DNA from: Opitutaceae bacterium | GTDB taxonomy: Bacteria > Verrucomicrobiota > Verrucomicrobiia > Opitutales > Opitutaceae | DNA length: 64,000 bases | NCBI GenBank assembly: GCA_041649735.1 | Contig: JBAZMN010000001.1 | Coordinates: 509-64,508 of the forward strand | Reading direction: 5' to 3' | The notes under the pieces: model-generated | The model's input: the letters and a program-made list of their open reading frames with translations, nothing else | Told to the model about the DNA's origin: nothing | The model's database searches: none | Shown here: positions 1-64,000 of the stretch, one piece after another | Numbering within the stretch: the stretch's first letter is position 1 | Layout of the letters: each line of letters opens with the position of its first letter | Made by a program: the position numbers and the translations under genes

Positions 1-1
1 T

Positions 2-922
2 CCAGTCACAAGAGACAAGGAACCGTTGCCGCCACGATCCGAAAACAGCGTCAAGACGTATCTGAACCAGATAGCTGCCATCTTGGGCTGGGCGTGTCGT
101 GTGGGCCTGCTTGGTTCCGTTCCCCGCGTTCCCAAAATCAAGCGAACACGGGCCGCCGATTCGCCCATGAAGGGCCGTCCGCTAACGGAACCGGAGTTTC
201 AGACGATCTTGGCCAACGTGGAAGCCGTCGTAGGGCCTCTGGCTGCCCCGTCCTGGCGTTTCTGGCTCACGGGCCTCTGGTGGTCCGGTTTGCGTTTGGA
301 AGAGTCTCTCGCGTTATCCTGGGACGCGACGGGTGGCCTGAGCGTCGATCTATCGGGCAAATATCCGATGCTTCGTGTGAAACGGCACTGGGAGAAGGGA
401 CACAAAGACCGCATTTTGCCCATCGCCCCGGAGTTTGCAGAATTTCTGCTTGCCGTGCCGATCAACCAGCGGAGCGGGCTGGTGTTTCGGCTCCAAGCCA
501 TCGAGTGCCCCACGGCAAAGGGCGGCCGCTCGCGGGCGATGCCCGGAACCATTGATTCAGAATGGGCGGGCCGGATCGTATCGCGGATCGGCAAGGCGGC
601 TGGCGTGGTGGTTGACACGTCGGACGCGGGCAGGATAAAATATGCCACGGCTCACGATTTACGGCGTTCCTTCGGTTCCCGCTGGGCTTTGCGGGTCATG
701 CCGCCGGTACTCAAGGAGCTGATGAGGCACGACGATATCAAAACCACCATGAAATACTACGTCGGCTACAACGCGGATCGAACGGCGGAAGCGGCTTGGG
801 CGGCTATCCGTCCGCAGGGTGGCGAGGCTGCCAATGGTTCCGTTCGTGGTTCCGCTGGTTCCGAAAACACCAAAAAGGCGAGTCAACAAGAACACACAAC
901 CACAAGTGAAGAAAGCACTTAG
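2..922 (+). CDS. int: Tyrosine recombinase / phage integrase, 5-prime end off window
   Basis: C-terminal catalytic motifs are present: AHDLRRSFGSRW and MRHDDIKTTMKYY (R..HxxR..Y). The frame is open back to nt 2 and the track start at 26 is TTG. Confidence 0.9.
   Translation, partial: PVTRDKEPLPPRSENSVKTYLNQIAAILGWACRVGLLGSVPRVPKIKRTRAADSPMKGRPLTEPEFQTILANVEAVVGPLAAPSWRFWLTGLWWSGLRLEESLALSWDATGGLSVDLSGKYPMLRVKRHWEKGHKDRILPIAPEFAEFLLAVPINQRSGLVFRLQAIECPTAKGGRSRAMPGTIDSEWAGRIVSRIGKAAGVVVDTSDAGRIKYATAHDLRRSFGSRWALRVMPPVLKELMRHDDIKTTMKYYVGYNADRTAEAAWAAIRPQGGEAANGSVRGSAGSENTKKASQQEHTTTSEEST
836..863 (+). repeat. Three direct GGTTCCG repeats (836-842, 848-854, 857-863) in the integrase 3-prime end
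   Basis: Read directly from the sequence. The same heptamer recurs twice at 1087-1104, on the other side of the tRNA fragment. Possible arm-type recombinase sites. Confidence 0.45.
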
Positions 923-929
923 AGCATTT

Positions 930-972
930 CGGGGCGTGGCGCAGTCTGGCTAGCGCGTCTGAATGGGGTTCA
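930..972 (+). pseudogene. 5-prime fragment of a tRNA-Pro(GGG) gene (acceptor, D arm, anticodon loop); att-core candidate
   Basis: Parse: CGGGGCG-TG-GCGC-AGTCTGGCTA-GCGC-G-TCTGA-ATGGGGT. The fragment has a perfect D stem, a U33-GGG-G37 anticodon loop and a Pro-type acceptor. No T arm or 3-prime acceptor strand follows. Confidence 0.55.
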
Positions 973-1086
973 TGGCTATCCCGATCGTGCCTGCCGGTTT
1001 TCTCGCAAAAACATCACTGTTTCCGGTGTTTATCCTAGTCCGTCCTATTTGCCGTTGTTCGTAAATTGTGGATAACTGGCGGAAAT

Positions 1087-1104
1087 GGTTCCGTTTTGGT
1101 TCCG
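1087..1104 (+). repeat. Two direct GGTTCCGTT repeats (1087-1093, 1098-1104)
   Basis: Same heptamer as at 836-863. Lies ~115 bp downstream of the tRNA-Pro fragment in a non-coding stretch. Confidence 0.45.
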
Positions 1105-1461
1105 TTCGGCCGCATCATCCTGAGCCTGTCCTATACCTATATATTAGGGACGATAACGGCCCGATGATCTGGCCACGCCTTGCGGATGCGACGATTGAAG
1201 TGCCGGATGAATGATCGGCAGTGCTGGCGGGATGCCTCTTGGATCAGTAGTCCAATCGGGCGGTTTGTGTTAGCATCAACGAGAACGACAGCATAGCCCC
1301 TGGTGTGAAACATGGTGAAGAAACTCCCGAGAATCGAGAGGCTGAGGGTCGGCCTCAGCACCGGCGGGCACCCTGGCCCGATCAAAGATTGTGGATAGTA
1401 TACAGCCGTATATATGGATGTCAAGGGGCATGGCCGCCATTACTCAAAAAAGGGGACAGAA

Positions 1462-2259
1462 ATGCGAACCACGACTCTGACGGTTGCGATTGTGTTGGTG
1501 CTGCTCGCGTCGGCTGGACAGTTGCACGGCCAGAATACGAGCGACACGATAAAGTCGTATCTGGATTTCCGACGTAGCAATTTTCAGCATGACAGGCGAG
1601 TGGTGGAAGCCGGAGAGACCGGCGCGGAACTTCTGGGACGCGATGAACGCTGCGGGAAGAAAGAATTCGCGGGCACGCTGCGGGGGAAGATTCCCAAGGA
1701 CTACAAAATCGGCGACTGGGGATGTTACCATTCGTCGTTGCGGGTTATCAGCGCGGTAAGCAGTACATCCTGCATCGTCATGCCGACAAACCGAACGCAT
1801 GGTGGCCCGTTCCTGGTGCGTGGATTGGATATGTCCAAGATGGTGGACAATGTTGAATTCACGCTCCAACATCCATTCATAATTCTCGGCACCTATCGCT
1901 ATTCGTCGGCATCCGGTGCGTCGAGAACGATATTGGCGTTCGACTGCGGATCGAAGTTCAATGAATTCATCGCCGAGAAAACCAAGCGGGACCGCCAGTT
2001 GGCAGACGAAAAAGAGAAGGCTGACGCGGAAGAGCGGGCGAGACTCGACGAAGCACGCTGGCACACCTGGACCATTGCGAAAAGCGGAGAGAGGATAGAC
2101 GGTAAGTTTTCCAAGGTGGTAAGCGGTGTGGTGTACGTGACCACACGAAGCGGCGAAAAGACCACGCTGCAATTGGATGAATTGAGCGAAGGCGACCACG
2201 TGTGGATCAAGGATCGGTGTTGGAAGAAGCCGTCAGGAAATTCGTCCACAACAAAATAA
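1462..2259 (+). CDS. Secreted protein with C-terminal SLA1-homology (SHD1)-like domain
   Basis: Signal peptide MRTTTLTVAIVLVLLASAGQLHGQ after an AGGGGA SD. C-terminal segment WHTWTIAKSGERIDGKFSKVVSGVVYVTTRSGEKTTLQLDELSEGDHVWI matches the SHD1 pattern common in Planctomycetota. Confidence 0.7.
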   Translation: MRTTTLTVAIVLVLLASAGQLHGQNTSDTIKSYLDFRRSNFQHDRRVVEAGETGAELLGRDERCGKKEFAGTLRGKIPKDYKIGDWGCYHSSLRVISAVSSTSCIVMPTNRTHGGPFLVRGLDMSKMVDNVEFTLQHPFIILGTYRYSSASGASRTILAFDCGSKFNEFIAEKTKRDRQLADEKEKADAEERARLDEARWHTWTIAKSGERIDGKFSKVVSGVVYVTTRSGEKTTLQLDELSEGDHVWIKDRCWKKPSGNSSTTK

Positions 2260-2294
2260 CGAGCGACAATTGCGTATTTCGGGGAGAGTGTAAC

Positions 2295-2720
2295 ATGGAC
2301 AAAAAAGACATTTGGCCTGGCACGTTTGACCTGAACGATGGAAATGCAGACACGGGCAACCGCAATCCAGTTTCCGGCAGTCGATCCGCCGAAAGTAAAG
2401 TCGCATCGGAAAGCGGCTCTCTGTTCGCAGCACTGTTGGGCACGTTAGTCATATCGTGCATTCTCGTCGTTTTGATTTCGGCTGTTGTGATGGCCATCGA
2501 AAACCCGTCGAGGCTCATGGAAATCGCAGCAACAGTCGTTATTCCGGCGATTGCTGTTATAGTATCCATTGTGCTTTACTTTCTCCCGGCAGGCATTGCT
2601 ATTCGCCGATCCCACCGGAACGACTTGGCGATTTTCGTGCTGAATCTCTTTCTCGGCTGGACGTTTCTGGGCTGGGTAGTAGCCCTGGTGTGGGCATTTA
2701 CCAACGACGTTCGGAAATGA
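2295..2720 (+). CDS. Superinfection immunity (Imm_superinfect-like) membrane protein
   Basis: C-terminal motif YFLPAGIAIRRSHRNDLAIFVLNLFLGWTFLGWVVALVWAF. ATG at 2295 follows a GGGGAGAG SD; the track start at 2202 overlaps the upstream gene. Confidence 0.75.
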   Translation: MDKKDIWPGTFDLNDGNADTGNRNPVSGSRSAESKVASESGSLFAALLGTLVISCILVVLISAVVMAIENPSRLMEIAATVVIPAIAVIVSIVLYFLPAGIAIRRSHRNDLAIFVLNLFLGWTFLGWVVALVWAFTNDVRK

Positions 2721-2738
2721 CATGGGAGGCCAATCATC

Positions 2739-3161
2739 ATGTCAGAAAATAACGCCGTGCTGGCCGTAGCGATCGCGGTAATCGTCTGCGTGGCCTGCGG
2801 GTTCATCGGCTACTTCGTTGCCGACAGAAAGAACATGGGGCCAGTCGGCGCCATTCTCGGCGTGCTGCTTGGTCCGGTCGGCGTGTTGATCGCGGCCGTT
2901 GCATTGGACGCTCGGCAACAGTGCCCCAAATGCCGAGAGCGAATCAATGAGGGTGCGACGATATGCCCGCACTGCAAAGCCGAACTGAAAATCAACCGCA
3001 CTGCGGCCGCCTCCCGTAGAACCGAAACGTGCCCAACGTGCGGCAGACTACTGTTTGAGGGTGCGCCTCTGTGCAATCGCTGCAACACTGAGGTATTTTG
3101 GCTTGGGAATCAGGCGATGACGCGAGCCGAGCTTGAGCAAATTGCCATTCTCCGAAAATGA
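2739..3161 (+). CDS. Membrane protein with double zinc-ribbon
   Basis: Two N-terminal TM helices, then CPKC..CPHC and CPTC..CNRC pairs. Confidence 0.65.
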   Translation: MSENNAVLAVAIAVIVCVACGFIGYFVADRKNMGPVGAILGVLLGPVGVLIAAVALDARQQCPKCRERINEGATICPHCKAELKINRTAAASRRTETCPTCGRLLFEGAPLCNRCNTEVFWLGNQAMTRAELEQIAILRK

Positions 3162-3170
3162 TCGCCAATC

Positions 3171-3536
3171 ATGTGCGCCCTTGTTCATGCCATCAATCAG
3201 GCCGTCGCGTTCGTCAAGCAACGCTCCGTCAAGATGACGCGGGCCGAGGTGATTGAGTTTCGCCGCATCGCGGATGAGATTTACAATCTGGCCGAACGAT
3301 CGGAACTGATTGACATTCTCCCCGGTGTGCCACGATCGCGGAACAATTCCGACAACACGGCAGTCCCGTTTGAGTCGCGGTTGCACCTGCCCGGCGACTG
3401 GTTCGACCTTGACGGAAACGGCACGTACTGGTTTGTTCCGGCTCGATTGCCGCGATGGTTCGCCAAAATGGAAACGCTGCGGATGATTGCCGTGCTACAA
3501 CCGGATGACGAAGATAGTGTACGTCAGTCGAGTTAA
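3171..3536 (+). CDS. Hypothetical protein
   Basis: Clean ORF 10 nt after the previous stop. No recognisable motif. Confidence 0.5.
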   Translation: MCALVHAINQAVAFVKQRSVKMTRAEVIEFRRIADEIYNLAERSELIDILPGVPRSRNNSDNTAVPFESRLHLPGDWFDLDGNGTYWFVPARLPRWFAKMETLRMIAVLQPDDEDSVRQSS

Positions 3537-3588
3537 ACTAGGCAAACCCACCCCCTCTAGATATTTTTCGGATTTTGGCTCGCCCCGC

Positions 3589-3616
3589 TTGACTCCTATA
3601 ACCGATTGGCTATAAT
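3589..3616 (+). promoter_or_regulatory. Sigma70-like promoter TTGACT-N16-TATAAT
   Basis: TTGACT at 3589-3594 and TATAAT at 3611-3616. A GGAGAG SD and the ATG at 3641 follow. Confidence 0.6.
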
Positions 3617-3640
3617 AGAGGCAGTGACGGAGAGAAAACA

Positions 3641-4003
3641 ATGAACGAAAACGAAACGATCTACTGTGTGGAATGTGGCGAGCGAACCGTCGAGTTTGAC
3701 GGTGGCTGCTGCGAAAAATGTACATGGTACGCATGGCTCGAAAAAACAGAATCGGCCGTTGAGGAAATCGCAAAATCGCTCGGCTGGACGTGTGAGTTTG
3801 AGTCTCAGGCGAGCGGCGGTCGGTCCAGATATTACGACCTGTGGCGCGAACCAGAGAGCGAGGAGAGCGACGAGGAATTTGAGCACCTGAAACTCAGGAT
3901 CAGCGACCACTCGCAATGCTACGATGCTGATATTTCTATCGACCAGTGCGGCGGCGCGTCGGTCGATCAGTTTGCGGCGTGGCTGAAAAAAAGGGCTCGA
4001 TAG
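3641..4003 (+). CDS. Zinc-ribbon hypothetical protein
   Basis: N-terminal CVEC..CCEKC motif. Lies downstream of the near-consensus promoter and an SD. Confidence 0.6.
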   Translation: MNENETIYCVECGERTVEFDGGCCEKCTWYAWLEKTESAVEEIAKSLGWTCEFESQASGGRSRYYDLWREPESEESDEEFEHLKLRISDHSQCYDADISIDQCGGASVDQFAAWLKKRAR

Positions 4004-4072
4004 ACTGACATTCGCTCCGCGCTGCCCTCCCCGCCGGGGCACGCGGATTCAACCGGCGGGAGGCAAAGAGAA

Positions 4073-4435
4073 ATGAAAATGAAAACGACACTGAAAATCG
4101 ACCGCAACAGTTTGGCCAATGTGATTCGTGAATTGATTGAGGACGACGCCCACGGCCCGATGGACCCGCGGCTGATCTACGATTCCCAGACGGGTGAATT
4201 TTCGATCGAGAGCAGTCTGAATTCTCTCGACGAAACGGAGCATGTCATCGCCGCCCGCGTGGGGGATTCGTTTCTCGAATCGGATGCTGCCGAAACTCGC
4301 AGCGAAATCGAATCGGCCACGGAAAAACTGCGAGAAAAAATGATTGCTGACGCCGTTGCAGCAGCGATGGCCGGAATGGACGACGATTACATCGCGGAGT
4401 ATGTGATTGGCGATTTGACGGAGGCGGCTGAGTAG
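4073..4435 (+). CDS. Acidic hypothetical protein
   Basis: GGGAGG SD upstream. Highly acidic composition with no recognisable motif. Confidence 0.55.
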   Translation: MKMKTTLKIDRNSLANVIRELIEDDAHGPMDPRLIYDSQTGEFSIESSLNSLDETEHVIAARVGDSFLESDAAETRSEIESATEKLREKMIADAVAAAMAGMDDDYIAEYVIGDLTEAAE

Positions 4436-4595
4436 CATTTCTCCGCGCTGCCCGGCTCTGCGAAAGCATCCGGGCGGCGTGCCTTTTGGAAAAACTTTCG
4501 CCTGCACGGTCCGGGCTTTCAACCCGGCAATCAGGGATCCGATCGAGTACGCCTGATCTAAGCGGCCCGTTAAGCACGCGAGTCGGCGAAGTGCA

Positions 4596-4808
4596 ATGCG
4601 GGCATTATCAATCATGCAATTCGCCAAAAACCTAAAATCCCGCCGCCTCGCTCTTGGCCTGACCCAGCGACAGGTGGCCGATCTAGCCGCCATGCCGCAG
4701 CCTGCCTACGCACGCCTGGAATCCGGTGGCCGCGAGAATCCACGGATTGATACGCTGCAACGGCTGGCGAAGGCACTTCGCACCACGCCGGACAAACTGC
4801 TAAAATAA
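4596..4808 (+). CDS. XRE/Cro-CI family helix-turn-helix regulator (candidate repressor)
   Basis: LKSRRLALGLTQRQVADLAAMPQPAYARLESGGRENPRIDTLQRLAKAL is a typical HTH_3 pattern. Confidence 0.85.
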   Translation: MRALSIMQFAKNLKSRRLALGLTQRQVADLAAMPQPAYARLESGGRENPRIDTLQRLAKALRTTPDKLLK

Positions 4809-4812
4809 GATT

Positions 4813-4887
4813 CCGCCGCTGTACCGTTGCCAATCGTGGGAGCGAATCACGCGGCAGTCGCGTCCGTGCGACTCGGTACAGCGGCGG
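4813..4887. terminator. Convergent-gene inverted repeat (14-bp arms) with a nested hairpin
   Basis: CCGCCGCTGTACCG (4813-4826) pairs with CGGTACAGCGGCGG (4874-4887). An inner AGTCGC/GCGACT stem is present. The repeat sits where + and - transcription converge. Confidence 0.45.
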
Positions 4888-5848
4888 CAATTTCTCTCGC
4901 GGCCATCGTCGCAATGGCTGCTGCCTGTTGTTCGGTAATTGTCGGGTCGGCCGGCAGATAGAAAACCTCCCGAGCGAACAGGTTCGCTTTCAGGTGAAAA
5001 TGCGGTTTGCGGTATTCCTGTTGCGAACTCATCGGCTTGAACGCATGGCGGGCCGCGACGCCGGCGGCATTCAGATTGGCGATGATCTGCGACTGCTGGG
5101 CCGCGTTCATTCCCGGAACTCGTAAATCGTAAACCCAACACGCCTCGCGTTTCGGAAGTCGATATTGCTCCGGGATAGCGCGGTTGTATGCCGCCTCGAT
5201 TCGCGTTCGCCGTCGCAAGTTTTCGTTGACGTTGTGTAAACTGCCGAGGATGATCGACGCGAGAGCGTTCGCCAACCGATAATTGCAGCCGCGTGGCACG
5301 TGGCTGAAATCGTGGGCCGCCGTAAATCCCTGCGACCGCAATTTCTTGGCGAGTTTTGCGTGGTGGGGATTCTTAAACGCGATCATTCCGCCCTCTTCTC
5401 CGGCGACGATCTTATTTCGGTAGAACGACCAGCAGGCGGCGTCGGTGTCTTTGTGCGGCCTGACGCCGTGGGCCTCGGCCAAATCCTCGACAACGCGACA
5501 ATCGTAATACCTCGCGGTAGCATGAATGGCCGTCATGTTGCACCGCCTGCCGTAAATATGCACCGGCATGATGGCCTTGATGCGTTGTGCCGCTCTTCGT
5601 TCCACCAGCACCGGGTCAAGCAGCATCGTATCGTCGCAGTCCACGAATACCGGCTCCAAGCCGGCCATCGTCACCGCTCTGGCGCAAGCGACCATCGTAA
5701 ACTCAGGAACGATGACGCGACTCTCGGGCCGTAATTCTAACGCCTCCAATGCGAGGTGTAGGGCGGCCGTGCCGCTGTTGCAAGCAACGGTGTTTGGGTT
5801 GCCTATCCACTCGCCAAACTCTTTTTCGAGCCGTTCGTATGCGTCCAT
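4847..5848 (-). CDS. DegT/DnrJ/EryC1/StrS-family PLP-dependent sugar aminotransferase
   Basis: NSGTAALHLALEAL and SFYRNK (PLP-lysine region) motifs. ATG at 5848 sits 1 nt after the upstream stop. Confidence 0.85.
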   Translation of the reverse strand: MDAYERLEKEFGEWIGNPNTVACNSGTAALHLALEALELRPESRVIVPEFTMVACARAVTMAGLEPVFVDCDDTMLLDPVLVERRAAQRIKAIMPVHIYGRRCNMTAIHATARYYDCRVVEDLAEAHGVRPHKDTDAACWSFYRNKIVAGEEGGMIAFKNPHHAKLAKKLRSQGFTAAHDFSHVPRGCNYRLANALASIILGSLHNVNENLRRRTRIEAAYNRAIPEQYRLPKREACWVYDLRVPGMNAAQQSQIIANLNAAGVAARHAFKPMSSQQEYRKPHFHLKANLFAREVFYLPADPTITEQQAAAIATMAAREIAAAVPSRTDATAA

Positions 5849-5849
5849 G

Positions 5850-6806
5850 TCACCAGTCCCAGCGGCTCCCGTTCTGCTGATAGTAGTTGATGGTTCGTCG
5901 TAACGCCTCACGCAGCGGCACGGCTGGCCGTGTGTCGATGACGCCGTAGAGCTTGCTGTTGTCGCTCTGCAAGTGCCAGATCTCCCACGGCCGCCGCTTG
6001 GCTTCTGTCGGCACGATCGTAATCGATTCGTGGCCCATTAATTCGCCAATGAGTTTTGCCAAATCGTAAATCGTGACGCATTCTTCCGAACCCATGTTGT
6101 AGACTTCGCCGAACTGGCCGCACTCCAGCAATGCGACCGCCATCCGCACGGCATCGCCGGCGTACTGAAAATCTCGCGTGCTGTTGTTGCCGAGGCGAAT
6201 CGTCGGGCCATTCTCGGCAATCTGGCTGATAATCTCGGGAATCACGTATTCATGCGTTTCCCGCTCGCCGACACAATTGAACTGCCGCATGGCAATGGCC
6301 GGGACTTTTGCCTCTCGCCAACGGACTTGCACCAAGCCGTCGGCGGCCATCTTGCTGACACCATAAGTGCTGTGCGGGCAAACCGGATCGGATTCCTTGA
6401 TCGCGCCTTTCATGTCGCCGTAGATTTCGGCCGAACTGACTTGCAGCAGTCCCTCTACTTCCGCCAACTTGCAGGCATTCAGCACCGACAGCACGGCCGT
6501 AGCATTGATGGTAAAGAAGTGCGTCGGCCGCTCGAAACATTCCGGGATGTACGGCTCGGCGGCGTAGTTGAACACGTAGCGAACGCCATGCTGCTGTAGC
6601 AGGCGGGCCGTTTCGTGTTCACCTTCGCGGATATCGTGCCATACGAAAGTTGCATCCCGATGAATGTGCTTGGTGTGTCCGTTAATCAGGTTGTCCAACA
6701 CCAATACGTCGCAGCCGCGATCGTCAATGAGGTGGTCAACCAGATGGCTTCCCAAAAAACCAGCGCCGCCAATGACGCACGCCTTGCAGTTCTTTATCGT
6801 TCGCAT
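5850..6806 (-). CDS. NAD-dependent sugar epimerase/dehydratase (SDR)
   Basis: GGAGFLGSHLVDHL Rossmann motif and the YGVSKMAAD (YxxxK) catalytic motif. Confidence 0.85.
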   Translation of the reverse strand: MRTIKNCKACVIGGAGFLGSHLVDHLIDDRGCDVLVLDNLINGHTKHIHRDATFVWHDIREGEHETARLLQQHGVRYVFNYAAEPYIPECFERPTHFFTINATAVLSVLNACKLAEVEGLLQVSSAEIYGDMKGAIKESDPVCPHSTYGVSKMAADGLVQVRWREAKVPAIAMRQFNCVGERETHEYVIPEIISQIAENGPTIRLGNNSTRDFQYAGDAVRMAVALLECGQFGEVYNMGSEECVTIYDLAKLIGELMGHESITIVPTEAKRRPWEIWHLQSDNSKLYGVIDTRPAVPLREALRRTINYYQQNGSRWDW

Positions 6807-6815
6807 AATTCGCTC

Positions 6816-7697
6816 CTAAGTGTGAACATCCGCCACGCCGCGCAGTTCGCCGACTGTTGTCGGATGGCATTGCTTGTAGGCCATGACGGCATCCGTGCCA
6901 CGATAGAATCCCGGCAACGGGACCAACGAGAACCCCAGCCACTGGTAGATTTTCTGCATCGGCTTGTTGTCTCCGCGCATGAATCCGTAGCACGTTCCCA
7001 CGGTGCTGCCGATGACCTTTTGTAGAATGTTGATGCTCCCATTCATGGCCGCCAGCCCGCCACGCCCGCGTACTTCGTCGCTGGTAGCTAGTTCGTAAAA
7101 CTCCACCGTGCCATCGTGACCGGCCCGATAAATCAGCGTGACACCATCCTGGACGATGGTATTGTGTGTGAAGTCTTCCGCATCATGCACGGCATCGATC
7201 ATGCGATAGCAGGTCGGAACGGTATACGACAGCAGCAATAGACGATCCGCCACGCGAAGCAATTCTGTTTCCATGAGTCGCCACGTCGCCGTGCCGAGTC
7301 TGTCCTTTACCATGCCGTCAAGTGAGCGGGCAATGCACATATCGAAGCTGCGATCGGGAAACGGTAGCTTTCGCAGGTCGGCCACGTCGAACGCTTTCCC
7401 GGGATTCCGCTTTCTGGCTTCCTGGATAAAGTCCGGCGACAGGTCGATTCCAACGTACTCTGCTTGCGGCAGAACCTCGCAAAGCGCCCCGTATCCACAC
7501 CCGGCGTCAAGTAAACGAGTCCCCGGCGGGATTAGTTTGGCCAGCAGTTCGCGGTGCGTCGCCTGAATGTTGTCCCATGCGCCTTGATTCACGTCGTAAA
7601 CAGAGCGGTGGATTTCGTTCTGTGCCAACGCTCTACGTAGCCGTGGCCGCCAGAATTGCGGATCGTCGATGTTGGTTTCACGCGACTTTAGATTCAT
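6816..7697 (-). CDS. Fusion of class I SAM methyltransferase and GNAT-like acetyltransferase
   Basis: LLDAGCGYGALCE...GIDLSPDFI...FDMCIARSL (Methyltransf_11-like) N-terminal half. C-terminal R-G-R-G..YQWLGF resembles a GNAT. Start is uncertain: 7697, 7724 or 7781. Confidence 0.65.
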   Translation of the reverse strand: MNLKSRETNIDDPQFWRPRLRRALAQNEIHRSVYDVNQGAWDNIQATHRELLAKLIPPGTRLLDAGCGYGALCEVLPQAEYVGIDLSPDFIQEARKRNPGKAFDVADLRKLPFPDRSFDMCIARSLDGMVKDRLGTATWRLMETELLRVADRLLLLSYTVPTCYRMIDAVHDAEDFTHNTIVQDGVTLIYRAGHDGTVEFYELATSDEVRGRGGLAAMNGSINILQKVIGSTVGTCYGFMRGDNKPMQKIYQWLGFSLVPLPGFYRGTDAVMAYKQCHPTTVGELRGVADVHT

Positions 7698-8547
7698 GCT
7701 GAAAAATCTCCGGTATCGGACCATGATAATCAACCACCGATGCCCGCCACGGCAATTCGTCGCCTGGCTGCCACGTCTCAAAGGCGGCTCGGCAGTTGAC
7801 GTACCTTTGCCGTTGGTCCCTCACGCCTTCGCCACGCGCTACGTAATAGCGATGCTTGGCGCTTCGCATGAGTTGGGATGATGCGAACCCAAGATGGACG
7901 CACTGCGGGGCCTGGTCGTAGTTGTCGTAACGCTGAATGGCCTTGTCCAGCGAACGGCCCGCAATGTCCGCTGGCGTGTTGTGGTTGTTCGCGTAGTGCA
8001 AACCATGCGACCACCGCCAGCCGCGACAGTGTGGTATGGCCCAGTAGCCGCCGACCACTTCCCGCCGAAACAGCGGCTCATGGAGGATGCTTGTCGGCCG
8101 CCAGATATGCCGCTGCTTGAGAAGAAAGCCACGATAGCGTTCGTTGGCCGCCTTCATGGTTTCCGCAAATAGCTTCTGGTGATGGTGCGTGTAGTATTCG
8201 TCGGCGTCCAAGACCGCAATAAAGTCGGGCCGCGTCAACTCCGCGACTTTCATATATTCCTGTCGAGAGGCGACCTTGCCTTGGGCCGGGTCGGTGTGTT
8301 TCGACAGGCCATAGGGAACATACACAACGCGGTGATCGTTGGCGGCCAAGTTCTGCAAATACTGCGAAGTGCCGTCGGTGGACAGTCCGGCGTCAGTCAC
8401 CAGCGACAGATTCGCCTTGGCGTACATCGAATCGGCCGACTCGACAAACACCCACCTATCGAGCCACGGCCAATCGTAATGCTGGGCGTAAAGTCTCGGC
8501 AAATGCTCCATCTCATTTAAGCAGAGCGTAGCCAGTAGAATCTTCAT
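7678..8547 (-). CDS. GT-A fold (family 2-like) glycosyltransferase
   Basis: MKILLATLCLNEMEHLP N-terminus and AVLDADEYY (DxD) motif. ATGA overlap with the upstream gene. Confidence 0.65.
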   Translation of the reverse strand: MKILLATLCLNEMEHLPRLYAQHYDWPWLDRWVFVESADSMYAKANLSLVTDAGLSTDGTSQYLQNLAANDHRVVYVPYGLSKHTDPAQGKVASRQEYMKVAELTRPDFIAVLDADEYYTHHHQKLFAETMKAANERYRGFLLKQRHIWRPTSILHEPLFRREVVGGYWAIPHCRGWRWSHGLHYANNHNTPADIAGRSLDKAIQRYDNYDQAPQCVHLGFASSQLMRSAKHRYYVARGEGVRDQRQRYVNCRAAFETWQPGDELPWRASVVDYHGPIPEIFQHESKVA

Positions 8548-9527
8548 GGCGACTTCTCCAGCGATTGCAGGTAGAGCGGCTTGAGGGCGTCCCAACTCAT
8601 GGACTCGGCCCACGCCCGCCCGCGTTGCGAGTAGGCCGTTATGTCGCGTTCATACCATTCGTCGATCGTGCGGGCGATTATGCGGGGATCAAGTACCGCC
8701 CGGTCAACCGTCACGGCGATCTTCGTTTTTTCGACGCCCGTGATCGGTATCAGCGGCTCGGCGGGCAGCCACTCCGTCATGGGGAATCGCTTGCTGGCCA
8801 TTACCAGCATCCCGCTGGCGTAGGCTTCCTGGAGCGGCAGCGAAAGGCCGTTGAATTTCTCGGGAAAGACAAACACGTCGCCATCGTAGAGCTTGTCGGC
8901 GGGCACGTTGTCAAGCACAAACGTAATGCGTTTGTCGCGGTTGCCGCGATACTTGTCGAACAGTCGCAGTATCTGTCGTTCGTCCGGCTGTCCGCGTACC
9001 GTTAAGTGGATCGGGCTTTGCACGTATCGCATCGCCTCCAATAGTTCCGGCGTGCCGTTGCGGTAGTTCGTGCCGCCGTGTCCAGCGTTGTGGATGAATT
9101 GCTTGGCGACCGTCCGCTGCTTCCACGGCACGTCAACGGGGACCGGCACAAACAGCGATGGCAAGTCTTTGTAGTATTGCAGGTCGAGCATCGACGGGCA
9201 CAGATACACGTCGGCCGGAACCGGCAGAGGCATCGGCGTCCATTCGTACATCGGCATCATGGCAATGCGGATTCCCTGCCGCCGTGCCGCTCTGACGATA
9301 TTCCAGTCAAAGGCGTTTTCAAGCAGGAATAGCACGTCCAGCCCGTGAAGAAAGTCACGGTGAGTTTCCACCGTGAAGCGGTTCTCTGACGGATACCACT
9401 CGGGATGGTTTTGGTAATGCGGGTGGCGAATCAGCAGGATGCGATTGACAATGCCGTGGTCGTAGAAAGACTTGGCGAGAATACCAAGCCCCGATTGCGT
9501 TGCGTAGCTGATGGCTCCGATATTCAT
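8544..9527 (-). CDS. GT-B fold (group 1 / GT4-like) glycosyltransferase
   Basis: C-terminal PEKFNGLSLPLQEAYASGMLVMAS (E-x7-E-like region). ATGA-coupled on both sides. Confidence 0.7.
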   Translation of the reverse strand: MNIGAISYATQSGLGILAKSFYDHGIVNRILLIRHPHYQNHPEWYPSENRFTVETHRDFLHGLDVLFLLENAFDWNIVRAARRQGIRIAMMPMYEWTPMPLPVPADVYLCPSMLDLQYYKDLPSLFVPVPVDVPWKQRTVAKQFIHNAGHGGTNYRNGTPELLEAMRYVQSPIHLTVRGQPDERQILRLFDKYRGNRDKRITFVLDNVPADKLYDGDVFVFPEKFNGLSLPLQEAYASGMLVMASKRFPMTEWLPAEPLIPITGVEKTKIAVTVDRAVLDPRIIARTIDEWYERDITAYSQRGRAWAESMSWDALKPLYLQSLEKSP

Positions 9528-10201
9528 GTCAGCAACTCCCGCGCGTCAAACTGTTCGCCGCGAAATGATAACGCTAGCGGCTGTAGCCGATTACCTACCG
9601 AGCTTTCGGTGCCGGTGTGTTGCACCAGGCTCGGATTGTGGACGTATTCCTTCCAGCCAACCAGCTTAAACGCCGTAACGATGCCGCCATCAACCCACTT
9701 GTACCCACGGTTTACATCCTTGGGGCGATTAACCATGTAGGGACTGCTGAGAAGAGTCACTACGGCCTCATTGGTAAACACCAAGGCGACGGCGCCCTTG
9801 CCGAGTTGGTCCGACAAGTACCAGCCGTTGCGGCCGTTTGCCATCGCTTGGTTTTTCGGGAACGTGTAGAGATTTAGATACCCACGTTGCGGTTGCTGGC
9901 ATTGTTCCAGGTATTCGCGCAGGTGCCGATACGTAACGAAATCATCCTGAAAAATCGCGTAGCGGTCGGCCAGCGGGTCGCGAACGTACAGTTCCCACAG
10001 CGATGCCACCCAATTGCCGTAGCATCGCAAGGGCGGATCGTGAAATGTAGACTCCAGGCCGAACCGCTCGAACCCCTGCCCGCTGCCGTCGATGAATAGA
10101 CGCGGCTGCTCGAATCCTGCCAGTGCCAACGAGGCAAGCGTGCGGGGCAGCAAATCGTCCCGCCGCTTGGGCACGGTAGTAACTCCATAACTCCATCTCA
10201 T
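9524..10201 (-). CDS. GT-A-like glycosyltransferase
   Basis: MRWSYGVTTVPKRRDDLLPRTLASL N-terminus and YAIFQDDF acidic motif. ATG at 10201 overlaps the upstream stop (ATGA). Confidence 0.6.
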   Translation of the reverse strand: MRWSYGVTTVPKRRDDLLPRTLASLALAGFEQPRLFIDGSGQGFERFGLESTFHDPPLRCYGNWVASLWELYVRDPLADRYAIFQDDFVTYRHLREYLEQCQQPQRGYLNLYTFPKNQAMANGRNGWYLSDQLGKGAVALVFTNEAVVTLLSSPYMVNRPKDVNRGYKWVDGGIVTAFKLVGWKEYVHNPSLVQHTGTESSVGNRLQPLALSFRGEQFDARELLT

Positions 10202-10473
10202 CGCATCACCCTTAATTTGTACTTGGCGTTTCGTATAGCCATCAACACCACAAACTTGGCGGCACATTCCACAAATACCATGCCGCGTTTTTCGGCTTCC
10301 TCTTTCATCCACCCGATGATGGTGTCGATGTTTTGCAGGCACCACTCGGGGCCTTGCACGTCCATGAGCAAAGCCCGCTGGTCACAGTTGCAGCCCGCCG
10401 TGGAAGTGATTCCATAGCGGCGCAGCATCCGCTTCAGTTCCGTTCCAGCCCCGATTGTCGCCTGCTGTTTCAC
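10198..10473 (-). CDS. Conserved-looking hypothetical protein (GCNCD motif)
   Basis: GTELKRMLRRYGITSTAGCNCDQRALLMD..WC..NIDTIIGWMKEEA is a pattern I recall from glycosyltransferase neighbourhoods. No assigned function. Confidence 0.55.
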   Translation of the reverse strand: MKQQATIGAGTELKRMLRRYGITSTAGCNCDQRALLMDVQGPEWCLQNIDTIIGWMKEEAEKRGMVFVECAAKFVVLMAIRNAKYKLRVMR

Positions 10474-10474
10474 G

Positions 10475-10966
10475 TTATGGCGTCCCTGAGCCGGTCAGTT
10501 CTTCGGGGATTCCGTAGAACTCAAGGTTGAGCGCAAATGGAATGCGGGTGTTCGATCCCGAGTCTGGATTGAACGGCACTCCCCAATCCTCGACTCGATA
10601 GAATATCGAGGTGATGTCCGTTGTGATCGGGCACGGTTCGTTTCCGCCGTGATGCCAGAACACCGGCCGACTAGGAGTGACAATCAGCTCGCCGAAGTTC
10701 CAATCGTTGAAGCTGACGATAACTTGCGGCTTGGTTCCCGGCAGCAACGGCAGATAATAGTCGGTTTCCATGTTGATAAACATGGCGTGCAGATTATCCA
10801 GGAAAATTGAATAATCAAATCGCGACTGCCACCAGCCACCAGCAGCCATTTCGGGAGGAACCACGTGAATTTTCAGGCGGCCAAGGATGCTCGCATCGTA
10901 GGTGAATGTGTTCACCTTTGCGGCCTCGGCTCCGCTTTTCCATGATTGAGTTATTTGTAACGCCAT
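10475..10966 (-). CDS. Hypothetical protein
   Basis: ORF 1 nt downstream of the previous gene. No motif recognised. Confidence 0.55.
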   Translation of the reverse strand: MALQITQSWKSGAEAAKVNTFTYDASILGRLKIHVVPPEMAAGGWWQSRFDYSIFLDNLHAMFINMETDYYLPLLPGTKPQVIVSFNDWNFGELIVTPSRPVFWHHGGNEPCPITTDITSIFYRVEDWGVPFNPDSGSNTRIPFALNLEFYGIPEELTGSGTP

Positions 10967-11007
10967 GATCTAAACTCCAATTGTGTTGTGTGGTGATTGC
11001 TTGGTAA

Positions 11008-11847
11008 TTAGTTCGGCCGCGCTATCCGCATCGGTGGCGGAATGATACCGGCCTGACGCATTTCTTCCGCCGACAACGGGCCGCCCATCATCGGTTGCCC
11101 AGGGCCCATCGGCGGCCGGGCAAACTGTTGTGTCTGCGGCGGCCCCGCAAACGTGTCGGCTTCCGGCAAGTCAATGGCCCCTTCGGCCTTGAGTACGTTG
11201 GCAACTGCCGAAATAGCCCGGCTCTGTTGTACGCTCATTACGATGCCATCGGGCACGGCCTCGGTAAGGGCCTTGATGGCTTCCGTAGCGTTGGGGGCGA
11301 TGATGGCCCGGCTCTGCGGAATCTGATTGTCTGCGGTCACGAAAACAACTTGGTAGGCATACGCAATCATGTCACTCGCTCCTTTGGGAACTTCTGCTTT
11401 TGCGCCCCACTTGCCGACGGGGCACGATTCGGTCGCCATCTTGATCTTGTTCAAGACAGTGAGTTTAGAAAGGTTTACATTGCAGCCGCATTTCGAGCAT
11501 TTGCCGTCTACGAAATATTGGCAGGGCCTCGGCTTCGGGCGGCAGAACGTGTTGTAGATTTGCTCGACTTCCTCTTGGCTTCGCTTCGGCCGACCGGCCT
11601 TGTACCATCGCAGCAGGGCCTTGATGTAGGTCTTTGCCGTCTCGAAGGACACGCCCAGGTCGGCCGCCGCTTCCTTCGTCTGTTCCTCTGCTTCCGCCGT
11701 CATGGGAATCTCTTGCGGCGGCAGATAGCCGGGCCGCTTCATGGGTGGCATGGCCATCGGCCCCAAGTAGCCGTCGTTCATCGTCAGCGGTCTGCGAATC
11801 GAGCCGAGCATCTTGTTGATCGGGTGTGTTGGGTCTTGTGGTCGCAT
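11008..11847 (-). CDS. Hypothetical protein with Cys-cluster (CSKCGCN..CPVGKW) and Pro/Met/Gly-rich ends
   Basis: ATG at 11847 lies 1 nt after the giant gene stop; the track start at 11862 is TTG. Confidence 0.55.
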   Translation of the reverse strand: MRPQDPTHPINKMLGSIRRPLTMNDGYLGPMAMPPMKRPGYLPPQEIPMTAEAEEQTKEAAADLGVSFETAKTYIKALLRWYKAGRPKRSQEEVEQIYNTFCRPKPRPCQYFVDGKCSKCGCNVNLSKLTVLNKIKMATESCPVGKWGAKAEVPKGASDMIAYAYQVVFVTADNQIPQSRAIIAPNATEAIKALTEAVPDGIVMSVQQSRAISAVANVLKAEGAIDLPEADTFAGPPQTQQFARPPMGPGQPMMGGPLSAEEMRQAGIIPPPMRIARPN

Positions 11848-11848
11848 A

Positions 11849-14800
11849 TCATGCTTCCCCAATGTGGTGCGGAGTTAGTGAGTATTTCGAGCCGTCAACC
11901 AGTCCGCACGATTGCCAGTAATCGTCAATGATACATTCCAGTTTCTCTGGCACCACGCCCGATGCGATGCAGAAACTGTATCGCCAATTATCGTCGCTGC
12001 CCTGCCAGCACCAATCGAACAGCAGGCGAATGATGCAAGCGTTCTGCCTGCCAAGATTCGGCGTTGCCGACACAGCAATGGGGTAATGCTCGTTGACCCA
12101 GTAGTGCGTTTGCCCCAACACGTTCGGCCGATATTCCTCATAGGTCTGCGGTACGTTGGTGTAATTCTCTACCAGCCCGGCGGCAATCAGCCTGATGATC
12201 CATTCGCCGTTATCCTGGTCGATCTGGAACCAGTCTTTCGGCGTCATGTCGATGGTGGCGAACGTAAACCCGACGCCGGTAATGCTGGTGCTGGTGTTCC
12301 ACGCAAAGGTGATTTCGCCGAACAGCACGCTCTCGCCTTGGATGTCGATGTACAGCAGGATGCTATCGGTAGACTGCGTGGCGAGTACGTTTAGGTCTGG
12401 GTGCTGGTTGATCTTGCGAACGAGGATATTGATGGTTGCCGCCAGCGTAGCTTGCACGGGCACCGTATCGTCCCCGGTGTCCTGGTCTGAGGCGACGAAG
12501 GTAAACGGGACCGGCTCGTCAAATCCATTGGCGATAGAGAACTGTTCACCCGCTTGTACCTGCGTGGTGGCCGCCTGCGAATTGGCCAAGTCCACGATTT
12601 GCATTTCCACGTCGTAAACGAGGATGCAGCTTTCATCCATCGGATCGTTGGGAATGGCCCGCACGTTCAATACGTCGCTGTCGCATAGCTCATTGACTTG
12701 CGTCACGATGCCGCGAATCTTCTCAGTTTGATTGGCGGCAAGCTGGACGCTGGAGCCGTTGCTTACGCCCGATATAAACGTAATCGTGGCCGTGTGATCG
12801 TCGTCAACCTCAATAACAAACTCCGACCCAATCTGCGGTTCAATGACTTGCGTAGTGCTGTGTAATACGTCGTGGTACGTGAGCGTGCAACCATTGAACC
12901 AAGGCGCGATAACATACATGCGGCCCGCGTTACAGAACGTATCCCCGGCGGCCGTAACCACCGCTTGCATTACTTGGCCTTCCCACGGCAAATCAAAGTC
13001 AATCGCGTCGCACCACGCATCGGAGAAGGCAATTGGCGGCTGGTGCTTGATCGTGGTGAGGCCGATCATGTTGCCTTGCGGCTCTTGTTCCCAAGCGTGA
13101 ATCTTGAATACCGGCTCTAGCAATCCCTCCTGTTTGCAAACGTCCGTCATAAAGGCCGTGTTGATGGCGTCGTGAATCGCTTCGATCTGGCGGATGTCAT
13201 CGTCGATGATCGGAACGATAACGATTTCGGAAGCGGAGCCGGCCCCCAGCGTTGCGTCGCAGCCACCGTCCATTCCGTAAATCGTCAGCGGTTGCGTGGT
13301 GTCCATCGGGGCCGTCACCCACTCCTCGAATATCCGAGTGGTGAGGCTGGCGACGATGGCAATGTTTCCTTGCGGGCCGATGTGCTGGTTGATTAGCGTG
13401 AGGCGGCTACTACGTGTCCCCGCTCTCCTAACGTCGATGTCCAAGTCCCTGTCTGGTTCGGTGCCGTTGGCCATCCCGGTAGCGACGATGAACTGCGACG
13501 AATAGCCCAACGGTACATTGTTGTCACCCAGCAGCAGATTCGTCAGGTCGCACGTGGTTTCAGGACCGCCGCCGACGGCCGCCGACATGTAGAAGTTGGG
13601 AGTGCCGTTGACCGCCGCAACCAAGTTTGCCGCAGCGGCGTCCACGTCGGCGCCCATATCCACTTCAATGTAGCCTTCGGGAACACCGCCGCCCGTCGAG
13701 AACTGGTAGTTTTTGGTGGTGAAGCCATCGTTGATAAACACCCGGTCGCCTTCGCTGACTTGATGCGTGAACCAAAACGATCCCGTCGAGTGTGTGCCGG
13801 ACGTGGGATCGACGCCGCCGCTCATGCCAGTAGCGTAAATGGTGGCTGGGGTGCCCGATCCCACGCAATCCACGGTGATGTCATGGTTCCCGATGACGCC
13901 CGCGATGTTGTGCATCAGGCAGCACGTGCCGTCATTGTTGCCGAGCGAAGCCGTTACGCTGAGCGGGTTTGCGTTCGTGTTGACAGCTAAGATTAGCCGC
14001 TTGATCGTATCCTGTAGGTCGAAGCCGACCGCCACGCCCACGCGACTGACGGGCGTACCCGGCAATGACGATGATGGATCAAGCCCGCCGCTCATGCCGG
14101 TAATTGTAAAGCTGCCGCCAACGTGTTCGATGTCCACGTTTCCGGCTGCCAGCTTGCGGTCGTTCGTCAAGTGGACCGTGGCGTCGGCAAGGTACGTGTC
14201 TGGATCGGTGCCCGTACCGGACGCGATGGTGTCCGTCGAAGTAATATCTAGCAGGCGGCTTGTGTCGTTGATCGCAAAGGCCAGATTCGCCGCTGTTTCC
14301 TCTTTGTTTTCGCTACTGATCTCGACGGCCACATTTCCCGGCTGAGCGATGCCGTCGATAACCACAAACTCGAATGTGATCCAGGGATGCTTGGGGTTGC
14401 CATCCCACATTCGCAAGATCGTGCCGACGGTAGGCTGGCCGGTGAATTGGATTGTCCCCGTCGCGGCCGTGCCATCGTCGGTGAACTCGAATATCGAATC
14501 AAAGTGCGTTGGGATACCATCGTCGATGGTGATCGTGTCGCCCGGCTCGGGCTGTGCAGTGAATGTCAGTTTGCCTACCGCGTGCCGCCCGCTGGCTGAG
14601 TTGATTGCCGTTTCAATGGCCGCCGCCGTTTCGCTGTTGCCCCAGCCCAGCGTTACACCGATGTTGCCCGGCGTAATATCATCGCCGCCGTCTTCGCCGT
14701 CCACCATACCGTAGACGATGATATTGTCACCCGTTGTGCTGATCGCCTGATTACAAAGGGCAGACTTATGCAGACTGGTCAACACACAGAAGTCATCCGG

Positions 14801-17524
14801 CGGCACGCTGGCCGTTGCTGAGATGCCGATTCCCGTCAGGCCGTTAAGCTGGAATACAAAGTTGGCCATCGTTTCCACGCGGTCGATGCCAATAACGACG
14901 CCGACGTTTCCAGACAACAATGAACCGCTTGGGCCGTCCAGTCCGCCGACCATCCCGAGAACCTCGAAGGGCGGCCCGGCGTCCGGGTCAGGGTCCGTGA
15001 AACTCGGCCCACCGAACTGAATCGCGTGATTGCCTACGGTGCTGGCGTGGATGTTGACCAGCAAGAACCAATCGACTTCGCCGTTTGCCGTCCCCGTTCC
15101 CGTGCCTGTCCCCGTGCCGGTGCCGGTGCCCACCAGCGAAAAGTCATCCGCCACGATGTCCATATCGGCTGCGCTGTTGATGGCGTTGTAGAGGCTGGTG
15201 GCCGTGTCGCGTTGGGTCGCGCCGATAGGTATTTTGATGAACCTGTCCGACGCTACGATACCGATGTCGCCGAATGAGAATGTTTTGCGAGTATGGATGC
15301 CATCGTCCAAAACAATGAAGTCACCGGCTCGCGGCTGATCGAATACCTTGACCCAACCGTGGGCCGACGTGCCTGTTGTGAGTTCCAGCGTGAGTTGCTT
15401 GCGGCCGTCGTGGAGCGTAATCGTATCGCCGGATGCCGGGTTGTCGATAAACTGGACCGTGCCCCATGATGCCCGGCCTTGGTCAAACTCAAACGTAACG
15501 GGGCCGTGGCCGGTCACGCCGTCGGCCAGTCGGAACCAGTCGCCGTCGGCGGGCGGATACTCGACGGTGATCGAACCGCGTGCGGGAGCGCCGTTGCCGA
15601 CGAATTGGAACGTAGCAACGCACCCGTTGCTGTCGTTCATTTCCCAGCTAACGCCGTCGCGGATTGGTAGAATCCACCGCTGGTAGGTCGGGTTGGAATT
15701 TCCCTCCCCGTCGATTTCGTCGTGGAAATCGAAGTAGTAGAGGGAGCGTTGGTAAGTGGGCGTGACTCGCAGTTCCCAGTAGTCGATGTCTGCCGTGCCG
15801 CATCCTGTGTCTAGGCATTCATTTTCCAGATAACCCTGCGCGTTCGTGTTCCCCATCGACGCGCCATAGCAGTTTTGGCAGTCGGCGTAGCTCGCTCTCT
15901 TTATCAAGTTGACTTGGGCGTAGGAGTTAGTGAAGTCGGCGGAATGGCCGGTGTCGAGGCCGGTTGACCACGTGGGGTCGAACGGCAGCAGTTGATTGAT
16001 TTGGTCGGATGTCGGCTTGATGGCCCCCGGCACCGACCACGATTTCTGATAGGTCAGCACGCGCCAACGCGGTTCGGCCCCTAGCGGCCCGAGAATATAG
16101 GACAGGTCTGCACCGGTAACATAGACCTGAATCAGCGTGTCAATGCACCCAGTGCCGCGTGTCGGATTGTTGACCCATGACCAACGCCAGCCGAAGTAGC
16201 TCGGGAACGGGGCAATACAGCTTGTTGGCTTGGCGTAGAACATCGCCGTATTGAGGTAGCGATAATTCACCGTGACTTGATCGTGCTGCGGATCGACTTC
16301 CATCGGTGACTGCGCCAGAGTGCAATAGCATTCCTCGGGGCTGGTGATACCGACGAAGTTGACTTGAGCACAACAGATTCCATACGAAGGGATGTCGATG
16401 TCGGCCAGATTGTTGTCGCAAAACCGCTCCGGTGGGAAGCAGCAATCCATTCGCGGTTGCCGACGTTTCGACCACGAAATGCCGTAAGTGTAGTCGAGAT
16501 AGTACCACCCATTAGGAAATGCCGGCTCGCCCGTGCATGGCTTTGTCTCACCTCGGCAGTCGTAGTTGTAGTTCCACGGCATCAACGGGCCGGGGTCGCC
16601 GTGCGGGTAGCCTTCCGCAGTGTAGTAGAAGTTCTCCCAGCAGCAGTCGAACGCATCGTACTTGGAGCATTCGCCAGTCCAGCACGGCTGTTCGGACAGC
16701 AGATTTGGCGCGGGCGGGTCATACCAACCGGGAATTTCTGGTGCCAGCAAAACTTGCCCGTAGCCGCAACATGACCAACACCACGGATAGGGATTGTCGC
16801 CCAGCCATGCGTCCTTGACGCATTGCGGTATCCCATTTGGATAGCTGGAAATTACGTAGACGCCGTGCTGTTGCGAAATGGAACCGCTTTGCAATGACGG
16901 CAGTGTTTCGTAGACCTCAAAATATCCAACCACCGGATCATCCGTGGCGATGGTGTAGCGATAGTTGTCGCAGCCAGTGAACCACGTCCGACGAAACTCA
17001 GTGGTATAGCCGGGTCCATAGGGGCTGCCGTCAAACGTGTACACGTCTCCATAGGGTGCTGAACTGTGAACCAGATTCCCCTGGTAGACGCCGGTGAACA
17101 AGTTGCCTTTCGAGGGCTGGCAGGGTGGGCTTGGACATTGGTAAACATCTTCGTACCCTGACACCACTACCCAAATGCTGAGCGGTATCGAATCACCACC
17201 AAAGGCTGAGATGCAACTATCGGGGTCGCTGGGGTCTTCTTCAATCCAGCAGGTTTCAATGTACTCCTGCGATTCGGGGTCGTTGGGGTCGTAGAGAGGA
17301 TTCAGTTCATACCAACACTCAAACCACTCGTTGTAGTCGGCATACCAAAACAGCGTACCGACCGCCTCGCACGTGCGGATGTTGGTCTGGTAGTAGCAGA
17401 GCGAACCCCAGAAGCTGTAAAGCGGAATTGATAGCAGCAATTCAAAGACACTCTTGAACCGCCGCCCGCTCGCGTGCGGTGGCGTGAATGCGTGTCGGAG
17501 AAGTCTGCGGAGTAGGTTCAACAT
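11849..17524 (-). CDS. Giant (about 1,891 aa) modular tail-fibre / host-recognition-like protein
   Basis: Single ORF at the distal end of the tail module. The N-terminal ~560 aa and the C-terminal ~150 aa are rich in Cys, Trp, Tyr and Pro. The centre (about nt 12300-15544) holds ~9 degenerate modules. ATG at 17524 overlaps the upstream stop (TAATG). Confidence 0.75.
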   Translation of the reverse strand: MLNLLRRLLRHAFTPPHASGRRFKSVFELLLSIPLYSFWGSLCYYQTNIRTCEAVGTLFWYADYNEWFECWYELNPLYDPNDPESQEYIETCWIEEDPSDPDSCISAFGGDSIPLSIWVVVSGYEDVYQCPSPPCQPSKGNLFTGVYQGNLVHSSAPYGDVYTFDGSPYGPGYTTEFRRTWFTGCDNYRYTIATDDPVVGYFEVYETLPSLQSGSISQQHGVYVISSYPNGIPQCVKDAWLGDNPYPWCWSCCGYGQVLLAPEIPGWYDPPAPNLLSEQPCWTGECSKYDAFDCCWENFYYTAEGYPHGDPGPLMPWNYNYDCRGETKPCTGEPAFPNGWYYLDYTYGISWSKRRQPRMDCCFPPERFCDNNLADIDIPSYGICCAQVNFVGITSPEECYCTLAQSPMEVDPQHDQVTVNYRYLNTAMFYAKPTSCIAPFPSYFGWRWSWVNNPTRGTGCIDTLIQVYVTGADLSYILGPLGAEPRWRVLTYQKSWSVPGAIKPTSDQINQLLPFDPTWSTGLDTGHSADFTNSYAQVNLIKRASYADCQNCYGASMGNTNAQGYLENECLDTGCGTADIDYWELRVTPTYQRSLYYFDFHDEIDGEGNSNPTYQRWILPIRDGVSWEMNDSNGCVATFQFVGNGAPARGSITVEYPPADGDWFRLADGVTGHGPVTFEFDQGRASWGTVQFIDNPASGDTITLHDGRKQLTLELTTGTSAHGWVKVFDQPRAGDFIVLDDGIHTRKTFSFGDIGIVASDRFIKIPIGATQRDTATSLYNAINSAADMDIVADDFSLVGTGTGTGTGTGTGTANGEVDWFLLVNIHASTVGNHAIQFGGPSFTDPDPDAGPPFEVLGMVGGLDGPSGSLLSGNVGVVIGIDRVETMANFVFQLNGLTGIGISATASVPPDDFCVLTSLHKSALCNQAISTTGDNIIVYGMVDGEDGGDDITPGNIGVTLGWGNSETAAAIETAINSASGRHAVGKLTFTAQPEPGDTITIDDGIPTHFDSIFEFTDDGTAATGTIQFTGQPTVGTILRMWDGNPKHPWITFEFVVIDGIAQPGNVAVEISSENKEETAANLAFAINDTSRLLDITSTDTIASGTGTDPDTYLADATVHLTNDRKLAAGNVDIEHVGGSFTITGMSGGLDPSSSLPGTPVSRVGVAVGFDLQDTIKRLILAVNTNANPLSVTASLGNNDGTCCLMHNIAGVIGNHDITVDCVGSGTPATIYATGMSGGVDPTSGTHSTGSFWFTHQVSEGDRVFINDGFTTKNYQFSTGGGVPEGYIEVDMGADVDAAAANLVAAVNGTPNFYMSAAVGGGPETTCDLTNLLLGDNNVPLGYSSQFIVATGMANGTEPDRDLDIDVRRAGTRSSRLTLINQHIGPQGNIAIVASLTTRIFEEWVTAPMDTTQPLTIYGMDGGCDATLGAGSASEIVIVPIIDDDIRQIEAIHDAINTAFMTDVCKQEGLLEPVFKIHAWEQEPQGNMIGLTTIKHQPPIAFSDAWCDAIDFDLPWEGQVMQAVVTAAGDTFCNAGRMYVIAPWFNGCTLTYHDVLHSTTQVIEPQIGSEFVIEVDDDHTATITFISGVSNGSSVQLAANQTEKIRGIVTQVNELCDSDVLNVRAIPNDPMDESCILVYDVEMQIVDLANSQAATTQVQAGEQFSIANGFDEPVPFTFVASDQDTGDDTVPVQATLAATINILVRKINQHPDLNVLATQSTDSILLYIDIQGESVLFGEITFAWNTSTSITGVGFTFATIDMTPKDWFQIDQDNGEWIIRLIAAGLVENYTNVPQTYEEYRPNVLGQTHYWVNEHYPIAVSATPNLGRQNACIIRLLFDWCWQGSDDNWRYSFCIASGVVPEKLECIIDDYWQSCGLVDGSKYSLTPHHIGEA
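15089..15130 (-). repeat. Imperfect hexanucleotide repeat encoding (Gly-Thr)x7
   Basis: GGC ACC GGC ACC GGC ACG GGG ACA GGC ACG GGA ACG GGG ACG on the coding strand. Confidence 0.9.
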
Positions 17525-18393
17525 TATGACAACAAGCACGGTGCCCCAACAACGAAGAACTTTCTCGCATTCGGCCAGTAGTCAACGATGACCGGCGTAA
17601 AAGGCGGAATCGTCTGGCCTGGTGCCAACAGGTGATCGTGGGCCGTTTTGATTGTCAGCCCGGCACTATTGATAAGCAGCGCCACGGCCGCCGATTGGCC
17701 GTAAGGCATTCCGCCGCGGCGCATAATGAAGCCTGGAAAACTCAACTGCTGCGACATGCGATGCGTTATCATCACGTACTTAGGGCCACCGACTAGCCCT
17801 TCGTAGCCGTTGGTGTCGGAGTAGCCGTCCACGGCCACGGATGAACACTGAACAATGTCACCGGCCCACGCGGGTAGTTGCAGGCTCGGGTCGATAACAA
17901 TCACCGTCGAGGTTGTATTGACTTGACCTTCTTCGGGGTCGTATAGAAATCCGGCGTCCAGCAGTTCCAGCGGATTAGCCAAGGATGAATAGGTGTCATC
18001 ATCCATGTCCCGCAGCATCAGGTAATAGTTCGTGCTGACGGAACCGCCCGCGACGGCCAGCCACTTGCCGAACTTGTCGCGGTTCACCTGGAACCAGCCG
18101 CTGGTAATGGCGGTTGCCGAGAGGTTGTAAATCGCTCGCATGATGCCGGCGGAAATCAGCGTTGGTACGCCGGTCACTTCGACGATCTTGTAAATGTCGC
18201 ACTCCGCTTGGCCCGGCGTGGTGCCGCTTAACGCCGGTAGGCCGCCGCTCGGAGCCTGAGCCACGTACACATCCGGCGTCTGGCCCGGTAGACTGAGGCT
18301 CGTTGACGCAGCTCTATTTTGTGGACGGGCACGCCACTGGGCGAGGATGCGCCGCAAGTCGCGATGGTCTTCCTCAGTCAGAAATTTGGCCAT
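17524..18393 (-). CDS. Tail-tip/baseplate-like protein, short paralog
   Basis: Shares FLTEEDHRDLRRI.., PDVYVA, CDIYKIV, WFQVNRDKFGKWLAVAGGS and RMSQQLSFPGF blocks with the 18393-19754 product. Confidence 0.65.
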   Translation of the reverse strand: MAKFLTEEDHRDLRRILAQWRARPQNRAASTSLSLPGQTPDVYVAQAPSGGLPALSGTTPGQAECDIYKIVEVTGVPTLISAGIMRAIYNLSATAITSGWFQVNRDKFGKWLAVAGGSVSTNYYLMLRDMDDDTYSSLANPLELLDAGFLYDPEEGQVNTTSTVIVIDPSLQLPAWAGDIVQCSSVAVDGYSDTNGYEGLVGGPKYVMITHRMSQQLSFPGFIMRRGGMPYGQSAAVALLINSAGLTIKTAHDHLLAPGQTIPPFTPVIVDYWPNARKFFVVGAPCLLS

Positions 18394-19754
18394 TACCGAC
18401 ACCCCGCATGGTTGCCGTACCACTGAGCTAGGTTTGACCAATGGGTCGCCAGAAACTTGGTGCCTGTCGGAATGCACTGGGGCGACGTGGAGGCCGGAAT
18501 CAGGTAATTGAGAATCGCGTGCTTTCTGCTTTCCTCCATTACCGGAAATACCAACTCTTCATTTTCTTCGTCCCAGCCTATTGTGTCGGTGTAAACCGTA
18601 GAAATCGGCGGCACGGCCCCGATGACGTACTGACACTCCGGCCCGCAATACTCGATAAGGTCGCCGCACATCGGGCCGCCAAGCACGCCGGGAAACCGCA
18701 ACTGCTGCGACATCCGGCTGGTGAGCCGGCAGAACTTTCGTTGCCCGGTACTTGGCGCCAGCCCTAGCGGGTCTTCGATACCGGCTTCACCACCCGCCAT
18801 GCCGCTGACCAGCACGCGGTCTTCGCAACTGGAAACGATTGGCTTGTTGCCCCACGGCCCGTAGACTAGATTGATAAGGTGGACCGTGTTGACGGCACCC
18901 AGCTCGGCATAGATGAACAGATTCAGGTCCAAGTCCACGGCATAAATGAAACTGTTCACAATCGTCGCCAGCGGCGTTGGGTCGGCAATGTCCGGCAACG
19001 CCACCTTGATATTCCCGTTCGCCAAAAGCTGGCCGTTAGCAACGCCCAACTCGTTATCATCAAACTCGAATATCGTCGAGGGGATGTGCCCGCCATCGTC
19101 CAGGATGATTTGCATTCCGTCCAGCGGCAATTCGTAGAAGGTAATGTCGCCGGTCGGCGGGGTGCCAGCGAATCGTGTTTCCTCTTCGGCAATAACGATG
19201 TCGCCACGCCAACACGGAGACATCGTTGACACGTCTACGATTATGACAGTAGTGCCTACTGTGACCTCTCCGTCGAACGAGTCCACCCAGCGGCCATCAA
19301 CCATCGCCACCGGATTCGCTCGACCCATCGGCAGGTACATGGGATTCCCGGCCTGCGCCTCCATATCGTCCAAGACCTTGAAAAACGACACGCTCGCGCT
19401 TCCGGTTGCCACCAGCCAGCGGCCAAACTTGTCGCGGTTGATTTGGAACCACGTATCCGGCTGGATGGCATTGGCGGAAATGTTGTACACGTCCCGGTCG
19501 GTTCCCGCCTGAATCAGCGTTGCCGCCCCGGTTTCGTCCGGCACGATCTTGTACACGTCGGCCTTGGCCCGGCTCGGCACGCCACCAGCAGCACCGTCCA
19601 GCGTTTGGCCGTCTTGCAGCTTGGCGACATAGATGTCCGGCGTAACGGTTTCCTGCTGAGGTGTCTCGGGCTGTTGGGGATTGAACTCGCCCGCCCGGTA
19701 CGACTTCACCAGCCGTTGCAATTCGTGTTGATCTTTCTCACTGAGGTAGAACAT
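18393..19754 (-). CDS. Tail-tip/baseplate-like protein, long paralog with an inserted fibre-type module
   Basis: Same conserved blocks as the short paralog. An extra ~120 aa (nt 18789-19151) matches the GDxIxxxDG..FEF / ..AV.. / GMAGG module of the giant protein. Confidence 0.65.
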   Translation of the reverse strand: MFYLSEKDQHELQRLVKSYRAGEFNPQQPETPQQETVTPDIYVAKLQDGQTLDGAAGGVPSRAKADVYKIVPDETGAATLIQAGTDRDVYNISANAIQPDTWFQINRDKFGRWLVATGSASVSFFKVLDDMEAQAGNPMYLPMGRANPVAMVDGRWVDSFDGEVTVGTTVIIVDVSTMSPCWRGDIVIAEEETRFAGTPPTGDITFYELPLDGMQIILDDGGHIPSTIFEFDDNELGVANGQLLANGNIKVALPDIADPTPLATIVNSFIYAVDLDLNLFIYAELGAVNTVHLINLVYGPWGNKPIVSSCEDRVLVSGMAGGEAGIEDPLGLAPSTGQRKFCRLTSRMSQQLRFPGVLGGPMCGDLIEYCGPECQYVIGAVPPISTVYTDTIGWDEENEELVFPVMEESRKHAILNYLIPASTSPQCIPTGTKFLATHWSNLAQWYGNHAGCR

Positions 19755-19756
19755 AG

Positions 19757-20212
19757 CTAGCGCGGCATGAGGCAGAGCGAAGCACGGATATTGCCGTGGA
19801 GACTGCGAATTGACAGGCGGCTTGCATTGCGTGGCACGGCCCGCATGGATTCGCCCGGCATGATAAGCCAACTGGCGTCGGAATCGTTTGCATCGAAGGC
19901 CACCTGGATAATCCGCTGGGCCAGCTCACTCGCCTCCGCTGGCGTTGGGATTTTGCCCGGCGTGTCGCCTTCTTTGTTGCGAATCAGCAGCAGGCCGGGG
20001 TTGTTGACCCAGCCGCAATCCAAGGCCATCCATTTTTCCGTGATAAGCAGTTCGCGGATGTAGGGCTGTTCGTCGCTGTTGAGTTTGCGACTGCAACGGG
20101 TGACAAACTCAACCGGCTCCCCTCCCTGCCGCTGATGGTAGACGTGTTCGACGATGGTAACGCGATTTCGAGACGCGGGGCTTTCCGCCGTGATAGTCTT
20201 TGCGCCCAGCAT
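19757..20212 (-). CDS. Hypothetical tail-associated protein
   Basis: ORF within the tail module. No motif recognised. Confidence 0.5.
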   Translation of the reverse strand: MLGAKTITAESPASRNRVTIVEHVYHQRQGGEPVEFVTRCSRKLNSDEQPYIRELLITEKWMALDCGWVNNPGLLLIRNKEGDTPGKIPTPAEASELAQRIIQVAFDANDSDASWLIMPGESMRAVPRNASRLSIRSLHGNIRASLCLMPR

Positions 20213-20250
20213 GATTTCGCTCCTCTGGTGCTACGTGCTGATGAAAACAA

Positions 20251-21291
20251 TCAAAGGGTGATCGGCACTCCCAACAATAGGAAGTTGCTTTCGTGGAATA
20301 ATTCTTCGACCCAGATAACCGGCTCTTCATCCTCGAACAGCGGCCGACCGTTGATGTCCAGATAAGTGCGGGCCAAGTTGCCGTCGCGGTCCACGTACCG
20401 CTTGAAGTGCAAGGGATTGGCCGGATTCGGATCGGGGCCGACGGTCGGATAAAACAATTCGTCGTACCATATCCACGGAGCGTTAGAACTGGCTTGCTCC
20501 CAATGCCCCGCCAGAACCATTTCCCCCTGGTTGACATACTGCCGGTCGAAGCCGATGTAGTTGCCGTCCTTGTCCCGCGTCTCGTTGTCAATCTCAAACT
20601 CGAATGTGCGGGTGTAGTAGTACGTGCATTTGCCGTACATCTTGCGTTCCCACGGAGCATTCACCAGCTTGATGAACCGCTTGGGAAGGCCCCAAAGCGT
20701 ATCGTCGTTGACCGTGTTAATCATGGTCGAGAACGTGGACAGGCCGAGGGTCAACACGTTCTGCTGGATAGACACGGTTGGCAGGCCGACATCGACTTCC
20801 GTGCCTTCGGGTACTTCCCAACTGCTGGTGCGAATCATTTCGCCTTGCCGGTTGTGCGTCAGCTTCTTCGAGCGGGTAGTAAACCCGCCGCTGATCTTCG
20901 GCGGCTCCAAGCACGGGTCGCCAATCTCTAGGTCTTGGCATCGCTGGTTGAACTTCGCCGCGTTGGTGCTGTACTTGCACTCGACGGTGTAGAACCGCGA
21001 CGCTTCGCCTTCCTTCGCTTCGTGCGGGCGGATTTTCAACTCGGGCAAGCAAAACGCCCATTCGTCGATTTCACCGGAGCCGTCGGACGTACCGGAAACA
21101 GCCCCCGAAAAACCAGCGTTGCCGAAGTCCCACTCGGATCCGACTTCCGGCAGCCCCGGCGTGTGCATGATGTTATACGGGCCGTCCATCGGCTCCGCTT
21201 CCACCAGGAACGAGAGCGTATATTCCCGGTGGCCCTCGGCCGTTCTGCCGCCGCCGAATGATCGTGGCCCGCCACGTAGTTTGCATGTCAT
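20251..21291 (-). CDS. Distal-tail-protein-position gene (hypothetical)
   Basis: First gene after the tape measure. ATG at 21291 lies 1 nt from the tape-measure stop. Confidence 0.5.
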   Translation of the reverse strand: MTCKLRGGPRSFGGGRTAEGHREYTLSFLVEAEPMDGPYNIMHTPGLPEVGSEWDFGNAGFSGAVSGTSDGSGEIDEWAFCLPELKIRPHEAKEGEASRFYTVECKYSTNAAKFNQRCQDLEIGDPCLEPPKISGGFTTRSKKLTHNRQGEMIRTSSWEVPEGTEVDVGLPTVSIQQNVLTLGLSTFSTMINTVNDDTLWGLPKRFIKLVNAPWERKMYGKCTYYYTRTFEFEIDNETRDKDGNYIGFDRQYVNQGEMVLAGHWEQASSNAPWIWYDELFYPTVGPDPNPANPLHFKRYVDRDGNLARTYLDINGRPLFEDEEPVIWVEELFHESNFLLLGVPITL

Positions 21292-21292
21292 G

Positions 21293-23170
21293 TTACGACA
21301 ACTCCGATGGCTCGATAGTGACGGCCGATCCTGTCCAATAATCCTGAGCGATGCCAAGCAGCTTGGTGAGCGCCACCGTCTGCTGCTTCACTTCGTTCTT
21401 CATTTCGTCCTTTTCGCTCGAATCTTCCTGCAGATACTTTGCGCCTTGGATGGGATCGTACTCAAGCTCTGGGTGTGCATTGCGTTCCTGGTTGGCGTGC
21501 GTCATTTGCCAATACTGGTCAGCAGACGATGTATGCCCGGAAATCTCAAACGCCGGTTCCGCCGTAGTCGGCATGGACCGTGGAAGGTTTGCATTCGCTA
21601 CACTTCTCTGGTGCTGCCAGAAGGAAGTGAGAATTGAACCTACATCATCGCCGCGAACGCGGATATTGTTTACGGCGTTTTTGGCCTCTTTCGTTTCTTC
21701 CAGTGATTCATTCAGCGCCTGCACGGCCCGGTCGTATGTTTCCGAACTTATGGCATCGAACACCAATAGCGTGCCCAACCGCTCCATTTCGTCGTTGTAT
21801 TTTTCCAACTCCGTGCGGGTGTCGGCGTAAACGCTCGCCCCCTGGCTCTCTAGGTCGCTCATCAACGATTCGGATTCCCTCTGCGATTCGGCAAGTGCCT
21901 CCTGTTCCGCCCTGGCCGCCGCCGTTGCCGCTGCAATGTCCCCTAATGCTCCGGCATCTTTGTGTGGCAGCGGTCTGGTTCGTTTTATGCGGGCCTCTTC
22001 GTCTGCCGCCCAATTGTCCAACTCTGCCTGTGCCTTCGCTCGTTGGCGGGCCGCCTCTTCTCCCGTCAGACCAATGAGACTCAATTCATTTTCGCGTGCC
22101 TTCAATTCTCTCTGATTGGCAAGCTCCGTCAGACCAACTAATTCAAGGCGGCGGGCTTCTGCTTCTGCTGCCTGCTCGGAAAAATCCGCCTGTCGCCTCA
22201 GTTGATCGGCAATAGACGCCTGCTGAGCGGTTGTAACCGCCAAGTCCCCCGCGTCTTTTCTGGCCTGTTCCGCCTTGGCGAGATTTTTCTCTGCATCCTC
22301 TAGCTCTTTATATAGCCCGGTTGACCTGGTACCTGTAGGATCTTTGGAACCAAGTTGTTCGCGGCGAAAATCGGTGTCCCACGGATTTCCTCTTGCGATA
22401 TTCGCCTTGATTGCTTCGACTTTTTGCTGTTGCGCATAGGCCGCATCAGCCGCCTTGTCGAATTCCGCTTGGGCGGCTTTCGCGTATGCGTCGGCATCAC
22501 TCGCCTCAACTGTGCGGTTTGGCTTTCCGCCTTTTCCCAGACTGGTAACATGGCCGGCAGCGCCTGCCAGTCGCGTCTGCCTTTCGATTTCCTCGTTGAC
22601 TTTTGCTAGTTCGTCCTTGAGTTGCTCTTGTGCCGCCTTGATCGTGTTTGTGTGATCTTCCCATAGGGCAAAACCAGCGGCGATAGCCGGTAAGGCAACA
22701 AACGCCAGCGGCGTGTAGGCGCTGGAAACGACACTTATTAGCGAGCGCTCAAGTCCGTGATAGGCGTGTTCTGCCGCTGACACGTACCGAACCGCTTCCC
22801 CCATAGACACAAGCGACTCGCCCATTCCCGCGTTGACCTGCCCAACTGCAACCCCCAGCATTTGTAGGCCGTGCCCGACAGCACGGTGGGCACGCGAAAG
22901 ATTTTGTCCGCTCGCCGCCAATGCGTTTTCGTGAGCGTTTAGGTCTTCCAATGCGGGCGCAGCCGTGTCACTGCTAATTGCGGCCGCATCGGCCATCGAT
23001 TCTTTCACGGAATCGAGGGGGTGGTTGTTGTTCAATCGACTTAACTCAGATTCGATGGCGTTTACCGACTGTTGCGCTTGGGTTTTCGCGTCGTTCATCA
23101 TGGCCAGATACGACTCACCTTCGCCGATAAGCCGCACCACCAGCCGTTCCAGTTCCACTTCATTGGCCAT
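21293..23170 (-). CDS. Tape measure protein
   Basis: 625 aa, Ala/Glu/Gln-rich coiled-coil character. Immediately follows the chaperone pair. Confidence 0.75.
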   Translation of the reverse strand: MANEVELERLVVRLIGEGESYLAMMNDAKTQAQQSVNAIESELSRLNNNHPLDSVKESMADAAAISSDTAAPALEDLNAHENALAASGQNLSRAHRAVGHGLQMLGVAVGQVNAGMGESLVSMGEAVRYVSAAEHAYHGLERSLISVVSSAYTPLAFVALPAIAAGFALWEDHTNTIKAAQEQLKDELAKVNEEIERQTRLAGAAGHVTSLGKGGKPNRTVEASDADAYAKAAQAEFDKAADAAYAQQQKVEAIKANIARGNPWDTDFRREQLGSKDPTGTRSTGLYKELEDAEKNLAKAEQARKDAGDLAVTTAQQASIADQLRRQADFSEQAAEAEARRLELVGLTELANQRELKARENELSLIGLTGEEAARQRAKAQAELDNWAADEEARIKRTRPLPHKDAGALGDIAAATAAARAEQEALAESQRESESLMSDLESQGASVYADTRTELEKYNDEMERLGTLLVFDAISSETYDRAVQALNESLEETKEAKNAVNNIRVRGDDVGSILTSFWQHQRSVANANLPRSMPTTAEPAFEISGHTSSADQYWQMTHANQERNAHPELEYDPIQGAKYLQEDSSEKDEMKNEVKQQTVALTKLLGIAQDYWTGSAVTIEPSELS

Positions 23171-23474
23171 CGTTGGACCTCTTGATTTTCAGAAAGCCAA
23201 ACCACTTCGACTTAGCGCGTGCCGCTACCTGTGCGGCGTCCCGTTTGGCCTTCGGTTGCGGCGACTCAAACTTCAGTCGCATGTCTTTTACTTCCAACTT
23301 GCTGGGGTTTTTCAGATTTCCTCGACGCACTTCGGCGGCAATTTGCATCAGGTAGTTGTCGGTTCTGTCCGGCTGGTTCCACTGCTTATCCAGCCACGCC
23401 ATCCAAGCTCGATACTGACGGTAGGTGTGTTTCCTCTGGCACTCGTCCAGCGGCATCCGCAAATGTGACGCCAA
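23160..23474 (-). CDS. T-like extension of the tail assembly chaperone, reached by -1 frameshift
   Basis: The -1 frame from the slippery site reads ..EKN-LLARYDGWFRLASHLRMPLDE.. with no stop, running directly into this ORF. The track start is TTG. Confidence 0.7.
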   Translation of the reverse strand: MASHLRMPLDECQRKHTYRQYRAWMAWLDKQWNQPDRTDNYLMQIAAEVRRGNLKNPSKLEVKDMRLKFESPQPKAKRDAAQVAARAKSKWFGFLKIKRSNDGQ

Positions 23475-23497
23475 GCGAAACCAGCCGTCGTATCGAG

Positions 23498-23923
23498 CTA
23501 GGAGTTTTTTTCGGTTTCCTCCGCCTTGTCCAGTTCCGCCAGTTGCCTATCGATGTTGGTACGCATGGCCAGCAGTTCGTCCCGCGAATTGCCGCCATCA
23601 AGTCCGCTGATGGACTTAGCCTTGGCGTACAGCGGCTTCAGCACGCGGTACGACATCTTGCGGACATCCTCTTCCGCGACAGGCTCGCCGGTCTGTGTGA
23701 ACAGGCACCCGGCCACCAGCAACGGCTCCAGGTCCGCAATGCCGTCCATGCTGAGCGGCTTTCCGTCCGGCCCCAACTTCGTGCATCGCATCAACGCATT
23801 GCGATAGGCACACGCCGTCGCTCCGTCGGCCTCTCGCAAGACATACTTTTTGTCGCCGATGGAAACGGGCAACTCGACGATGGTCAAGTCGCTGAAGTCC
23901 AATTCGTTTTCTTTTGCTGGCAC
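23498..23923 (-). CDS. Tail assembly chaperone (G-like)
   Basis: Lies between the tail tube and the tape measure. GTG start with a GGAG SD. Ends just after the slippery site. Confidence 0.75.
   Translation of the reverse strand: MPAKENELDFSDLTIVELPVSIGDKKYVLREADGATACAYRNALMRCTKLGPDGKPLSMDGIADLEPLLVAGCLFTQTGEPVAEEDVRKMSYRVLKPLYAKAKSISGLDGGNSRDELLAMRTNIDRQLAELDKAEETEKNS
23504..23510 (-). other. -1 programmed ribosomal frameshift heptamer A_AAA_AAC
   Basis: Coding strand reads ACC GAA AAA AAC TCC TAG. The canonical X_XXY_YYZ motif lies 3 nt before the chaperone stop codon. Confidence 0.75.
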
Positions 23924-24024
23924 GATTCGCTCCGAGTGTTGAGGTGGTTAAAGATAGCCGACCGAGCTGGGGGCGTCCCGCTGGTTAGCAAGGCGGCCCC
24001 CAACATCGGCCAACAATGTGAACG

Positions 24025-24516
24025 TCACGCAACGGCGGTTCCCGTGCCCACCGGAGCGTGGTACACCGGCGGCTCTTCGTCGCCTGTTATCGGGTCGGCG
24101 TTGGTCACAGTGATCGTGACCTTGGCCTCTGGCATCTTGCCCTCTTCCGTCGAATCCGGCTCAAACTTTTGCAGGAAGCCATAGAACACGATGTACGAAT
24201 CGTCCGGGAATCGCAGCGTGATCGACGTTTCGACGTTGACCAATGCCAAGATGCTGTCGTACACGGCCGGGTCGTAGCCGCAAGACATCTGCGAATCGGT
24301 CATTTCCAGCAGTCGGCGAGCCGCCTTCGATCGCCACGTGGCGTTAATCATCGTGGTGGTGTCGATCGGAGAGCCGCCGTCGATCCCCGGCGGCTGGACG
24401 GTCTTTTCCCACAGTTCGATGGACGGATCGGCGGCGAACGCCACCAGCGTCTGGTATCCATCCTCCAGCATGGTGCCGGACGGAAACTGTCTGGCAGTTG
24501 CGGTTGGTGCTGACAT
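24025..24516 (-). CDS. Major tail tube protein (candidate)
   Basis: Position upstream of the chaperones, 163 aa, GGAG SD. Confidence 0.6.
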   Translation of the reverse strand: MSAPTATARQFPSGTMLEDGYQTLVAFAADPSIELWEKTVQPPGIDGGSPIDTTTMINATWRSKAARRLLEMTDSQMSCGYDPAVYDSILALVNVETSITLRFPDDSYIVFYGFLQKFEPDSTEEGKMPEAKVTITVTNADPITGDEEPPVYHAPVGTGTAVA

Positions 24517-24537
24517 GATTCGATATCTCCTACTTGG

Positions 24538-24984
24538 TTACTGTGTTTGCCGCAGTGACACCACGGCGTTGATGGTGAACAATCGTCGGCCCGTGTTCGG
24601 CTCCTCTCCGATGTCGAACACGTCGCCGATGTGAGCGAAGCAATGCACGCTGTACTGGCTGCTTTCAATGGTCACTGTCGCACGCCGGATGTCCTTGGCC
24701 AGCGTCGCGCGGATAGCATCGGCCTTGCGGTATCCGGTCTTGGGGTCGCTGTCCCGCACGGAAATCTGGATACCGTAATGGCCCAGCATTTCGCCGCTCT
24801 GCATGTCGCGGCCGTCGCCGGTCCCCGCAGTGTTGTAAACGACAATCAGCTTGTCTGGTTGGTCTGGCGACAGCGTTGCGAAAATCGGCCAGTCGCCACC
24901 GACCGACGGAAGAACGCCGAGATTCACGGCAATCAACAGATTCCGCGTAACATCCGCCGGTGAGTGGGTTAGTCCGTTGCTCAT
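24538..24984 (-). CDS. Tail terminator / tail completion protein (candidate)
   Basis: Lies between the gp10-like gene and the tube gene. ATGA-coupled. Confidence 0.5.
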   Translation of the reverse strand: MSNGLTHSPADVTRNLLIAVNLGVLPSVGGDWPIFATLSPDQPDKLIVVYNTAGTGDGRDMQSGEMLGHYGIQISVRDSDPKTGYRKADAIRATLAKDIRRATVTIESSQYSVHCFAHIGDVFDIGEEPNTGRRLFTINAVVSLRQTQ

Positions 24985-25346
24985 TCTTTTCGCGTAAAGG
25001 CGCTGCCGCGTAGGTTCCCCGTGTCAACTGGCACGATTGCTTGGCTGGCCCGCTGAATGCGAAGGCCGGCAAGGTAAAGTGCCTGCTGCATGGTACTGCC
25101 GTTTGCCACGGCCTCGGTTACGATGGCGGGCAGTTCATTGGTGGCCAATTCGCGGGCCGGTTGCTCCAGGTATTTCCACTGCTTTCCCGGTTTGTGTGCG
25201 GCGTTTCGTTCGTGGACGTGCAAGGCGTAAGCCGCCGTGTAGCCGACGATCACGCTCGTGCCCTTGACGGCATTGGGAGAGTCGAAATACCGACTCGCCG
25301 CCTGCTGCAAGGCACGCTTCAGTCGTTCTACGCCTTCGACTTTCAT
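24981..25346 (-). CDS. HK97 gp10-family head-tail joining protein
   Basis: MKVEGVERLKRALQQA...VKGTSVIVGYTAAYALHVHE pattern. ATG at 25346 avoids overlap with the spike gene. Confidence 0.65.
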   Translation of the reverse strand: MKVEGVERLKRALQQAASRYFDSPNAVKGTSVIVGYTAAYALHVHERNAAHKPGKQWKYLEQPARELATNELPAIVTEAVANGSTMQQALYLAGLRIQRASQAIVPVDTGNLRGSAFTRKE

Positions 25347-25354
25347 GCTGTCTG

Positions 25355-27835
25355 TTATCCGAATACGTTGGCCATCGCGTGCGGACTGGTAGCCGTGCTT
25401 GGTATGCTGTAGTTTTTCCATGTCCCGGTTGTGCCGCGTCGAACTCGATAGGAACAGCCGGTAGGCAGATTTGCAAACGTGACCAGTCCGGCAGCGTCAC
25501 TTACTTCGCTGCGGGTTGCGGCGTCGTAGCAGGCGCCAGTCCCCGCCACGTTGATGATTTGGAGTTGCACGGTCACGCCGCTTTCGACAACACCTTGCGT
25601 GCTGTAGCAGTACAGATAGCCGGTAACGAAGCCAGCCTCGCTGTCGGGAAGGGTGACGGCCGATACCGCGTAGGTATGCGACGTATCGGCAGATACGGCC
25701 AGCGTGGTTGGCGTGAAGCTGCAACCCGAAGCAGTGATTGACACGGCCCACGTACCATCATCGACGGAGAAGGTAACAACGCCGGATGCGTTGGTGGCCC
25801 CCACGTAGGATTCCGCGCCTTTGGTCAGGCGTACCGTGGCGTTTTCGACAGGATTCGTGCCATCGGTTACGGTGATCGTGACGGTACGCGCCCCAGTGCC
25901 GAGCAATGCGGTTCCAATCGCGTTCGCCAGCGTGGTCCGCTCTCCACTGGTCAGCGCCATTGCGTCGCCAGCCCTGGCTGGTGCGTAGTTCGGCTGTGTT
26001 GCGGCCAGCGTCACGTCGCCTGTCTGGCCACCGTATCCGTCTGGTGCGACGGTCGGCAGCGTCACGGCCACGGATCGCTGTTGGTAGTCGGTGGGTATTG
26101 TCGCCCCGTCCAGTCCAGCCACGTCAGCGGCGATGGTGTCGAGGGTGGTCTTGTCGGCCACCGTTCCCGGCACTCGACTTAGCAGCGTGGAGATGTTCGT
26201 TCCGAGCGATGCGACGGCCGACGCTACTTCATCCTCGGTCAGCACGGCCGTCCCCGCGATTCCGTTGGCAGCACCGAAGAACGCCGACGCCGCCACCAAT
26301 GCCGCATCCCCAGTGTCCCAATGTGCTTCGTCCTCCGGCCCAGCGTTCGGCAACCGAAGGTCGCCAACAATGTCATCAACCGTTTTGCCGTATCGCAGGT
26401 CAGTGGTCACAAGATCGTCCGTTCCTGTCGCCGTCCCAATGTTTGACGCGCGGAGCGTGCCGGTCTCGCCGTCGCCACGATCAACGCCGTATCTAACGTC
26501 GCCAACAGCCGCTAGCGGATAGGCGTTGGCCTCGTTTGTTGTCCACCCGCCAGCTACAGACGTACTATTGGCCAGCCAGGCAGCAATCAGGTTGGCGCGC
26601 GTTTCCGGCGAAACCGTTGTCCCGAGGATATACCCGCTGCCACTTCCTGCCAGGCTATACTCGTTCTCGTCGAACACTAAATGGCCGGTGCTGTCGGCGG
26701 TTTCGGCCGAAATTGCAAGGGCGGTCCCGGTGGTGACAAAACGATTTGACGTTACCGAGACGTTTTTGCAGAGCTTGTTGGAGTCGGCATCGTTGGCGTA
26801 GACGCGAATCCCCTTTGCCCCCGCTCCGCTCACGTACACGCGGTTTCTGAAATAGCTGGCCTCCGTCACGCCCTTGACGATCAGGCCGGTGGAGGTCGTG
26901 GATTCCGCGTAAATGTCGTTGTCATAGACCTGATAGCCTGTGCCCCACTTGCAAACAATCGCCATCCCGCCACTGCCGGCCGCTCCCGTGTGGACCACAT
27001 TTCTCCTGCACACAACGCCATCGCCATCGAGCATCAATACGTGCATTGACCCAGTGCTGCTTATCGTGATGTCCTCCACGATGACATTCGTGTTGCGAGC
27101 GGATTTTGTATCGCCGCTATTGCCAACGGACACGGACATATCCGTCCCGCTCCACGTTCCGCCCGATACCCGCACCACATTTGCCGGTCCCCTGAACCAC
27201 ACACCCTTGCCAACGAATGTACCGTTGCAATCCACCACGCGCACGTTGCTCATGGTGCCAGTCGATCCAGAGCCAAGCATAACGGCATAGTCAATGCTAT
27301 TAGGAGTCAGGAACGTGCATCGCGTGAACAACAGCGATGTGACAACCGCCGTTGATGCGTGTTGAACCAGTCGCCCGGTGCCATTCGCGTTCGTCAGCGT
27401 ACAATCGCGCATCTCAAACCCGGTGAGTGCCTGTTCGGCGAAATAGAAGCACGTAGATATGCTGGTTGGCGCAAACGTGCAATTTTCAAATCTCCAGTTC
27501 GATCCGGCAGCCGAATAGTGTCGGATTAGCGAGCCGCCGGTCCCCGCGCCAGTGATCGTAAATCCGCTCTGGTAATCGCCCGGGTTGGTGACGGGTTGGA
27601 TTACCACGGTGCCTGCTGCATTCAGGCGATTGAGATTCAGGTACGCTGCTGGAGTGAGCGTTTTGCCATTCGTAACTTTGATGTAGCATGATACTCCGCT
27701 GCCGTCTGCGACTGCCGTGTTGTCGCATGTGGTCATAGCCTTGCCGAGCGATGCCCACGGGGTCGCGGGTGACTGCGCCTGCGCTTCGCTGTTGGAATCG
27801 CTTCCGGTGTCTGGATCAACGTAATAGGTTTTCAT
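25355..27835 (-). CDS. Right-handed beta-helix (pectate-lyase-fold) spike / depolymerase-like protein with C-terminal CarboxypepD_reg-like domains
   Basis: N-terminus MKTYYVDPDTGSDSN...PWASLGKA is typical of beta-helix proteins. The C-terminal region includes VTITVTDGTNPVENATVRL..NASGVVTFSV. Confidence 0.7.
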   Translation of the reverse strand: MKTYYVDPDTGSDSNSEAQAQSPATPWASLGKAMTTCDNTAVADGSGVSCYIKVTNGKTLTPAAYLNLNRLNAAGTVVIQPVTNPGDYQSGFTITGAGTGGSLIRHYSAAGSNWRFENCTFAPTSISTCFYFAEQALTGFEMRDCTLTNANGTGRLVQHASTAVVTSLLFTRCTFLTPNSIDYAVMLGSGSTGTMSNVRVVDCNGTFVGKGVWFRGPANVVRVSGGTWSGTDMSVSVGNSGDTKSARNTNVIVEDITISSTGSMHVLMLDGDGVVCRRNVVHTGAAGSGGMAIVCKWGTGYQVYDNDIYAESTTSTGLIVKGVTEASYFRNRVYVSGAGAKGIRVYANDADSNKLCKNVSVTSNRFVTTGTALAISAETADSTGHLVFDENEYSLAGSGSGYILGTTVSPETRANLIAAWLANSTSVAGGWTTNEANAYPLAAVGDVRYGVDRGDGETGTLRASNIGTATGTDDLVTTDLRYGKTVDDIVGDLRLPNAGPEDEAHWDTGDAALVAASAFFGAANGIAGTAVLTEDEVASAVASLGTNISTLLSRVPGTVADKTTLDTIAADVAGLDGATIPTDYQQRSVAVTLPTVAPDGYGGQTGDVTLAATQPNYAPARAGDAMALTSGERTTLANAIGTALLGTGARTVTITVTDGTNPVENATVRLTKGAESYVGATNASGVVTFSVDDGTWAVSITASGCSFTPTTLAVSADTSHTYAVSAVTLPDSEAGFVTGYLYCYSTQGVVESGVTVQLQIINVAGTGACYDAATRSEVSDAAGLVTFANLPTGCSYRVRRGTTGTWKNYSIPSTATSPHAMANVFG

Positions 27836-28128
27836 CCTTTCGCCTCCTCTCGCCGCTCGGCCTGCCGCATTTCTAGCTCATGCCTAGCGGCCAATTCGTC
27901 CCACCGTAGCATCGATTCCTCTCGGGCCGCGTTATTCGTGGCTTCCTCTCGCCGCTCGGCCCGCCGCGTGGCCGCCGCCTCAAGTTCCGCTATCGCGGAA
28001 TCAATGAACAATCGGAATCGGCCCTGGTTCACTTCGCTACACTCTTTCGCATAGGATTTCGATTCGAGCAACTTCGCCCTCGCCTGGTACTCGTATTCGT
28101 CCATTCCGCTGCGTGCAAGTGGTGCCAT
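27832..28128 (-). CDS. Coiled-coil hypothetical protein
   Basis: Arg/Glu-rich. Contains an internal ~24-bp direct DNA repeat encoding RRAERREEA and RQAERREEA. Confidence 0.55.
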   Translation of the reverse strand: MAPLARSGMDEYEYQARAKLLESKSYAKECSEVNQGRFRLFIDSAIAELEAAATRRAERREEATNNAAREESMLRWDELAARHELEMRQAERREEAKG

Positions 28129-28143
28129 AACATCGACTCCTAC

Positions 28144-28497
28144 TTATCGCCCAGGTTCCTTGGCGGCCAAGCGCGTCAATGTCGCGTTCATCTCATCCTG
28201 CTTGCGGCTGACCGACTGCATCCACGAATCCATCTTGTCGAGCTGCCGCTCCAGCGACTTCCGAAATTCGCCTTCACGGGCCTGCTGGACTTCGCACGCT
28301 CGCAATGCTTGGTCGGCCGTGGCCTGAGCGTTGCGGGCGTCGTTTATTGCCCAGCCGATGGCCCCGCCGCCAAAGCAAAATATGAACAGTGCGAGAAATC
28401 CGAACTTCTGATTCACGCTACCGATACGGTCACCAATAGCCTTGTGCTTTTCCTTGCAGGCGTCAGCATCAAACTCGTTTTCTTCATGTGGTGCCAC
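28144..28497 (-). CDS. Membrane-anchored coiled-coil protein (i-spanin-like or holin-like)
   Basis: TM segment FGFLALFIFCFGGGAIGWAI followed by a coiled coil. GTG at 28497 has an AAGGAAG SD; the ATG at 28557 would overlap the upstream gene by 47 nt. Confidence 0.55.
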   Translation of the reverse strand: MAPHEENEFDADACKEKHKAIGDRIGSVNQKFGFLALFIFCFGGGAIGWAINDARNAQATADQALRACEVQQAREGEFRKSLERQLDKMDSWMQSVSRKQDEMNATLTRLAAKEPGR

Positions 28498-28510
28498 GTT
28501 GCGGCTTCCT

Positions 28511-28906
28511 TTAGTGATTGCCGAGATACGGCGGGTTACTACTGCCCGAACCGCCAAAGTAGACGGGCTGGTCGGTGATTGTCCTCAACAGAATCGATAC
28601 CAAGTTGCTTACGGTCATTCCTCCGCCCGCCCCCATCATCATCCCACTTTCACTGCCGCCGCTGAATTTTCCCCAGACGATCATGCCGACGCCCACGGCC
28701 GCTAATATGCCGGCCACCTGGATTGTCTTGCTCTTCCACCACACCTTTCCGGCCTTGCCTTCCTTGACGGCCGCCGCGAACCCGTCCGCCCATTGGTCCC
28801 GATCGTCCGTGTCCTCTGCTTGGTCTTCGGAGTATTTGCACGGCTGCCGTGTCTGAGCGGCAAGCCAGCCTTCCCAATACGCTGCGGTTTTTCGTTTGGC
28901 CATCAT
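28511..28906 (-). CDS. Membrane protein; weak RMF-like N-terminal pattern
   Basis: YWEGWLAA...PCKY...WADGF resembles ribosome-modulation-factor-like domains, but weakly. A TM segment and a Gly/Met-rich tail follow. Confidence 0.45.
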   Translation of the reverse strand: MMAKRKTAAYWEGWLAAQTRQPCKYSEDQAEDTDDRDQWADGFAAAVKEGKAGKVWWKSKTIQVAGILAAVGVGMIVWGKFSGGSESGMMMGAGGGMTVSNLVSILLRTITDQPVYFGGSGSSNPPYLGNH

Positions 28907-28969
28907 GGTTGTTTTGAGAATGCCCGGCCGGCGGTCTGATTCCACCGGCCGGGCCGTCAAGAGGATCGC

Positions 28970-29311
28970 TCATCGCCTACAGGCCACGCGATGGCAAACC
29001 AGCCGCACCCCCTGCGCAGCGTGCAAGAGCGGCGTTCGTTCGCGCTCGCGGAGTCTGGTAGCGATGGCCTTCAGTCCTTTAGCGGGTAGTGTCGCCGCCT
29101 TGACGGTTAAGCTGGCCACGGTGCCAACGGACCTCCCGGCCGTGGCGATTATCGGCCGTTCCGGTACGGCCAAAACGGTTACGGAAGTTGTCGTCTCGAT
29201 AGTCTTGGTCACGCACTTTTCGCCGTCGCACGGACAGCCGGCCATTGCGGGCGATACAAACAGCATCGCCACGGCGGCCAGCGAAAACAGAAGCAACACA
29301 AACGGTCTCAT
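28970..29311 (-). CDS. Secreted protein or lipoprotein (o-spanin-like candidate)
   Basis: Signal peptide MRPFVLLLFSLAAVAMLFVSPAMAGC with a lipobox-like AMAGC. Confidence 0.55.
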   Translation of the reverse strand: MRPFVLLLFSLAAVAMLFVSPAMAGCPCDGEKCVTKTIETTTSVTVLAVPERPIIATAGRSVGTVASLTVKAATLPAKGLKAIATRLRERERTPLLHAAQGVRLVCHRVACRR

Positions 29312-29343
29312 CGTTCGTTCCTCCAGGGGTTAAAGAAAACTCT

Positions 29344-30759
29344 TTAGCGGCGTCGTTGTCGAGGGTGAAAATATCCGTCGTTCGTTTGCGGCATTGGTTC
29401 CCAATCGTTTGGTTCGCGGCAATCGACGGCCGACGGTTCGGGCTGTTGGATGTCCCGCGTGATGATGCACGCATACCACACGCCGCGTCGGCTCCTGGCC
29501 ATGCCGCTGCCGTACTCGCTGTGCTTGCGGCTGGCGACCGACCAATGGCCGGGCGACTGACGCCAGCAATCAAACATTTCCGCCCACAATTCCGCCGGCG
29601 GATCCTCGGCCTGTCGCGGCCAGCTTTCCGCACAGATTTCGCGGTAGTCGCCCGGGCCGATGCTGTTGAGCATCTGCTGCCGCCGCTGGTCGAAATTTTG
29701 ATGGCCCTGCTTGTCGGCTTCCGCCTGATAGTTCGCGTGAGACTGGGCAAAAGAACATAGCGAAGCGTTCACCTTCGACTTCAGCACGTCGGCCGATTGG
29801 CCGTCTTTGCTTGCGTAACTGAAACCTTCGGGCACCTGGCCGCCGACTTGCGGCTTCTCCGGCTCGGCTCGTTTCGTGCTGAACGCATAGGCGTGAATTT
29901 CCGTCGTACTGACATAAACCGCCTTCGTCCACCGGCTACGGTCGCCGTTCTGGCAGGTGAACACGGCCATTCGCGGGATCGACCCCGGGCCGGTCAACTG
30001 ATTGGCAAACGCCTGTTCGCGGTCCAAATTGACACATGCGACATGGCCCTTCCGCCGCAACTGCGGCAACCACTCATGGACCTGCTTGCACGGCGTACAC
30101 CAGTCGGCCGTAACGATCACCAGCAACGGCCGGCCGTCCCGCTTGGCCGCATCGCTGGCCAATGAGTATCGTTCGGTCGGTAAAAAGTCCCTGTCGATCG
30201 ACTCGGGCTGCGTCATGCTCGACTTTGGCAGACCATCGTCTTTCGGCTGCTTGACCGTCTCGGCCGGCTTCGGCTTCTCCGGTTGCGGTTTCGCTTTTGG
30301 CGGTTCTGCCTTTGGCGGTTCGGACAGCTTCTCGACCCGCTGCTTTAATGCGTCGATGGCCGATTGGCTTGCGGCAAACGCCTGATGCAATTTTGCCCCA
30401 GACTGTTCAAGTCGAATCATCCGCTGGCCCAATTCCTCGATGCCGTCGATCTTCGCTACGGCTCCGTCGATGCGGCCAACGAGCGAATCAATCTTCGTCG
30501 AAAGTTTTCCGACGTCGGCCGATGTCGCTGCCACTCGCTTATCCACGTCGCTGATGGCCAGCGTCATGCACTTATCCAAGTCGGCGACGTGCCTCTGGAC
30601 GGCCTCCACGGGATCGGGTTTCGCGGCCGGCGTCGGCTGCGGTTCGGGCGCCTGCGACTCTACCTGTGCATTCCAGATTGCGGGGTTCAGCCGCAATTCA
30701 CTGTCCGGCTGGTTGCATCCGACCAAGAACATCGAAAATATAATTACTACATTTCGCAT
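29344..30759 (-). CDS. Lipoprotein with coiled coil, thioredoxin-fold (WCTPC) domain and CAP/SCP-like C-terminal domain
   Basis: MRNVVIIFSMFLVGC lipobox. LLVIVTADWCTPCKQV thioredoxin motif. C-terminal ..FDCWRQSPGHWSVA..YGSGMA..GVWYACIIT resembles CAP/YkwD. Confidence 0.65.
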   Translation of the reverse strand: MRNVVIIFSMFLVGCNQPDSELRLNPAIWNAQVESQAPEPQPTPAAKPDPVEAVQRHVADLDKCMTLAISDVDKRVAATSADVGKLSTKIDSLVGRIDGAVAKIDGIEELGQRMIRLEQSGAKLHQAFAASQSAIDALKQRVEKLSEPPKAEPPKAKPQPEKPKPAETVKQPKDDGLPKSSMTQPESIDRDFLPTERYSLASDAAKRDGRPLLVIVTADWCTPCKQVHEWLPQLRRKGHVACVNLDREQAFANQLTGPGSIPRMAVFTCQNGDRSRWTKAVYVSTTEIHAYAFSTKRAEPEKPQVGGQVPEGFSYASKDGQSADVLKSKVNASLCSFAQSHANYQAEADKQGHQNFDQRRQQMLNSIGPGDYREICAESWPRQAEDPPAELWAEMFDCWRQSPGHWSVASRKHSEYGSGMARSRRGVWYACIITRDIQQPEPSAVDCREPNDWEPMPQTNDGYFHPRQRRR

Positions 30760-30774
30760 TACTTCGCTCACCTC

Positions 30775-31548
30775 CTAAACAACGTTCAGGTTGTAGGTAG
30801 TTGCCCGAATCACGTACAGTTCGCTCGGAATCGCCTTGCTACCGAACAGCGTCCAATCATTTCCCGGCCCGTGAGTGTTCGGCGTATGCACTCCAATGCG
30901 ATTGCCGTCAAGTACCAGTCCATCGAGCCATACGGCGTGTCTTGCCCAGTTGTAGGCCGCATAGCAGCCGTGACCATCGACCAATGCCGTAATCGTTTCC
31001 GCCCAAATATCCCGTGCTCCGCCATCGAAGCCCTCCAGGGGCATGTATTGCAGAGCGTCTTGTTCGTATCCAGGCTTCCAGCGGTTTCGGTTGTACTCAT
31101 GTTGCGGGACGTATTCACTTGATGCAATTCCGTACTTCAGCATCCACGTCAGGGCTTTGTCGAGATAGTAACCTTGAATTCTCCCGCCTGTTACACCGAT
31201 CAATGATTCGCCCTGAAGTTGTACAAACGGAAGGCCGGCGTTGAATCTCGCCCCCATTACCGCCTGTGCTGCGGATTTTGCCCAACACGTCGGAAAACCG
31301 TTTTGATAGTCGGATCGAGACTGTAGCCCAAGCCGCTGACCGATGAAACCTCCCCTCGCCAGCGTATCGCGCACGACGTCAGGCCATCGCGACTCAGGAA
31401 GCAACTCGATTCGCTCCGCAAAAACCGGCACACCCTCAAGTCCGCCGATTTCGCTTTCTCGCGGTAGTGCTCCCGGAAAAAAGCCACCGACGGCTTCGGC
31501 TGATTCGATCACCTGCTGCCAATTGGAGTCGTCAATGATGGTGCTCAC
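30775..31548 (-). CDS. Papain-like (C1-type) cysteine peptidase; possible lytic enzyme
   Basis: QNGFPTCW (Gln six residues before Cys-Trp), WARHAVWLDG (His) and GPGNDW (Asn-x-Trp) match the papain triad arrangement. GTG at 31548 has a GGAGG SD and a GTGA overlap. Confidence 0.55.
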   Translation of the reverse strand: MSTIIDDSNWQQVIESAEAVGGFFPGALPRESEIGGLEGVPVFAERIELLPESRWPDVVRDTLARGGFIGQRLGLQSRSDYQNGFPTCWAKSAAQAVMGARFNAGLPFVQLQGESLIGVTGGRIQGYYLDKALTWMLKYGIASSEYVPQHEYNRNRWKPGYEQDALQYMPLEGFDGGARDIWAETITALVDGHGCYAAYNWARHAVWLDGLVLDGNRIGVHTPNTHGPGNDWTLFGSKAIPSELYVIRATTYNLNVV

Positions 31549-31940
31549 TTTATGGCCTCCACGAGCTTCTCTTCGCTGTTTGGACATGGTTGCGAAGAGT
31601 ACGAATCTTCGCCCCGACAGGTAATAAGTTGCGGATGCACACGATCAACACACGCTTTCAGAAACGGAACCAAAATATCCGGCGTGGTCTTTCCGCCCGG
31701 TCCTCTTACGTCAAAATCGAGCGTTTTGATTTTGTGTTTGGGAGCGATGGTATCAATCACCGCCTTGACGTTGTCTGGTAAGCTGCGTTTTGTCTTCGTC
31801 TCGTAGAAGATCACGGCAGCCGTAACTGGTTTTCGGACTTGCGGTATTGGAAGGCCGGCGAACTGCCCATAGCGGCCAGCAAGCCCGACTACCAGCAACG
31901 CCACGGCCACAACGGGAATCGCGTATCGGATCGCTTTCAT
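31545..31940 (-). CDS. N-terminally anchored hypothetical protein
   Basis: TM/signal segment AIPVVAVALLVVGLAG. No other motif recognised. Confidence 0.55.
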   Translation of the reverse strand: MKAIRYAIPVVAVALLVVGLAGRYGQFAGLPIPQVRKPVTAAVIFYETKTKRSLPDNVKAVIDTIAPKHKIKTLDFDVRGPGGKTTPDILVPFLKACVDRVHPQLITCRGEDSYSSQPCPNSEEKLVEAIK

Positions 31941-31943
31941 GGC

Positions 31944-32123
31944 CTACTTCGCCTCCGTGTCGAACCCGAACGTCACCTTGACCGACAGGCCGCCGGTATC
32001 ATCGAGCCTCGCCGACAGCATTTTGCCCAGCGATTCAGCCGCGTTCACCCGTTCTTTGGCGGCCGGCACCAGAAGTTCGGTCACTTCCTTCGCCGACAGC
32101 TCCACGCTCATTGTCGTTTTCAT
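31944..32123 (-). CDS. Small hypothetical protein (59 aa, below the ORF-track cutoff)
   Basis: Hand translation gives MKTTMSVELSAKEVTELLVPAAKERVNAAESLGKMLSARLDDTGGLSVKVTFGFDTEAK. It fills the gap between neighbouring genes. Confidence 0.45.
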   Translation of the reverse strand: MKTTMSVELSAKEVTELLVPAAKERVNAAESLGKMLSARLDDTGGLSVKVTFGFDTEAK

Positions 32124-32139
32124 GGTCGAGTGCCTCTTG

Positions 32140-32601
32140 CTATGTGGCCTTTCCGGTCACAGGATCGAATGTGAGAGATTCGGCGTGTTCGTCGGCGGCC
32201 GGCGGAACGGCGGGAATGAGTCCAGGCGACTCTTGTCCGACGGGCTGCGGCGTGTTTACCGACGTGATTACGATCGGCGGCGTGACGCCTGGCAGGGTGA
32301 CTGCGGTGGCAGGGGCTGGGGTCGCTACTGACGGCGCCTTGCCTTTCACGGCCACCGTCCAGAGATAATTCCACGCCTCGATGGCCTTCGGGTCGGCCTC
32401 AATTGGGTCGTATTCGCGGAGTGCGTAGAGGGCCGCCTTGACGGTCCACTGCTGCGTCACGTCAACCACCGTACCGACCGTCTTGCCGGCCTGGTTGTCG
32501 GTCGCCGCCGGCCATACCCAGCGAATCAACGCCCAGAGGCCCCAAAGGGCAACGAGCAACAGTCCCGCAACAATCAACCAGTCGAATAGTCCGAAAATCA
32601 T
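32140..32601 (-). CDS. Membrane-anchored protein with Pro-rich C-terminus
   Basis: TM segment LFDWLIVAGLLLVALWGLWALI, followed by a Pro/Thr/Val-rich tail. Confidence 0.55.
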   Translation of the reverse strand: MIFGLFDWLIVAGLLLVALWGLWALIRWVWPAATDNQAGKTVGTVVDVTQQWTVKAALYALREYDPIEADPKAIEAWNYLWTVAVKGKAPSVATPAPATAVTLPGVTPPIVITSVNTPQPVGQESPGLIPAVPPAADEHAESLTFDPVTGKAT

Positions 32602-32605
32602 CGCG

Positions 32606-32857
32606 TTACCCTTTCGCCTTCACGGGGTCGGCCCCGTAGGTAAACTCATGTTCGATCGTCCCATTTCGCAAATGGATCACTACTTGGCCGATGTGCCGCC
32701 GCGACCTCGCCTTGGAACATGCCGTCTTGACGGCCGTGGTCTTTAACTTGCTTCTCCGCACAACGCGGTGAGCGTAGTTCTTTCCAGTGATCTCCAACAC
32801 TTGCCAGCGGCGGAGCACAGCCGACCATGTTACGTGAAACACTTTTCTGGTCGCCAT
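32606..32857 (-). CDS. DUF2188-like small protein
   Basis: FHVTW....W.V... and VVIHLRNGTIEHEFTYGADPVKAKG match the DUF2188 pattern (..i.h..dG.I.e...yg.DP.p.kG). Confidence 0.55.
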   Translation of the reverse strand: MATRKVFHVTWSAVLRRWQVLEITGKNYAHRVVRRSKLKTTAVKTACSKARSRRHIGQVVIHLRNGTIEHEFTYGADPVKAKG

Positions 32858-32860
32858 AGT

Positions 32861-33376
32861 TCACCCCGCCGCCGCTGGTGTGCTACTACCGCCTTGCACC
32901 ATTACACCGTGCCGGTTCCTCGCCTCCGTGACGGCCTGGTCGAGGATCGCCGTTACGCTTCGCACGCCCTCGATGCCGGCCAGCGTCCAAGTCGGATCGC
33001 TTCTGTCGTTCGATTGCACGATGATCGACCCGATGCCGAATGCTCGATCAAGGCCCGACTGCTTGCATCGCACGTCCTCGACCATCAGCAGCTCTACGCG
33101 GTCGATGGTCGCCGTCAACAGCCCCGCTTCGCACACCAGCCGCCGCGTGGTCAACGTGTAACGAATTGTGGCGTGACGATAGATCGCGACGGCAACGCAC
33201 CAAAGGCCCGGCAACGCGGACAACAGCGATACCGCCAAGATCACTCGCCAATTTCCCGTCGCCATCGACGCAAACGAGCACGCCGCGAAGATGATCGCAG
33301 AAATGACCCACGCCCCGGCCATCGCCTTCGTGCTGTACGTGCCCGACCAGAGTTGTTTTTCCGCTTCATCGACCAT
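32861..33376 (-). CDS. Bacterial PH-domain (bPH_2 / YdbS-YdbT-like) membrane protein
   Basis: Two TM helices, then YTLTTRRLVCEAGLLTATIDRVELLMVEDVRCKQSGLDRAFGIGSIIV. Confidence 0.65.
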   Translation of the reverse strand: MVDEAEKQLWSGTYSTKAMAGAWVISAIIFAACSFASMATGNWRVILAVSLLSALPGLWCVAVAIYRHATIRYTLTTRRLVCEAGLLTATIDRVELLMVEDVRCKQSGLDRAFGIGSIIVQSNDRSDPTWTLAGIEGVRSVTAILDQAVTEARNRHGVMVQGGSSTPAAAG

Positions 33377-33379
33377 CAA

Positions 33380-33610
33380 TCATCCTGCCAGAAATCGAAC
33401 CACAAACCGCAAACCGATCATCGCCAAACCGAAAAAGCCCGCCATCGTGCAAATTGTCGCTCCCAGCCAAAACAGCAGCAGCATTGGCGGCCCGCCGATG
33501 CCCGGCCAACCGCTGTAGATCGACACCATCGTGGCACAAACACACCACACGATACTGCCGCAAAGCAGCATCATCATCCAAAGCCACCACAGTTCGACCA
33601 CCGCGTACAT
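33380..33610 (-). CDS. Small multi-TM protein (holin-like candidate)
   Basis: 76 aa and almost entirely hydrophobic. GGAGG SD. Confidence 0.55.
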   Translation of the reverse strand: MYAVVELWWLWMMMLLCGSIVWCVCATMVSIYSGWPGIGGPPMLLLFWLGATICTMAGFFGLAMIGLRFVVRFLAG

Positions 33611-33616
33611 TGTCGA

Positions 33617-33796
33617 TCAGCCTCCGCCAAGCAGGAGTTTGATAAGCCGGAGCGGCCAGAGTACGGCTCCGATGATCGGCCGCTGGGCCTCGTGGTTAAT
33701 CAGGTAGATCAGCATGATGATGGCCGGAACAACGTAGGCCGCCACGCCGCCGATCGCAAACAGGTACGCATTGCCGCGTCGGATAATCTCACGCAT
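33617..33796 (-). CDS. Small TM protein (59 aa, below the track cutoff)
   Basis: Hand translation gives MREIIRRGNAYLFAIGGVAAYVVPAIIMLIYLINHEAQRPIIGAVLWPLRLIKLLLGGG. Confidence 0.5.
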   Translation of the reverse strand: MREIIRRGNAYLFAIGGVAAYVVPAIIMLIYLINHEAQRPIIGAVLWPLRLIKLLLGGG

Positions 33797-33809
33797 GGAT
33801 CACCTTCTT

Positions 33810-33950
33810 TCAACCGAACAAGATGTGACACACAAAACAAAACACGGCACCCGCGATGATGCAACGCAACACGACCGACGGCAACTTAAGGAACGTCAGA
33901 ACCAGCAGGCCGATTAGGAAAAACTCAAATAACTTCCAGAGGATCAACAT
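33810..33950 (-). CDS. Small TM protein (46 aa)
   Basis: MLILWKLFEFFLIGLLVLTFLKLPSVVLRCIIAGAVFCFVCHILFG. This is the internal ATG of track ORF 33810-34148. Confidence 0.5.
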   Translation of the reverse strand: MLILWKLFEFFLIGLLVLTFLKLPSVVLRCIIAGAVFCFVCHILFG

Positions 33951-33955
33951 GGCCG

Positions 33956-34054
33956 TCAGTTCGATAAATCGAAAAACCACTGAATGAATTTGTTTATCAG
34001 GATCATCGCCACAACCACACCCAACATCGCCAACATGCCGCCGACGAATCCCAT
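33956..34054 (-). CDS. Mini TM peptide (32 aa)
   Basis: Hand translation gives MGFVGGMLAMLGVVVAMILINKFIQWFFDLSN. Starts 3 nt after the upstream stop. Confidence 0.4.
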   Translation of the reverse strand: MGFVGGMLAMLGVVVAMILINKFIQWFFDLSN

Positions 34055-34057
34055 AGA

Positions 34058-34999
34058 TCACCGTTTTTTCTCCGACCACAAGCCCCGCTTTTCCTGCTGT
34101 GCCTTGAACTGCTCGACGGTCCAGGCGTTCGGTGCCCCTTCGCGGCACGTCGCCAGCCCGGCCCGTACTTGCTCTAAGTTGAGACTGGCACCCGACTGGC
34201 CGAACACTTCGCCGATGATCGGACCACGGGCCGCTTCATACACAATCAACGTCCCGCTGCCTCGGCAGTACGGACAGGTTTCTTCGGCGGGCACGAAGTC
34301 CTTTAACTCACTGCTTAATCGCTGCCATCGTGACCGAAACTCTGGACAGAACGCTGCTAGCCTTGCGTTGTCGTGCAGCGCCTTGCGGCACTGTTCACAT
34401 TTTGGCAAATGCCCGTCACAGTATACGGACATCGACGCGTAAATCATGTCCTGCCGCGTCGCGGTGTGCTTGCCAGTCCCTTTACAAAGACTGCAAGCCG
34501 CTTCCTTGCCATCATCCAAAACGGAGCCGCCGTTTTCACCTACCGGGGTTTCCGGTTCCTCTGCCGCCGACGGCTCGGCTACGGGGAGGCTCGACTGGCC
34601 GCTGGAGTCGCTCCGAAAGATACCGTGCTTTTCGCACGTGACGGTAACGCTACTTCCTGCTACCTGTTCAAGGTGCTTGCGTGCCTCGTCGGCCCATTTG
34701 CCAGCGGGCGGTTGGTCGATGCCGGCCAATTGCACAACCGCCGTTCGCCGGCGGCCGGTCTTCACGGTCATGCTGTTGCCGCTCTCGACCGACACGACCT
34801 CATATGGCCCGACCGTGACATATCGCGGTGGCCTGGGCGGACGTGGCGGCCGTGGCCCGCGGCATGACCAGTTGCGGGCGATAATCGCCAAGCAAATCAG
34901 GCAGACCACCGCGACGGCCGCCAGCACGTAAAGCGATATGAAGCCCTGCTTGCGTGTGTGCCGTGACCTTACCATGCTTTTGATTCCGAAAATATCCAC
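34058..34999 (-). CDS. Membrane-anchored staphylococcal-nuclease (SNase/OB)-like protein with an inserted DnaJ-type zinc finger
   Basis: N-terminal TM helix and an RPPRPPRPPR linker. SNase-like halves: VVSVESGNSMTV..VQLAGIDQPP and ARGPIIGEVFG..LNLEQVRAGLA..KRGLWS. These are split by an acidic linker carrying CSLCKGTGKH and CPYCRGSGT. Confidence 0.55.
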   Translation of the reverse strand: MDIFGIKSMVRSRHTRKQGFISLYVLAAVAVVCLICLAIIARNWSCRGPRPPRPPRPPRYVTVGPYEVVSVESGNSMTVKTGRRRTAVVQLAGIDQPPAGKWADEARKHLEQVAGSSVTVTCEKHGIFRSDSSGQSSLPVAEPSAAEEPETPVGENGGSVLDDGKEAACSLCKGTGKHTATRQDMIYASMSVYCDGHLPKCEQCRKALHDNARLAAFCPEFRSRWQRLSSELKDFVPAEETCPYCRGSGTLIVYEAARGPIIGEVFGQSGASLNLEQVRAGLATCREGAPNAWTVEQFKAQQEKRGLWSEKKR

Positions 35000-35002
35000 C
35001 GT

Positions 35003-35383
35003 TCAGCTCCACGATCCTGCTTGCAGTGCCGGCAATGCGTTGCTGTAGTTTTTCAGTCCCACGGTACGATAGATGTTGCGACCCTTAATGTCCGGCGTCT
35101 CCGTGTAGTCAACCACACGCTTTAGATTCGTCGGTTGCGCCGGCATTTCGTCCATGCGGCCCAACCACATAATGCTGTCGATGGGAATCTCCCGATCGAC
35201 AACCACCAACGCATCCAAGTCCACAACGCGACCTCTCGCGTCCGCGACGTTGTGCATCAGGCGATTCCAGCGAACAAACAACTCGACCGGCTCCAGTACG
35301 GTTGGATTGCCGTAATCGTCCGTTCCGGCGGATTCCCACAATACGGCTGATTGATGTCGAAATTGACGCTCTAAGCTGGCCAT
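35003..35383 (-). CDS. Head-closure / head-tail adaptor protein (candidate)
   Basis: Position after the gp6-like connector. 126 aa. TAATG coupling. Confidence 0.5.
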   Translation of the reverse strand: MASLERQFRHQSAVLWESAGTDDYGNPTVLEPVELFVRWNRLMHNVADARGRVVDLDALVVVDREIPIDSIMWLGRMDEMPAQPTNLKRVVDYTETPDIKGRNIYRTVGLKNYSNALPALQAGSWS

Positions 35384-35799
35384 TACGCCCGATCCTCATA
35401 ATCAATCTGTTGACTCGGAACCTTCCCCAACCACGCCGCCCCGGCCTTCGGTCGCATCGGCATGTCGATCCTCGCCAGATACCCCGTCACGTCCATTCGC
35501 TTGGCGGTTTGGCCATAGAGTGTGCCGTCATAGCCCATATCCGTCCGACCTTGAAACTGCCCGCTCGCCCCGCCCGTTGATTTGCTCTGCAATAGCTGGT
35601 CGGCGTGTGCGTAGAAGTGAGCAGCCAAGTACCGTTCGATCATTTCCAAATCCGCCGCCGTCAATTCACTGCCGGAATCGTTCGCGGCGATCTTATCGAC
35701 CACTAGCGTTGCCGTGTCGATAAAAGGCGTCAGGCTGGACTCGCCATCGTAGTGGTCCAGCAGGATGCCTTGAACGGCGGTGGTGTCTGTTCGCGGCAA
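35383..35799 (-). CDS. Head-tail connector (gp6 / DUF4054-like) protein
   Basis: ..LEMIERYLAAHFYAHADQ.. is the pattern typical of head-tail connector proteins. TTG start with a GGGAG SD. Confidence 0.55.
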   Translation of the reverse strand: MPRTDTTAVQGILLDHYDGESSLTPFIDTATLVVDKIAANDSGSELTAADLEMIERYLAAHFYAHADQLLQSKSTGGASGQFQGRTDMGYDGTLYGQTAKRMDVTGYLARIDMPMRPKAGAAWLGKVPSQQIDYEDRA

Positions 35800-35802
35800 C
35801 GG

Positions 35803-36012
35803 CTACGCTCCCTTGCGTTGTGCCGGTTCGGCGGTTTGCCTCGGCCGATCTTCCTTGCTGGCAGGAGTGGGCGCGTTCACTCGCTCGAACTTGCACGCAC
35901 CCTTAGAGGAGTTGAACTTGAGCAGGTCGAGGCTCGATTCCACCACGTCGCCGCGGCTGTAGGTGCGGCCACCGTGGTTATAGCTGCCTCGCAGAAGTTT
36001 GTAGGACGCCAT
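35803..36012 (-). CDS. Small hypothetical protein downstream of the capsid gene
   Basis: 69-aa ORF with an ATG start. Confidence 0.45.
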   Translation of the reverse strand: MASYKLLRGSYNHGGRTYSRGDVVESSLDLLKFNSSKGACKFERVNAPTPASKEDRPRQTAEPAQRKGA

Positions 36013-36060
36013 GATTTCGCTCCGCGTACATTGTTGATTGGCCCCATTATTCAGGCCCGG

Positions 36061-36093
36061 CTCCCCTGCCTAGTGGGGCTGTAGGCAGGGGAG
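36061..36093 (-). terminator. 12-bp perfect GC-rich stem-loop just 3-prime of the capsid gene
   Basis: CTCCCCTGCCTA-N9-TAGGCAGGGGAG. No clear U-tract, so it may act as an mRNA stabiliser or a partial terminator. Confidence 0.5.
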
Positions 36094-36110
36094 CGATGCA
36101 CGGGCTTTTC

Positions 36111-37277
36111 CTACGCCGTGGTGGCGTGACAGATTCCGCAGTTGCCGTTGTAGTCGCTGCGGAGTTGCGGAACTTGGATGGCCATCACCTTGAAGTTCAG
36201 TTGCATTCCGCCCTTGCTCTCCCACTGGACCGTGGTGATGTCCATGCCGTTGACGGCGCGGGCCACGTCGCTGGTCATCTGGACGAAGATCAGCGTGAAC
36301 GTGTCGGAGAGGAAATCGAGTTGGCGAACGTCTTGGATTCCCTCGATGGCCCGCAATCGCTGCCGCAGCGTTTGCGTCGGTGCCGTTGCGCCGGACGTGG
36401 ACAAGACGTAGTAGTCGTTGTCCAGGTACTGCGCCCAGTCTGGCGAATGGTAGACCATGAACGGTCCGTAGAACTTTTTGTCAGCCATCAACTTGATGAT
36501 TGCCAAAAAGTCGGTCACGGTCTTGTCCGGGTTGGCGCCGGTGGGCACCGTCACATCGGTTTTGATAACACGATCAGGGTGATTCGTGTATCCAAACACC
36601 GTCGGGGCGTTGCTGTAGTCGGACGCCTTGCCGTAAGTGACGCCGGTCTCGACGCCGATCAGCGTCTTTTCGATCATTTCGGCAACACGTCGGCCAGCGG
36701 CTTCGGCCATCGTGGTGTCCAGCGGCGTCCCGCTGTTCCGGCTCACCGCCATGCGGCGACTGGAAAACTGGAAGTCGCTATGAGTGATCGGCAGAGGCAG
36801 TCCCTCAAGCTGATACTTGGGGCTGTCGGTGCGGCCTTCGGTCAATCCGTCCATGTCCACCACGGCCTCGCCGGGGTCAGACATGGTTTCATGCTCCAGG
36901 ATCATCTTGGCCATGCCGTTGAACCCGCCAAACGTATTGGCGGCGGCCAAGTCGGACCACGCCTTTAGTCGCTGCCGTGCGGCTCGCAGGACCACCCGGT
37001 CAAGCTCGATCCATTCCTGCTTTCGCAGGCTGGTGGCATTGAAGACCGGGCTGAAAATGCCATTTTCCATGAGATTGGAAATCAGGCAGTTTTCGTAAAC
37101 CGGCGCATACATGCCGGTCTTTTCGTTGAACGCCATGCGTCCGGTGTTGACGGTCGCACACTTGCGACCATTGTCGTCAACGTAAGGCCGAAGCAGGCCG
37201 GGATCAAAGCGGCAGTTTCCCAACATTTGAGCAACGTCGCCGTGCCCTTGTCCGTTGAGGATGAAGTCCGTGAACAT
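36111..37277 (-). CDS. Major capsid protein (HK97-fold, encapsulin/DUF2184-like)
   Basis: 388 aa, positioned after scaffold and decoration genes. ..SLRKQEWIELDRVVLRAARQRLKAWSDL.. resembles encapsulin-like capsid N-terminal regions. Confidence 0.8.
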   Translation of the reverse strand: MFTDFILNGQGHGDVAQMLGNCRFDPGLLRPYVDDNGRKCATVNTGRMAFNEKTGMYAPVYENCLISNLMENGIFSPVFNATSLRKQEWIELDRVVLRAARQRLKAWSDLAAANTFGGFNGMAKMILEHETMSDPGEAVVDMDGLTEGRTDSPKYQLEGLPLPITHSDFQFSSRRMAVSRNSGTPLDTTMAEAAGRRVAEMIEKTLIGVETGVTYGKASDYSNAPTVFGYTNHPDRVIKTDVTVPTGANPDKTVTDFLAIIKLMADKKFYGPFMVYHSPDWAQYLDNDYYVLSTSGATAPTQTLRQRLRAIEGIQDVRQLDFLSDTFTLIFVQMTSDVARAVNGMDITTVQWESKGGMQLNFKVMAIQVPQLRSDYNGNCGICHATTA

Positions 37278-37345
37278 TGTGTATTCTCCTGTGTGTTTTG
37301 CGTAGTGCGGACGTTTGTGTCGCCCGATGGATGGTGTTGCCCGGC

Positions 37346-37828
37346 TTAGTGGCCGGTGTACATGCAGTGAACGAGCGAACCAGCCGCCACCAAGTCGGCA
37401 ACGGCCTCCAACGCGATGAACGGTTCGCTTTCCGGCGTGCTGGCCGTGGCAATCAGGATGCCATCGCCATCGTTGACGATCAGCAAGGCGCCGATGGCCA
37501 GTGCATCGCCCGTGCCCGTGCCCGCAGCGGCCACAAGCATGTTCAACTCTTCACCAGCAATCGGACAGTAGAGGAAGCAGCGGTCGCCATCGACATAGGC
37601 GTCCGTCGCAGTTTTTCCCTGCAAGTTGTCGGGAAGCAAGACGGCGATCAGTCGTTGATTGCCGTCGGCATCGGCGTTGAACACTTCCCACGTGTGCCGC
37701 CCGCCAACCGCCGCCGTCGCTGCCTTGATTTGCATGACGGTTCCCGGCTTCGGCGTCCCACTCACAATCCCCTCAAGGTACACGCCCTTCGGGTTTGCGC
37801 TCAGAACGATTTCGTTTCCTTTGGCCAT
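37346..37828 (-). CDS. Head decoration / DUF2190-like structural protein
   Basis: 160 aa, between scaffold and capsid. Gly/Ala-rich beta-type sequence. Confidence 0.5.
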   Translation of the reverse strand: MAKGNEIVLSANPKGVYLEGIVSGTPKPGTVMQIKAATAAVGGRHTWEVFNADADGNQRLIAVLLPDNLQGKTATDAYVDGDRCFLYCPIAGEELNMLVAAAGTGTGDALAIGALLIVNDGDGILIATASTPESEPFIALEAVADLVAAGSLVHCMYTGH

Positions 37829-37889
37829 TGGATTATCTCCGAACAGAATTTTGTTTGATGGTTTGTGAACGAAAGAAGCGGCCCGTCAA

Positions 37890-39272
37890 TCAGGCCCGCT
37901 TTTCATTGCTCCAGTCGATGGTCGGAAGCGGAAGGATGTCTCCGGCGTTCACCGTCGCTTGGTTGCGCGTTTGCGGTGCCGCCATGCCGGTGTAGAGCGG
38001 CAGCGGATCGGCCTGCTGATTGGCGACCGGCGCCAACGCCAACAGGTCTCGCAGTTCGTCCAGCGGCTTGTCCTTCAGCCGGTTGACGATCACTTCCTTG
38101 CGTTCGGCAGCGACGTTGGCCGTCAGACGTTCGATCAACGCGGAACGCTCCCGCTGTTCGATGGCCTTGGCGTTGGTGATCGCCGAGCGAATGCTGGCCG
38201 GAGCCTGCTTCATCCAGTCCTCTTCGGACATCTCGTTGCACGTCGCCTTGCCCTTGCCTGTGTCTTCTTCGTCTTCCTTACCGGCCTTCTTTTTGTCGAG
38301 GGCCTCTTGCAGGGCCGCCGGCATGGCGTTGATGGTGACGGTTTCGGGAATGCCAAACCCCTTGCGGGCCGCGTTGACAACGGCGTCACGCTCGGCAATC
38401 TTCGCCTTTTGCTCCGTGATCGTCTTGGCGTTGGCCTGCAATTTGGTCAACGCTTCGTCGCCGAGGTTGGTCAGCAATTCGCGGTCGGTTTCCTTCCATC
38501 CGCAATCGCCGCAGTTGGCAATCAGGTTATCCACGATCGCCTTTTTCTGGTCAACGGTAAGTGCCATTGTGTGGCCTCCTCGATTCGTATTGTTCGTCGG
38601 CTGGCCGCCATCCGGCCCGCCCTGGTTACTTGTTTGGTCACTGGCAATGCCAAGCATGTTGCCGAGCATTTGCCACAAAGAGCGTTTGGTTGCGTCCGTC
38701 GCGTTGTCGGAATTTACCAACACGCCGCACCCGTCGCGGATGCTGCACGCCCCAACTTGGTCCGGCAGAATCGCCAAGTGGTCCGGCCGATAGTTGCGAG
38801 CGATGAACTGATACGGCTTGCCGTTGTGGACCGCGCCTTCCGGGGCCGCTTCATTATCCGTAAACAGGCCCGTACTCAGTTCGATCGGCTTGCCCGCTTC
38901 GAGATTGGCGAGGATTCGCGGCTCGACCTTACGCACAAGGTCGATGTCAATCCAGCCTTCGCTAACGAGCTTGTCTTTGTATTGCGTGTTGAATACAAAG
39001 CCGATGCCGAACTTGTTCAACACGGCGGGATTGCGGGCGCTGATTGCCGAGCCGTCGCCCGCCGTGGGATGGTTCACCACGATGGGCATGATGTTCCATG
39101 CGTCGGCGTTGCGACTGATTTCCTCGGGCGGATAGTACAACGCACCCTTGGAGCCGTTCAACACGCCCGGCACGATCGTCGTCAGCGGGACAACGAGAAA
39201 CTCGCGGCCGTGCATCGTGTCGCGGCGAACTTTGCCCGTAGCATTGGAAACAATTCGTTCCATGCCGGACAT
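37890..39272 (-). CDS. Scaffold / prohead-core protein (DUF2213-like N-terminus, coiled-coil C-terminus)
   Basis: HGREFLVVPLTTIVPGVLNGSKGALYYPPEEI..IMPIVVNHP pattern. Lys/Glu-rich coiled-coil C-terminal half. Confidence 0.6.
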   Translation of the reverse strand: MSGMERIVSNATGKVRRDTMHGREFLVVPLTTIVPGVLNGSKGALYYPPEEISRNADAWNIMPIVVNHPTAGDGSAISARNPAVLNKFGIGFVFNTQYKDKLVSEGWIDIDLVRKVEPRILANLEAGKPIELSTGLFTDNEAAPEGAVHNGKPYQFIARNYRPDHLAILPDQVGACSIRDGCGVLVNSDNATDATKRSLWQMLGNMLGIASDQTSNQGGPDGGQPTNNTNRGGHTMALTVDQKKAIVDNLIANCGDCGWKETDRELLTNLGDEALTKLQANAKTITEQKAKIAERDAVVNAARKGFGIPETVTINAMPAALQEALDKKKAGKEDEEDTGKGKATCNEMSEEDWMKQAPASIRSAITNAKAIEQRERSALIERLTANVAAERKEVIVNRLKDKPLDELRDLLALAPVANQQADPLPLYTGMAAPQTRNQATVNAGDILPLPTIDWSNEKRA

Positions 39273-39342
39273 TGTGCCAACTCAATACGCGAGTTGTAAA
39301 GAAGAAACCGGGCAGGACTAACCCTATAGGCGAAGGCAAATA

Positions 39343-39366
39343 AAACCGTAGAAATTTCTACGGTTT
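39343..39366 (-). terminator. Intrinsic terminator (perfect palindrome AAACCGTAGAAATTTCTACGGTTT)
   Basis: On the minus strand the stem is followed by TTTTATTT. Located between the wHTH gene and the scaffold gene. Confidence 0.65.
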
Positions 39367-39369
39367 GCG

Positions 39370-39630
39370 TTACTCGACAGCCGCCGCTAGCAACCGCACG
39401 TGCCGATAGCAGAGCTTCCTTTTCGTGCCGCACGCCTGAGAGAACTCACAGATTACGTCTTCGCCGATCAGTCGCAGCACCTTCCTGATTCCCGTCAGGT
39501 GCCAGCGGACGGCGCTTTCCCCGCTCAGTTCGTCCGGCAGGCAAGCGTGAAGCTCGCACAGAAGATGGGGGCGGCCATCCGACAAGATTTTCAGAATGGC
39601 CCGCTGTGTTGCGGTGAATCGTTCTTCCAT
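39370..39630 (-). CDS. Stand-alone OmpR/PhoB-type winged-helix (Trans_reg_C-like) protein
   Basis: FTATQRAILKILSDGRPHLLCELHACL....AVRWHLTGIRKVLRLIGEDVI matches the winged-helix effector-domain pattern. No receiver domain is present. Confidence 0.55.
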   Translation of the reverse strand: MEERFTATQRAILKILSDGRPHLLCELHACLPDELSGESAVRWHLTGIRKVLRLIGEDVICEFSQACGTKRKLCYRHVRLLAAAVE

Positions 39631-39644
39631 GATTGCGTTCGACG

Positions 39645-40760
39645 TTATTTCGCGTCGAGTATGCTTTCGGGACGATCGTCGTCGATCGTTACTCCTGCCC
39701 CACTCCAATTACTCCGGTCCCGCTGTTCGGCCAGTGTTCGCTTGGCCGGTGCCCTCGCCATCAGGCTTTCCTTGATTGATTCCCTGATGTCGCGTGGCTC
39801 GCGCGTTTGCCCCTTCTTCGGTTCCCCTACGTTCGCGGGGGTCCATGCGCAGCGGCAGCGCGGGTGCCTTGGCAACATGCCTCGGGCCTCTTCTATGGTC
39901 AATACGACGGTTTCCAGCGATGAACATTCCTCGCATACTTTTTCATCACCAGCCGTCAGCCACTCGACCATGACACCCACTTCCTCGACCCCCATTTCTT
40001 CCAGGGCGTCAAGCTGGCCCTCGGCGTGGCAACGAATGATTTCCGTGCGGGCGATAACGTCGGCCCGCGTGCGGTCGATGCCGTCAACCACCTTGGCGAT
40101 GGTCCGGCCGATGTCGCGTGGACTCTGCCCTTGTACCAGCCCGTCGGCCAGCGTGCGGGTGAGCTTCGTTGACATGCTCTCCGTCACGCCCTTCAGTTCC
40201 GTGAAGACGCGGCCAGCCAGCAGCTTGACTTTCTCGACAGCCACCGGGCGGGCAAAACTACTCCGCAAAAACTCTTCTTTCGTGCCACGATAGAAGCCCC
40301 GCGTGCTGTCATCCTCGGCGTATCCCTTCGCGTAGGGCTTGCGAGCGTCATCGAAGGCCCGACCGGCCCCCTTCGCGTATCCGTCTTGCACGTACCGCAC
40401 AAACCATTGATCGGACAAATCGGCAATTCGATCCTCGATGATGTCGAGGGCGATTTGCGACCTCAGCCACTTGCGGAATGCCTCGACCTTCTTAAACGAC
40501 GAATCGGGATCGAACAGGCCCGCGTTATCGGTCACGTTGAACGCCAATCGCGGCCCGATCCCCAACGCATCATCCTCAACGATCAACTTTAGCATCGCAC
40601 GCTTCAGCCGCGTGAACCGCCGGTTCAATTCGGCGGTGAACTGCCGCCGGATCGTTCCGGTTCGCGTCGGATCGACCCGCAGCGGGTTCGGCTTGCGGGC
40701 GTTGCGAACGGTCGAATTGTGGCAAAGACAGCTTGGCATGGTGTCGATTCCTTGCGTCAC
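39645..40760 (-). CDS. Head morphogenesis protein, SPP1 gp7 / Mu F family
   Basis: IARTEIIRCHAEGQ..WLTAGDEKVCEECSSL..PRHPRCRCAW signature. Confidence 0.85.
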   Translation of the reverse strand: MTQGIDTMPSCLCHNSTVRNARKPNPLRVDPTRTGTIRRQFTAELNRRFTRLKRAMLKLIVEDDALGIGPRLAFNVTDNAGLFDPDSSFKKVEAFRKWLRSQIALDIIEDRIADLSDQWFVRYVQDGYAKGAGRAFDDARKPYAKGYAEDDSTRGFYRGTKEEFLRSSFARPVAVEKVKLLAGRVFTELKGVTESMSTKLTRTLADGLVQGQSPRDIGRTIAKVVDGIDRTRADVIARTEIIRCHAEGQLDALEEMGVEEVGVMVEWLTAGDEKVCEECSSLETVVLTIEEARGMLPRHPRCRCAWTPANVGEPKKGQTREPRDIRESIKESLMARAPAKRTLAEQRDRSNWSGAGVTIDDDRPESILDAK

Positions 40761-42295
40761 GGCGTTGTTGGCGGTTGCGGGGTTCCGTCACCATCCACGG
40801 CTGGCGGCAGCGGATCTGCGTTGGCGTCGGTCCCGCCGCCCGTCAGTGCATCGTGAATATCGCCGGCGTCTTTGTCTTCCTTCCGCAGCATGTCGAGCGT
40901 GGACTCCAAAATCTGCCGTGCCTCGGTATCGGGAATACCCAGTATCCTGGTCAGGAAGTAGAGCGGCGTAATCAGCGACTCGACGCCACCCTGTACGTAC
41001 TTGACCAGAGCGTCCGTTCTGGATACCGCCACCGTGGCCTGCTCTTGCAGCGTCAGGCGTTCGGTGTCCGACCACACGACGGAATACTGGTCCGGCGCTG
41101 GAAGCACCCCGAGCGATATCAGTCGGTCCACCAGCGGGACGATCAGCCGTGACGTGAGATAGCGATTACGCCGCGACTGGAGCCGGTCACTCCACGCCTG
41201 AGCGTCTTGCGTGCTGGCCAGTTCGCCCCGTTCGCTACCCAAAAATATTCGCTTGGGGACGCCCCGATTGATGCAAATGGCGTCGAGGTGGACATTGATC
41301 TGCGGCGTTGGGTCAACCACCGTAGGGGACAGCGTTTTGGCCGTCATTCCCATCAGCGACAAGTATCGCTGCAAGCCGTTCATGTAGTTTTCCATCGTGT
41401 CTTGCAACGCACTCTGGTCGATGGCCACGTCGCCGCCTAACTGCGGGTGCGTTTCCAAGCTGACGCCGGGGAAGGCACCACGCCAGTACATTTCGGCCGA
41501 CCCACCGTAGAGCTTGCGTAGGTCCATGAGCCGATTGAACACCGGCCGCATCCTCGGCACGCCGAAAATCTCACTGCTGCCAAGGTCGCCAGCCACGTGA
41601 ATCACTCGGGTCCAGTGAACATTCACAGTGGCGGTTTGCGCTCCGATGCCGCCCTTGTTGCCGTCGGACGGATCGGACAGGGACACCTGATACATCGTCG
41701 GCTGGCCGTACCGTGGGCTGTTTTTGTCGGTCTCGTAACTGAGAATCGGTGCCATCGCTTCGTCGAACGGCCGCAAGTACAGTAGCTTGCGAGTTGGCGA
41801 TTGCTTTTCGCCCAGTTCTGCCGGTTGGTCGAGTGGCTTCCCATCGTCGATCCCCATCAACAAGATGCCGTAGCTGCCGATCCCGCTCAGTTCGTCGAGA
41901 CGACATAGGTAATCCCACAACGGGTTCTGCTCGCCCTCCGCCTGATACCAACTCTTGCCCCGCAGCGAATTGCACACTGCATCGAATGTCTGCTCGAATG
42001 GCGTTTCTGTATCGACATCCTCATCCTCATAGACTTCCGGCAGCACCTTCCACGATTCGTGGGGCATGATGGCGACCACCTGGGCCGCAACCGGGTCGCG
42101 GTCGTACCAGTCGCGGTACTGTTGCGGCGTGATGTTGGCCGTGTCAGGGTAGCCGCACTCTTGATCGTAGTCGCGTCGCGGGTCGATCAGCTTTTGCAGC
42201 AGTTGCGACCGCGACGAAGAGGCGTTGTCAACAATCTCGCGGAACTGATTCAGTGCGATGGGGTCGGTAAACGCGAAGCCGCCAGTCGTTGCCAT
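40757..42295 (-). CDS. Portal protein (DUF1073-like)
   Basis: 512 aa, between TerL and MuF. ATGA-coupled to MuF. Confidence 0.75.
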   Translation of the reverse strand: MATTGGFAFTDPIALNQFREIVDNASSSRSQLLQKLIDPRRDYDQECGYPDTANITPQQYRDWYDRDPVAAQVVAIMPHESWKVLPEVYEDEDVDTETPFEQTFDAVCNSLRGKSWYQAEGEQNPLWDYLCRLDELSGIGSYGILLMGIDDGKPLDQPAELGEKQSPTRKLLYLRPFDEAMAPILSYETDKNSPRYGQPTMYQVSLSDPSDGNKGGIGAQTATVNVHWTRVIHVAGDLGSSEIFGVPRMRPVFNRLMDLRKLYGGSAEMYWRGAFPGVSLETHPQLGGDVAIDQSALQDTMENYMNGLQRYLSLMGMTAKTLSPTVVDPTPQINVHLDAICINRGVPKRIFLGSERGELASTQDAQAWSDRLQSRRNRYLTSRLIVPLVDRLISLGVLPAPDQYSVVWSDTERLTLQEQATVAVSRTDALVKYVQGGVESLITPLYFLTRILGIPDTEARQILESTLDMLRKEDKDAGDIHDALTGGGTDANADPLPPAVDGDGTPQPPTTP

Positions 42296-42298
42296 GAT

Positions 42299-42793
42299 CT
42301 ATTCTCCCTTGTGTATGGTTGGTGGCGTTTCGGACAATTCCGTCAACGCCGATTCGCAATCGTGTAATTCCTGCCGAAAAAGTTCTACTTGCTGAGTCAA
42401 GGTATCTAGGTCGATGTCAGTCGAAACCGTGTGGGCCATGCCCGCTTCGTCCGATTGCCGAAATGCCTGCTGTAGCGGCAGGCTCTTGGCGTCCTGCCAT
42501 CGTTGTAGGCCGGTCAATCGCCGTTCGGCATACAGTAGTCGCTGCCGTGCGTTTTCGTGGCGGATCGACCAATATGCGTGCTTCCGTGTGGCCAGTTCGC
42601 TTGGCGACTCTGCCGGCGGCCACTCGGGTCCGGCGTAGTCGGTCGCACTGTATTGCCAGCCATCGCTAAACAGCAGCCGCCCGGCGTGCATTACCGGCTC
42701 GCCGTGTGCTTGGCAGAATCGCAGAAAATACGCCCGCCAGTCGAGGCGAATCTTGATCGTGCCGTCGTTGGCGTTGTGGATTGCCACTAACAC
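42299..42793 (-). CDS. Hypothetical protein between terminase and portal
   Basis: ORF with a GTG start overlapping the TerL stop. Confidence 0.5.
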   Translation of the reverse strand: MLVAIHNANDGTIKIRLDWRAYFLRFCQAHGEPVMHAGRLLFSDGWQYSATDYAGPEWPPAESPSELATRKHAYWSIRHENARQRLLYAERRLTGLQRWQDAKSLPLQQAFRQSDEAGMAHTVSTDIDLDTLTQQVELFRQELHDCESALTELSETPPTIHKGE

Positions 42794-44364
42794 ACCCCTG
42801 CCGTCGCTTGGTGACGTTTTCGCGTGCGATGGAATTCGGCCATTGCCACGGAATCGGCTTCGTCCGGGCTACAGCCGATCAGTTCCGTCAGAGACTTTTC
42901 GTTGCTGTCTGGATTGTTTTTGTACTTCGGCAGCAATCGCATCCTACCCTCGCTGTCGTAGGTCAACGGTATCGGCGATAACTGTTCCCGCAACGACGCC
43001 TTGCTGTCCAGGCGCCGACGATTCAGCAGACCAGCAGGCAGTGCGAAACTGCCAACCAGCCTACCGTTTTGATCGACGGTTTTCAATCGCAGTCGCAGCA
43101 CGCCATACATCTCGGCCCGCCTGTTTTTGTAGACGTACCGAACCTCGGCATCTTCCTTGCGACTGGCGAGTGGCTTGACACCATGACGGATTTCCGGCGT
43201 GGCCGACTCGCCGAAGGCCACGGTCGCCACCTTGTAGCCCATCAGTCGCAACCGGTCGGCATGTTGCTTGCCGCCGCCGCCGATGTCGAACAGTATGTTT
43301 TCCGGCATGAGGTGGTATTCACGCATCAATGCTAGCGTCCGGCCGACAATTTCCGTGGTGTCGGGCGTTTTCTTCGATTCCAGGTGCAATAGGCCGCGTT
43401 CGTCCACAATGGCCCATGCCGTGTTGTCGCCGCCTTGTGCCGAATCGACCGCCATCGACGCGCCCCGCGTCCTGGTCGGCAGCGTGGCCGCATAGGCTTC
43501 GGCCGCGTCTAGCCACGCCGGCGGGAACATGAGCAATTCCGCACCCTCATAGAATCTCGCGTCGAGACATACGCACTGCTGGATTTCGTCCCACTGACTG
43601 CGGTTTTTCAGGTAGTCGGGGTACGACTTCACGCCCGGAACGACAATCTCGTTGGTTACTGGCACGCCCGCCTTGACCTGATTCATGGCCAGCCGCACGT
43701 TCGGCGAATCCTCGGCACGAATACGAATCACGCGGCGGTAGCATCGCGTCCCATCCTCGGAAAACTTGTCGCCGCCCTTCACGCCGCGATGGAAGAAGTT
43801 GCGGCACGGCCACGTATTGCCGATAATCAAGGCCCGGTTGAACCAGGTCGAGGCCATCGTATAGTAGGAATCGGACACGCTGCTGGATTCGTCGCACACA
43901 AACAGCGTGCGGGGAACGCCGTCGCCCGTGTTGGCAATATGGTGCCCCTGCATGGCCGCAATGCTGTCGCGGCTCGCCACCAGGCCCGTGACGTAGCTGA
44001 GCGGACACTGCTGTCCCGCCCGTATCTTGCGAAGATCGTGATGGTTGACCACCAGCGGCCCGCCCGATTTGGCGTCGAGCGGGTACTTCGCCTTCTGAAT
44101 GAAGTGGCCGATTTCGCCCCACAACACGCGAAGATGGTCATCTTTTGCACTGGTGGTTACGATTCGGCACGGGTGGCGAGTGAGAAAGAAGCAAAGCACG
44201 ATGAACGCGGCCACGAAATCCTTGCCGAGCATGTTACCGGCCGGCACTACGGTTTCATCGTCGTTCCACACAGATTCGATGATTTGCCGCTGCTCACGGT
44301 AGAACGTGACATCCGGCCAAAGCCACTGCTTGAACGCCAGCGGGTTGACGATTCTCTTCGTCAT
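42787..44364 (-). CDS. terL: Terminase large subunit
   Basis: PAGNMLGKDF (Walker A-like) and LFVCDESS (Walker B-like). 525 aa, follows TerS with an ATGA overlap. Confidence 0.85.
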   Translation of the reverse strand: MTKRIVNPLAFKQWLWPDVTFYREQRQIIESVWNDDETVVPAGNMLGKDFVAAFIVLCFFLTRHPCRIVTTSAKDDHLRVLWGEIGHFIQKAKYPLDAKSGGPLVVNHHDLRKIRAGQQCPLSYVTGLVASRDSIAAMQGHHIANTGDGVPRTLFVCDESSSVSDSYYTMASTWFNRALIIGNTWPCRNFFHRGVKGGDKFSEDGTRCYRRVIRIRAEDSPNVRLAMNQVKAGVPVTNEIVVPGVKSYPDYLKNRSQWDEIQQCVCLDARFYEGAELLMFPPAWLDAAEAYAATLPTRTRGASMAVDSAQGGDNTAWAIVDERGLLHLESKKTPDTTEIVGRTLALMREYHLMPENILFDIGGGGKQHADRLRLMGYKVATVAFGESATPEIRHGVKPLASRKEDAEVRYVYKNRRAEMYGVLRLRLKTVDQNGRLVGSFALPAGLLNRRRLDSKASLREQLSPIPLTYDSEGRMRLLPKYKNNPDSNEKSLTELIGCSPDEADSVAMAEFHRTRKRHQATAGVC

Positions 44365-44972
44365 AGTGCCTTTTCATCCCGCTCCATGAGCAGTGGGGCC
44401 ATTACCCGCTGTTCAACCACGTCCACGTCAATCGGCTGTTCGCAGAGCTTATCCCACGGCGATACTTCCACCCGGACGCTGCTCTTGTCGGGTGCGAACA
44501 GACCCTTGTGCTTCATGGCCATGTCAATGGCGGCTGCCTTCGGACTGAGCTTTAACTGCGTCGTAATCGTTCGCTCGCCAGTCTCGGGATCAACCGTTAC
44601 CGTCTGCTTAAAGCCGTCAACGGCCGCCCGGGCACGGTCGGGGAGCTTATTGATTGGCAGCAATTCGCCCGTATCGTCCACAAACTCCAGCACGTCGCGG
44701 GTGGCAACGTAGTAGAGCTGCTTCAGCACCTCCCGGCGTGACAGTCTAAGTACCCGCACATCGCCCCGCTGGAGGATTTCCATATACTCACGGAGTAGCG
44801 GAATCTTGAGCAAATTGGTCGCGTGCGTGCTGGCGCTACGCGCACTGTAGCCGGCCCGAATGGCGGCTTGCATACCGTTGAAATCAATCAGGTACTCAGC
44901 CGCGAATCGCTTCTGGCGTTCGTTGAGCCGGTTCTCGGCACGCATCAGCTTTTTGGTTCTCTTTTTGGCCAT
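44361..44972 (-). CDS. terS: Terminase small subunit (Terminase_2 / P27-like)
   Basis: LNERQKRFAAEYLIDFNGMQAAIRAGYSARSASTHATNLLKIPLLREYM pattern. Confidence 0.85.
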   Translation of the reverse strand: MAKKRTKKLMRAENRLNERQKRFAAEYLIDFNGMQAAIRAGYSARSASTHATNLLKIPLLREYMEILQRGDVRVLRLSRREVLKQLYYVATRDVLEFVDDTGELLPINKLPDRARAAVDGFKQTVTVDPETGERTITTQLKLSPKAAAIDMAMKHKGLFAPDKSSVRVEVSPWDKLCEQPIDVDVVEQRVMAPLLMERDEKAL

Positions 44973-45032
44973 AACCGCTTATGGGCTTGCGACAATCAAG
45001 CCACATTATAGCAAATGGGGTACGTTGATTTC

Positions 45033-45209
45033 CTAGTTGTCGTTGTGCTTTCCGCTCCCAACATGGCAGAGCATATCGAACAGACATCCGCACTGTCTTT
45101 TCCACCGCCGCCTCTCGGCCCGGTCAATCAACCAGACCGGCAGCCAGAATGTCGTGGCTGTGAGTAAGCCGATGATGAAGCCAAGCGTAAACCATTGGTC
45201 AGGTGTCAT
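45033..45209 (-). CDS. Small TM protein (58 aa, below the track cutoff)
   Basis: Hand translation gives MTPDQWFTLGFIIGLLTATTFWLPVWLIDRAERRRWKRQCGCLFDMLCHVGSGKHNDN. ATGA-coupled to the upstream gene. Confidence 0.5.
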   Translation of the reverse strand: MTPDQWFTLGFIIGLLTATTFWLPVWLIDRAERRRWKRQCGCLFDMLCHVGSGKHNDN

Positions 45210-45472
45210 TGGCCTGTTTCTCCAGTCGCTAGTCTCTCCGTTTCGGCGTCGTAGGCTGCATCCTCGTCATAGTCAGTGCTACATGGTCCCTCTCCCGCTG
45301 GAAATCCCGGTGGGTGCCACGTTGCCGGGCGTTTACCTCGAAGCTGCCGAATCACCGTCTCACGCCTGTCGAGTTCGGCAAGCACAACTTTCTCTGCGCA
45401 GCAGACATCGCATTGGCAAAAAACGCTCTTACATTCATTCAGCAAAATCTCTTTCGCTTCGTCAATCGTCAT
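45206..45472 (-). CDS. Hypothetical early protein
   Basis: ORF in the coupled gene train. Confidence 0.55.
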   Translation of the reverse strand: MTIDEAKEILLNECKSVFCQCDVCCAEKVVLAELDRRETVIRQLRGKRPATWHPPGFPAGEGPCSTDYDEDAAYDAETERLATGETGQ

Positions 45473-45665
45473 TGGATTTTTCCTCTTCTTTAGCCCACGC
45501 CAATATCCGCAACTGCCAGTCGCCGAATACTTCCAGCCATTCGAGTGCCGTCAGTTCGCCGACCTTCTTTGTTGCCCGGTCCATTGCCTCGGTGATTTCC
45601 ATCCTGGCGAACAGTATCCTCTTGCGGCTCTCCATTTCGGCGTTGGTGATTGTGCGTTTGCTCAT
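45462..45665 (-). CDS. Hypothetical early protein
   Basis: ORF in the coupled gene train. Confidence 0.55.
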   Translation of the reverse strand: MSKRTITNAEMESRKRILFARMEITEAMDRATKKVGELTALEWLEVFGDWQLRILAWAKEEEKSNDD

Positions 45666-45668
45666 TGT

Positions 45669-45905
45669 CTAATCCTCCGCTCTCACGTACCGCACGGTGC
45701 CGATGCAGCCGATGCCCCTGAAACTCTCGGCTGAATCCCTAGTCATGTACATAGGCGCAAACCCGTTGTCGTAGAAGTTCACCCAGCCCTCTTTCGGCCA
45801 GACCGGCTTCTGCTCGGGCTTTGTCGGCCCCGCAATCTTGGCCTCCAGTTCGCGGACTTCCGCTTCCAGTTTTCCGATGCGGCAGTCGCAGGTACGATTC
45901 ATCAT
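45669..45905 (-). CDS. Hypothetical early protein
   Basis: ATG ATG at 45905/45902 after an AAAGGAAAAAG SD; the track start at 45953 is TTG. Confidence 0.5.
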   Translation of the reverse strand: MMNRTCDCRIGKLEAEVRELEAKIAGPTKPEQKPVWPKEGWVNFYDNGFAPMYMTRDSAESFRGIGCIGTVRYVRAED

Positions 45906-45940
45906 GGCTCTTTTTCCTTTCTTTGGGTTGTAATGAACAC

Positions 45941-46216
45941 TCACTCCGGCCAACTCACCACAACATTGCTGCCGACATGCTCGTCGGCGGAGCCGCGTGC
46001 GATGCGTATCACCAGGTAGTCGTAGCCATCGTCTAGGTTGTTTTTGCTGCCCGGCGGCAGTCCAAACGATGCGCCGACAAGTTTTCCAGTCTTAGCCCGC
46101 TGATCAAGCGATGCGAGTTTCGCCTCCAGTTCGCGGGCGCGGCACCAGGGGCAGCTATTGTTATTCGGACGGCAATCAAGCCAACGCCCGCCGCACTTTT
46201 CACAAACCAGGTTCAT
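45941..46216 (-). CDS. Zinc-ribbon hypothetical protein
   Basis: CEKCGG..CPWC motif. ATGA-coupled. Confidence 0.55.
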   Translation of the reverse strand: MNLVCEKCGGRWLDCRPNNNSCPWCRARELEAKLASLDQRAKTGKLVGASFGLPPGSKNNLDDGYDYLVIRIARGSADEHVGSNVVVSWPE

Positions 46217-46803
46217 GGTTTCTTCCTTTCTTCAATCTCGGCAATGATCGACGCCACGGACGGACGGTACTTTCCGTGCGTCCACGACAGCGGTTCATTG
46301 GCCTTTAGATAATCATTGACCGCTTTTTCTGCCGCCTCATAGTCGCCTGGAAGCTCGGCATCACCAGAGATGTAGTTACTCAAATGCTCGGACAAATCAA
46401 AGAACCCGGGGTGGTGCGGCTCGGCAAACAGCAGCCGCAAGTCCTCGATCTGCTCGGCAGTTGGCGTGTCTGTCTCCATGTGGTCAAGTAGATCGTCTAG
46501 ACTCCAAAACCACTTGTCGTCATTGTCGCAACACAGGGGAGCCTTGCCGTCCCACTCCCGTTCCTCGCGGGCGTAGTAGCGTTCGGTGTCGGCTTTTGCG
46601 CGACAGGCGTCACACTTCACGTAATGCTTGTCGACGCGGCCTCCACACTCACACGGTCGTGTCGTACAGCAGCAGTAGCTCGCCATGTGCTTGGCACTGT
46701 CATCATACCCGTACCATCGCTTGCACGTCTTGCAAATCCATCCCGTGACGGTTGCTTGCTCGGCGTTGTCCTCGTACCGAATCACTGTATCAGGCGTTTT
46801 CAT
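46213..46803 (-). CDS. Cys-rich hypothetical protein
   Basis: CKTCKRW..CCCTTRPCECGG..CDAC cluster. Confidence 0.6.
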   Translation of the reverse strand: MKTPDTVIRYEDNAEQATVTGWICKTCKRWYGYDDSAKHMASYCCCTTRPCECGGRVDKHYVKCDACRAKADTERYYAREEREWDGKAPLCCDNDDKWFWSLDDLLDHMETDTPTAEQIEDLRLLFAEPHHPGFFDLSEHLSNYISGDAELPGDYEAAEKAVNDYLKANEPLSWTHGKYRPSVASIIAEIEERKKP

Positions 46804-46824
46804 GGTTTCTTCCTTTCTTTTCGC

Positions 46825-47466
46825 TTACCGTAACGTCAGCATCGCCGGGTTTAGTACACTGCCTCTCTCGTTGGCCTTTTCGCCTTCGGTCCCAATCTGC
46901 ACATCAAGATTGTGCCAACGTCGCAACTCCTCGCCATGTTGCCAGCAATCCGCTAGCACCCGCACAGCAAAGCCGTACATGGCCCCAGTGATGCCCTCGT
47001 CGTCGGCAATGCGTGAGGCTTCCTCGGCACATTCGGCGATTGCGGACCCTACCGCAATTCGCGTCTGCATGATACGCGCCCACTTCTCTGCGTAATCGAC
47101 GACCGCCTTGCCGTAGCCGTCCTGGTTGGCCAGTTCCCGTGATTTCCATTTCAGTTCATTGCGTAGCATGATCGGCGGCGCATCCGCCAAGATCGCCGCC
47201 AACGTCGCACGCTTCTCGGCTTCCTTCCTCGCCCACTCCGCACGCTGGGCAATCACCTCCGGGCGGGCGTTGTATTCTTCGCTGCGCCGCCTTGATTCTG
47301 TGTCGTAGTGGAGCGTGATGTCCTCGGCAGCGCAGCCTGGTACTGCTGTCAGTTCGATTTCATTGAATGAACACGTGACCTGTTCGCCGGTGTCGTTGGC
47401 TAGCTGCACCATACGTCTGGCGGTTTCGCTGACATGTTCGCCGCAATGTGCTTCAAGTGTTCGCAT
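46825..47466 (-). CDS. Hypothetical early protein
   Basis: ATG at 47466 after an AAAGGAG SD; the longer track ORF overlaps the upstream gene. Confidence 0.55.
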   Translation of the reverse strand: MRTLEAHCGEHVSETARRMVQLANDTGEQVTCSFNEIELTAVPGCAAEDITLHYDTESRRRSEEYNARPEVIAQRAEWARKEAEKRATLAAILADAPPIMLRNELKWKSRELANQDGYGKAVVDYAEKWARIMQTRIAVGSAIAECAEEASRIADDEGITGAMYGFAVRVLADCWQHGEELRRWHNLDVQIGTEGEKANERGSVLNPAMLTLR

Positions 47467-47662
47467 TTTGGCTCCTTTCTTCTTCGACTTCATCCACCAC
47501 GATTCGCACCTTGACGGACCGCTCGTTCTCTGTAGCGTTAATTCCCGCGTCCTCGGCGGTTGGATACAGCACTGGAGAATCCACAAACGTAGTGAACGAA
47601 TCAACGTGACCACGCTCATCCACCAGAATCCAGTAGTGGTTGGCAAGTTTTGGTTTGGTCAT
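47453..47662 (-). CDS. Hypothetical early protein
   Basis: ATGA-coupled ORF. Confidence 0.55.
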   Translation of the reverse strand: MTKPKLANHYWILVDERGHVDSFTTFVDSPVLYPTAEDAGINATENERSVKVRIVVDEVEEERSQNANT

Positions 47663-48387
47663 TGACTTCCCTCCGTTTCCTTTACCGCATCAACGATCTT
47701 CTCGGCCGTTTCGCGGATATGTCGCAGCCACGACAACTCGCGATTATGCTCTCCGTTCAGCACTGCGCGGACGGCGTTGCCGATGTTCTCGGCACCTTTC
47801 CATCCGTCGATTTTAATACCGCTCGCCTTCTGAAATGCAATAATATCGCGTTCCTTTTCGGCCAGTTGCTCACGAATACGACTGCTGGTTCTTTCCGAGG
47901 ACTCAAATCCCAACTTGTAGCCGTCATCATGTGCTTTTTTTAGCAACTCTGCGTCGGCACCCTGTTCGGCCACTCGCCGCATGATGGCGGCCAAGAAGCC
48001 ACGATCAATTGGTTTTGGATTCAGCCGCTCGGGTTTTACTTTTATTTTTAGGCCAGAGCCGTTCGGAACCAGTAGCCCCCAACCCTCGGGCAGTTCACCG
48101 TCACGAATGATTGACCTATCGCCAACTACCATGTACCAATGATCGCAGTATCGCAAAACGGACTCCGCTTTCTCTGGGTCTTTCAGTTCCTTCAGCCAAT
48201 CTGTGCGGCTGACCTTAATCTCGACTCCCGCGAGAGTAAGGCCACGACTCGGCCACAGGGACATTACTAATGCGTCAGCGTGGCGACTACAATTCATGCC
48301 CGTCCCATTTCCAACTTCCCAGAGCAGGGCATAGGCGCGAGAATCGAAGTGAAACCTCAATGCGTTTTTGACTTCGTGAGTATTCAT
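47659..48387 (-). CDS. MmcB-like PD-(D/E)XK nuclease-fold protein
   Basis: ..HADALVMSLWPSRGLTLAGVEIKVSRTDW.. (D...E-x-K). ATG at 48387 forms an ATGA overlap. Confidence 0.55.
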   Translation of the reverse strand: MNTHEVKNALRFHFDSRAYALLWEVGNGTGMNCSRHADALVMSLWPSRGLTLAGVEIKVSRTDWLKELKDPEKAESVLRYCDHWYMVVGDRSIIRDGELPEGWGLLVPNGSGLKIKVKPERLNPKPIDRGFLAAIMRRVAEQGADAELLKKAHDDGYKLGFESSERTSSRIREQLAEKERDIIAFQKASGIKIDGWKGAENIGNAVRAVLNGEHNRELSWLRHIRETAEKIVDAVKETEGSQ

Positions 48388-48707
48388 GGCTTTCCCTCCG
48401 CTTCGACAACCGCCGCCACGGCAAGGCACACCGCGTGCGCGATGGTGTCGCCGTAGATATACTCACGTTCCTCACCGAGTACAACATACACTCGCCATTG
48501 GTTTGTAGATGGCTGCGGCTCTAGGCAATACAGCGTTTTGTCCCGCAGCCACGTCATAATCTGGCAGAACTGCTCGAAGCTTGGCGTCGTGCTGACTCGC
48601 GGCGAAACCAAATCGCCGCTAGGTAATAGCATGACGGCGTGCGGTATATGCACGGCCTTGCAAACGATTTCGTCAAGCTCGGGACCGGGTTGTAGGGGTT
48701 TGGTCAT
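48384..48707 (-). CDS. Hypothetical early protein
   Basis: ATGA-coupled on both sides. Confidence 0.55.
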   Translation of the reverse strand: MTKPLQPGPELDEIVCKAVHIPHAVMLLPSGDLVSPRVSTTPSFEQFCQIMTWLRDKTLYCLEPQPSTNQWRVYVVLGEEREYIYGDTIAHAVCLAVAAVVEAEGKP

Positions 48708-48880
48708 GGCTTCTTATCCTTCCTTTTCAGTGCCGCCCTGAGTGACGACCAGCGAATACGTGCTATTGTGTGCTGCCCAGACTCATAGACGACCACCATG
48801 ATGCCTTCCGGTTCTTCGTACCACCACCCATCCCGGTTCTTAAAACGGTGCGGCTTCAATTGCAGATGTTTGTTGCTCAT
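48704..48880 (-). CDS. Small hypothetical protein (58 aa)
   Basis: The internal ATG at 48880 gives an ATGA overlap with the upstream stop. Confidence 0.5.
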   Translation of the reverse strand: MSNKHLQLKPHRFKNRDGWWYEEPEGIMVVVYESGQHTIARIRWSSLRAALKRKDKKP

Positions 48881-49239
48881 GGCGTTGGCTCCTGTTCTAT
48901 CTCTGCTACTATCTTTGACGAACGTAGATACCCATTCAGGTCCAGCCACATCTTCCTGCTCGCGTCGGCCAGCCACGCCAAGTAATCCAGCGGCACGCAA
49001 TTAACTGGTTCACCTGCGAACTTTCCGAACGGCATCTTATCCTCGCCAAACCGCGTTGCTTCGATGTCAGTCATGGGCTGCGGCGCAAACGGTAGAGCCT
49101 GTTTGACTTCAATCCACGATTCAATGGCCGCCCTAACGCGATTGGCAATAATCCGCTGCTCAATCTCGTTTCGCTCGGCCATACCTTCACGGATCAGGTC
49201 CGCCAGTACGTTGCCTACGTCGTTGGCGTTTTCACTCAT
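48877..49239 (-). CDS. DUF3820-like protein
   Basis: C-terminal MPFGKFAGEPVNCVPLDYLAWLAD matches the MPFGKYKG..L.DLP..YL.W pattern. Confidence 0.55.
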   Translation of the reverse strand: MSENANDVGNVLADLIREGMAERNEIEQRIIANRVRAAIESWIEVKQALPFAPQPMTDIEATRFGEDKMPFGKFAGEPVNCVPLDYLAWLADASRKMWLDLNGYLRSSKIVAEIEQEPTP

Positions 49240-49625
49240 GGCTTCGGCTCCTTAGACAGCCTATGTTCAACGATACCAATAGATGAGCGTGGTCCATTGT
49301 AATGCTCGTTGGCATAGGTTTGCTGTTGAATCTGAAAATCAATAGGCAGTCCAGTTATTCCCCGCCCCAGCGTCGAAAACGCCATAACGAACGCACACCA
49401 CTTGTCGCATAGATGCTCATTGCGAGGGTCGCAGCCGGGAAACATCGCAGCATATTCGGCATCGGACAAGATGATGCGAATGTCAACGTCCCGCCACGCT
49501 CGCTCTTTATCTCCGGGCAGCGACGATCCTACTTGGTATGCGAACGTACCAAAGGCATCAAACAAAATCTCGCCGAAGTAGTTAAGTTTCAACGCCTCCG
49601 GCATTCCGACTCCAGCCCGTCCCAT
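49236..49625 (-). CDS. Pol-beta-superfamily nucleotidyltransferase-like protein
   Basis: YQVGSSLPGD....WRDVDIRIILSD fits the GS...DxD motif. Confidence 0.45.
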   Translation of the reverse strand: MGRAGVGMPEALKLNYFGEILFDAFGTFAYQVGSSLPGDKERAWRDVDIRIILSDAEYAAMFPGCDPRNEHLCDKWCAFVMAFSTLGRGITGLPIDFQIQQQTYANEHYNGPRSSIGIVEHRLSKEPKP

Positions 49626-49665
49626 TATGGTTCTCCAAATTCATTCCAACACTACTCGCAGATGC

Positions 49666-49863
49666 CTACTCGAACAGCACCTTATGAATAGCATTCCAAT
49701 CAATTTCTGACTCAGCAATCAAACGCTCGAACGCCGCTTCATCGTATGCGAGTGCCTTGCCCTCGATTCGCCGCAACCAGTTTTCCATTATCATGCCCGT
49801 CATACGAATCATCGCCGTTGCACATCGGGCGTTCATAACGGCAGATTTTTGTTCGGCTGTCAT
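49666..49863 (-). CDS. Hypothetical early protein
   Basis: 65-aa ORF with an SD-like AAAGGAAAA upstream. Confidence 0.5.
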   Translation of the reverse strand: MTAEQKSAVMNARCATAMIRMTGMIMENWLRRIEGKALAYDEAAFERLIAESEIDWNAIHKVLFE

Positions 49864-49879
49864 GTCATTTTCCTTTCGG

Positions 49880-50104
49880 TTACTTCTTTAATTCAGTAAT
49901 CTGAGTCACTCCCCGCACCCTCCAACAGTAACCACACTTACGACAGGACGCCAAAACGTGAACTGGCTTACCCGCACTGGTATATCCTTCTTCCGCCGGG
50001 AATCCACGCTCGTCCGCATCAAACGATAGACCGTGGCCGGACCACACCTCTAGGTATTCGTTGGGCAAGTTGCCGCACTTCGGACATCGCGGGATTGTTT
50101 TCAT
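49880..50104 (-). CDS. Zinc-ribbon hypothetical protein
   Basis: CPKCG...CRKCGYC. Confidence 0.55.
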   Translation of the reverse strand: MKTIPRCPKCGNLPNEYLEVWSGHGLSFDADERGFPAEEGYTSAGKPVHVLASCRKCGYCWRVRGVTQITELKK

Positions 50105-50132
50105 TTCCTTTTTGGCTTCCAGCCCATCATGG

Positions 50133-50357
50133 CTATTGCAATCGAATCACGCCCATTGGCTTTTCGCCGATGCTTACGAGATATCCATTCAATCGCCAGT
50201 TTTTCTCAGCACGCATAGCATAGCCCGCATCCCAACCCGCCAGCCAGTGTGTTGTTTCATCGGTGGTGTCGTGGCAGGAAGCGAGTATGCCTGAGATGAA
50301 TCCTGCGGAAAACTGGTTGGCAATAACGTATTTGTTCTCATCGCGTGGCTTCATCAT
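50133..50357 (-). CDS. Hypothetical early protein
   Basis: ATGA-coupled ORF. Confidence 0.5.
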   Translation of the reverse strand: MMKPRDENKYVIANQFSAGFISGILASCHDTTDETTHWLAGWDAGYAMRAEKNWRLNGYLVSIGEKPMGVIRLQ

Positions 50358-50524
50358 AACTCCCTAACGTCTGAGCAGTCACATTCCATTTCCGCGACCT
50401 CAAACTCGGCACCACACTCGGGACAAAGATCGTCGGCCAGCACAAGGGAATTGATCGATGGATCATCCTCGATTACACGCGAACCAAAACCATGTCCATT
50501 GGTACACTTGCATAAAGCGATCAT
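50354..50524 (-). CDS. Small zinc-ribbon protein (56 aa)
   Basis: MIALCKCTNGH..CPECG. ATG at 50524 forms an ATGA overlap. Confidence 0.5.
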   Translation of the reverse strand: MIALCKCTNGHGFGSRVIEDDPSINSLVLADDLCPECGAEFEVAEMECDCSDVREL

Positions 50525-50973
50525 TGTTCTTTCTCCTTCGGTTTCCAATCCGCTGGCGGCACGCGGTCGGGTTTTGCAGGGTCGGCAAGAACCATCAAGT
50601 CATAGGCTGAGTAGATGCTGGTACTCGTCCACGAAGTATAGCCACTCGTATAAAACTTCCCAATGCCCGCGTAATGCCTGCGAGTCCATTCGATACCCTG
50701 TCGCACCCACACCTTCGCATCAATCGGCGTCGATTCATCCGGCTCACGCCAATCATACGGTCGCTCGATCAGCGATTCTCGCCAGTGGTCGGCGGGAGGG
50801 AGGTCGATGATGTCGAAAAGATAGAACGACAACCAACCATCCCAACTACACCCACCCGCTGTTGGTCTTTGGCGGCGACGATGAAATCCAACCGGGTCAC
50901 CGCAAGCGTTAATAGCGGCAAAATCTCCACAGTACGCCGCCCAAAACTCGGGGCTGTTCCATCGTATGCTCAT
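50521..50973 (-). CDS. Hypothetical early protein (Trp-rich)
   Basis: 150-aa ORF. Confidence 0.55.
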   Translation of the reverse strand: MSIRWNSPEFWAAYCGDFAAINACGDPVGFHRRRQRPTAGGCSWDGWLSFYLFDIIDLPPADHWRESLIERPYDWREPDESTPIDAKVWVRQGIEWTRRHYAGIGKFYTSGYTSWTSTSIYSAYDLMVLADPAKPDRVPPADWKPKEKEQ

Positions 50974-50985
50974 GGATTGGTTCCT

Positions 50986-51189
50986 TTAGTGCCAGATTTC
51001 AGTAATTACAAGGTCCGGTCGCGTTTTCTTGAGCCGGATATGTTGCAATCGGCCTTCGATGGCTGGCAGAAGTCCCGCCAACCATTGCTTTTCACCCTCG
51101 GTGTCTGCCGTTAGCGTCAACTTATAGACCTGTTCGCACAGGCTGACCGACTTCGGCGCTCTGCCTACTGATGCGTCAATTCTCATCAC
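50986..51189 (-). CDS. Hypothetical early protein
   Basis: ATGA-coupled ORF. Confidence 0.5.
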   Translation of the reverse strand: MMRIDASVGRAPKSVSLCEQVYKLTLTADTEGEKQWLAGLLPAIEGRLQHIRLKKTRPDLVITEIWH

Positions 51190-51560
51190 TTCTCTCCTTT
51201 CGCTGCCTCGGCAGCCTCGCGGGTGCTGTAGGTTCGTTCGCCGGAACTGTAGACAATATCTGGAATCGAGCTATCTGTGCGAAAGTACACCGCCCCATAG
51301 TCCAGTGATTGCACATAGCCTGTTGGGTCAACGTAGTAGTATTTGTTGCCTCGAATGATCGGCACACCATCCGCCGTCTTTGGCAGCCGCTCCACGATCT
51401 CGCGGAGGCGTCGAATCTCGGCCACCGCCAGCCGCATTGCCGCTGGCATTTCGTACAGCGAGTTCGCTTCGACCTCAAATGCGGTTCCTCCCAAGTCAAT
51501 GATGCGACTCAGCCGTTCCTCCCACAACTCCTGCATTTCGTCGGTCCATTGGTCGCTCAT
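51186..51560 (-). CDS. Hypothetical early protein
   Basis: ATGA-coupled ORF. Confidence 0.55.
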   Translation of the reverse strand: MSDQWTDEMQELWEERLSRIIDLGGTAFEVEANSLYEMPAAMRLAVAEIRRLREIVERLPKTADGVPIIRGNKYYYVDPTGYVQSLDYGAVYFRTDSSIPDIVYSSGERTYSTREAAEAAKGEK

Positions 51561-51835
51561 GTCGATGCTCCCTTCGGTGATTCAGCCGCAACTCTACGGG
51601 TGTCTTGGCTGCCACATTTGTCGCACAAACAGTACGGCCGTATCGAGTCGGCATAGTAGCCGTGGTGGCCGCAGTCGTGACATCGCCGCATGTGGAGCTT
51701 ACGTCCCACGATCTCGCGGAGGCGTTTCAGTTCGACCAGCACATGCCTGATCGCCACAACATCATTCGGCGACAAGTCCCACGTTTGCTGCCGGGGGTCG
51801 ATCATCGCTTCCAGTCGTTCAATATGTTCGCTCAT
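51557..51835 (-). CDS. Zinc-binding hypothetical protein
   Basis: CHDCGHHG..CLCDKCG. ATG at 51835 forms an ATGA overlap. Confidence 0.55.
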   Translation of the reverse strand: MSEHIERLEAMIDPRQQTWDLSPNDVVAIRHVLVELKRLREIVGRKLHMRRCHDCGHHGYYADSIRPYCLCDKCGSQDTRRVAAESPKGAST

Positions 51836-52170
51836 GGCTTCTCCTTCGCAATCTGAATGGAATACCACGGGTGCCACTCCGAACCGAGCCACGTCCTAAC
51901 CAGCACGCTAGGCGTCGGTTCCCAAAACGGCCACCCGTCGTACATGCCAACTGCCAATACGTCGTGTCCCTCGCCGTACAGCGACACCATGACTTGCTTG
52001 CCAGCGTCCAGCAGTTCAACCACTTGGCGTAAGGTTGCCACGGCGTTGCGGGCGATTTCCGGGTTTACGCCGCCGCGACCGTTCGCCCAATCGTGCTTGG
52101 TGAAGTCATAGGACCAATCGACAGGCCCAAGCAACTCACCCACTCGCTCTGTCTTTGTGATAGTTTTCAT
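51832..52170 (-). CDS. Hypothetical early protein
   Basis: ATGA-coupled ORF. Confidence 0.55.
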   Translation of the reverse strand: MKTITKTERVGELLGPVDWSYDFTKHDWANGRGGVNPEIARNAVATLRQVVELLDAGKQVMVSLYGEGHDVLAVGMYDGWPFWEPTPSVLVRTWLGSEWHPWYSIQIAKEKP

Positions 52171-52403
52171 GGCTTCTCCTTCCCGTGTTCGAGTGATTCT
52201 TTCAGCGTAGTAATGAGTGACTCAAAGGACACGGATTCGATACTGTTCGGCCAGTTCCGCCAGTAATCGACCACCGACCGCGCCGCAATCTCGATTCGCT
52301 GGAGACGCTCCAGTTCCCGCTCCGCTTCCTCGAATAGACAATACCGCCCGTTTATGGTTTCGGACATGAACTGGCCATCGGTCGTGTCGGTGAATCGTCG
52401 CAT
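52167..52403 (-). CDS. Hypothetical early protein
   Basis: ATG at 52403 overlaps the upstream stop (TAATG). Confidence 0.5.
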   Translation of the reverse strand: MRRFTDTTDGQFMSETINGRYCLFEEAERELERLQRIEIAARSVVDYWRNWPNSIESVSFESLITTLKESLEHGKEKP

Positions 52404-52870
52404 TAGATGGTTTCCTTTAACCGCTTTTCCCATCGCATTCTCGGTGAGACAGATTGGTTTGTTCTGCCCATTCGGCACTTTGCCCCTCCACATCCAGCAG
52501 CCCAGCCGCGACTGCGACTAATATAGTTTTCCGCTTGTTTCCAACCTGACGCCCTGTAGATCGCGCCAGTGTGAACATCGCAATCCTGGTAGGAAATCAG
52601 CATTTCCACTTCTGGAAAACGCTTGCGAATGTCGCGTACCATCCATCCAATCATTCGTGATGCTGTGTTTTTTGGTGCGTTGCTTGCAATCGCCATTCTT
52701 CGCAATTCAAGCCACGTTCGTTGCGGCAGCAGTCGCGCGACAGGGTTAGACCACGCTGCCGTCGCATAATACCGACCATCGTATTCTGCCGTGTAACACA
52801 CTCGGAATTGCGATGCACCAATTTTTGGTAGTCTGGAATGCCACAGCAGATTGAGTTGAGCAAACGTCAT
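52403..52870 (-). CDS. GNAT-fold Mom / XF1762-like protein (putative DNA-modification acyltransferase)
   Basis: WHSRLPK..AAWSNPVARLL...LELRRMAIASNAPKNTASRMIG...LISYQDCDVHTGAIYRASGWKQ fits the Mom/XF1762 family pattern as I recall it. The longer track ORF N-terminus is the antisense strand of a tRNA-like gene. Confidence 0.45.
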   Translation of the reverse strand: MTFAQLNLLWHSRLPKIGASQFRVCYTAEYDGRYYATAAWSNPVARLLPQRTWLELRRMAIASNAPKNTASRMIGWMVRDIRKRFPEVEMLISYQDCDVHTGAIYRASGWKQAENYISRSRGWAAGCGGAKCRMGRTNQSVSPRMRWEKRLKETI

Positions 52871-52898
52871 CCTATTGGTCGTGTCGAATAGCAACGAA

Positions 52899-52971
52899 AG
52901 CGCCGAGGTCGGAATCGAACCGCCTCCTTCCGCCTGGAAAAGCGGACGTGCAACCAGTACACTATCGGCGC
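52899..52971 (-). tRNA. tRNA-like gene, Gly(UCC)-like, with an 8-nt anticodon loop and a bulged T stem
   Basis: Parse: GCGCCGA-TA-GTGT-ACTGGTT-GCAC-G-TCCGC-TTTTCCAG-GCGGA-AGGA-GGCGG-TTCGATT-CCG(A)CC-TCGGCGC-T. It has a perfect 7-bp acceptor stem, a 5-bp anticodon stem and a TTCGATT T-loop. G1:C72, C2:G71, G3:C70 and U73 fit Gly identity. Confidence 0.55.
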
Positions 52972-52998
52972 GACTATACTCCATGCTAATCCACTTTC

Positions 52999-53169
52999 TT
53001 AGTCCACGTCCCCAGTCCCATCACACGATAAGCAGTCGGTTTCCCCGCTTCCCTTGCACACCAGGCACGTACCATCCATCTGGCCGCAGCAGGGACATAC
53101 ATATTCGCCCGTGCCATCGCAATCAGCACATTCCTCTTTTCCGGTCCCGTCGCATTGTCGGCACTTCAT
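52999..53169 (-). CDS. DnaJ-type zinc-finger mini-protein (56 aa, below the track cutoff)
   Basis: Hand translation gives MKCRQCDGTGKEECADCDGTGEYVCPCCGQMDGTCLVCKGSGETDCLSCDGTGDVD, with four to five CxxCxGxG repeats. ATGA-coupled. Confidence 0.6.
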   Translation of the reverse strand: MKCRQCDGTGKEECADCDGTGEYVCPCCGQMDGTCLVCKGSGETDCLSCDGTGDVD

Positions 53170-53447
53170 GGGGTTCTCGCTTTCTCGGTGTCGCTACCAT
53201 CTGGCGGCAGCAAGTCGCCAACGGCCACGACTTCGGAGCCAAGATATTCATTGCCATCAAACACCAGCAGCAGCGCAGGCGTGTTGACATACGCCTCACA
53301 TTCGGCCATCGTGCCGATGCGGGCCAGCTTGGAAAACATGCCACTGCTGCCACGGTACATCGAAACGGCCACCGCCTCTGATTGCAGGATGCGGTCGTAT
53401 TGCTCACGGTCTACGTTCAGCGGAAGTGTTTGTCGTTCGTCGGTCAT
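53166..53447 (-). CDS. Hypothetical early protein
   Basis: 93-aa ORF with an AAGGAAAG SD. Confidence 0.55.
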   Translation of the reverse strand: MTDERQTLPLNVDREQYDRILQSEAVAVSMYRGSSGMFSKLARIGTMAECEAYVNTPALLLVFDGNEYLGSEVVAVGDLLPPDGSDTEKARTP

Positions 53448-53457
53448 GGACTTTCCT

Positions 53458-53586
53458 TTACGCTAAATGCCTTGCCGCTTCCCATGCGGTTTTCAATCGT
53501 ACCCAGCCCCAATAGTCCCGGTTGCACTTGTGGACGTTGCCGCTCCAAATGATCCAGGTGTAGCGGATGCGGCGTAGTAGTTTCAT
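53458..53586 (-). CDS. Small basic Trp-rich protein (42 aa)
   Basis: Hand translation gives MKLLRRIRYTWIIWSGNVHKCNRDYWGWVRLKTAWEAARHLA. ATGA overlap with the methyltransferase stop. Confidence 0.4.
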   Translation of the reverse strand: MKLLRRIRYTWIIWSGNVHKCNRDYWGWVRLKTAWEAARHLA

Positions 53587-54353
53587 TGCTTCCCTTTCTC
53601 GGCTTCTAGGATTTGCTCTCCGATCCATTGGACGACTTGCGGGACAACGGCGTTGCCGACTGCGCGGTATCTGTCCAGTTCACCGGGAAGCCCATCAACC
53701 ATTCGACAAACTGCGGCGTCGGGACACCACCGTACTCGATCTGGCAATGCAGGACTATGTTGGCACTGGCCGGGCCAGCACCGTGTCCTAGCCGCCTGTT
53801 TCTCGCTTGTTGTTTTAGGTGGGCGTGTACCGAAAACCCCATCCGCATGGCATCGCTCGCTTGCGGTGCTGGCCACAACGAAAAGTCGATCTCTTGTGAT
53901 TGGCGAACCAATCGCTTGTGCCGATATAGTCTGCCATTCCGCATCGTACCCGAGCGTGGAAAGGTCGCCGAGAACGGTATCGAGTCCACGAAAAGTGAGG
54001 GCTGGCACGTTTTCAATGATGACCCATCTTGGACGAAGTACGCGAAGCACTCTCGCGTATTCGCTCCACAATCCGCTACGCTCGTCGGCAAGTCCGGTTG
54101 CACGGAAGTTTGCCGCACTAATTCCTTGACATGGAAATCCCCCGCAGATAACGTCACACTTCCATCGCTTGATTGGCTCTGGCGGGAAGGTTCGCACGTC
54201 GTCCCATCGGGGCACGTCGGGCCAGTGTTTTGCGAGAACTCGTTTTGCATACGGATCGATTTCGCACTGCCAGACAGTCTGAAAGCCTCCGGTCCATTCG
54301 AGTCCAAGTTCAATCCCTCCTATCCCAGCGAACAGACTGCCAACCGTTAGCAT
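53583..54353 (-). CDS. dcm: DNA (cytosine-5)-methyltransferase
   Basis: FAGIGG (motif I), GFPCQGIS (motif IV), IENVPAL (motif VI), TRDRLFVV (motif VIII) and GNAVVPQV (motif X). Confidence 0.9.
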   Translation of the reverse strand: MLTVGSLFAGIGGIELGLEWTGGFQTVWQCEIDPYAKRVLAKHWPDVPRWDDVRTFPPEPIKRWKCDVICGGFPCQGISAANFRATGLADERSGLWSEYARVLRVLRPRWVIIENVPALTFRGLDTVLGDLSTLGYDAEWQTISAQAIGSPITRDRLFVVASTASERCHADGVFGTRPPKTTSEKQAARTRCWPGQCQHSPALPDRVRWCPDAAVCRMVDGLPGELDRYRAVGNAVVPQVVQWIGEQILEAEKGKQ

Positions 54354-54565
54354 CGCTTCCCTTTCTCGGCTTTCCTCGCCAGCCGCTCGGCACGGCAGCA
54401 GTAGCAAATCCCTTCGTCCTCGCCGTTGATGTCCAACTCGCAGCCGTGCCCCGGCACGCAGTCATGGCCGCACTCCTGGTTGCCGCGACAGTGGCACACC
54501 GCGCATCGCGGCTCGGTCTGCCAGATGCGGTGGGCCTGGATTAGTTTGCGTGATGGTCGCTTCAT
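54347..54565 (-). CDS. Small Cys-rich protein (72 aa)
   Basis: MKRPSRKLIQAHRIWQTEPRCAVCHCRGNQECGHDCVPGHGCEL..CYCCRAE. GGAGG SD. Only the distal part of track ORF 54347-54865 is plausible. Confidence 0.55.
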   Translation of the reverse strand: MKRPSRKLIQAHRIWQTEPRCAVCHCRGNQECGHDCVPGHGCELDINGEDEGICYCCRAERLARKAEKGKRC

Positions 54566-54578
54566 GGGGTTGCCTCCG

Positions 54579-55205
54579 TCAACTCGGATCGGCGAACGCT
54601 GGTTCATAGTTTTCTGGCCGCACTGGCTCGCGGCCCGCAATCCACTCAGCCAGACGCTGTTGGTTGTCACGGTCGCTGGCGCAGCCGACCAGCGGCATGG
54701 CCATTTTCGCGTCGAACCGTGGCGACAGCGGAAAACACCTTGCCCACACATCGCCCGCTCGACACTTGCAGGGAAACACCGCCGCATACAGCGGTTTCGC
54801 CGTGATCCCGTTCGCGGCGACCTCGGCGACACTGGCCGGATGCCAACACCGCACCCAGCCATCATCGAAGCACGTCAGGCACACAAACATCTGGTTGCCA
54901 TCGGCGTCGTAACGCGGCGTCTCCGAGTCACGCTGCCGCCTCGCCACGCCGCACGCTCTGCGGATCGCCGCCGGGTGTCGATCAAACCCTTTCGGCTCCT
55001 CGATCTCGCCCGCGTGCATCTGGTGGCTCGCCGCCTTGGCCGCCGCAAGATCGACGTTGCGAAGCACGCCGTACCAAGATTTCATCACGTTGCGAGTCGC
55101 CGGCCCGTCGTGCGACGCTTCGAGCTTGGCCATCCAGGCCGGGATGCCAGTGAAACACGCGCAATGCTCGGGATACCACTCTAGGCGAAACTCGTCCCAC
55201 GTCAT
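54579..55205 (-). CDS. Replication-module protein (possible helicase-loader-like)
   Basis: ATGA-coupled to the initiator-like gene. Weak resemblance to G39P-type loaders (W..VL..VDLAAAKAA...P.AI). Function is uncertain. Confidence 0.4.
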   Translation of the reverse strand: MTWDEFRLEWYPEHCACFTGIPAWMAKLEASHDGPATRNVMKSWYGVLRNVDLAAAKAASHQMHAGEIEEPKGFDRHPAAIRRACGVARRQRDSETPRYDADGNQMFVCLTCFDDGWVRCWHPASVAEVAANGITAKPLYAAVFPCKCRAGDVWARCFPLSPRFDAKMAMPLVGCASDRDNQQRLAEWIAGREPVRPENYEPAFADPS

Positions 55206-56089
55206 CGTCGGCCCTCCGCTCGCTTCGCTTCCTCGGCGTGCATCTCATCGTCGAGGGAATCGAGGGCACGTTTGACCACGCCGTCGCCAGCAGCATCGGC
55301 GAATCCATTCGGCTCAAAGATTCCCTGCCAACCGTTCCCGATGCTATGCCGGATCGCCGCCACGGCACGAGCCGGTCCCCACTTCGCCAACTCCCGAAGT
55401 TTGTTCGCCGTCGCCGTTGGCTTCAGTGGTTTGCGAATCTCCGCTCGATGCTGAAGCCAGTCCGACCAGGCCGACAAAAACTCCGTCGTTTGCAACTCAG
55501 GGGGTAAGGGGGTTTCTTGTACGTTAGTACAAGAACCTCTTCTCTTCTCTTCTCTCCTCTTCTCTACGTCACCCGTTACGTCACCCGTTACGTCACCCGT
55601 TACGTCACCCGTTACGTCACCCGTTACGTCACTATTCTTGCGTTTTTTCGCCCTGTAGCGAGCTTGTCTTGCAGCCGCCGAAGAGTGCCGTTTTTCTGGA
55701 GAGTCCTTGTCAGCAAAGAACTTAGGGAAAGTCCCCGATCCATCCTCGTTCCCGACGAACCACCCAACTTCGGACATTGCTACCCCAAATCCAGGTAGGC
55801 AACAAATCGCTTCGATGATGTTCACGTCGCACTTATCGACGACCAAATCGTCACCAACTCGCCTCCCTTGCTCGCGTGCAATCCCCCAAGTCTCCAACAG
55901 TGCCGTAACGCAGAGTGACGCCGTTACGTCACGCGTTACGTGTTCGTGCGCCGATTTGTCACACGTCCTTTTGGACGGATTGGTGAGCCAATCCATGAAC
56001 CGTCGGTCGGTCGCCAGAACGTCGCTCATCCAGACTACGCGGGGGTCGCGGCGAAGCCAAACTCGCATCTTGATCCAGTCGCCAGCCAT
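55202..56089 (-). CDS. Replication initiator / replisome-organizer-like protein carrying internal iterons
   Basis: N-terminus MAGDWIKMRVWLRRDPRVVWMSD resembles phage replisome-organizer N-terminal domains. The centre encodes (GDVT)x5 from the 12-bp repeats. Confidence 0.6.
   Translation of the reverse strand: MAGDWIKMRVWLRRDPRVVWMSDVLATDRRFMDWLTNPSKRTCDKSAHEHVTRDVTASLCVTALLETWGIAREQGRRVGDDLVVDKCDVNIIEAICCLPGFGVAMSEVGWFVGNEDGSGTFPKFFADKDSPEKRHSSAAARQARYRAKKRKNSDVTGDVTGDVTGDVTGDVTGDVEKRREEKRRGSCTNVQETPLPPELQTTEFLSAWSDWLQHRAEIRKPLKPTATANKLRELAKWGPARAVAAIRHSIGNGWQGIFEPNGFADAAGDGVVKRALDSLDDEMHAEEAKRAEGRR
55566..55632. repeat. 5.6 tandem copies of the 12-bp unit ACGTCACCCGTT (candidate origin iterons)
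   Basis: Perfect tandem array read directly from the sequence. Related copies GTTACGTCAC and GTTACGTG lie at 55923-55942. A T-rich stretch lies at 55631-55650. Confidence 0.85.
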
Positions 56090-56295
56090 CAGCCTGCCCT
56101 CCCGCCAAATCGGTTTCTATCATCCCGAATCCGCTTCGCTACGGCCCTCGCGTTGGCAACGGCGCTTTTGTAGCTGTCGCCGCTGCCGTGGCAAGAATCG
56201 CCGTCGAGCATCGTGGCAGCGGAGTCGAGCGACTGCGTAACGGCAATCGTCATTCCGTCGCGGATGGAAACAACGGCATACCACACTTGAGCCAT
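56089..56295 (-). CDS. Hypothetical early protein
   Basis: ATG at 56295 (TAATG overlap). 68 aa. Confidence 0.5.
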   Translation of the reverse strand: MAQVWYAVVSIRDGMTIAVTQSLDSAATMLDGDSCHGSGDSYKSAVANARAVAKRIRDDRNRFGGRAG

Positions 56296-56558
56296 TATGC
56301 AGCCCTCCAAACCTTGACCGTCTTGCCGGCCCTCGTCTTCGTCGTCCCGCCCGTCCAGACGATGGCGCCAAGGCGATGCAGTTGCGTGCAGGCGTGCTCG
56401 ATGGTCGATTCAGGGTAGCGACACTTGAGCAGCCACACGACGGCAGGAACGGCCAGGGATCCGCAGCGGGAGCATTTCAGTTGCCGGAAGATTCCGAGAA
56501 CTGCCCTGGCCGCTGGGCTGCGTCGAACAAATCGGCTTAGCTCCGTGCTCCCTGCCAT
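56295..56558 (-). CDS. Winged-helix-like small protein
   Basis: ATG at 56558 after an AAGGA SD. ..STIEHACTQLHRLGAIVWTGG.. resembles a recognition helix plus wing. Confidence 0.45.
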   Translation of the reverse strand: MAGSTELSRFVRRSPAARAVLGIFRQLKCSRCGSLAVPAVVWLLKCRYPESTIEHACTQLHRLGAIVWTGGTTKTRAGKTVKVWRAA

Positions 56559-56577
56559 GATGATCCTTTTCGGTCCT

Positions 56578-57399
56578 TCAGTCTCGTGTGGGCAATTCGT
56601 GATATTCCAAGCCATCGAGTACGCAGCCGGCGGCCTTCTTGCCGATCTTGCTCATGCCTGGGAACGCACCAAATGAGTCGGCGTCCGCCGTCTCCGGCGC
56701 GAACTCCCCCCATTGCTTAAACCACCACGGTACGCCAGCCGCTTGACACTGATCGCGGACCGAGCGGACCCAATCCGGGTGCATCGGCCGTGCGCCGGGA
56801 CCGGACTCGCCGCCGACAACGACCCAGTCAATTTCGGGTCTGAAACCGGAGCGCTCTGTCCCGCCCTCCTTCATGCGTGCGCACTGGAGCCAATCGCAGT
56901 TTCTCAGAAGGTCCACCGGACCAAGCATCGGCTCCACGCTCAGCCATCGCACGGCGGCCAGGCATTTCAGCAGCCCGGGAATGCGATCGTCGGCGGCTCG
57001 CTGATCCTCGACAGACACGCCGAGCCACACGTTATGCGGCAACGGATTGCGTATTGCCAGATACGCCGCCAGCAGCTTTGGCCGCTTTGTCAGCAGCAAA
57101 AACGTGTGCCTTTGTGCCGAGCGCATTGCTCGAACCACAGCGTCGAGCCAGTGTATCGGTGCCAGCGCGATATCACCCATAAACGAAACAGCGACCCGTT
57201 GCGGCCTCCGCCACTTCTCCGGTTCCCCTAGCCGATCCGGGTGGAACGTCGGCGTGAATGGAGCGTCCGCGTCGTATCCGTTGCGGCCACGCTGCCGATT
57301 GGCCATGCGGCGTGCCCAGCAGCGGTCCCAGCATTGCAGGCCGGAAATGCATCCTGTGATCGGGTTCCATTGGCGGTCGCAGTATTCGATCTTACCCAC
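56578..57399 (-). CDS. DUF5131 (phage Gp37/Gp68) family protein
   Basis: MGKIEYCDRQWNPITGC N-terminus is typical of the family. VVGGESGPGARPMHPDWVR. Confidence 0.8.
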   Translation of the reverse strand: MGKIEYCDRQWNPITGCISGLQCWDRCWARRMANRQRGRNGYDADAPFTPTFHPDRLGEPEKWRRPQRVAVSFMGDIALAPIHWLDAVVRAMRSAQRHTFLLLTKRPKLLAAYLAIRNPLPHNVWLGVSVEDQRAADDRIPGLLKCLAAVRWLSVEPMLGPVDLLRNCDWLQCARMKEGGTERSGFRPEIDWVVVGGESGPGARPMHPDWVRSVRDQCQAAGVPWWFKQWGEFAPETADADSFGAFPGMSKIGKKAAGCVLDGLEYHELPTRD

Positions 57400-57400
57400 G

Positions 57401-57631
57401 TCAACCGACCTCCTCTTCGGTAACAGCAGTGCATCCGTTACGGTGCGCGAAGGCGGCTAGGTCGGCTTCAGCCTCGACGCGAGTGGAGCACATCGGAAGA
57501 CTCTTCGAGACCAGCCGCTTTAAGGACCCAAACGGTTTTCTGTAGAATGTTCCAAACGCCTTGCCGCTAGAAATTCCATCCGAAACGAAAAGACGACGGC
57601 CCTGTCTATCGACACATGCAAATGATTTCAC
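57401..57631 (-). CDS. Hypothetical early protein
   Basis: ATGA-coupled ORF. Confidence 0.5.
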   Translation of the reverse strand: MKSFACVDRQGRRLFVSDGISSGKAFGTFYRKPFGSLKRLVSKSLPMCSTRVEAEADLAAFAHRNGCTAVTEEEVG

Positions 57632-57822
57632 CTTCTCACCGCCTTTCTTTTCTCCCGCCTCTCAGCCCGCTCTGCATGACGTGCCGGATCGCCGTAGCCG
57701 GTGATCCCGTCATCCACGCCGTCAAACTCCCGCCGGCAGCCGCCGCAGTAGTAGTGGCGATGGCCGACCATGCGGACGTGTTTGGCGTGGCCGCACCAGG
57801 GGCATTTCGGAACGTCGTTCAT
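57628..57822 (-). CDS. Zinc-finger small protein
   Basis: CPWCGH..YYCGGC, followed by a basic tail. Confidence 0.55.
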   Translation of the reverse strand: MNDVPKCPWCGHAKHVRMVGHRHYYCGGCRREFDGVDDGITGYGDPARHAERAERREKRKAVRR

Positions 57823-57970
57823 TGGCCGTCCTCGCTTTTGAAAAGCATCGTGGCGACAGGGGGCGCTTTATAGGCCGGTTTGCACCGAATGGCGTTATGG
57901 GCAGATTCGGGCACTTCAGCGACCACATCGAATGAACCGACCCGTCGCGGACGATGATTCCTTTCTTTGG

Positions 57971-59029
57971 CTACATTCCTGATTCCGTTGCCGAGGGGCC
58001 GCCATTGTCCACCAGCGACTTCTGCTTCGCGTTGCTGCGATCGCCTCTAGAACCGCGAACAGCCGCCTCGCGCATCTCGACGGCGTTGACGATCGCTTGC
58101 TGGGCGTCGGCACTAAGCGTCTGTGGGATCGTTCTCCGGGCCTCGGCCAAATCCGCAAGAAAATTCAACGTGCCGATTTCTTCTTTCCATTGGGCGACCG
58201 TGGCGGATTCCGAGTCCGAGAGGACAGGCGCCGCCTCCGACTCTTGCGGCTTCTTCGTCTCTGTTTTGCTGGGCTGCTGCGTCTCGGCCTTCGCCTTGCT
58301 TGGGCCTTCGAGCTGCGGAGCTTGCTCAGACGTAGTATCGATCGCGGCACGCCCGTTCCAGCGAAAGCCACCCCACTCCTCAAACGATGCCTCGCCGCCG
58401 AGCTCCTCGGGGAAGGCAGAGCGCAAAGCGGCTGCCTCGGCACACTTGTCGATCATTCCGATCGGACGATCGGTCCACATTGTGTTTGGACAGCCGTTGC
58501 GCTTGCAGGCGTAGGTTTCGAGCCAGTATACTTTTGGTCCAGGAAACGCACACCGATTTCCCTGTACAAGCCTATAGACCGTCATCTGCGCCCATTCTGG
58601 AAATTCAACCTCGACCGTCCCGTGACTCTTTCCGCTCTTGTCGGTGTCCTCCCATGACTTTCTAATCATCGGGCCATGCGCCACTTCGTCGTGGCCGGCG
58701 TAGCTCCCCGTTCGCGCGGCCGTGGTTCGGTATTCGGCGATTCCTGGCCAAACCGTCTCGACCTCGCAGCCTCGCTCCTTGTCCCAGATCGGAACAATGT
58801 GGACCGTCTTCTTGAAGGGGTCAAGGTTGCGTGCCTTGCAGTAGGCTAGCGCGAGGATCACAGCGCCTACCGATCGGGCGGCAGGAAACGTGGACTCAAC
58901 GAGTGCTCGCCACTCGGCCTGATCCACGCCGAACCGCTCCTTGAGTCCGGGATGGTAGGGAAGTCTCGGGCCAGCGATTGCCGGGACGTTTGTTTTTTGG
59001 GCTGGTTGAAGTGCTGTGTCAGTGCTCAT
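57971..59029 (-). CDS. recT: RecT-family single-strand annealing protein
   Basis: ..ILALAYCKARNLDPFKKTVHIVP.. and ..MIDKCAEAAALRSAFPEE.. are RecT patterns. Acidic, low-complexity C-terminal tail. Confidence 0.85.
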   Translation of the reverse strand: MSTDTALQPAQKTNVPAIAGPRLPYHPGLKERFGVDQAEWRALVESTFPAARSVGAVILALAYCKARNLDPFKKTVHIVPIWDKERGCEVETVWPGIAEYRTTAARTGSYAGHDEVAHGPMIRKSWEDTDKSGKSHGTVEVEFPEWAQMTVYRLVQGNRCAFPGPKVYWLETYACKRNGCPNTMWTDRPIGMIDKCAEAAALRSAFPEELGGEASFEEWGGFRWNGRAAIDTTSEQAPQLEGPSKAKAETQQPSKTETKKPQESEAAPVLSDSESATVAQWKEEIGTLNFLADLAEARRTIPQTLSADAQQAIVNAVEMREAAVRGSRGDRSNAKQKSLVDNGGPSATESGM

Positions 59030-59050
59030 TGTGCTGTTCCTTGATTGTGA

Positions 59051-59947
59051 TTACTCGTAATCGTTAAACTCCGAAAACGGCTGCGACATCGGAAGTCCGA
59101 GCGGGTCATCTGTCCATGCCCATTTTGGCAATGACACGGTGTTGAGTTTTCCAAACCGGCCACCGTGCCAATTGCCGCACGCCAGGCGAGACTGCAATTC
59201 GATCAACGCAACGCGGTTGTGTCGTTTCCCTAGCTCTATATCCAGTTCCGGCAACGTCCACGCCACCGCGTTGTATGGCGGCTTGTTGCGGACAAAAACA
59301 AAAACAAAATTCAGCGGGCGCTCACCGAACAACAACGTCGCCGCATCCATATACGCCGCCGCCTGCTGGTGGTAGCCAAAACTGAAAATCTTCGAGGCAA
59401 TCTCACGCTCGTCTGTCACGTCGGCCGACGTGCATTTGATGTCGGCAATCTGATATCCGCCGTCAAACCGACATAGCTTGTCGATTCGGCACCGCAACGG
59501 AAGCCCTGTTTCTTCGTCCGTCCAAACGATCGTATGCTCGGTTTCCCCTTCCGCCTCCATCAGCGACCGAACGACCGGGTCTTCCAATCCGCGATCGAGC
59601 ATATCGCGGATCCTCAGAGAATCCTTTTCGAGAATGCCGTGATCTTCGGGGTGTTCCTCGCACCACGCTTCCCAGCTCCTCCCGCGCCGCTGTCCGTTCG
59701 ACGTTAGCGCTGTGTACGGAATAATCAAAAGCTCTTTCTTTTCGAGCCAGACGCCGTGTAGCTGCGTTCCAAGCTCCATGTCCTCCGTGGCCTTGAACTT
59801 CCACCGCTTTTCAATGTCCGGCTCGATGTACATCCCATAGAACAGTTCCGGGTGGTCGGGCAGAAGTTTCCACTGGCTTTGGCTCCACTCCGGGCGGGCG
59901 TGGTATTCGGCGGCCTGGCAGTCGATGTGGATTGCGTTTGCGCTCAT
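59051..59947 (-). CDS. PD-(D/E)XK (YqaJ/Cas4-like) recombination exonuclease
   Basis: ..RCRIDKLCRF..YQIADIKCTS.. (D...D-x-K). Adjacent to recT. Confidence 0.75.
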   Translation of the reverse strand: MSANAIHIDCQAAEYHARPEWSQSQWKLLPDHPELFYGMYIEPDIEKRWKFKATEDMELGTQLHGVWLEKKELLIIPYTALTSNGQRRGRSWEAWCEEHPEDHGILEKDSLRIRDMLDRGLEDPVVRSLMEAEGETEHTIVWTDEETGLPLRCRIDKLCRFDGGYQIADIKCTSADVTDEREIASKIFSFGYHQQAAAYMDAATLLFGERPLNFVFVFVRNKPPYNAVAWTLPELDIELGKRHNRVALIELQSRLACGNWHGGRFGKLNTVSLPKWAWTDDPLGLPMSQPFSEFNDYE

Positions 59948-61479
59948 GCTGTCGCCCCCGCATACAATCGCTTATAGTCGTTGGCCGGCTCGTACGGCAC
60001 GGCTTCGAGCTCGTCCCCGACGGACTCCGCTGTGTACACCGCAACCCCCAACTCGACGGCAAGATCATGGATCGCGGCACGATTCGCCACGTCCATGCCC
60101 TCCCAACACTCCTGGCAAACGCTAATGATGGCAGTAGCGCCCGGGTTGGTTTGGCGAATGCGCTTGATGATTTCCTCCATCGCCAATCGCCAACGAGTTC
60201 CAACCGAACGTTCTGCGAGGTACACCTCTCCTCGCGTTGGGTGTTGCGTTATCAGTCGGCCTGCACGCACCTTCATGGTGTCGCTGTTGACTGCATCAGA
60301 AAGCACCTCGTCGGTGGATCGTGCCGCCTCCCGAAGAGATTCGGCCGCTTCCTGGTGTTTTGCCGCAGCTTTGGCAAGTTCCTTTGCCTCCGATGCTCTC
60401 TCTTTGGCGGCGCGAACGACGGCGGCCTGTTCTACGTCTTGCCGGCATTGCGTCACGCGGAATCCAGCGCCGGCAATGGCGGTTTCGCTCGGGCATTCTA
60501 CCGACTCTGCGGCGGCGATGGTTTCCTGCCAGCCGATTAGCGAGCTTGCGTGAGCCTTCACTCGCTCAAGGGCACTTTCGGCCGCGTTGAGTTTTTGGAT
60601 TGCCGCACGCAAAGATTCTTGCGCCAGTCGCAATTGGTCCTCGACATCCGATACTCGTTGCTGCGCGTCTTTGTAGCCGCGTATGGCCATTTCAAGCGCC
60701 ACTTCAGCAGCGAGAACGTCTGGCGCGTTTGGTTCCCTTGCCATTCGCTCCGAGGCGTCGGCTGCTGCCGCCTTTGCTTTCTTCGCTGCCGCCGCTTTGG
60801 CTTCGATAGTTCCCTGGGCATAAATTGCATCTTCGAGTTTTGCTTGCAGTGTTGCGCAATCCGTTTCAATATCTAGGTCGATGCCTTCCGTGGCAGCCTT
60901 ACATGCCGCCGCCTTGGCGAGAATCTTTTCGGCCTGCTCTGCCTGCTTGCGAGACAACGCCTCAAAATCCCGCTTGGCTCTCGACGCCATTTCCACGAGG
61001 TCGTCGGACTTTTCTGTGTCAACGGAAAACACATCCGACGCATTCCAGCCGGACGGGACGAGGGGCGTAAACAATGCTAAATCGGCCTTTGCGCCGGTCA
61101 ATTGCAGCAGCGCCTTGATGCGTGCCCTGTCTGCTGCGACGGGGTCTTTGAGCGGCGGGGAAACGAGGTCGAGTATCGATGGCTTGCCTTCCAGCGACAC
61201 GGCTTCGAGTTCGCCAGTGCGCCGCATGGACTGCCTCAGGTTGACGGTAATCCCCAGCCCTTGGATGGAGCCGGCCGCGGTTCCGTCGCGTTTGGTTAGG
61301 TTTGCTGAGCCGCCAACGAGCTTCGATACCGCCTCGAGCGCCTGCGATTTTCCAGTATCGTTTGGCGCGCGAAAGACGATGATGCCAGGCTGCACGGGAA
61401 TAGTCAGCTTGCGGATCGGGCCGGCGTCTTCGATGGTGATTGATTCCATTTGTGGTTGCTCCTTTGCGGTTTCGATCAT
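59944..61479 (-). CDS. SMC/SbcC/RecF-like AAA ATPase with central coiled coil
   Basis: Walker A FRAPNDTGKSQALEA, a long Ala/Glu/Lys coiled coil, and a C-terminal ATPase lobe. Confidence 0.65.
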   Translation of the reverse strand: MIETAKEQPQMESITIEDAGPIRKLTIPVQPGIIVFRAPNDTGKSQALEAVSKLVGGSANLTKRDGTAAGSIQGLGITVNLRQSMRRTGELEAVSLEGKPSILDLVSPPLKDPVAADRARIKALLQLTGAKADLALFTPLVPSGWNASDVFSVDTEKSDDLVEMASRAKRDFEALSRKQAEQAEKILAKAAACKAATEGIDLDIETDCATLQAKLEDAIYAQGTIEAKAAAAKKAKAAAADASERMAREPNAPDVLAAEVALEMAIRGYKDAQQRVSDVEDQLRLAQESLRAAIQKLNAAESALERVKAHASSLIGWQETIAAAESVECPSETAIAGAGFRVTQCRQDVEQAAVVRAAKERASEAKELAKAAAKHQEAAESLREAARSTDEVLSDAVNSDTMKVRAGRLITQHPTRGEVYLAERSVGTRWRLAMEEIIKRIRQTNPGATAIISVCQECWEGMDVANRAAIHDLAVELGVAVYTAESVGDELEAVPYEPANDYKRLYAGATA

Positions 61480-61664
61480 TGCGCACTCGATAAAATCAGT
61501 TGTGCCTCTTCCAAGATCGCCCGCTGCTTATTCACGTTGCAGAGCAACTCGTTGATCAGCAGACTCAGGCGGCTTCCGCTTGCGTCGATCTCGGCCTGAC
61601 GGGCAATCGCAGCCTGAACGATAAGGGGCGGCATTGCGCCGCATTGGGCTTCTTGGATTGTCAT
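61476..61664 (-). CDS. Hypothetical early protein
   Basis: ATGA-coupled on both sides. Confidence 0.5.
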   Translation of the reverse strand: MTIQEAQCGAMPPLIVQAAIARQAEIDASGSRLSLLINELLCNVNKQRAILEEAQLILSSAQ

Positions 61665-61981
61665 GGTTCGTTTGCTCTTTTCTCGACGGCCCTGCCAAGC
61701 CTCGATAATTCATCCTGCTCGATAATCTCGACCGCCTTCCCGATGTCCTCCACCGCCTGAGCCACCGGGCTTTTCGCGCGATGCTCAGGGGCGAGCGAAG
61801 CGGCAGAAATCTCATTCGTCACCCGATGGATTGCGCAGTAGACTTCCTCGCGGTGCACTGGCACCTTGCTGTCGGCGTCGATGCCGATTCGTACCTTGTC
61901 GCCGCGAATCTCGACAATCACGATGGAAATATCATCGTTGATGCGGATACGTTCGTTCTTCTTGCGGGAGAGCACTAACAT
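61661..61981 (-). CDS. csrA: CsrA-family RNA-binding regulator with ~50-aa C-terminal extension
   Basis: MLVLSRKKNERIRINDDISIVIVEIRGDKVRIGIDADSKVPVHREEVY aligns by eye with canonical CsrA (MLILTRR.GE...IGD.V.V.VL...G..VRIG..AP..V.VHREEIY). Confidence 0.85.
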   Translation of the reverse strand: MLVLSRKKNERIRINDDISIVIVEIRGDKVRIGIDADSKVPVHREEVYCAIHRVTNEISAASLAPEHRAKSPVAQAVEDIGKAVEIIEQDELSRLGRAVEKRANEP

Positions 61982-62008
61982 GGTTTGATCCTCCGTGAAA
62001 ATGTGTTG

Positions 62009-62668
62009 TCATACCGCAACGAACTTTTCGTCTACGAGCGAGTACCAAGTGTCGGCCTTGATTCGCTTACCGTCGATTCTCTTTGTCCGAACGTCAACGC
62101 GACTCCACTTGTCTCCATCCAGCTTCCATTCCGCCAGCGTGAGCCAGCAGCCTACAGCGCCTTTTGCTTTTCCTCCGATTCCAAGCGCGGCGGCGCAGCC
62201 CTCGGCGCCTAACTCATTTCCGACAATCGTGGCGGTGCCGTAATCGCCGACGGCAGTAGCAACAGCGAAAACGCCGGTGGCCTGAGCGCCAGCCCGGTCG
62301 CCGGTGGCCTGAGCGCCAGCCTGGTCGCCGGTGGCGGACTCTTTTGTTTCGCTAAAGTCCACCTTGTCGAGAATGAACTTGATTCCAGCGGCGATAATGC
62401 CGCGCAGATCAATTTCAGCAGAAATCTTTAATTGCCTGCATACACGCTTGCTATCACTGTGGGTTTGATCCGACACACCGTCGGTCTCAACCTCTGCATA
62501 GCGCGAGTCGGCTGGCCGGTAGTAGGCAAAGACATCCAGCGGGTTTTCGCAGAAATGAAATCCGCTGGCGCACAGGATGACATTGCCGTCGTGCTCGTAT
62601 GTTCCTCCAACGGCGTATTGAAACTCATTGCATCGCAGATTATTGTCGAATCCCTTGTAGCCCTTCAT
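62009..62668 (-). CDS. Hypothetical protein: conserved N-terminal domain plus GD-x-AGAQATGD repeats
   Basis: MKGYKGFDNNLRCNEFQYAVGGTYEHDGNVILCASGFHFCENPLDVFAYY is a pattern I recall from many phage hypothetical proteins. Repeats TGDQAGAQATGDRAGAQATG follow. Confidence 0.6.
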   Translation of the reverse strand: MKGYKGFDNNLRCNEFQYAVGGTYEHDGNVILCASGFHFCENPLDVFAYYRPADSRYAEVETDGVSDQTHSDSKRVCRQLKISAEIDLRGIIAAGIKFILDKVDFSETKESATGDQAGAQATGDRAGAQATGVFAVATAVGDYGTATIVGNELGAEGCAAALGIGGKAKGAVGCWLTLAEWKLDGDKWSRVDVRTKRIDGKRIKADTWYSLVDEKFVAV

Positions 62669-62694
62669 GCGTCACCATCCCTTTCGACCGGGTT

Positions 62695-62753
62695 TAGAAA
62701 AAACCCGCCCGCTGCGTTCGTCCCGGTCGAATGGGGCGAATCGCAGGGGCGGG
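62695..62753 (-). terminator. Intrinsic terminator (about 18-bp interrupted GC stem plus U6)
   Basis: CCCGCCCGCTGCG...CGCAGGGGCGGG arms with an inner CGTCCC/GGGGCG stem. On the minus strand it is followed by TTTTTT (plus-strand A-run 62698-62703). Confidence 0.7.
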
Positions 62754-63249
62754 CGTAGATCGCAAAGCACCCCGCGCCCGATCGCACGACCGGGGAAACG
62801 CGGGGGATGCTACTGTTAAGAGTGAGGCGGGCCGGAATTGCACCGGCTGGCTTCCAGCTTGGGGCACCATCGCCCTCTTCCCAGGTAAGGTTCTCTGGTG
62901 TTGCAACGCATCAAAGCCACTGAGTTGCCGTTGTGCGTGTCGCTGTCCACGCCGCCGCCTCGATGTGCCGGGGCTACGTCGGCATCGCCCCGGCTGTTGC
63001 CCTTGCGGGCCGCTCGCGTTGTAGCGGGCTGCATCCCCGTGCTCGCAGCTTTGATTTGCGAACGGATCGGCCGACCAATCCGCCGTTAGTTCGGGTATCG
63101 CACGGATAGCCCCGAACGCCATGCCTTGGATCACGCACAGCCCTGATGGATTCGGTAGAAATGCCGGGACTCTCCCCGGCTGGTCACGTCTGTTGTCAAC
63201 GGTCGCCGTGATATCCCGACGCCATGAGTACGCCTCGGTTTGCGTAAGG

Positions 63250-63299
63250 CCCGCGTTGCCGAATCGAACGGCGAATACGGCATCCGGTGCCGACGCGGG
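63250..63299 (-). ncRNA. tRNA-like minihelix inside the non-coding region
   Basis: Minus-strand parse: CCCGCGT-C-GGCA-CCGGA-TGCC-GTATT-(C)GCCG-TTCGATT-CGGC(A)-ACGCGGG. It has a perfect 7-bp closing stem and a consensus T-loop hairpin. Confidence 0.3.
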
Positions 63300-63413
63300 G
63301 AAAAACAAAAAGCACGCCGGCCGTCGGTTGAGACTCGCCAGAGTGGCCGACGGGCGCGACGTGCGTTGGTTGGTGAATGAGCGGAACATGGCGAGTCTCT
63401 CCCCTAAAGGTTT

Positions 63414-63560
63414 CTATCCTCGACGCCGAACTTGAACTAACGCCATCGGCCAGTCATGCTGGCACAACTCTTTCACGCGGTCGGCCGCGTAGAAATCATT
63501 GGCCGTGAAGTAGATGTTCCACGGCTCAAACGAGTGTCTGCGAAAGACAACTTCCCACAT
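63414..63560 (-). CDS. Small early protein (48 aa)
   Basis: ATG at 63560 after an AGGAG SD. Sequence: MWEVVFRRHSFEPWNIYFTANDFYAADRVKELCQHDWPMALVQVRRRG. Confidence 0.5.
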   Translation of the reverse strand: MWEVVFRRHSFEPWNIYFTANDFYAADRVKELCQHDWPMALVQVRRRG

Positions 63561-63589
63561 TGGCGAGTCTCCTGAAAAAGTGGTTGAGG

Positions 63590-63847
63590 CTATTTCTTGC
63601 TGGCCTTCTCGGCCGCCGCTACCTGCGTTGGGAATCGAGTTACGCCGATCGGCTTCCGGCCTCGGCACATCGCCCGCGACTCCGCTTCCTTCCAGTCCTT
63701 GATTCGCTGGAGCTTGATGAGCCGGGTGATGCAGCGATAGCACGGCTCGCAAAGCCCCCTGGCGTACTCCACTCCCTTAGAGGGGCAGTCGGGGTTAATG
63801 CAGCGGGCCGGGCGACGGGTCGGTTTCTTGGTTGGCTTGCGTTTCAT
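63590..63847 (-). CDS. Basic zinc-ribbon early protein (first gene of the early operon)
   Basis: MKRKPTKKPTRRPARCINPDCPSKG..CEPCYRC. ATG at 63847 lies downstream of the promoter; the track start at 63940 lies upstream of the -35 element. Confidence 0.55.
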   Translation of the reverse strand: MKRKPTKKPTRRPARCINPDCPSKGVEYARGLCEPCYRCITRLIKLQRIKDWKEAESRAMCRGRKPIGVTRFPTQVAAAEKASKK

Positions 63848-63880
63848 AATTCCGTCCGAATGTTCCTTTTGATGTCCGAC

Positions 63881-63932
63881 ACATGTCATAACATCGGATT
63901 CTATCAAAGTAAACTTGTGTGTCAATACATGT
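63881..63932. promoter_or_regulatory. ACATGT palindromes flanking the early promoter (operator candidates)
   Basis: ACATGT at 63881-63886 (downstream of -10) and at 63927-63932 (abutting -35), plus a tandem ATGTAT. Confidence 0.4.
63898..63925 (-). promoter_or_regulatory. Early promoter TTGACA-N16-TAGAAT
   Basis: Minus strand reads gtaTTGACAcacaagtttactttgaTAGAATccg. Plus-strand tgtcaa at 63920-63925 and attcta at 63898-63903. Confidence 0.6.
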
Positions 63933-64000
63933 TCATACATCTGTTCGTACGCAAGCCCGACATTGGCGTCGTAAGTTCTTTGTAGGAAAACACTTGTTAT

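Follow-up and report, generated by a model that had tools for sequence, protein, structure and literature searches.

The window, i.e., the whole 64,000-nt stretch of DNA that was analyzed, contains a near-complete temperate phage genome with the integrase at one end. Within its late genes, 16 tightly packed minus-strand ORFs (p1–p16, 27832–34999) were found where an earlier sequence-only reading had placed them. At a probability of roughly 45%, these ORFs were interpreted as a late lysis or egress cassette in which a non-canonical, protease-type effector is combined with redox helpers and with components resembling holins and spanins. If this is true, the host would be burst by an unusual, protease-centered route without a recognizable cell-wall-degrading enzyme. 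The cassette has a conserved five-gene core that includes a cathepsin-like peptidase with an intact catalytic set. The features are listed in Table 1.

Table 1. Cassette ORFs and flanking genes in the window.
Feature	Coordinates	Strand	Assignment	Basis
DUF4054-like gene	35383-35799		left flank	
Presumed head-closure/connector protein	35003..35383	-	upstream boundary	position only
p1	34058..34999	-	core; predicted inner-membrane-anchored, SNase-like with Zn-ribbon	TM segment 23-41
p2	33956..34054	-	accessory; 32-aa hydrophobic peptide	one hydrophobic segment
p3	33810..33950	-	accessory; 46-aa hydrophobic peptide	hydropathy, GC3
p4	33617..33796	-	59-aa membrane peptide	TM segment 12-30
p5	33380..33610	-	accessory; 76 aa, two TM segments	hydropathy
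p6	32861..33379	-	two TM segments and bPH_2 (YdbS/YdbT-like)	PF03703, E=1.9e-8
p7	32606..32857	-	accessory; small, basic, soluble, DUF2188-like	DUF2188 16.5 bits (cut-off 22)
p8	32140..32601	-	core; N-terminal TM anchor	hydropathy, family alignment
p9	31944..32123	-	subfamily-specific; 59 aa, soluble	homologue by search only in L001
p10	31545..31940	-	core; N-terminal TM anchor	hydropathy; 4-nt overlap with p11
p11	30775..31548	-	core; C1A (papain/cathepsin)-like cysteine peptidase	profile, AF2, Foldseek
p12	29344..30759	-	subfamily lipoprotein, lipobox LVGC	Thioredoxin_7, CAP/SCP
p13	28970..29311	-	small Cys-containing secreted protein/lipoprotein	signal segment 4-22; AMAGC matches lipobox pattern
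p14	28511..28906	-	core; hairpin membrane protein	alignment, positive-inside analysis
p15	28144..28497	-	inner-membrane protein, C-terminal heptad/coiled coil	TM segment 53-71 (long ORF)
p16	27832..28128	-	98 aa, soluble, Glu/Arg-rich, helical	overlaps spike start by 4 nt
Spike	25355..27835	-	right flank; 826-aa beta-helix spike	Beta_helix, E=9.8e-7
Neck1/tail-completion-like gene	24981-25421		follows spike	
Tail terminator	24538-24984		follows Neck1-like gene	

Organization of the cassette

The intergenic gaps within the cassette ranged from -4 to +63 nt, and the upstream gene was 3 nt away. Promoter-like sites were not in excess (4 found, 4.7 expected), and no promoter or terminator signature was found for the cassette. 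From these gaps and the lack of excess promoter-like sites, the sequence points to transcription together with the late morphogenesis operon. On codon-position GC, the cassette (GC3 0.57–0.80) was typical for genes of the same genome.

The run had been described as consisting throughout of membrane or secreted proteins. This held for 12 of the 16 ORFs, in which a TM segment, signal peptide, or lipobox was found (p1–p6, p8, p10, and p12–p15, with at least one TM/signal segment by hydropathy), whereas p7, p9, p11, and p16 were soluble. With a crude ORF picker, TM-bearing ORFs made up 7/12 in the cassette versus 12/88 elsewhere (Fisher p=0.0014). The soluble domains of several proteins that had been labeled "envelope-directed" probably stay in the cytoplasm, judging from predicted topology. 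Among the domain calls, SNase-like/Zn-ribbon for p1, bPH_2 for p6, papain-like for p11 (with strong support), and thioredoxin plus CAP for p12 were recovered, while DUF2188 for p7 and RMF-like for p14 were weak. The second lipobox (p13) and the TM coiled-coil protein (p15; TM segment and heptad-like stretch) were also borne out.

The ENA gene caller merged p2 and p3 into a single 83-aa ORF. The separate reading was favored, as originally proposed, because its GC3 was 0.70, compared with 0.33 in the rival frame.

Flanking genes were consistent with a position between head and tail modules. The head-closure assignment of 35003-35383 was made from its position, as its product had no Pfam, PHROG, or PDB match. 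In three loci (L017, L019, and L025), where the cassette is likewise found between head-closure and spike genes, a homologue of this gene immediately precedes that of p1; this gene and the DUF4054-like gene form the conserved left flank. On the right, the C-terminal 180 aa of the spike showed 56–59% identity to its L017 and L019 counterparts, and among the right-flank genes profile matches to PF12691 (E=4.3e-9) and phrog_5 (E=0.006) were obtained. A role for p16 as a spike chaperone is possible.

Conservation of the five-gene core

That the cassette would be conserved as a unit was confirmed for part of it: the order p1, p8, p10, p11, and p14 was kept in approximately 20 uncultured phage contigs, and p8–p15 were collinear in the nearest relatives, L001 and L032. 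The notion of all 16 genes forming one system had to be abandoned, as no homologues of p2, p3, p5, p6, p7, and p16 were found in the other loci examined. Judged by sequence comparison, p2, p3, p5, p6, and p7 are accessory inserts of this contig only. The core is common to unrelated phage types, namely HK97-like temperate and T4-like jumbo phages, many of which came from shared metagenome samples; this fits a host-envelope-specific function.

Homologues of p1 were found in 20 loci. Its SNase score (20.8 bits) fell just under the cut-off of 21, and its family profile matched staphylococcal nuclease with E=1.2e-5. CxxCxGxG motifs were present (DnaJ_CXXCXGXG, 21.6 bits). In the family alignment, the catalytic Asp/Arg/Glu positions of the nuclease were not conserved and the Zn-ribbon insert was variable; by these features p1 is classed as carrying an SNase/OB-fold domain that is inactive and split by the Zn-ribbon. 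The topologies of p1, p8, and p14 were derived from positive-inside analysis, which predicted the SNase-like domain of p1 to be cytoplasmic and the soluble domain of p8 to be probably so. In p8, the N-terminal anchor is followed by a short helical domain and then, across a linker rich in Thr and Pro, by a conserved C-terminal strand; the protein occurred in 17 loci, invariably between p1 and p10 homologues. Both p1 and p8 may be cytoplasm-facing regulators or timers.

The 4-nt overlap of p10 and p11 was seen in every locus, and from this arrangement p10 is predicted to be translationally coupled to p11. Its topology is probably N-in/C-out. It has no CxxC, and Pro103 before beta3 is invariant. 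In a low-confidence model (pLDDT 53), the order was beta-alpha-beta-alpha-beta-beta-alpha, and the best Foldseek matches were almost all thioredoxins (E values of at least 0.045); a thioredoxin fold is therefore the probable assignment of the modeled soluble part.

For p11, the longest ORF reaches 31587, and translation probably begins with the GTG at 31548. The Q-C-H-N catalytic set is intact, with Q95, C101, W102, H217, and N237 invariant in the family. The profile matched cathepsin S/K (E~2e-5), and the AF2 model (pLDDT 89) matched procathepsin K/B/L over ~270 columns (Foldseek, E~3e-8) and "Peptidase C1A" phage proteins in BFVD (E=3e-11), a database that also lists a C1-like protein of a phage under the name "Peptidoglycan binding-like", an entry in favor of the lysis reading. 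A pro-region-like N-terminal extension of ~75 aa was present; no signal peptide and no wall-binding domain were detected in p11, and none of 153 stand-alone family representatives had an N-terminal hydrophobic segment. A signal peptide, lipobox, or anchor was present in four longer, distant relatives, among them P0145, which in addition had a C-terminal CPPC thioredoxin domain (E=8e-9). These exported relatives and the thioredoxin fusion suggest a target outside the cytoplasm and a protease tied to thiol-redox partners. Distant homologues (~30% identity) also had an anchored protein just 5', and a small hydrophobic protein lay just 3' of the p11 homologue in L023, L024, and L026; two hydrophobic segments were scored for the L026 protein only.

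The hairpin protein p14 starts with an RMF-like motif, which is followed by two TM segments, of which the second is rich in Gly, and a QYTPPP-type tail; its predicted N-in/C-in topology leaves the RMF-like N-terminus in the cytoplasm. It aligned to E. coli RMF with an hhalign probability of 52% (E=1.4e-4), and one of its 32 database clusters carries the JGI name "ribosome modulation factor". A local HMM search recovered p14 in 16 loci, and tblastn added L032.

Subfamily and accessory proteins

In p12, a coiled-coil segment and an EPPK-rich spacer precede a DsbE-like CxxC thioredoxin (WCTPCK; Thioredoxin_7, 29 bits, cut-off 27) and a CAP/SCP domain (22.2 bits, cut-off 21.1). In L001, L030, and L032, its homologues come after that of p11. 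For p13, L032 has a weak homologue (E=5e-4) at the corresponding position, and L001 has an analogous 124-aa signal protein. For p15, the heptad score was maximal at 96-133, coiled-coil family matches were weak, and a homologue with 45% identity lies behind the p14 homologue in L032. By analogy, p13 is a candidate outer-membrane, o-spanin-like partner and p15 a candidate i-spanin-like component. L032 also carries a 61-aa ORF at the p9 position. The peptide p4 has an N-terminal Arg cluster, the TM segment, and an amphipathic tail; in L017 and L019, its homologues (57–61% identity) lie directly behind that of p1, and p4 is a candidate holin or antiholin-type modulator.

A proposed proteolytic lysis or egress cassette

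Scanning of ~70 window ORFs with Pfam or PHROGs revealed no lysozyme, amidase, or transglycosylase, as had been claimed, and no peptidase-type lysin domain either. In this essentially complete temperate phage genome without a recognizable muralytic enzyme, the cassette thus stood as the only lysis candidate. It does depart from a standard holin-endolysin-spanin set: in Pfam, PHROGs, and NCBIfam, its proteins matched no family of endolysins, holins, or spanins. This result and the lack of a wall-binding domain in p11 count against lysis.

We infer the following steps. The signal-less p11 would build up in the cytoplasm as a self-inhibited zymogen while the inner membrane fills with p14, p4, and the contig-specific p2, p3, and p5, which would finally permeabilize it in holin fashion. 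Having gained the periplasm, p11 would act with its coupled thioredoxin-fold partner p10 and, in this subfamily, also with the CxxC thioredoxin/CAP lipoprotein p12, cutting peptide or protein connections on which the cohesion of the wall or outer layers depends. The outer membrane would be left to the inner-membrane coiled-coil protein p15 and to the p12 and p13 lipoproteins, in spanin fashion.

Alternative explanations

The core could also serve host takeover or regulation late in infection, as a module tethered to the inner membrane and working on its cytoplasmic side, with the protease acting on host or phage proteins, the OB/Zn-ribbon and RMF-like domains binding nucleic acid or ribosomes, and lysis left to an unrecognized enzyme elsewhere. 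This was judged unlikely. The p1 domain and p14 N-terminus resemble nucleic-acid- or ribosome-binding folds and are predicted to be cytoplasmic, p11 is signal-less, and Zn-ribbons are typical of cytoplasmic proteins; to our knowledge, lysis systems have no need for such folds, and this resemblance counts against lysis. So does the jumbo-phage core, which lies in the head module with interleaved GDP-sugar genes. Inteins, which usually reside in essential housekeeping-type phage enzymes, interrupt the catalytic Cys of several p11 homologues (P0056, P0166), and ~25 unannotated window ORFs could hold a novel lysin. However, no lysin was found elsewhere, the exported protease relatives imply a non-cytoplasmic target, p10 probably faces outward, and lipoproteins and TM coiled-coil proteins always accompany the module in this subfamily.

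It is improbable that the genes are morons, i.e., superinfection-exclusion or envelope-remodeling genes serving the lysogen at a permissive head-tail site. The phage is temperate, six ORFs are restricted to this contig, GC3 of p10 and p11 is below that of neighboring genes, and p7 resembles a candidate defense family (PADLOC PDC-S16, E=2.8e-7; also phrog_3220, E=3.5e-4). Indeed, p6, whose PHROG match is a moron family annotated "membrane-flanked domain" (phrog_3707, E=1.1e-8), is an accessory insert of moron type. The core proteins, however, had no PADLOC match and also occur in T4-like jumbo phages (185–388 kb) within late structural clusters. Translational coupling links the cassette to the structural genes at either end, a promoter/terminator signature is lacking, and a separate membrane-protein cluster, one member of which has a superinfection-immunity domain, already adjoins the integrase on the opposite strand.

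A role in virion morphogenesis or entry, with p11 as a virion-associated or spike-maturing protease against a proteinaceous surface layer or the membrane proteins as assembly or ejection factors, was considered about as improbable: the cassette lies within structural operons, p11 homologues repeatedly adjoin beta-helix spike/fiber genes (the window, L017, L008, L023, L024, and P0006 on a 48.6-kb JGI contig), and P22-type ejection-protein genes lie likewise between head-completion and tailspike genes, but lipoproteins and N-terminally anchored proteins go into the host membrane and are unexpected in tailed virions, phages with a tape-measure-type tail need no ejection proteins, another gene (DUF2213) is already a candidate for the head protease or scaffold, and on this view the 4-nt overlap that couples p11 to a membrane protein has no explanation.

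Comparison with known lysis systems

Several parts of the proposed lysis cassette have counterparts in known systems. The predicted topology of p14 is that of class-II holins, and the division of the p11 family into signal-less and exported members parallels canonical and exported endolysins. In gene order, the lipoproteins come before the candidate i-spanin p15, which departs from known spanin arrangements and counts against the proposal. We know of no C1/C1A protease that acts as a wall hydrolase or cuts peptidoglycan stem peptides. The papain-fold lysins known so far are CHAP, NlpC/P60, and Amidase_5 (PMC10318531). The location of the cassette had been called unusual, which the P2 genome contradicts: Y-K-lysA-lysB-lysC lie between the head-completion genes L/X and the tail terminator R, and the window shows the same layout of head closure, cassette, and tail terminator. 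The proposed difference from P2 lies in the effector, which would be a cathepsin-like protease and not a muramidase or amidase.

Genome context of the cassette

The window is almost the entire genome of a temperate tailed phage, and nearly all of its genes lie on the minus strand. The table lists the features in descending order. The NCBI protein labels read "MAG: ... [Opitutaceae bacterium]", and binning of the contig with Opitutaceae points to a possible host in the PVC group (Planctomycetes-Verrucomicrobia-Chlamydiae). The same sequence was present in ENA contig k141_3028779 (65,360 bp) with an offset of +1623 nt relative to the window. Since this offset occurs in a contig of only 65,360 nt, the two assemblies are permuted, as would fit a genome that is circular or has terminal redundancy. 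Profile searches of the PDB with the presumed head-closure gene and the Neck1-like gene gave no match.

Features of the phage genome and of the cassette in descending order (window coordinates)
Feature	Position	Strand	Remarks
RecT and PD-(D/E)XK nuclease, DUF5131, C5 methylase		-	
Mom-like protein	52403-52984	-	
ARAGORN "tRNA-???"	52899-52971		Two-base anticodon; inside Mom-like ORF; probably spurious
Tad4-like gene	46825-47646	-	Thoeris inhibitor domain (E=5e-27)
TerS; 525-aa unannotated ORF		-	525-aa ORF is the presumed large terminase
Portal, MuF, DUF2213 protein, major capsid protein (DUF6260), DUF4054-like connector		-	
Presumed head-closure gene	35003-35383	-	Directly before cassette
Cassette, p1-p16	27832-34999	-	Numbered from high to low coordinates
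p1	34058-34999	-	Core; SNase-like
ENA gene model	33810-34061	-	83 aa; merges p2 and p3; coupled to p1 stop
p8	32140-32601	-	Core; anchored protein
p10-p11 pair	30775-31940	-	GC3 0.57-0.58 vs ~0.70 in neighbouring genes
p10	31545-31940	-	Core; anchored protein
p11	30775-31548	-	Core; papain-like protease
p14	28511-28906	-	Core; RMF-like hairpin
Beta-helix spike	25355-27835	-	826 aa; after cassette
Neck1-like gene, tail terminator, more tail genes			Tail terminator PF12691, E=4.3e-9
1896-aa ORF	11849-17539	-	Tail region; zero Pfam matches; presumably a tape-measure or fibre-like giant protein
Sugar-modification cluster	4847-9527	-	After tail genes; DegT aminotransferase, NAD-epimerase, SAM methyltransferase, GT2, GT1
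Lysogeny-side cluster	26-3161	+	Strand opposite to cassette; integrase and a small membrane cluster: 281-aa signal-peptide protein; 3-TM protein with Imm_superinfect domain (E=3e-18); protein with 2 TM segments and double zinc ribbon

All 16 ORFs of the cassette are present. They are separated by -4 to +63 nt; the first lies 3 nt from the gene upstream, and the last shares 4 nt with the spike gene. Their GC3 (0.57-0.80) matched that of bona fide genes of the genome, and their GC resembled the rest of it. Promoter-like sites were not enriched (4 observed against 4.7±2.4 expected). From the single strand, the tight gaps and these promoter counts, the cassette is predicted to be co-expressed late with the morphogenesis genes. 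The separate small ORFs p2 and p3 were favoured over the merged ENA gene model, which was rejected on account of its GC3 (0.33 against 0.70).

A TM segment, signal peptide or lipobox was found in 12 of the 16 products. When a crude ORF picker was used, TM proteins were enriched in the cassette (7/12 against 12/88 in the rest of the window, p=0.0014). The claim that the window encodes no recognisable lysozyme, amidase or transglycosylase also held, as none of the ~70 ORFs, those of the cassette included, matched a muralytic domain in Pfam, PHROG or NCBIfam (GH19/24/25, SLT, Amidase_2/3, CHAP, NlpC/P60, M15, M23). With no enzyme of this kind recognised, the composition departs from a standard holin-endolysin-spanin set, as had been stated. 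The C1A-like p11 was the only hydrolase found, and about 25 window ORFs carried no annotation. In a PADLOC scan of p1, p6-p8 and p10-p15, p7 alone matched, to candidate PDC-S16.

The p11 protease and its family

Catalytic residues, fold and profile match all agreed with the earlier call of p11 as a papain-like peptidase. The catalytic Gln-Cys-His-Asn occurred in canonical order and motifs (Q-x5-CW; HAV; N-x-[WH]-G), and Q95, C101, W102, H217, A218 and N237 were invariant in an alignment of 20 relatives. The family profile matched cathepsins S/K and papain at E~2e-5 (cathepsin S, E=1.6e-5, across the catalytic-Cys helix), while p11 had no Pfam match at E<=0.1, so the Peptidase_C1 gathering threshold was not reached. 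Therefore, p11 was considered a divergent C1 member or a member of a sister family. Its AF2 model (pLDDT 89, pTM 0.88) had the two-lobe papain fold. Foldseek returned 229 PDB matches at E<=1e-3, and the best 50 of the 229 were nearly all C1A enzymes, led by procathepsin K (E=2.6e-8, TMq 0.6), with procathepsins K, B and L at ~3e-8. The best hits were zymogens, aligned over ~270 columns compared with ~210 for mature enzymes. Because the procathepsin alignment takes in the N-terminal ~75 residues, the modelled p11 appears to resemble a zymogen.

The protein is signal-less and has no wall-binding module. Its probable start codon is the GTG at 31548, which gives a 4-nt overlap with the p10 stop. 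The low GC3 of p10 and p11 is a hint that both genes came together from a phage of lower GC. A role of p11 as prohead protease was rejected, as the DUF2213 protein is already a protease/scaffold candidate and p11 is coupled to membrane proteins.

An exhaustive HMM search recovered 1036 family representatives at E<=1e-3, 580 of them at E<=1e-10. The family is thus large and, clustered at 50% identity, exceeds 1000 clusters. Architecture was examined in the best 167 of the 1036. Stand-alone proteins of ~260 aa accounted for 153 of these, and an N-terminal hydrophobic segment was present in 0 of the 153. About half of the 14 longer relatives contained two matched stretches. In the two that were inspected, P0056 and P0166, the gap was an intein located exactly at the catalytic Cys (...QNGYSY/C...VHN/CWSYS, slashes marking the boundaries), the one in P0056 being long; P0077, P0086, P0110, P0169 and P0193 probably carry an intein likewise. 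Insertion at the catalytic Cys implies that the enzyme is strongly conserved and probably important.

Exported or anchored forms, with a signal peptide, lipobox or anchor, were P0145 (676 aa), P0151 (370 aa), P0177 (656 aa) and P0196 (587 aa). These comprised Ig/IPT-like repeats, a ~110-aa pre-domain collinear with p10 and then the protease, and P0145 ended in a CPPC thioredoxin domain (E=8e-9). The pre-domain was collinear with p10 but not significantly similar by hhalign (E=0.003-0.16, probability <=10%). The exported forms tie the protease to thioredoxin-type partners. By analogy, the signal-less and exported forms resemble canonical and exported endolysins, and this split argues that the substrate of the family lies outside the cytoplasm. 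In 185,579 species genomes, the p11 profile detected a single distant relative, on a 3.5-kb MAG contig; isolates with a name yielded no prophage, and the scan gave no indication of the host. In the literature, no relevant work was retrieved on endolysins of cathepsin type or on how phages of PVC bacteria lyse their hosts.

Other cassette proteins

The description of p1 as an SNase-like/zinc-finger protein was supported by an SNase score of 20.8 bits (cut-off 21), a DnaJ-type CxxCxGxG motif and a family profile match to staphylococcal nuclease (E=1.2e-5, residues 6-136); the Zn-ribbon insert is variable or absent across the family. The Ca-binding and catalytic residues of SNase (D21, D40, T41, E43, R35 and R87) are replaced in the family consensus, which reads TGAS in place of DGDT and IAAPS in place of VDTPE and shows no conservation at the Arg positions. 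The most suitable classification of p1 is an SNase-like fold without activity. Positive-inside counts placed its domain in the cytoplasm by prediction. An active periplasmic nuclease was rejected on account of the missing catalytic residues and the cytoplasmic topology. In the case of p6, the bPH_2 assignment was reproduced (E=1.9e-8), while the DUF2188 similarity of p7 was present at sub-threshold level only.

The anchored protein p10 has an N-terminal anchor, an invariant Pro before beta3 and no CxxC. Its three-sequence model had a pLDDT of 53, and the Foldseek matches were almost all thioredoxins at E>=0.045; as the model is of low confidence, these matches are only suggestive. From the secondary-structure order, the invariant Pro and the weak Foldseek matches, p10 probably adopts a thioredoxin fold. 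The p10 profile gave nothing meaningful against the PDB. The lipoprotein p12 combines an LVGC lipobox with Thioredoxin_7 (29 bits, cut-off 27) and a marginal C-terminal CAP/SCP domain (PF00188, 22.2 bits against a threshold of 21.1), as had been read. Its WCTPCK and SIPRM align with the WCGPCK and IPT motifs of thioredoxin (active site and cis-Pro loop), and the domain is nearest to periplasmic DsbE-type reductases (DsbE subfamily, E=3.3e-5). A lipobox is also carried by p13. In the p8 family, the linkers rich in Thr are possible sites of glycosylation.

At its N-terminus, the core protein p14 carries a positively charged motif predicted to lie in the cytoplasm. Two TM segments follow, of which the second is rich in Gly, and the tail is rich in Pro. 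The predicted N-in/C-in arrangement is the class-II holin topology. Its proposed RMF likeness was retained as a weak similarity to E. coli RMF by hhalign (probability 52%, E=1.4e-4, 33 columns), with no Pfam match; one homologue has been named RMF by JGI. Neither p14 nor the small hydrophobic peptides p2-p5 matched a holin family in Pfam, PHROG or NCBIfam. The TM segment and coiled coil ascribed to p15 were recovered, the latter as a heptad-like segment by a home-made score that also detected one in p12. No spanin family matched p15, p12 or p13, and p15 was kept only in L032, one of the related loci collected.

Conservation across phages

A total of 33 related loci were collected, in which local iterative HMM search detected p1 in 20, p8 in 17, p10 in 22 and p14 in 16. 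The order p1-p8-p10-p11, with p14 following after 1-5 kb, was the same in ~20 contigs. Thus, of the cassette proposed as a unit, the five-gene core stood, while p2, p3, p5, p6, p7 and p16 were unique to this contig. The wider order p8-(p9)-p10-p11-p12-(p13)-p14-(p15) was collinear in L001 and L032. Both connector genes lay directly upstream in L017, L019 and L025, and L017 and L019 additionally shared p4 and, downstream, the spike C-terminus; true relatives therefore keep the cassette in the same position. Over its last ~180 aa, the spike was 56-59% identical to L017 (14793-15338) and L019 (8223-8810), exceeding the other shared proteins except p4, which suggests a shared receptor and host.

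T4-like jumbo contigs (185-388 kb) carried the same core, flanked there by Portal_T4 and Gp23. In the jumbo relatives L002, L007, L010 and L018 (~10780-12730), two GDP-sugar dehydratase/epimerase genes and a ~221-aa gene directly followed the p11 homologue. Distant p11 homologues (~30% identity) retained an anchored protein just upstream. A small hydrophobic protein was located just downstream in L023, L024 and L026, with two hydrophobic segments scored only in L026. A tblastn search with p1, p11, p12, p14 and two L024 proteins against 50,697 cultured phage genomes gave no match.

Proposed role of the cassette

Our best-supported reading of the genes is a late lysis or egress cassette with a non-canonical effector, at a probability of roughly 45%. 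The procathepsin-like p11 would be the effector, the p14 hairpin would act in a holin-like manner alongside small membrane modulators, p15 with p12 and p13 would be spanin-like candidates, and p10 and p12 would serve as thiol-redox helpers. Against this, C1A enzymes are not known to act as wall hydrolases, no holin or spanin family was matched, and about 25 ORFs of the window carry no annotation. Moreover, known lysis systems have no use for SNase-like and RMF-like domains that face the cytoplasm. A host-takeover or regulatory module working on the cytoplasmic side is rather unlikely. Morons or superinfection-exclusion genes are plausible in the case of the p6/p7 insert. For the core, this explanation is implausible: the cassette shows no promoter signal, is translationally coupled to its neighbours and has genome-like GC, and the core also occurs in T4-like jumbo phages. 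For the cassette as a whole it is improbable. A function in morphogenesis or entry is more improbable still.

A more specific form of the lysis reading dispenses with an endolysin and is itself unlikely. The holin-like hairpin would free the protease, whose activation or reduced state would depend on thioredoxins that are membrane-anchored or lipoproteins. The target would be a protein-based, disulfide-stabilised wall or outer layer of the uncultured host, which would be dissolved, and the module would be exchanged between unrelated phages as a host-specific unit. If true, phage lysis effectors would include a third class by chemistry, in addition to glycosidases/amidases and single-gene lysis inhibitors.

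If the cassette is a lysis system, progeny would be released in an uncultured host lineage by a cathepsin-type protease and thiol-redox helpers, without a peptidoglycan hydrolase. This would offer a clue to what holds such host envelopes together and a new enzyme class for the lysin toolbox. Whatever its function, the core is a new phage module in which a C1A protease is accompanied by two anchored proteins, an RMF-like hairpin and a membrane protein with a dead SNase domain. It is common to HK97-like temperate and T4-like jumbo phages and absent from the cultured phage genomes searched. Neither this core of five genes nor the family of stand-alone C1A proteases in phages appears to have been described before.

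Comparison with known systems

Papain-fold phage lysins are clan CA cysteine hydrolases directed against cell walls (PMC10318531). Like these enzymes (CHAP, NlpC/P60, Amidase_5; the pseudomurein endoisopeptidases PeiW/PeiP), p11 is a clan CA cysteine hydrolase; however, by sequence and fold it aligns to C1A enzymes (cathepsins K/S/B/L, papain), including a pro-region-like N-terminus, and not with the CHAP/NlpC cluster, and it has no wall-binding module. Fragments of V-CATH were among weak BFVD matches. Baculovirus V-CATH, with chitinase, is a virus-encoded late C1A zymogen that dissolves host barriers for progeny release. In contrast to the cassette, it comes from a eukaryotic virus, relies on ER retention and secretion and lacks an operon of membrane proteins; at the level of the cassette there is no homology. 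C1A enzymes can target wall-associated proteins, as C. difficile Cwp84 processes the S-layer precursor. Xylellain, which was among the p11 Foldseek hits, and Cwp84 are bacterial-world C1A enzymes with N-terminal pro-regions, but they are secreted host enzymes, whereas p11 is signal-less and phage-encoded.

The three-layer logic of lambda (S, R, Rz/Rz1) is also recognisable, with p14 as candidate hole former, p11 as candidate hydrolase accumulating in the cytoplasm, p15 as candidate inner-membrane coiled-coil protein and p12 and p13 as candidate outer-membrane lipoproteins. Here, however, no component matched a holin, endolysin or spanin family, and redox proteins are present. The gene order is atypical too, as p12 and p13 come first, then p14 and only then the candidate i-spanin.

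The closest arrangement is that of P2. The sequence-only reading had called the position inside the morphogenesis operon unusual, but the annotated P2 genome carries holin Y, endolysin K, lysA and the spanins lysB/lysC between head-completion L (+X) and tail terminator R, in front of the tail-completion genes R/S. Both phages thus use the same late-operon slot (head adaptor, cassette, tail terminator), and in both a single hydrolase without a signal peptide is accompanied by several small membrane proteins. The P2 set also has a lipoprotein and a coiled-coil protein of the inner membrane, and the cassette has candidates for both. The differences are that the effector here is a C1A procathepsin-like protease and not a lysozyme, with no sequence relationship to Y, K or lysABC; that there are 16 genes compared with 5 in P2, with p1, p8 and p10 of the core having no P2 counterpart; and that the inserted block includes the spike gene. 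As the cassette occupies the slot of the P2 lysis genes, its position is a precedent favouring a lysis role.

Follow-up and report, generated by a model that had tools for sequence, protein, structure and literature searches.

Downstream of a sigma-70-like early promoter, the minus strand of the 64-kb window (the whole stretch of DNA that was analysed, 64,000 nt) carries orf48, a hairpin-bearing stretch of about 0.7 kb, and then the DUF7666-csrA-recombination genes. The early promoter is the sole promoter-like site upstream of this stretch, and below it no other minus-strand site reaches 8 of 12 matches down to 62668. In minus-strand order, the stretch is best divided into a terminator-like hairpin (T1), a putative truncated tRNA-like element, two conserved modules (seg1 and seg2), two non-conserved GC hairpins and a second, strong terminator (T2). 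Coordinates are collected in Table 1.

Table 1. Features of the locus, in minus-strand order, followed by the four 7-bp stems.
Feature	Position	Strand	Description
Sigma-70-like early promoter	63898..63925	-	TTGACA, 16-nt spacer, TAGAAT with upstream TG; 11/12 matches
11-mer copy 1, GAGACUCGCCA	63561..63571	-	in ribosome-binding region of orf48 (63414-63560)
11-mer copy 2	63389..63399	-	with SD-like GGGGAGAG and ATG of ORF231
ORF231 (P0001)	62694-63389	-	231 aa; stop at 62696-62694; ATG with SD-like GGGGAGAG
T1, terminator-like hairpin	63301..63364	-	stem 63364 to 63312, ~16 bp, GC-rich; U5GU5 63311 to 63301
tRNA-like mini-element	63250..63299	-	7-bp acceptor-type stem CCCGCGU/ACGCGGG
seg1	63167..63247	-	two invariant hairpins; single-stranded CAACAGACGUGACC; hairpin CCGGG-GAGAGU-CCCGG (63179 to 63164)
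seg2	62997..63136	-	hairpin A (63117 to 63089, GTTCGGG/CCCGAAC); GUCGGCCGA hairpin
seg2, further hairpins		-	GCUGC/GCAGC with conserved CACGGGGA loop; GNRA-capped hairpin (GCAA in window, GAAA in L163)
GC-rich hairpin (CCGGGGC/GCCCCGG)	62966..62994	-	directly after seg2; -21.2 kcal/mol
Strong hairpin (CCCCGCG/CGCGGGG, extended)	62768..62811	-	-25.7 kcal/mol; not conserved in L163
T2, strong intrinsic terminator	62698..62754	-	hairpin 62754 to 62704, then U6 (62703 to 62698); -36.7 kcal/mol
DUF7666 ribosome-binding region	62660..62697	-	ATG at 62668; complementary to T2 apical part (62746 to 62712)
Stem CCCCGCG/CGCGGGG	62771-62777 / 62800-62806	+ strand coordinates	
Stem CCGGGGC/GCCCCGG	62969-62975 / 62987-62993	+ strand coordinates	
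Stem GTTCGGG/CCCGAAC	63089-63095 / 63111-63117	+ strand coordinates	nested TATC/GATA
Stem CCGTCGG/CCGACGG	63321-63327 / 63347-63353	+ strand coordinates	part of T1

ORF231, the long open frame of this stretch, is almost certainly not a gene, in agreement with an earlier, sequence-only reading that had seen no credible ORF here. The frame had been described as rich in Arg, poor in Lys and running through a terminator, and it does encode 33 Arg (14.3%) and 1 Lys, compared with 6.3% Arg and 4.0% Lys in 30 neighbouring genes (P = 0.0008 for one Lys or fewer), and does cross the T2 hairpin and its U6 tract. Coding signatures are lacking. GC content is flat across codon positions 1/2/3 (0.64/0.62/0.64, versus ~0.60/0.44/0.70 in real genes), also in the N-terminal half (0.61/0.58/0.68), and the codon log-likelihood is -0.05 overall, whereas the genome's genes average 0.16 and none falls below 0.03. 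The codon score is negative throughout the C-terminal half and weakly positive, at 0.04-0.13, in the N-terminal half, which is the low end of real genes. No match was found in Pfam or PHROG, ORF231 matched only itself among 5.8 billion proteins, and an exhaustive HMMER search of 1.84 billion representatives returned one further match, P0003. This was rejected as a protein homologue, P0003 being a junk ORF that overlaps two tRNA genes as well as, in a different frame, an integrase gene; the protein searches yielded no frame-conserving homologue.

It would be most surprising if ORF231 nevertheless encoded a genuine, if compositionally unusual, orphan protein (basic, Arg-rich, disordered). Its SD-like GGGGAGAG lies 8 nt 5′ of the ATG in a leader common to orf48, an open frame of 231 codons arises by chance with P = 0.03, and the N-terminal codon score leans in the same direction. 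However, codon-position GC is flat even in that half, the single Lys and the lack of protein homologues speak against a protein, the frame crosses two terminator hairpins, and the homologous DNA of the relative described below is bounded by tRNA genes, split by one of them and interrupted by frame-breaking indels. The first codons of ORF231 may be translated as a leader. The public "hypothetical proteins" P0001 (231 aa) and P0003 (632 aa) are almost certainly artefacts that cover RNA genes, a case of how non-coding phage RNAs can hide in protein databases.

The only relative of the stretch that was found, the phage-like contig L163, was reached by way of P0003. A long open frame in L163 (P = 0.0004) was discarded as a sign of translation on account of ascertainment bias, because L163 was findable only through a junk ORF already called as a protein. 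Two modules are conserved between L163 and the window as nucleotide sequence. Over 81 nt, seg1 matches positions 1692-1771 of L163 with 91% identity, including a 1-nt indel (E = 3e-27), and seg2 aligns over 146 nt at 77% identity, its alignment having 10 gap positions and indels that are not multiples of three (E = 3e-20). The surroundings of the modules cannot be aligned between the two loci, and the neighbouring CsrA proteins share only 41% identity. The order in L163 is a tRNA-Trp-like gene (1619-1691), seg1, tRNA-Met (1782-1853, 58.8 bits), seg2, a terminator and csrA. Seg1 therefore fills the gap between two tRNA genes and is not coding there, while the tRNA gene and ~175 nt lie between seg1 and seg2, and csrA is set off from the terminator by 190 nt and a small ORF. 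The first of these tRNAs is weak by Rfam, scoring 25 bits and as tRNA-Sec only.

Substitutions between the two copies of seg2 are of the kind expected for a paired RNA. Of its 34 consensus pairs, four are changed on both sides, six are kept through changes that run only between G-C or A-U and G-U, and none is broken; in hairpin A, pairing is kept through two double substitutions, and the GNRA loops are also kept. The forward strand of seg2 folds better than its reverse complement. Column shuffling of the two-sequence alignments gave z-scores of -1.8 (the value for seg2) and -2.1, with 33 of 500 shuffles reaching the observed values; significance is out of reach here because the family has only two independent members. 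Taken together, the window and L163 are suggestive of a conserved RNA structure.

The stretch is set apart by this conservation, not by thermodynamics. All four 7-bp stems that had been picked out by eye are present (Table 1), and the stretch as a whole folds with z = -3.27 against 20 shuffles, but its hairpins exceed chance only in part. Among 240-nt windows the sole exceptional fold is at the 3′ end (62940-62701, z = -3.71), and the remaining ones mostly inside the stretch range from +0.48 to -1.84, the background of 119 windows from the same genome having a mean z of -0.25, an sd of 1.07 and a minimum of -3.11. The last 141 nt alone reach z = -4.68. Hairpin density here is mostly a matter of GC content and the two terminators. 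When seg1 and seg2 are folded by themselves, neither does better than its shuffled versions (z = -1.2 and -0.7, respectively), and their thermodynamic hairpin density was accordingly dropped as evidence.

At the exact position of the first tRNA gene of L163, the window carries the tRNA-like mini-element. Besides its acceptor-type stem, it possesses a hairpin with a 5-nt loop (CGGCA-CCGGA-UGCCG) and a T-arm (GCCG-UUCGAUU-CGGC), and is devoid of a D-arm and a 7-nt anticodon loop. With an MFE structure frequency of 0.58, the element has a well-defined fold, and its combination of a T-arm-like motif (UUCRANY loop) running directly into a 7-bp acceptor stem is unique in the 64-kb window on both strands. 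Such an arrangement mimics the acceptor/T-arm of a tRNA, and cleavage of the element by RNase P/Z is predicted. Alignment with MAFFT places its T-arm over that of the L163 tRNA-Trp-like gene, in the same place relative to seg1. No tRNA was called between 62650 and 63450, either by the Rfam tRNA model (RF00005) at E ≤ 10 or by ARAGORN.

A leader shared by orf48 and ORF231 had been remarked upon as an oddity, and GAGACTCGCCA is indeed found 5′ of both. The oddity goes further, as an inverted third copy, UGGCGAGUCUC (63340 to 63330), sits in the loop of T1, a hairpin that had gone unrecognised. The 11-mer has exactly three matches in the 64-kb window, even with one mismatch allowed, and these three exact copies (two direct, one inverted) span only 242 bp. 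T1 is located just after the start of ORF231, contains the CCGTCGG/CCGACGG stem and amounts to -30.9 kcal/mol including its U tail; its loop of 19 nt is unusually large. Copy 2 is complementary to the inverted copy at 11 of 11 positions, and the duplex of the copy-2 region with the T1 loop (-23.8 kcal/mol) was reached by none of 2000 shuffles. Copy 1 and the T1 loop form a duplex of -30.1 kcal/mol, versus -11.8 +/- 2.7 for shuffles. In a truncated transcript the copy 2/T1-loop hairpin forms at -26.4 kcal/mol, and the alternative folds are worth -46.0 kcal/mol with T1 versus -39.3 with the antiterminator. Pairing between copy 2 and the T1 loop would, for steric reasons, preclude the T1 stem and therefore be antiterminating; the role proposed for copy 2 is that of an antiterminator strand, of the beginning of a short leader ORF, or of both. 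Both T1 and T2 have a GC-rich hairpin followed directly by a U-tract, and a simple terminator scanner called neither of them because their loops exceed 8 nt.

T2 lies where a strong terminator had been noted, ahead of the promoter-less DUF7666-csrA-recombination genes. Its apex and the DUF7666 ribosome-binding region make up inverted repeat I7, with 13 of 14 positions matching, and their duplex is worth -33.0 kcal/mol, versus -18.3 +/- 3.5 for shuffles (P = 0.0005). Among 32 ribosome-binding regions tested, that of DUF7666 was the best partner for the T2 apex. If functional, terminator loops that match adjacent ribosome-binding regions would be a compact means of coupling the early-to-delayed-early transition to translation. 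A weak Rfam match to anti-hemB (E = 0.04-0.14) was dismissed as reflecting a terminator-like shape only.

Searches for families and further relatives were otherwise unproductive. No Rfam family matches the stretch; across the region, the whole 64-kb window and L163, only tRNAs were significant, and a weak VqmR match was put down, like that of anti-hemB, to terminator shape or chance. GenBank phage DNA gave no match to the window in near or distant search modes, and matched L163 in its tRNA-Met portion only. Among 160 DUF7666 loci from IMG/VR and metagenomes (best identity 58%), none resembled the stretch, orf48 or the Zn protein. In IMG/VR, no relatives of orf48 or of the AAA protein turned up, orf48 matched only itself in the protein database, and a 176-aa protein of L163 retrieved one irrelevant locus from IMG/VR. 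A scan of IMG/VR with four exact DNA patterns taken from the two modules gave no true match, and a 19-mer scanned in 185,579 GTDB genomes gave no true match and two chance hits, both inside coding genes. Another contig, L164, was rejected as a relative on the grounds that it shared a chance 17-mer. Finally, a CsrA profile search found a clade of long CsrAs, and the sampled loci of this clade were chromosomal (ribosomal-protein, CysS and acetyltransferase contexts) and free of seg1 and seg2. The CsrA of the window is assigned by NCBI to an Opitutaceae MAG.

Set beside one another, the missing coding signal, the conservation of nucleotides, the placement of tRNA genes in L163 and the complementarities make it somewhat probable that the stretch is a non-coding cassette of the tRNA-operon type, in which regulated terminators flank a set of stable RNAs. 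The sequence-only reading had offered either a large structured RNA or a cis-acting leader for antitermination or processing. Its non-coding RNA and strong terminator stand, and a role in processing or termination control is plausible; the single large RNA is not borne out, and in its place stands a composite of T1, the tRNA-like element, the two modules, each conserved on its own, the hairpins that lack conservation, and T2.

On the cassette reading, the stretch would be the 3′ part of an early transcript initiated at the promoter at 63925-63898. During transcription, leader copy 2 would pair with the T1 loop first, and this antitermination would be blocked if a ribosome or RNA-binding protein occupied copy 2. 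Polymerases passing T1 would then transcribe the cassette, and host tRNA-processing enzymes could cut the tRNA-like element, RNase P on its 5′ side and RNase Z or E on its 3′ side. Such cuts would release presumably stable RNAs containing seg1 and seg2, much like RNAs embedded in phage tRNA operons, while T2 would halt most transcription ahead of the promoter-less DUF7666-csrA-recombination genes. More tentatively, seg1 and seg2 could be the core of an undescribed class of structured phage RNA, with a tRNA-operon context, a linker that tolerates a tRNA gene (as in GOLLD) and linkage to csrA, placed here in a two-terminator switch in which each loop matches a neighbouring ribosome-binding region. 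If such a switch were real, termination, translation and possibly CsrA binding would be coupled.

Other explanations are conceivable. Seg1 and seg2 could belong to a cis-acting leader, acting on polymerase in the manner of HK022 put or Bacillus EAR or binding a phage factor, with terminator read-through and expression of the csrA operon as the outcome. The order of seg1, seg2, GC hairpin or terminator, (gene) and csrA is the same in both loci, the GC-rich hairpin after seg2 being equivalent in position to the L163 terminator, albeit not conserved in sequence. The early promoter is followed by no other detectable one before the DUF7666-csrA genes, whose transcription therefore seems to depend on read-through of T1 and T2, and the complementarity of the terminator loops to neighbouring ribosome-binding regions fits as well. 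This explanation is considered unlikely, however: the tRNA gene and its flanking sequence part seg1 from seg2 in L163, where the whole resembles an independent tRNA operon that ends in a terminator of its own, that terminator is itself separated from csrA by the intervening small ORF, and no Rfam family for such elements matches.

Somewhat less likely again is a decaying phage tRNA array, in which the tRNA-like element would be a pseudogene and seg1 and seg2 leftover spacers, with only the terminators working. The window is without intact tRNAs at the places that they occupy in L163, the element has lost its D-arm and normal anticodon loop, and no homologues turned up in IMG/VR, GenBank phages or the 19-mer scan of GTDB genomes. 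Decay is nonetheless hard to reconcile with nucleotide identities in seg1 and seg2 far above the amino acid identity of the neighbouring CsrA proteins and the unalignable surroundings, or with stem substitutions that are compensatory or G-U compatible. As for a DNA-level element, with the 11-mers and palindromes serving as operators that a phage DNA-binding protein recognises or belonging to a site of attachment or recombination, the clustered 11-mers, the inverted repeat flanking T2 and an integrase gene that ends 350 nt upstream of seg1 in L163 would suit such an element, but it is highly improbable given the strand-specific signs expected of RNA (one-sided, G-U compatible changes and a better forward-strand fold), a window integrase homologue situated at the opposite end and in the opposite orientation (26-922, + strand), and the lack of iterons or an AT-rich core.

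Several known RNA systems invite comparison with the cassette. Intrinsic-terminator attenuators resemble it in that an upstream strand, here copy 2, can pair with a portion of the terminator hairpin while its 3′ arm has yet to be transcribed, and in that a start codon with an SD lies within the pairing strand. They differ in that the antiterminator here would pair with the T1 loop instead of a terminator arm, and in that this loop is also complementary to another ribosome-binding region farther away, that of orf48. HK022 put and EAR are processive antitermination RNAs, and would share with the cassette a structured RNA located 5′ of a terminator, with promoter-less genes beyond it; no sequence or structure match to either was found in the cassette, and its modules are split by a tRNA gene in L163. 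The CsrB/RsmZ RNAs come to mind through genetic linkage to csrA in both loci and through GGA in some loops, such as CACGGGGAU in seg2. A CsrA sponge of this type was ruled out, since GGA is not enriched (10 observed versus 12.9 expected in 717 nt, with no AGGA).

The closest parallels come from phage tRNA regions. GOLLD and ROOL, the large ornate RNAs, are encoded by phages and prophages, often near tRNA islands, and the L163 tRNA-Met between two conserved modules, for a total of ~0.55 kb, is reminiscent of them. The Rfam models of GOLLD and ROOL, however, gave no match even at E ≤ 10 with permissive filters, only ~227 nt are conserved, and what is predicted for seg1 and seg2 is hairpins, not a pseudoknotted, multi-domain architecture. 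Phage T4 also produces two non-tRNA RNAs of unknown role, RNAC and RNAD, transcribed from its tRNA gene cluster (PMC3014915). In L163, seg1 similarly occupies a tRNA-sized slot between tRNA genes, and seg2 comes next, before the operon terminator. Unlike the T4 arrangement, the window has a truncated tRNA-like element in place of tRNA genes, and the cassette would lie towards the 3′ end of an early mRNA, with a terminator on either side. The likeness is one of context, and none of sequence is expected. Phage tRNA regions have repeatedly been found to carry RNAs of unknown function, T4 RNAC and RNAD, GOLLD and ROOL among them, and the csrA-linked seg1 and seg2, from a poorly sampled host lineage, are a further candidate for this group.

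By sequence criteria, ORF231, the 231-codon open reading frame that covers the hairpin-dense stretch, is almost certainly not a gene. Its product contains 33 Arg (14.3%) and a single Lys, confirming the Arg-rich, Lys-poor composition remarked upon in the sequence-only reading, and, against means of 4.0% Lys and 6.3% Arg in 30 genes of the same genome, the probability of at most one Lys is 0.0008. GC contents at codon positions 1, 2 and 3 are 0.64/0.62/0.64 versus about 0.60/0.44/0.70 in real genes, and the N-terminal half is no better (0.61/0.58/0.68). The codon-usage log-likelihood (trained on 28 genes) is -0.05, with the score weakly positive in the first half alone and well below zero between 63000 and 62694, and the stop codon (62696-62694) lies just past the U6 tract of the downstream terminator. 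Coding-type codon scores were absent from all other frames of the stretch on both strands. Pfam and PHROG searches with ORF231 gave zero matches, and a search of 5.8 billion clustered proteins returned only the identical sequence, found on two assemblies that match the window at 100% DNA identity over the whole stretch. The earlier claim that no credible ORF is present is thus upheld by codon-position GC, codon usage, and family and homologue searches. One extra match (E = 5e-6), a 632-aa "protein" termed P0003, came from exhaustive HMMER searching of 1.84 billion representatives, and the ORF231 protein (P0001) is probably a gene-calling artefact of the same kind.

P0003 (329-2227) was called on L163, a 3534-nt JGI contig (Ga0599246_0041264), and is itself a gene-calling artefact, overlapping two tRNA genes, a terminator and, in a different frame, a tyrosine-integrase gene. 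L163 is the only relative found: GenBank phage DNA, 160 loci carrying DUF7666, exact-pattern scans of IMG/VR and a 19-mer scan of 185,579 GTDB genomes brought no second one. Although so long an open frame is improbable there (P = 0.0004), it was discounted as evidence because L163 was discoverable solely through that called ORF. Nucleotide comparison of the window with L163 aligned two segments, seg1 and seg2, and nothing beyond them. In L163, seg1 is the exact filler between the tRNA-Trp-like and tRNA-Met genes, the gap from seg1 to seg2 comprises tRNA-Met plus about 175 nt, and seg2 is followed directly by a terminator (GACGGCG...CGCCGUC, then UUUAUUUUUU). Given the location of seg1 between tRNA genes, the indels, and CsrA proteins that are only 41% identical, the similarity is non-coding and far exceeds that of the neighbouring protein gene. 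L163 has two copies of the short hairpin closing seg1 (CCGG-NAGAG-NCCGG, then AUUU), at 1757-1786 and 1985-2012, one on each side of the tRNA-Met segment, and the window has one (63179-63164); that segment has the look of an insertion or duplication delimited by the hairpin. In L163 the integrase gene has the same orientation as seg1 and stops 350 nt upstream of it, while a homologue in the window (26-922, plus strand, cut by the window start; 32% identity over 97 aa) lies at the opposite end from the cassette and runs in the opposite direction.

Features of the locus in the window and in L163
Feature	Location	Strand	Remarks
Near-consensus sigma-70-type promoter	63925-63898	minus	TTGACA, 16-nt spacer, TAGAAT, TG upstream
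Basic Cys-rich 85-aa ORF	63590-63847	minus	After early promoter
orf48 (48-aa ORF)	63414-63560	minus	Between 85-aa ORF and stretch
ORF231 (231 codons)	62694-63389	minus	Covers the stretch
T1 terminator	63364-63312	minus	GC-rich hairpin of ~16 bp, then U5GU5 (63311 to 63301)
seg1	63247 to 63167; L163 1692-1771		91% over 81 nt, one 1-nt indel
seg2	63136 to 62997; L163 2029-2170		77% over 146 nt, 10 gap positions
DUF7666 gene	62009-62668	minus	Downstream of stretch
CsrA gene	61661-61981	minus	Downstream of stretch
tRNA-Trp-like gene	L163 1619-1691		ARAGORN call; Rfam only 25 bits, as tRNA-Sec
tRNA-Met	L163 1782-1853		58.8 bits
csrA gene	L163 2406-2765		Downstream of tRNA genes

A tRNA-like element occurs in the window at 63299 to 63250, immediately past the U-tract of the upstream terminator, T1, and in the same position relative to seg1 as the tRNA-Trp-like gene of L163. 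Its fold (MFE frequency 0.58) combines an acceptor-type stem of 7 bp, a hairpin of 5 bp whose loop has 5 nt, and a T-arm carrying the canonical UUCGAUU loop; no other such T-arm-plus-acceptor arrangement occurs in the window. MAFFT aligns its T-arm with that of the L163 gene; tRNA finders run on the window left it uncalled. Elsewhere, at 52900-52971 (minus strand), is a borderline tRNA gene (Rfam 30.8 bits, threshold 29) to which ARAGORN could not assign an anticodon ("tRNA-???", anticodon "tc").

All four 7-bp GC stems of the sequence-only reading were found in place, as were its shared leader and terminator, and its CCGTCGG/CCGACGG stem is the upper part of T1. Its description of the region as hairpin-dense held in part. 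As a whole, the stretch is more stably folded than shuffled sequence (z = -3.27; 20 shuffles), but of the 240-nt windows only that at the 3' end stands out (z = -3.71; for the final 141 nt, -4.68), the remaining windows mostly inside the stretch ranging from +0.48 to -1.84 against a background of 119 windows from the same genome (mean -0.25, sd 1.07, minimum -3.11). The density is therefore largely a matter of GC content plus terminators.

Comparison of the two sequences is suggestive, though no proof, of RNA structure in seg1 and seg2. Hairpin A of seg2 (GUUCGGG-GC-UAUC-CGUGC-GAUA-CCCGAAC) becomes GUCCGAG...CUCGGAC in L163, two double substitutions that keep pairing; a GCUGC/GCAGC stem becomes GCUGC/GCGGU, held by G-U pairs; and a terminal hairpin is capped by a GNRA loop in both, GCAA in the window becoming GAAA in the relative. 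Of 34 consensus pairs, four differ on both sides and six on one side, through a switch between G-U and a standard pair; no pair is lost. The seg1 hairpins are invariant, apart from a G-C to A-U change seen by eye in the innermost pair of the main hairpin, outside the pairs predicted by RNAalifold. Consensus energies are better forward than in reverse complement (-34.3 vs -29.9 and -33.3 vs -28.2), shuffling the alignment columns gives z = -1.8 and -2.1, and the observed values are reached in 33 of 500 shuffles, the structure having been derived from the same two sequences.

T1 begins only ~25 nt past the ORF231 start codon. The 64-kb window has exactly three copies of the 11-mer GAGACUCGCCA, and none more at one mismatch: in the ribosome-binding region of orf48 (copy 1), just before the ORF231 ATG (copy 2), and, inverted, within the T1 loop. 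Predicted duplexes of this loop with the orf48 and copy-2 regions reach -30.1 and -23.8 kcal/mol, values attained by 0 of 2000 shuffled controls (about -12 +/- 2.7). In a nascent transcript whose T1 3' arm is not yet made, the copy-2/loop helix forms (-26.4 kcal/mol); with only 1-2 nt between it and the 3' arm, helix and T1 stem should be mutually exclusive, the full T1 fold being the more stable (-46.0 vs -39.3 kcal/mol). The downstream terminator, T2 (-36.7 kcal/mol, then U6), has an apical region complementary to the DUF7666 ribosome-binding region (13/14 core; both lie within 62660-62746, minus strand), its best partner of 32 tested (-33.0 kcal/mol vs -18.3 +/- 3.5 in shuffles, P = 0.0005). 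There is a common theme, the T2 apex being complementary to the DUF7666 region and the T1 loop to the orf48 and ORF231 leaders, and these complementarities suggest that the terminator hairpins double as translational switches. Within the DUF7666 gene, a 27-nt unit is tandemly duplicated (~62277-62336; protein ATGDQAGAQ/ATGDRAGAQ).

All relevant features of the locus are on the minus strand, with ATPase, nuclease and RecT genes also downstream of the stretch. No further promoter-like site was found on that strand from 63898 to 62668, even at 8/12 sigma-70 matches, so expression of the DUF7666-csrA-recombination genes seems dependent on read-through of two terminators. The 85-aa protein or orf48 could be an antitermination factor. 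As to the flanks, an ENA contig (65,360 nt) ends within a Zn-protein gene at 63773 and reaches 1587 nt past the left end of the window, while a Logan contig extends 753 nt past the right end and has a divergently transcribed 95-aa gene there. The window must therefore derive from a third assembly, or else from a molecule that is larger or circular.

Taken together, the stretch is read as a tRNA-operon-type non-coding cassette that has come to extend the early operon at its 3' end, with a terminator on either side. The options of the sequence-only reading were a large structured RNA or a cis-acting antitermination or processing leader; the composite cassette is favoured over these, and a role in processing or termination control is plausible. 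The strongest rival is a leader that acts in cis to control the csrA operon, through antitermination or otherwise; it fits the conserved order and missing promoters but sits poorly with the self-contained tRNA-operon look of L163. A decaying tRNA array would account for the truncated tRNA, but leaves the differential conservation and compensatory changes unexplained. That ORF231 encodes a real orphan protein is unlikely on its codon statistics, its single Lys, the lack of protein homologues and the frame-breaking indels. A DNA-level operator or attachment site is also unlikely, since the one-sided G-U changes and the better forward fold are strand-specific, as RNA would show, and the integrase homologue of the window lies far from the cassette. 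In the cassette, copy-2/loop pairing would modulate T1 read-through, host tRNA enzymes would cut the transcript at the tRNA-like element, RNAs containing seg1 and seg2 would be set free, and T2 would end transcription before the promoter-less delayed genes.

The CsrA of the window shares a C-terminal extension (motif A-x-A-V-x-D-I-G) with that of L163, and in profile searches groups with a long-CsrA clade (loci L167, L168, L173 and L178) whose members lie in chromosomal settings (CysS, ribosomal-protein operon); NCBI assigns the window's CsrA to an Opitutaceae MAG. The extension, the chromosomal clade and this attribution suggest a host-type csrA captured by phage. A CsrB-type sponge role for seg1/seg2 was ruled out (10 GGA observed vs 12.9 expected).

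The proposed mechanism, and its placing beside known phage tRNA-region RNAs, draw on a thin comparative base of two known members, and neither the GOLLD nor the ROOL model of Rfam matches here. The closest analogues of the cassette are RNAs of unknown function from phage tRNA regions, such as RNAC and RNAD in the tRNA region of T4 (PMC3014915), and GOLLD and ROOL, encoded close to tRNA islands, the linker of GOLLD at times holding tRNAs (PMC12286853).
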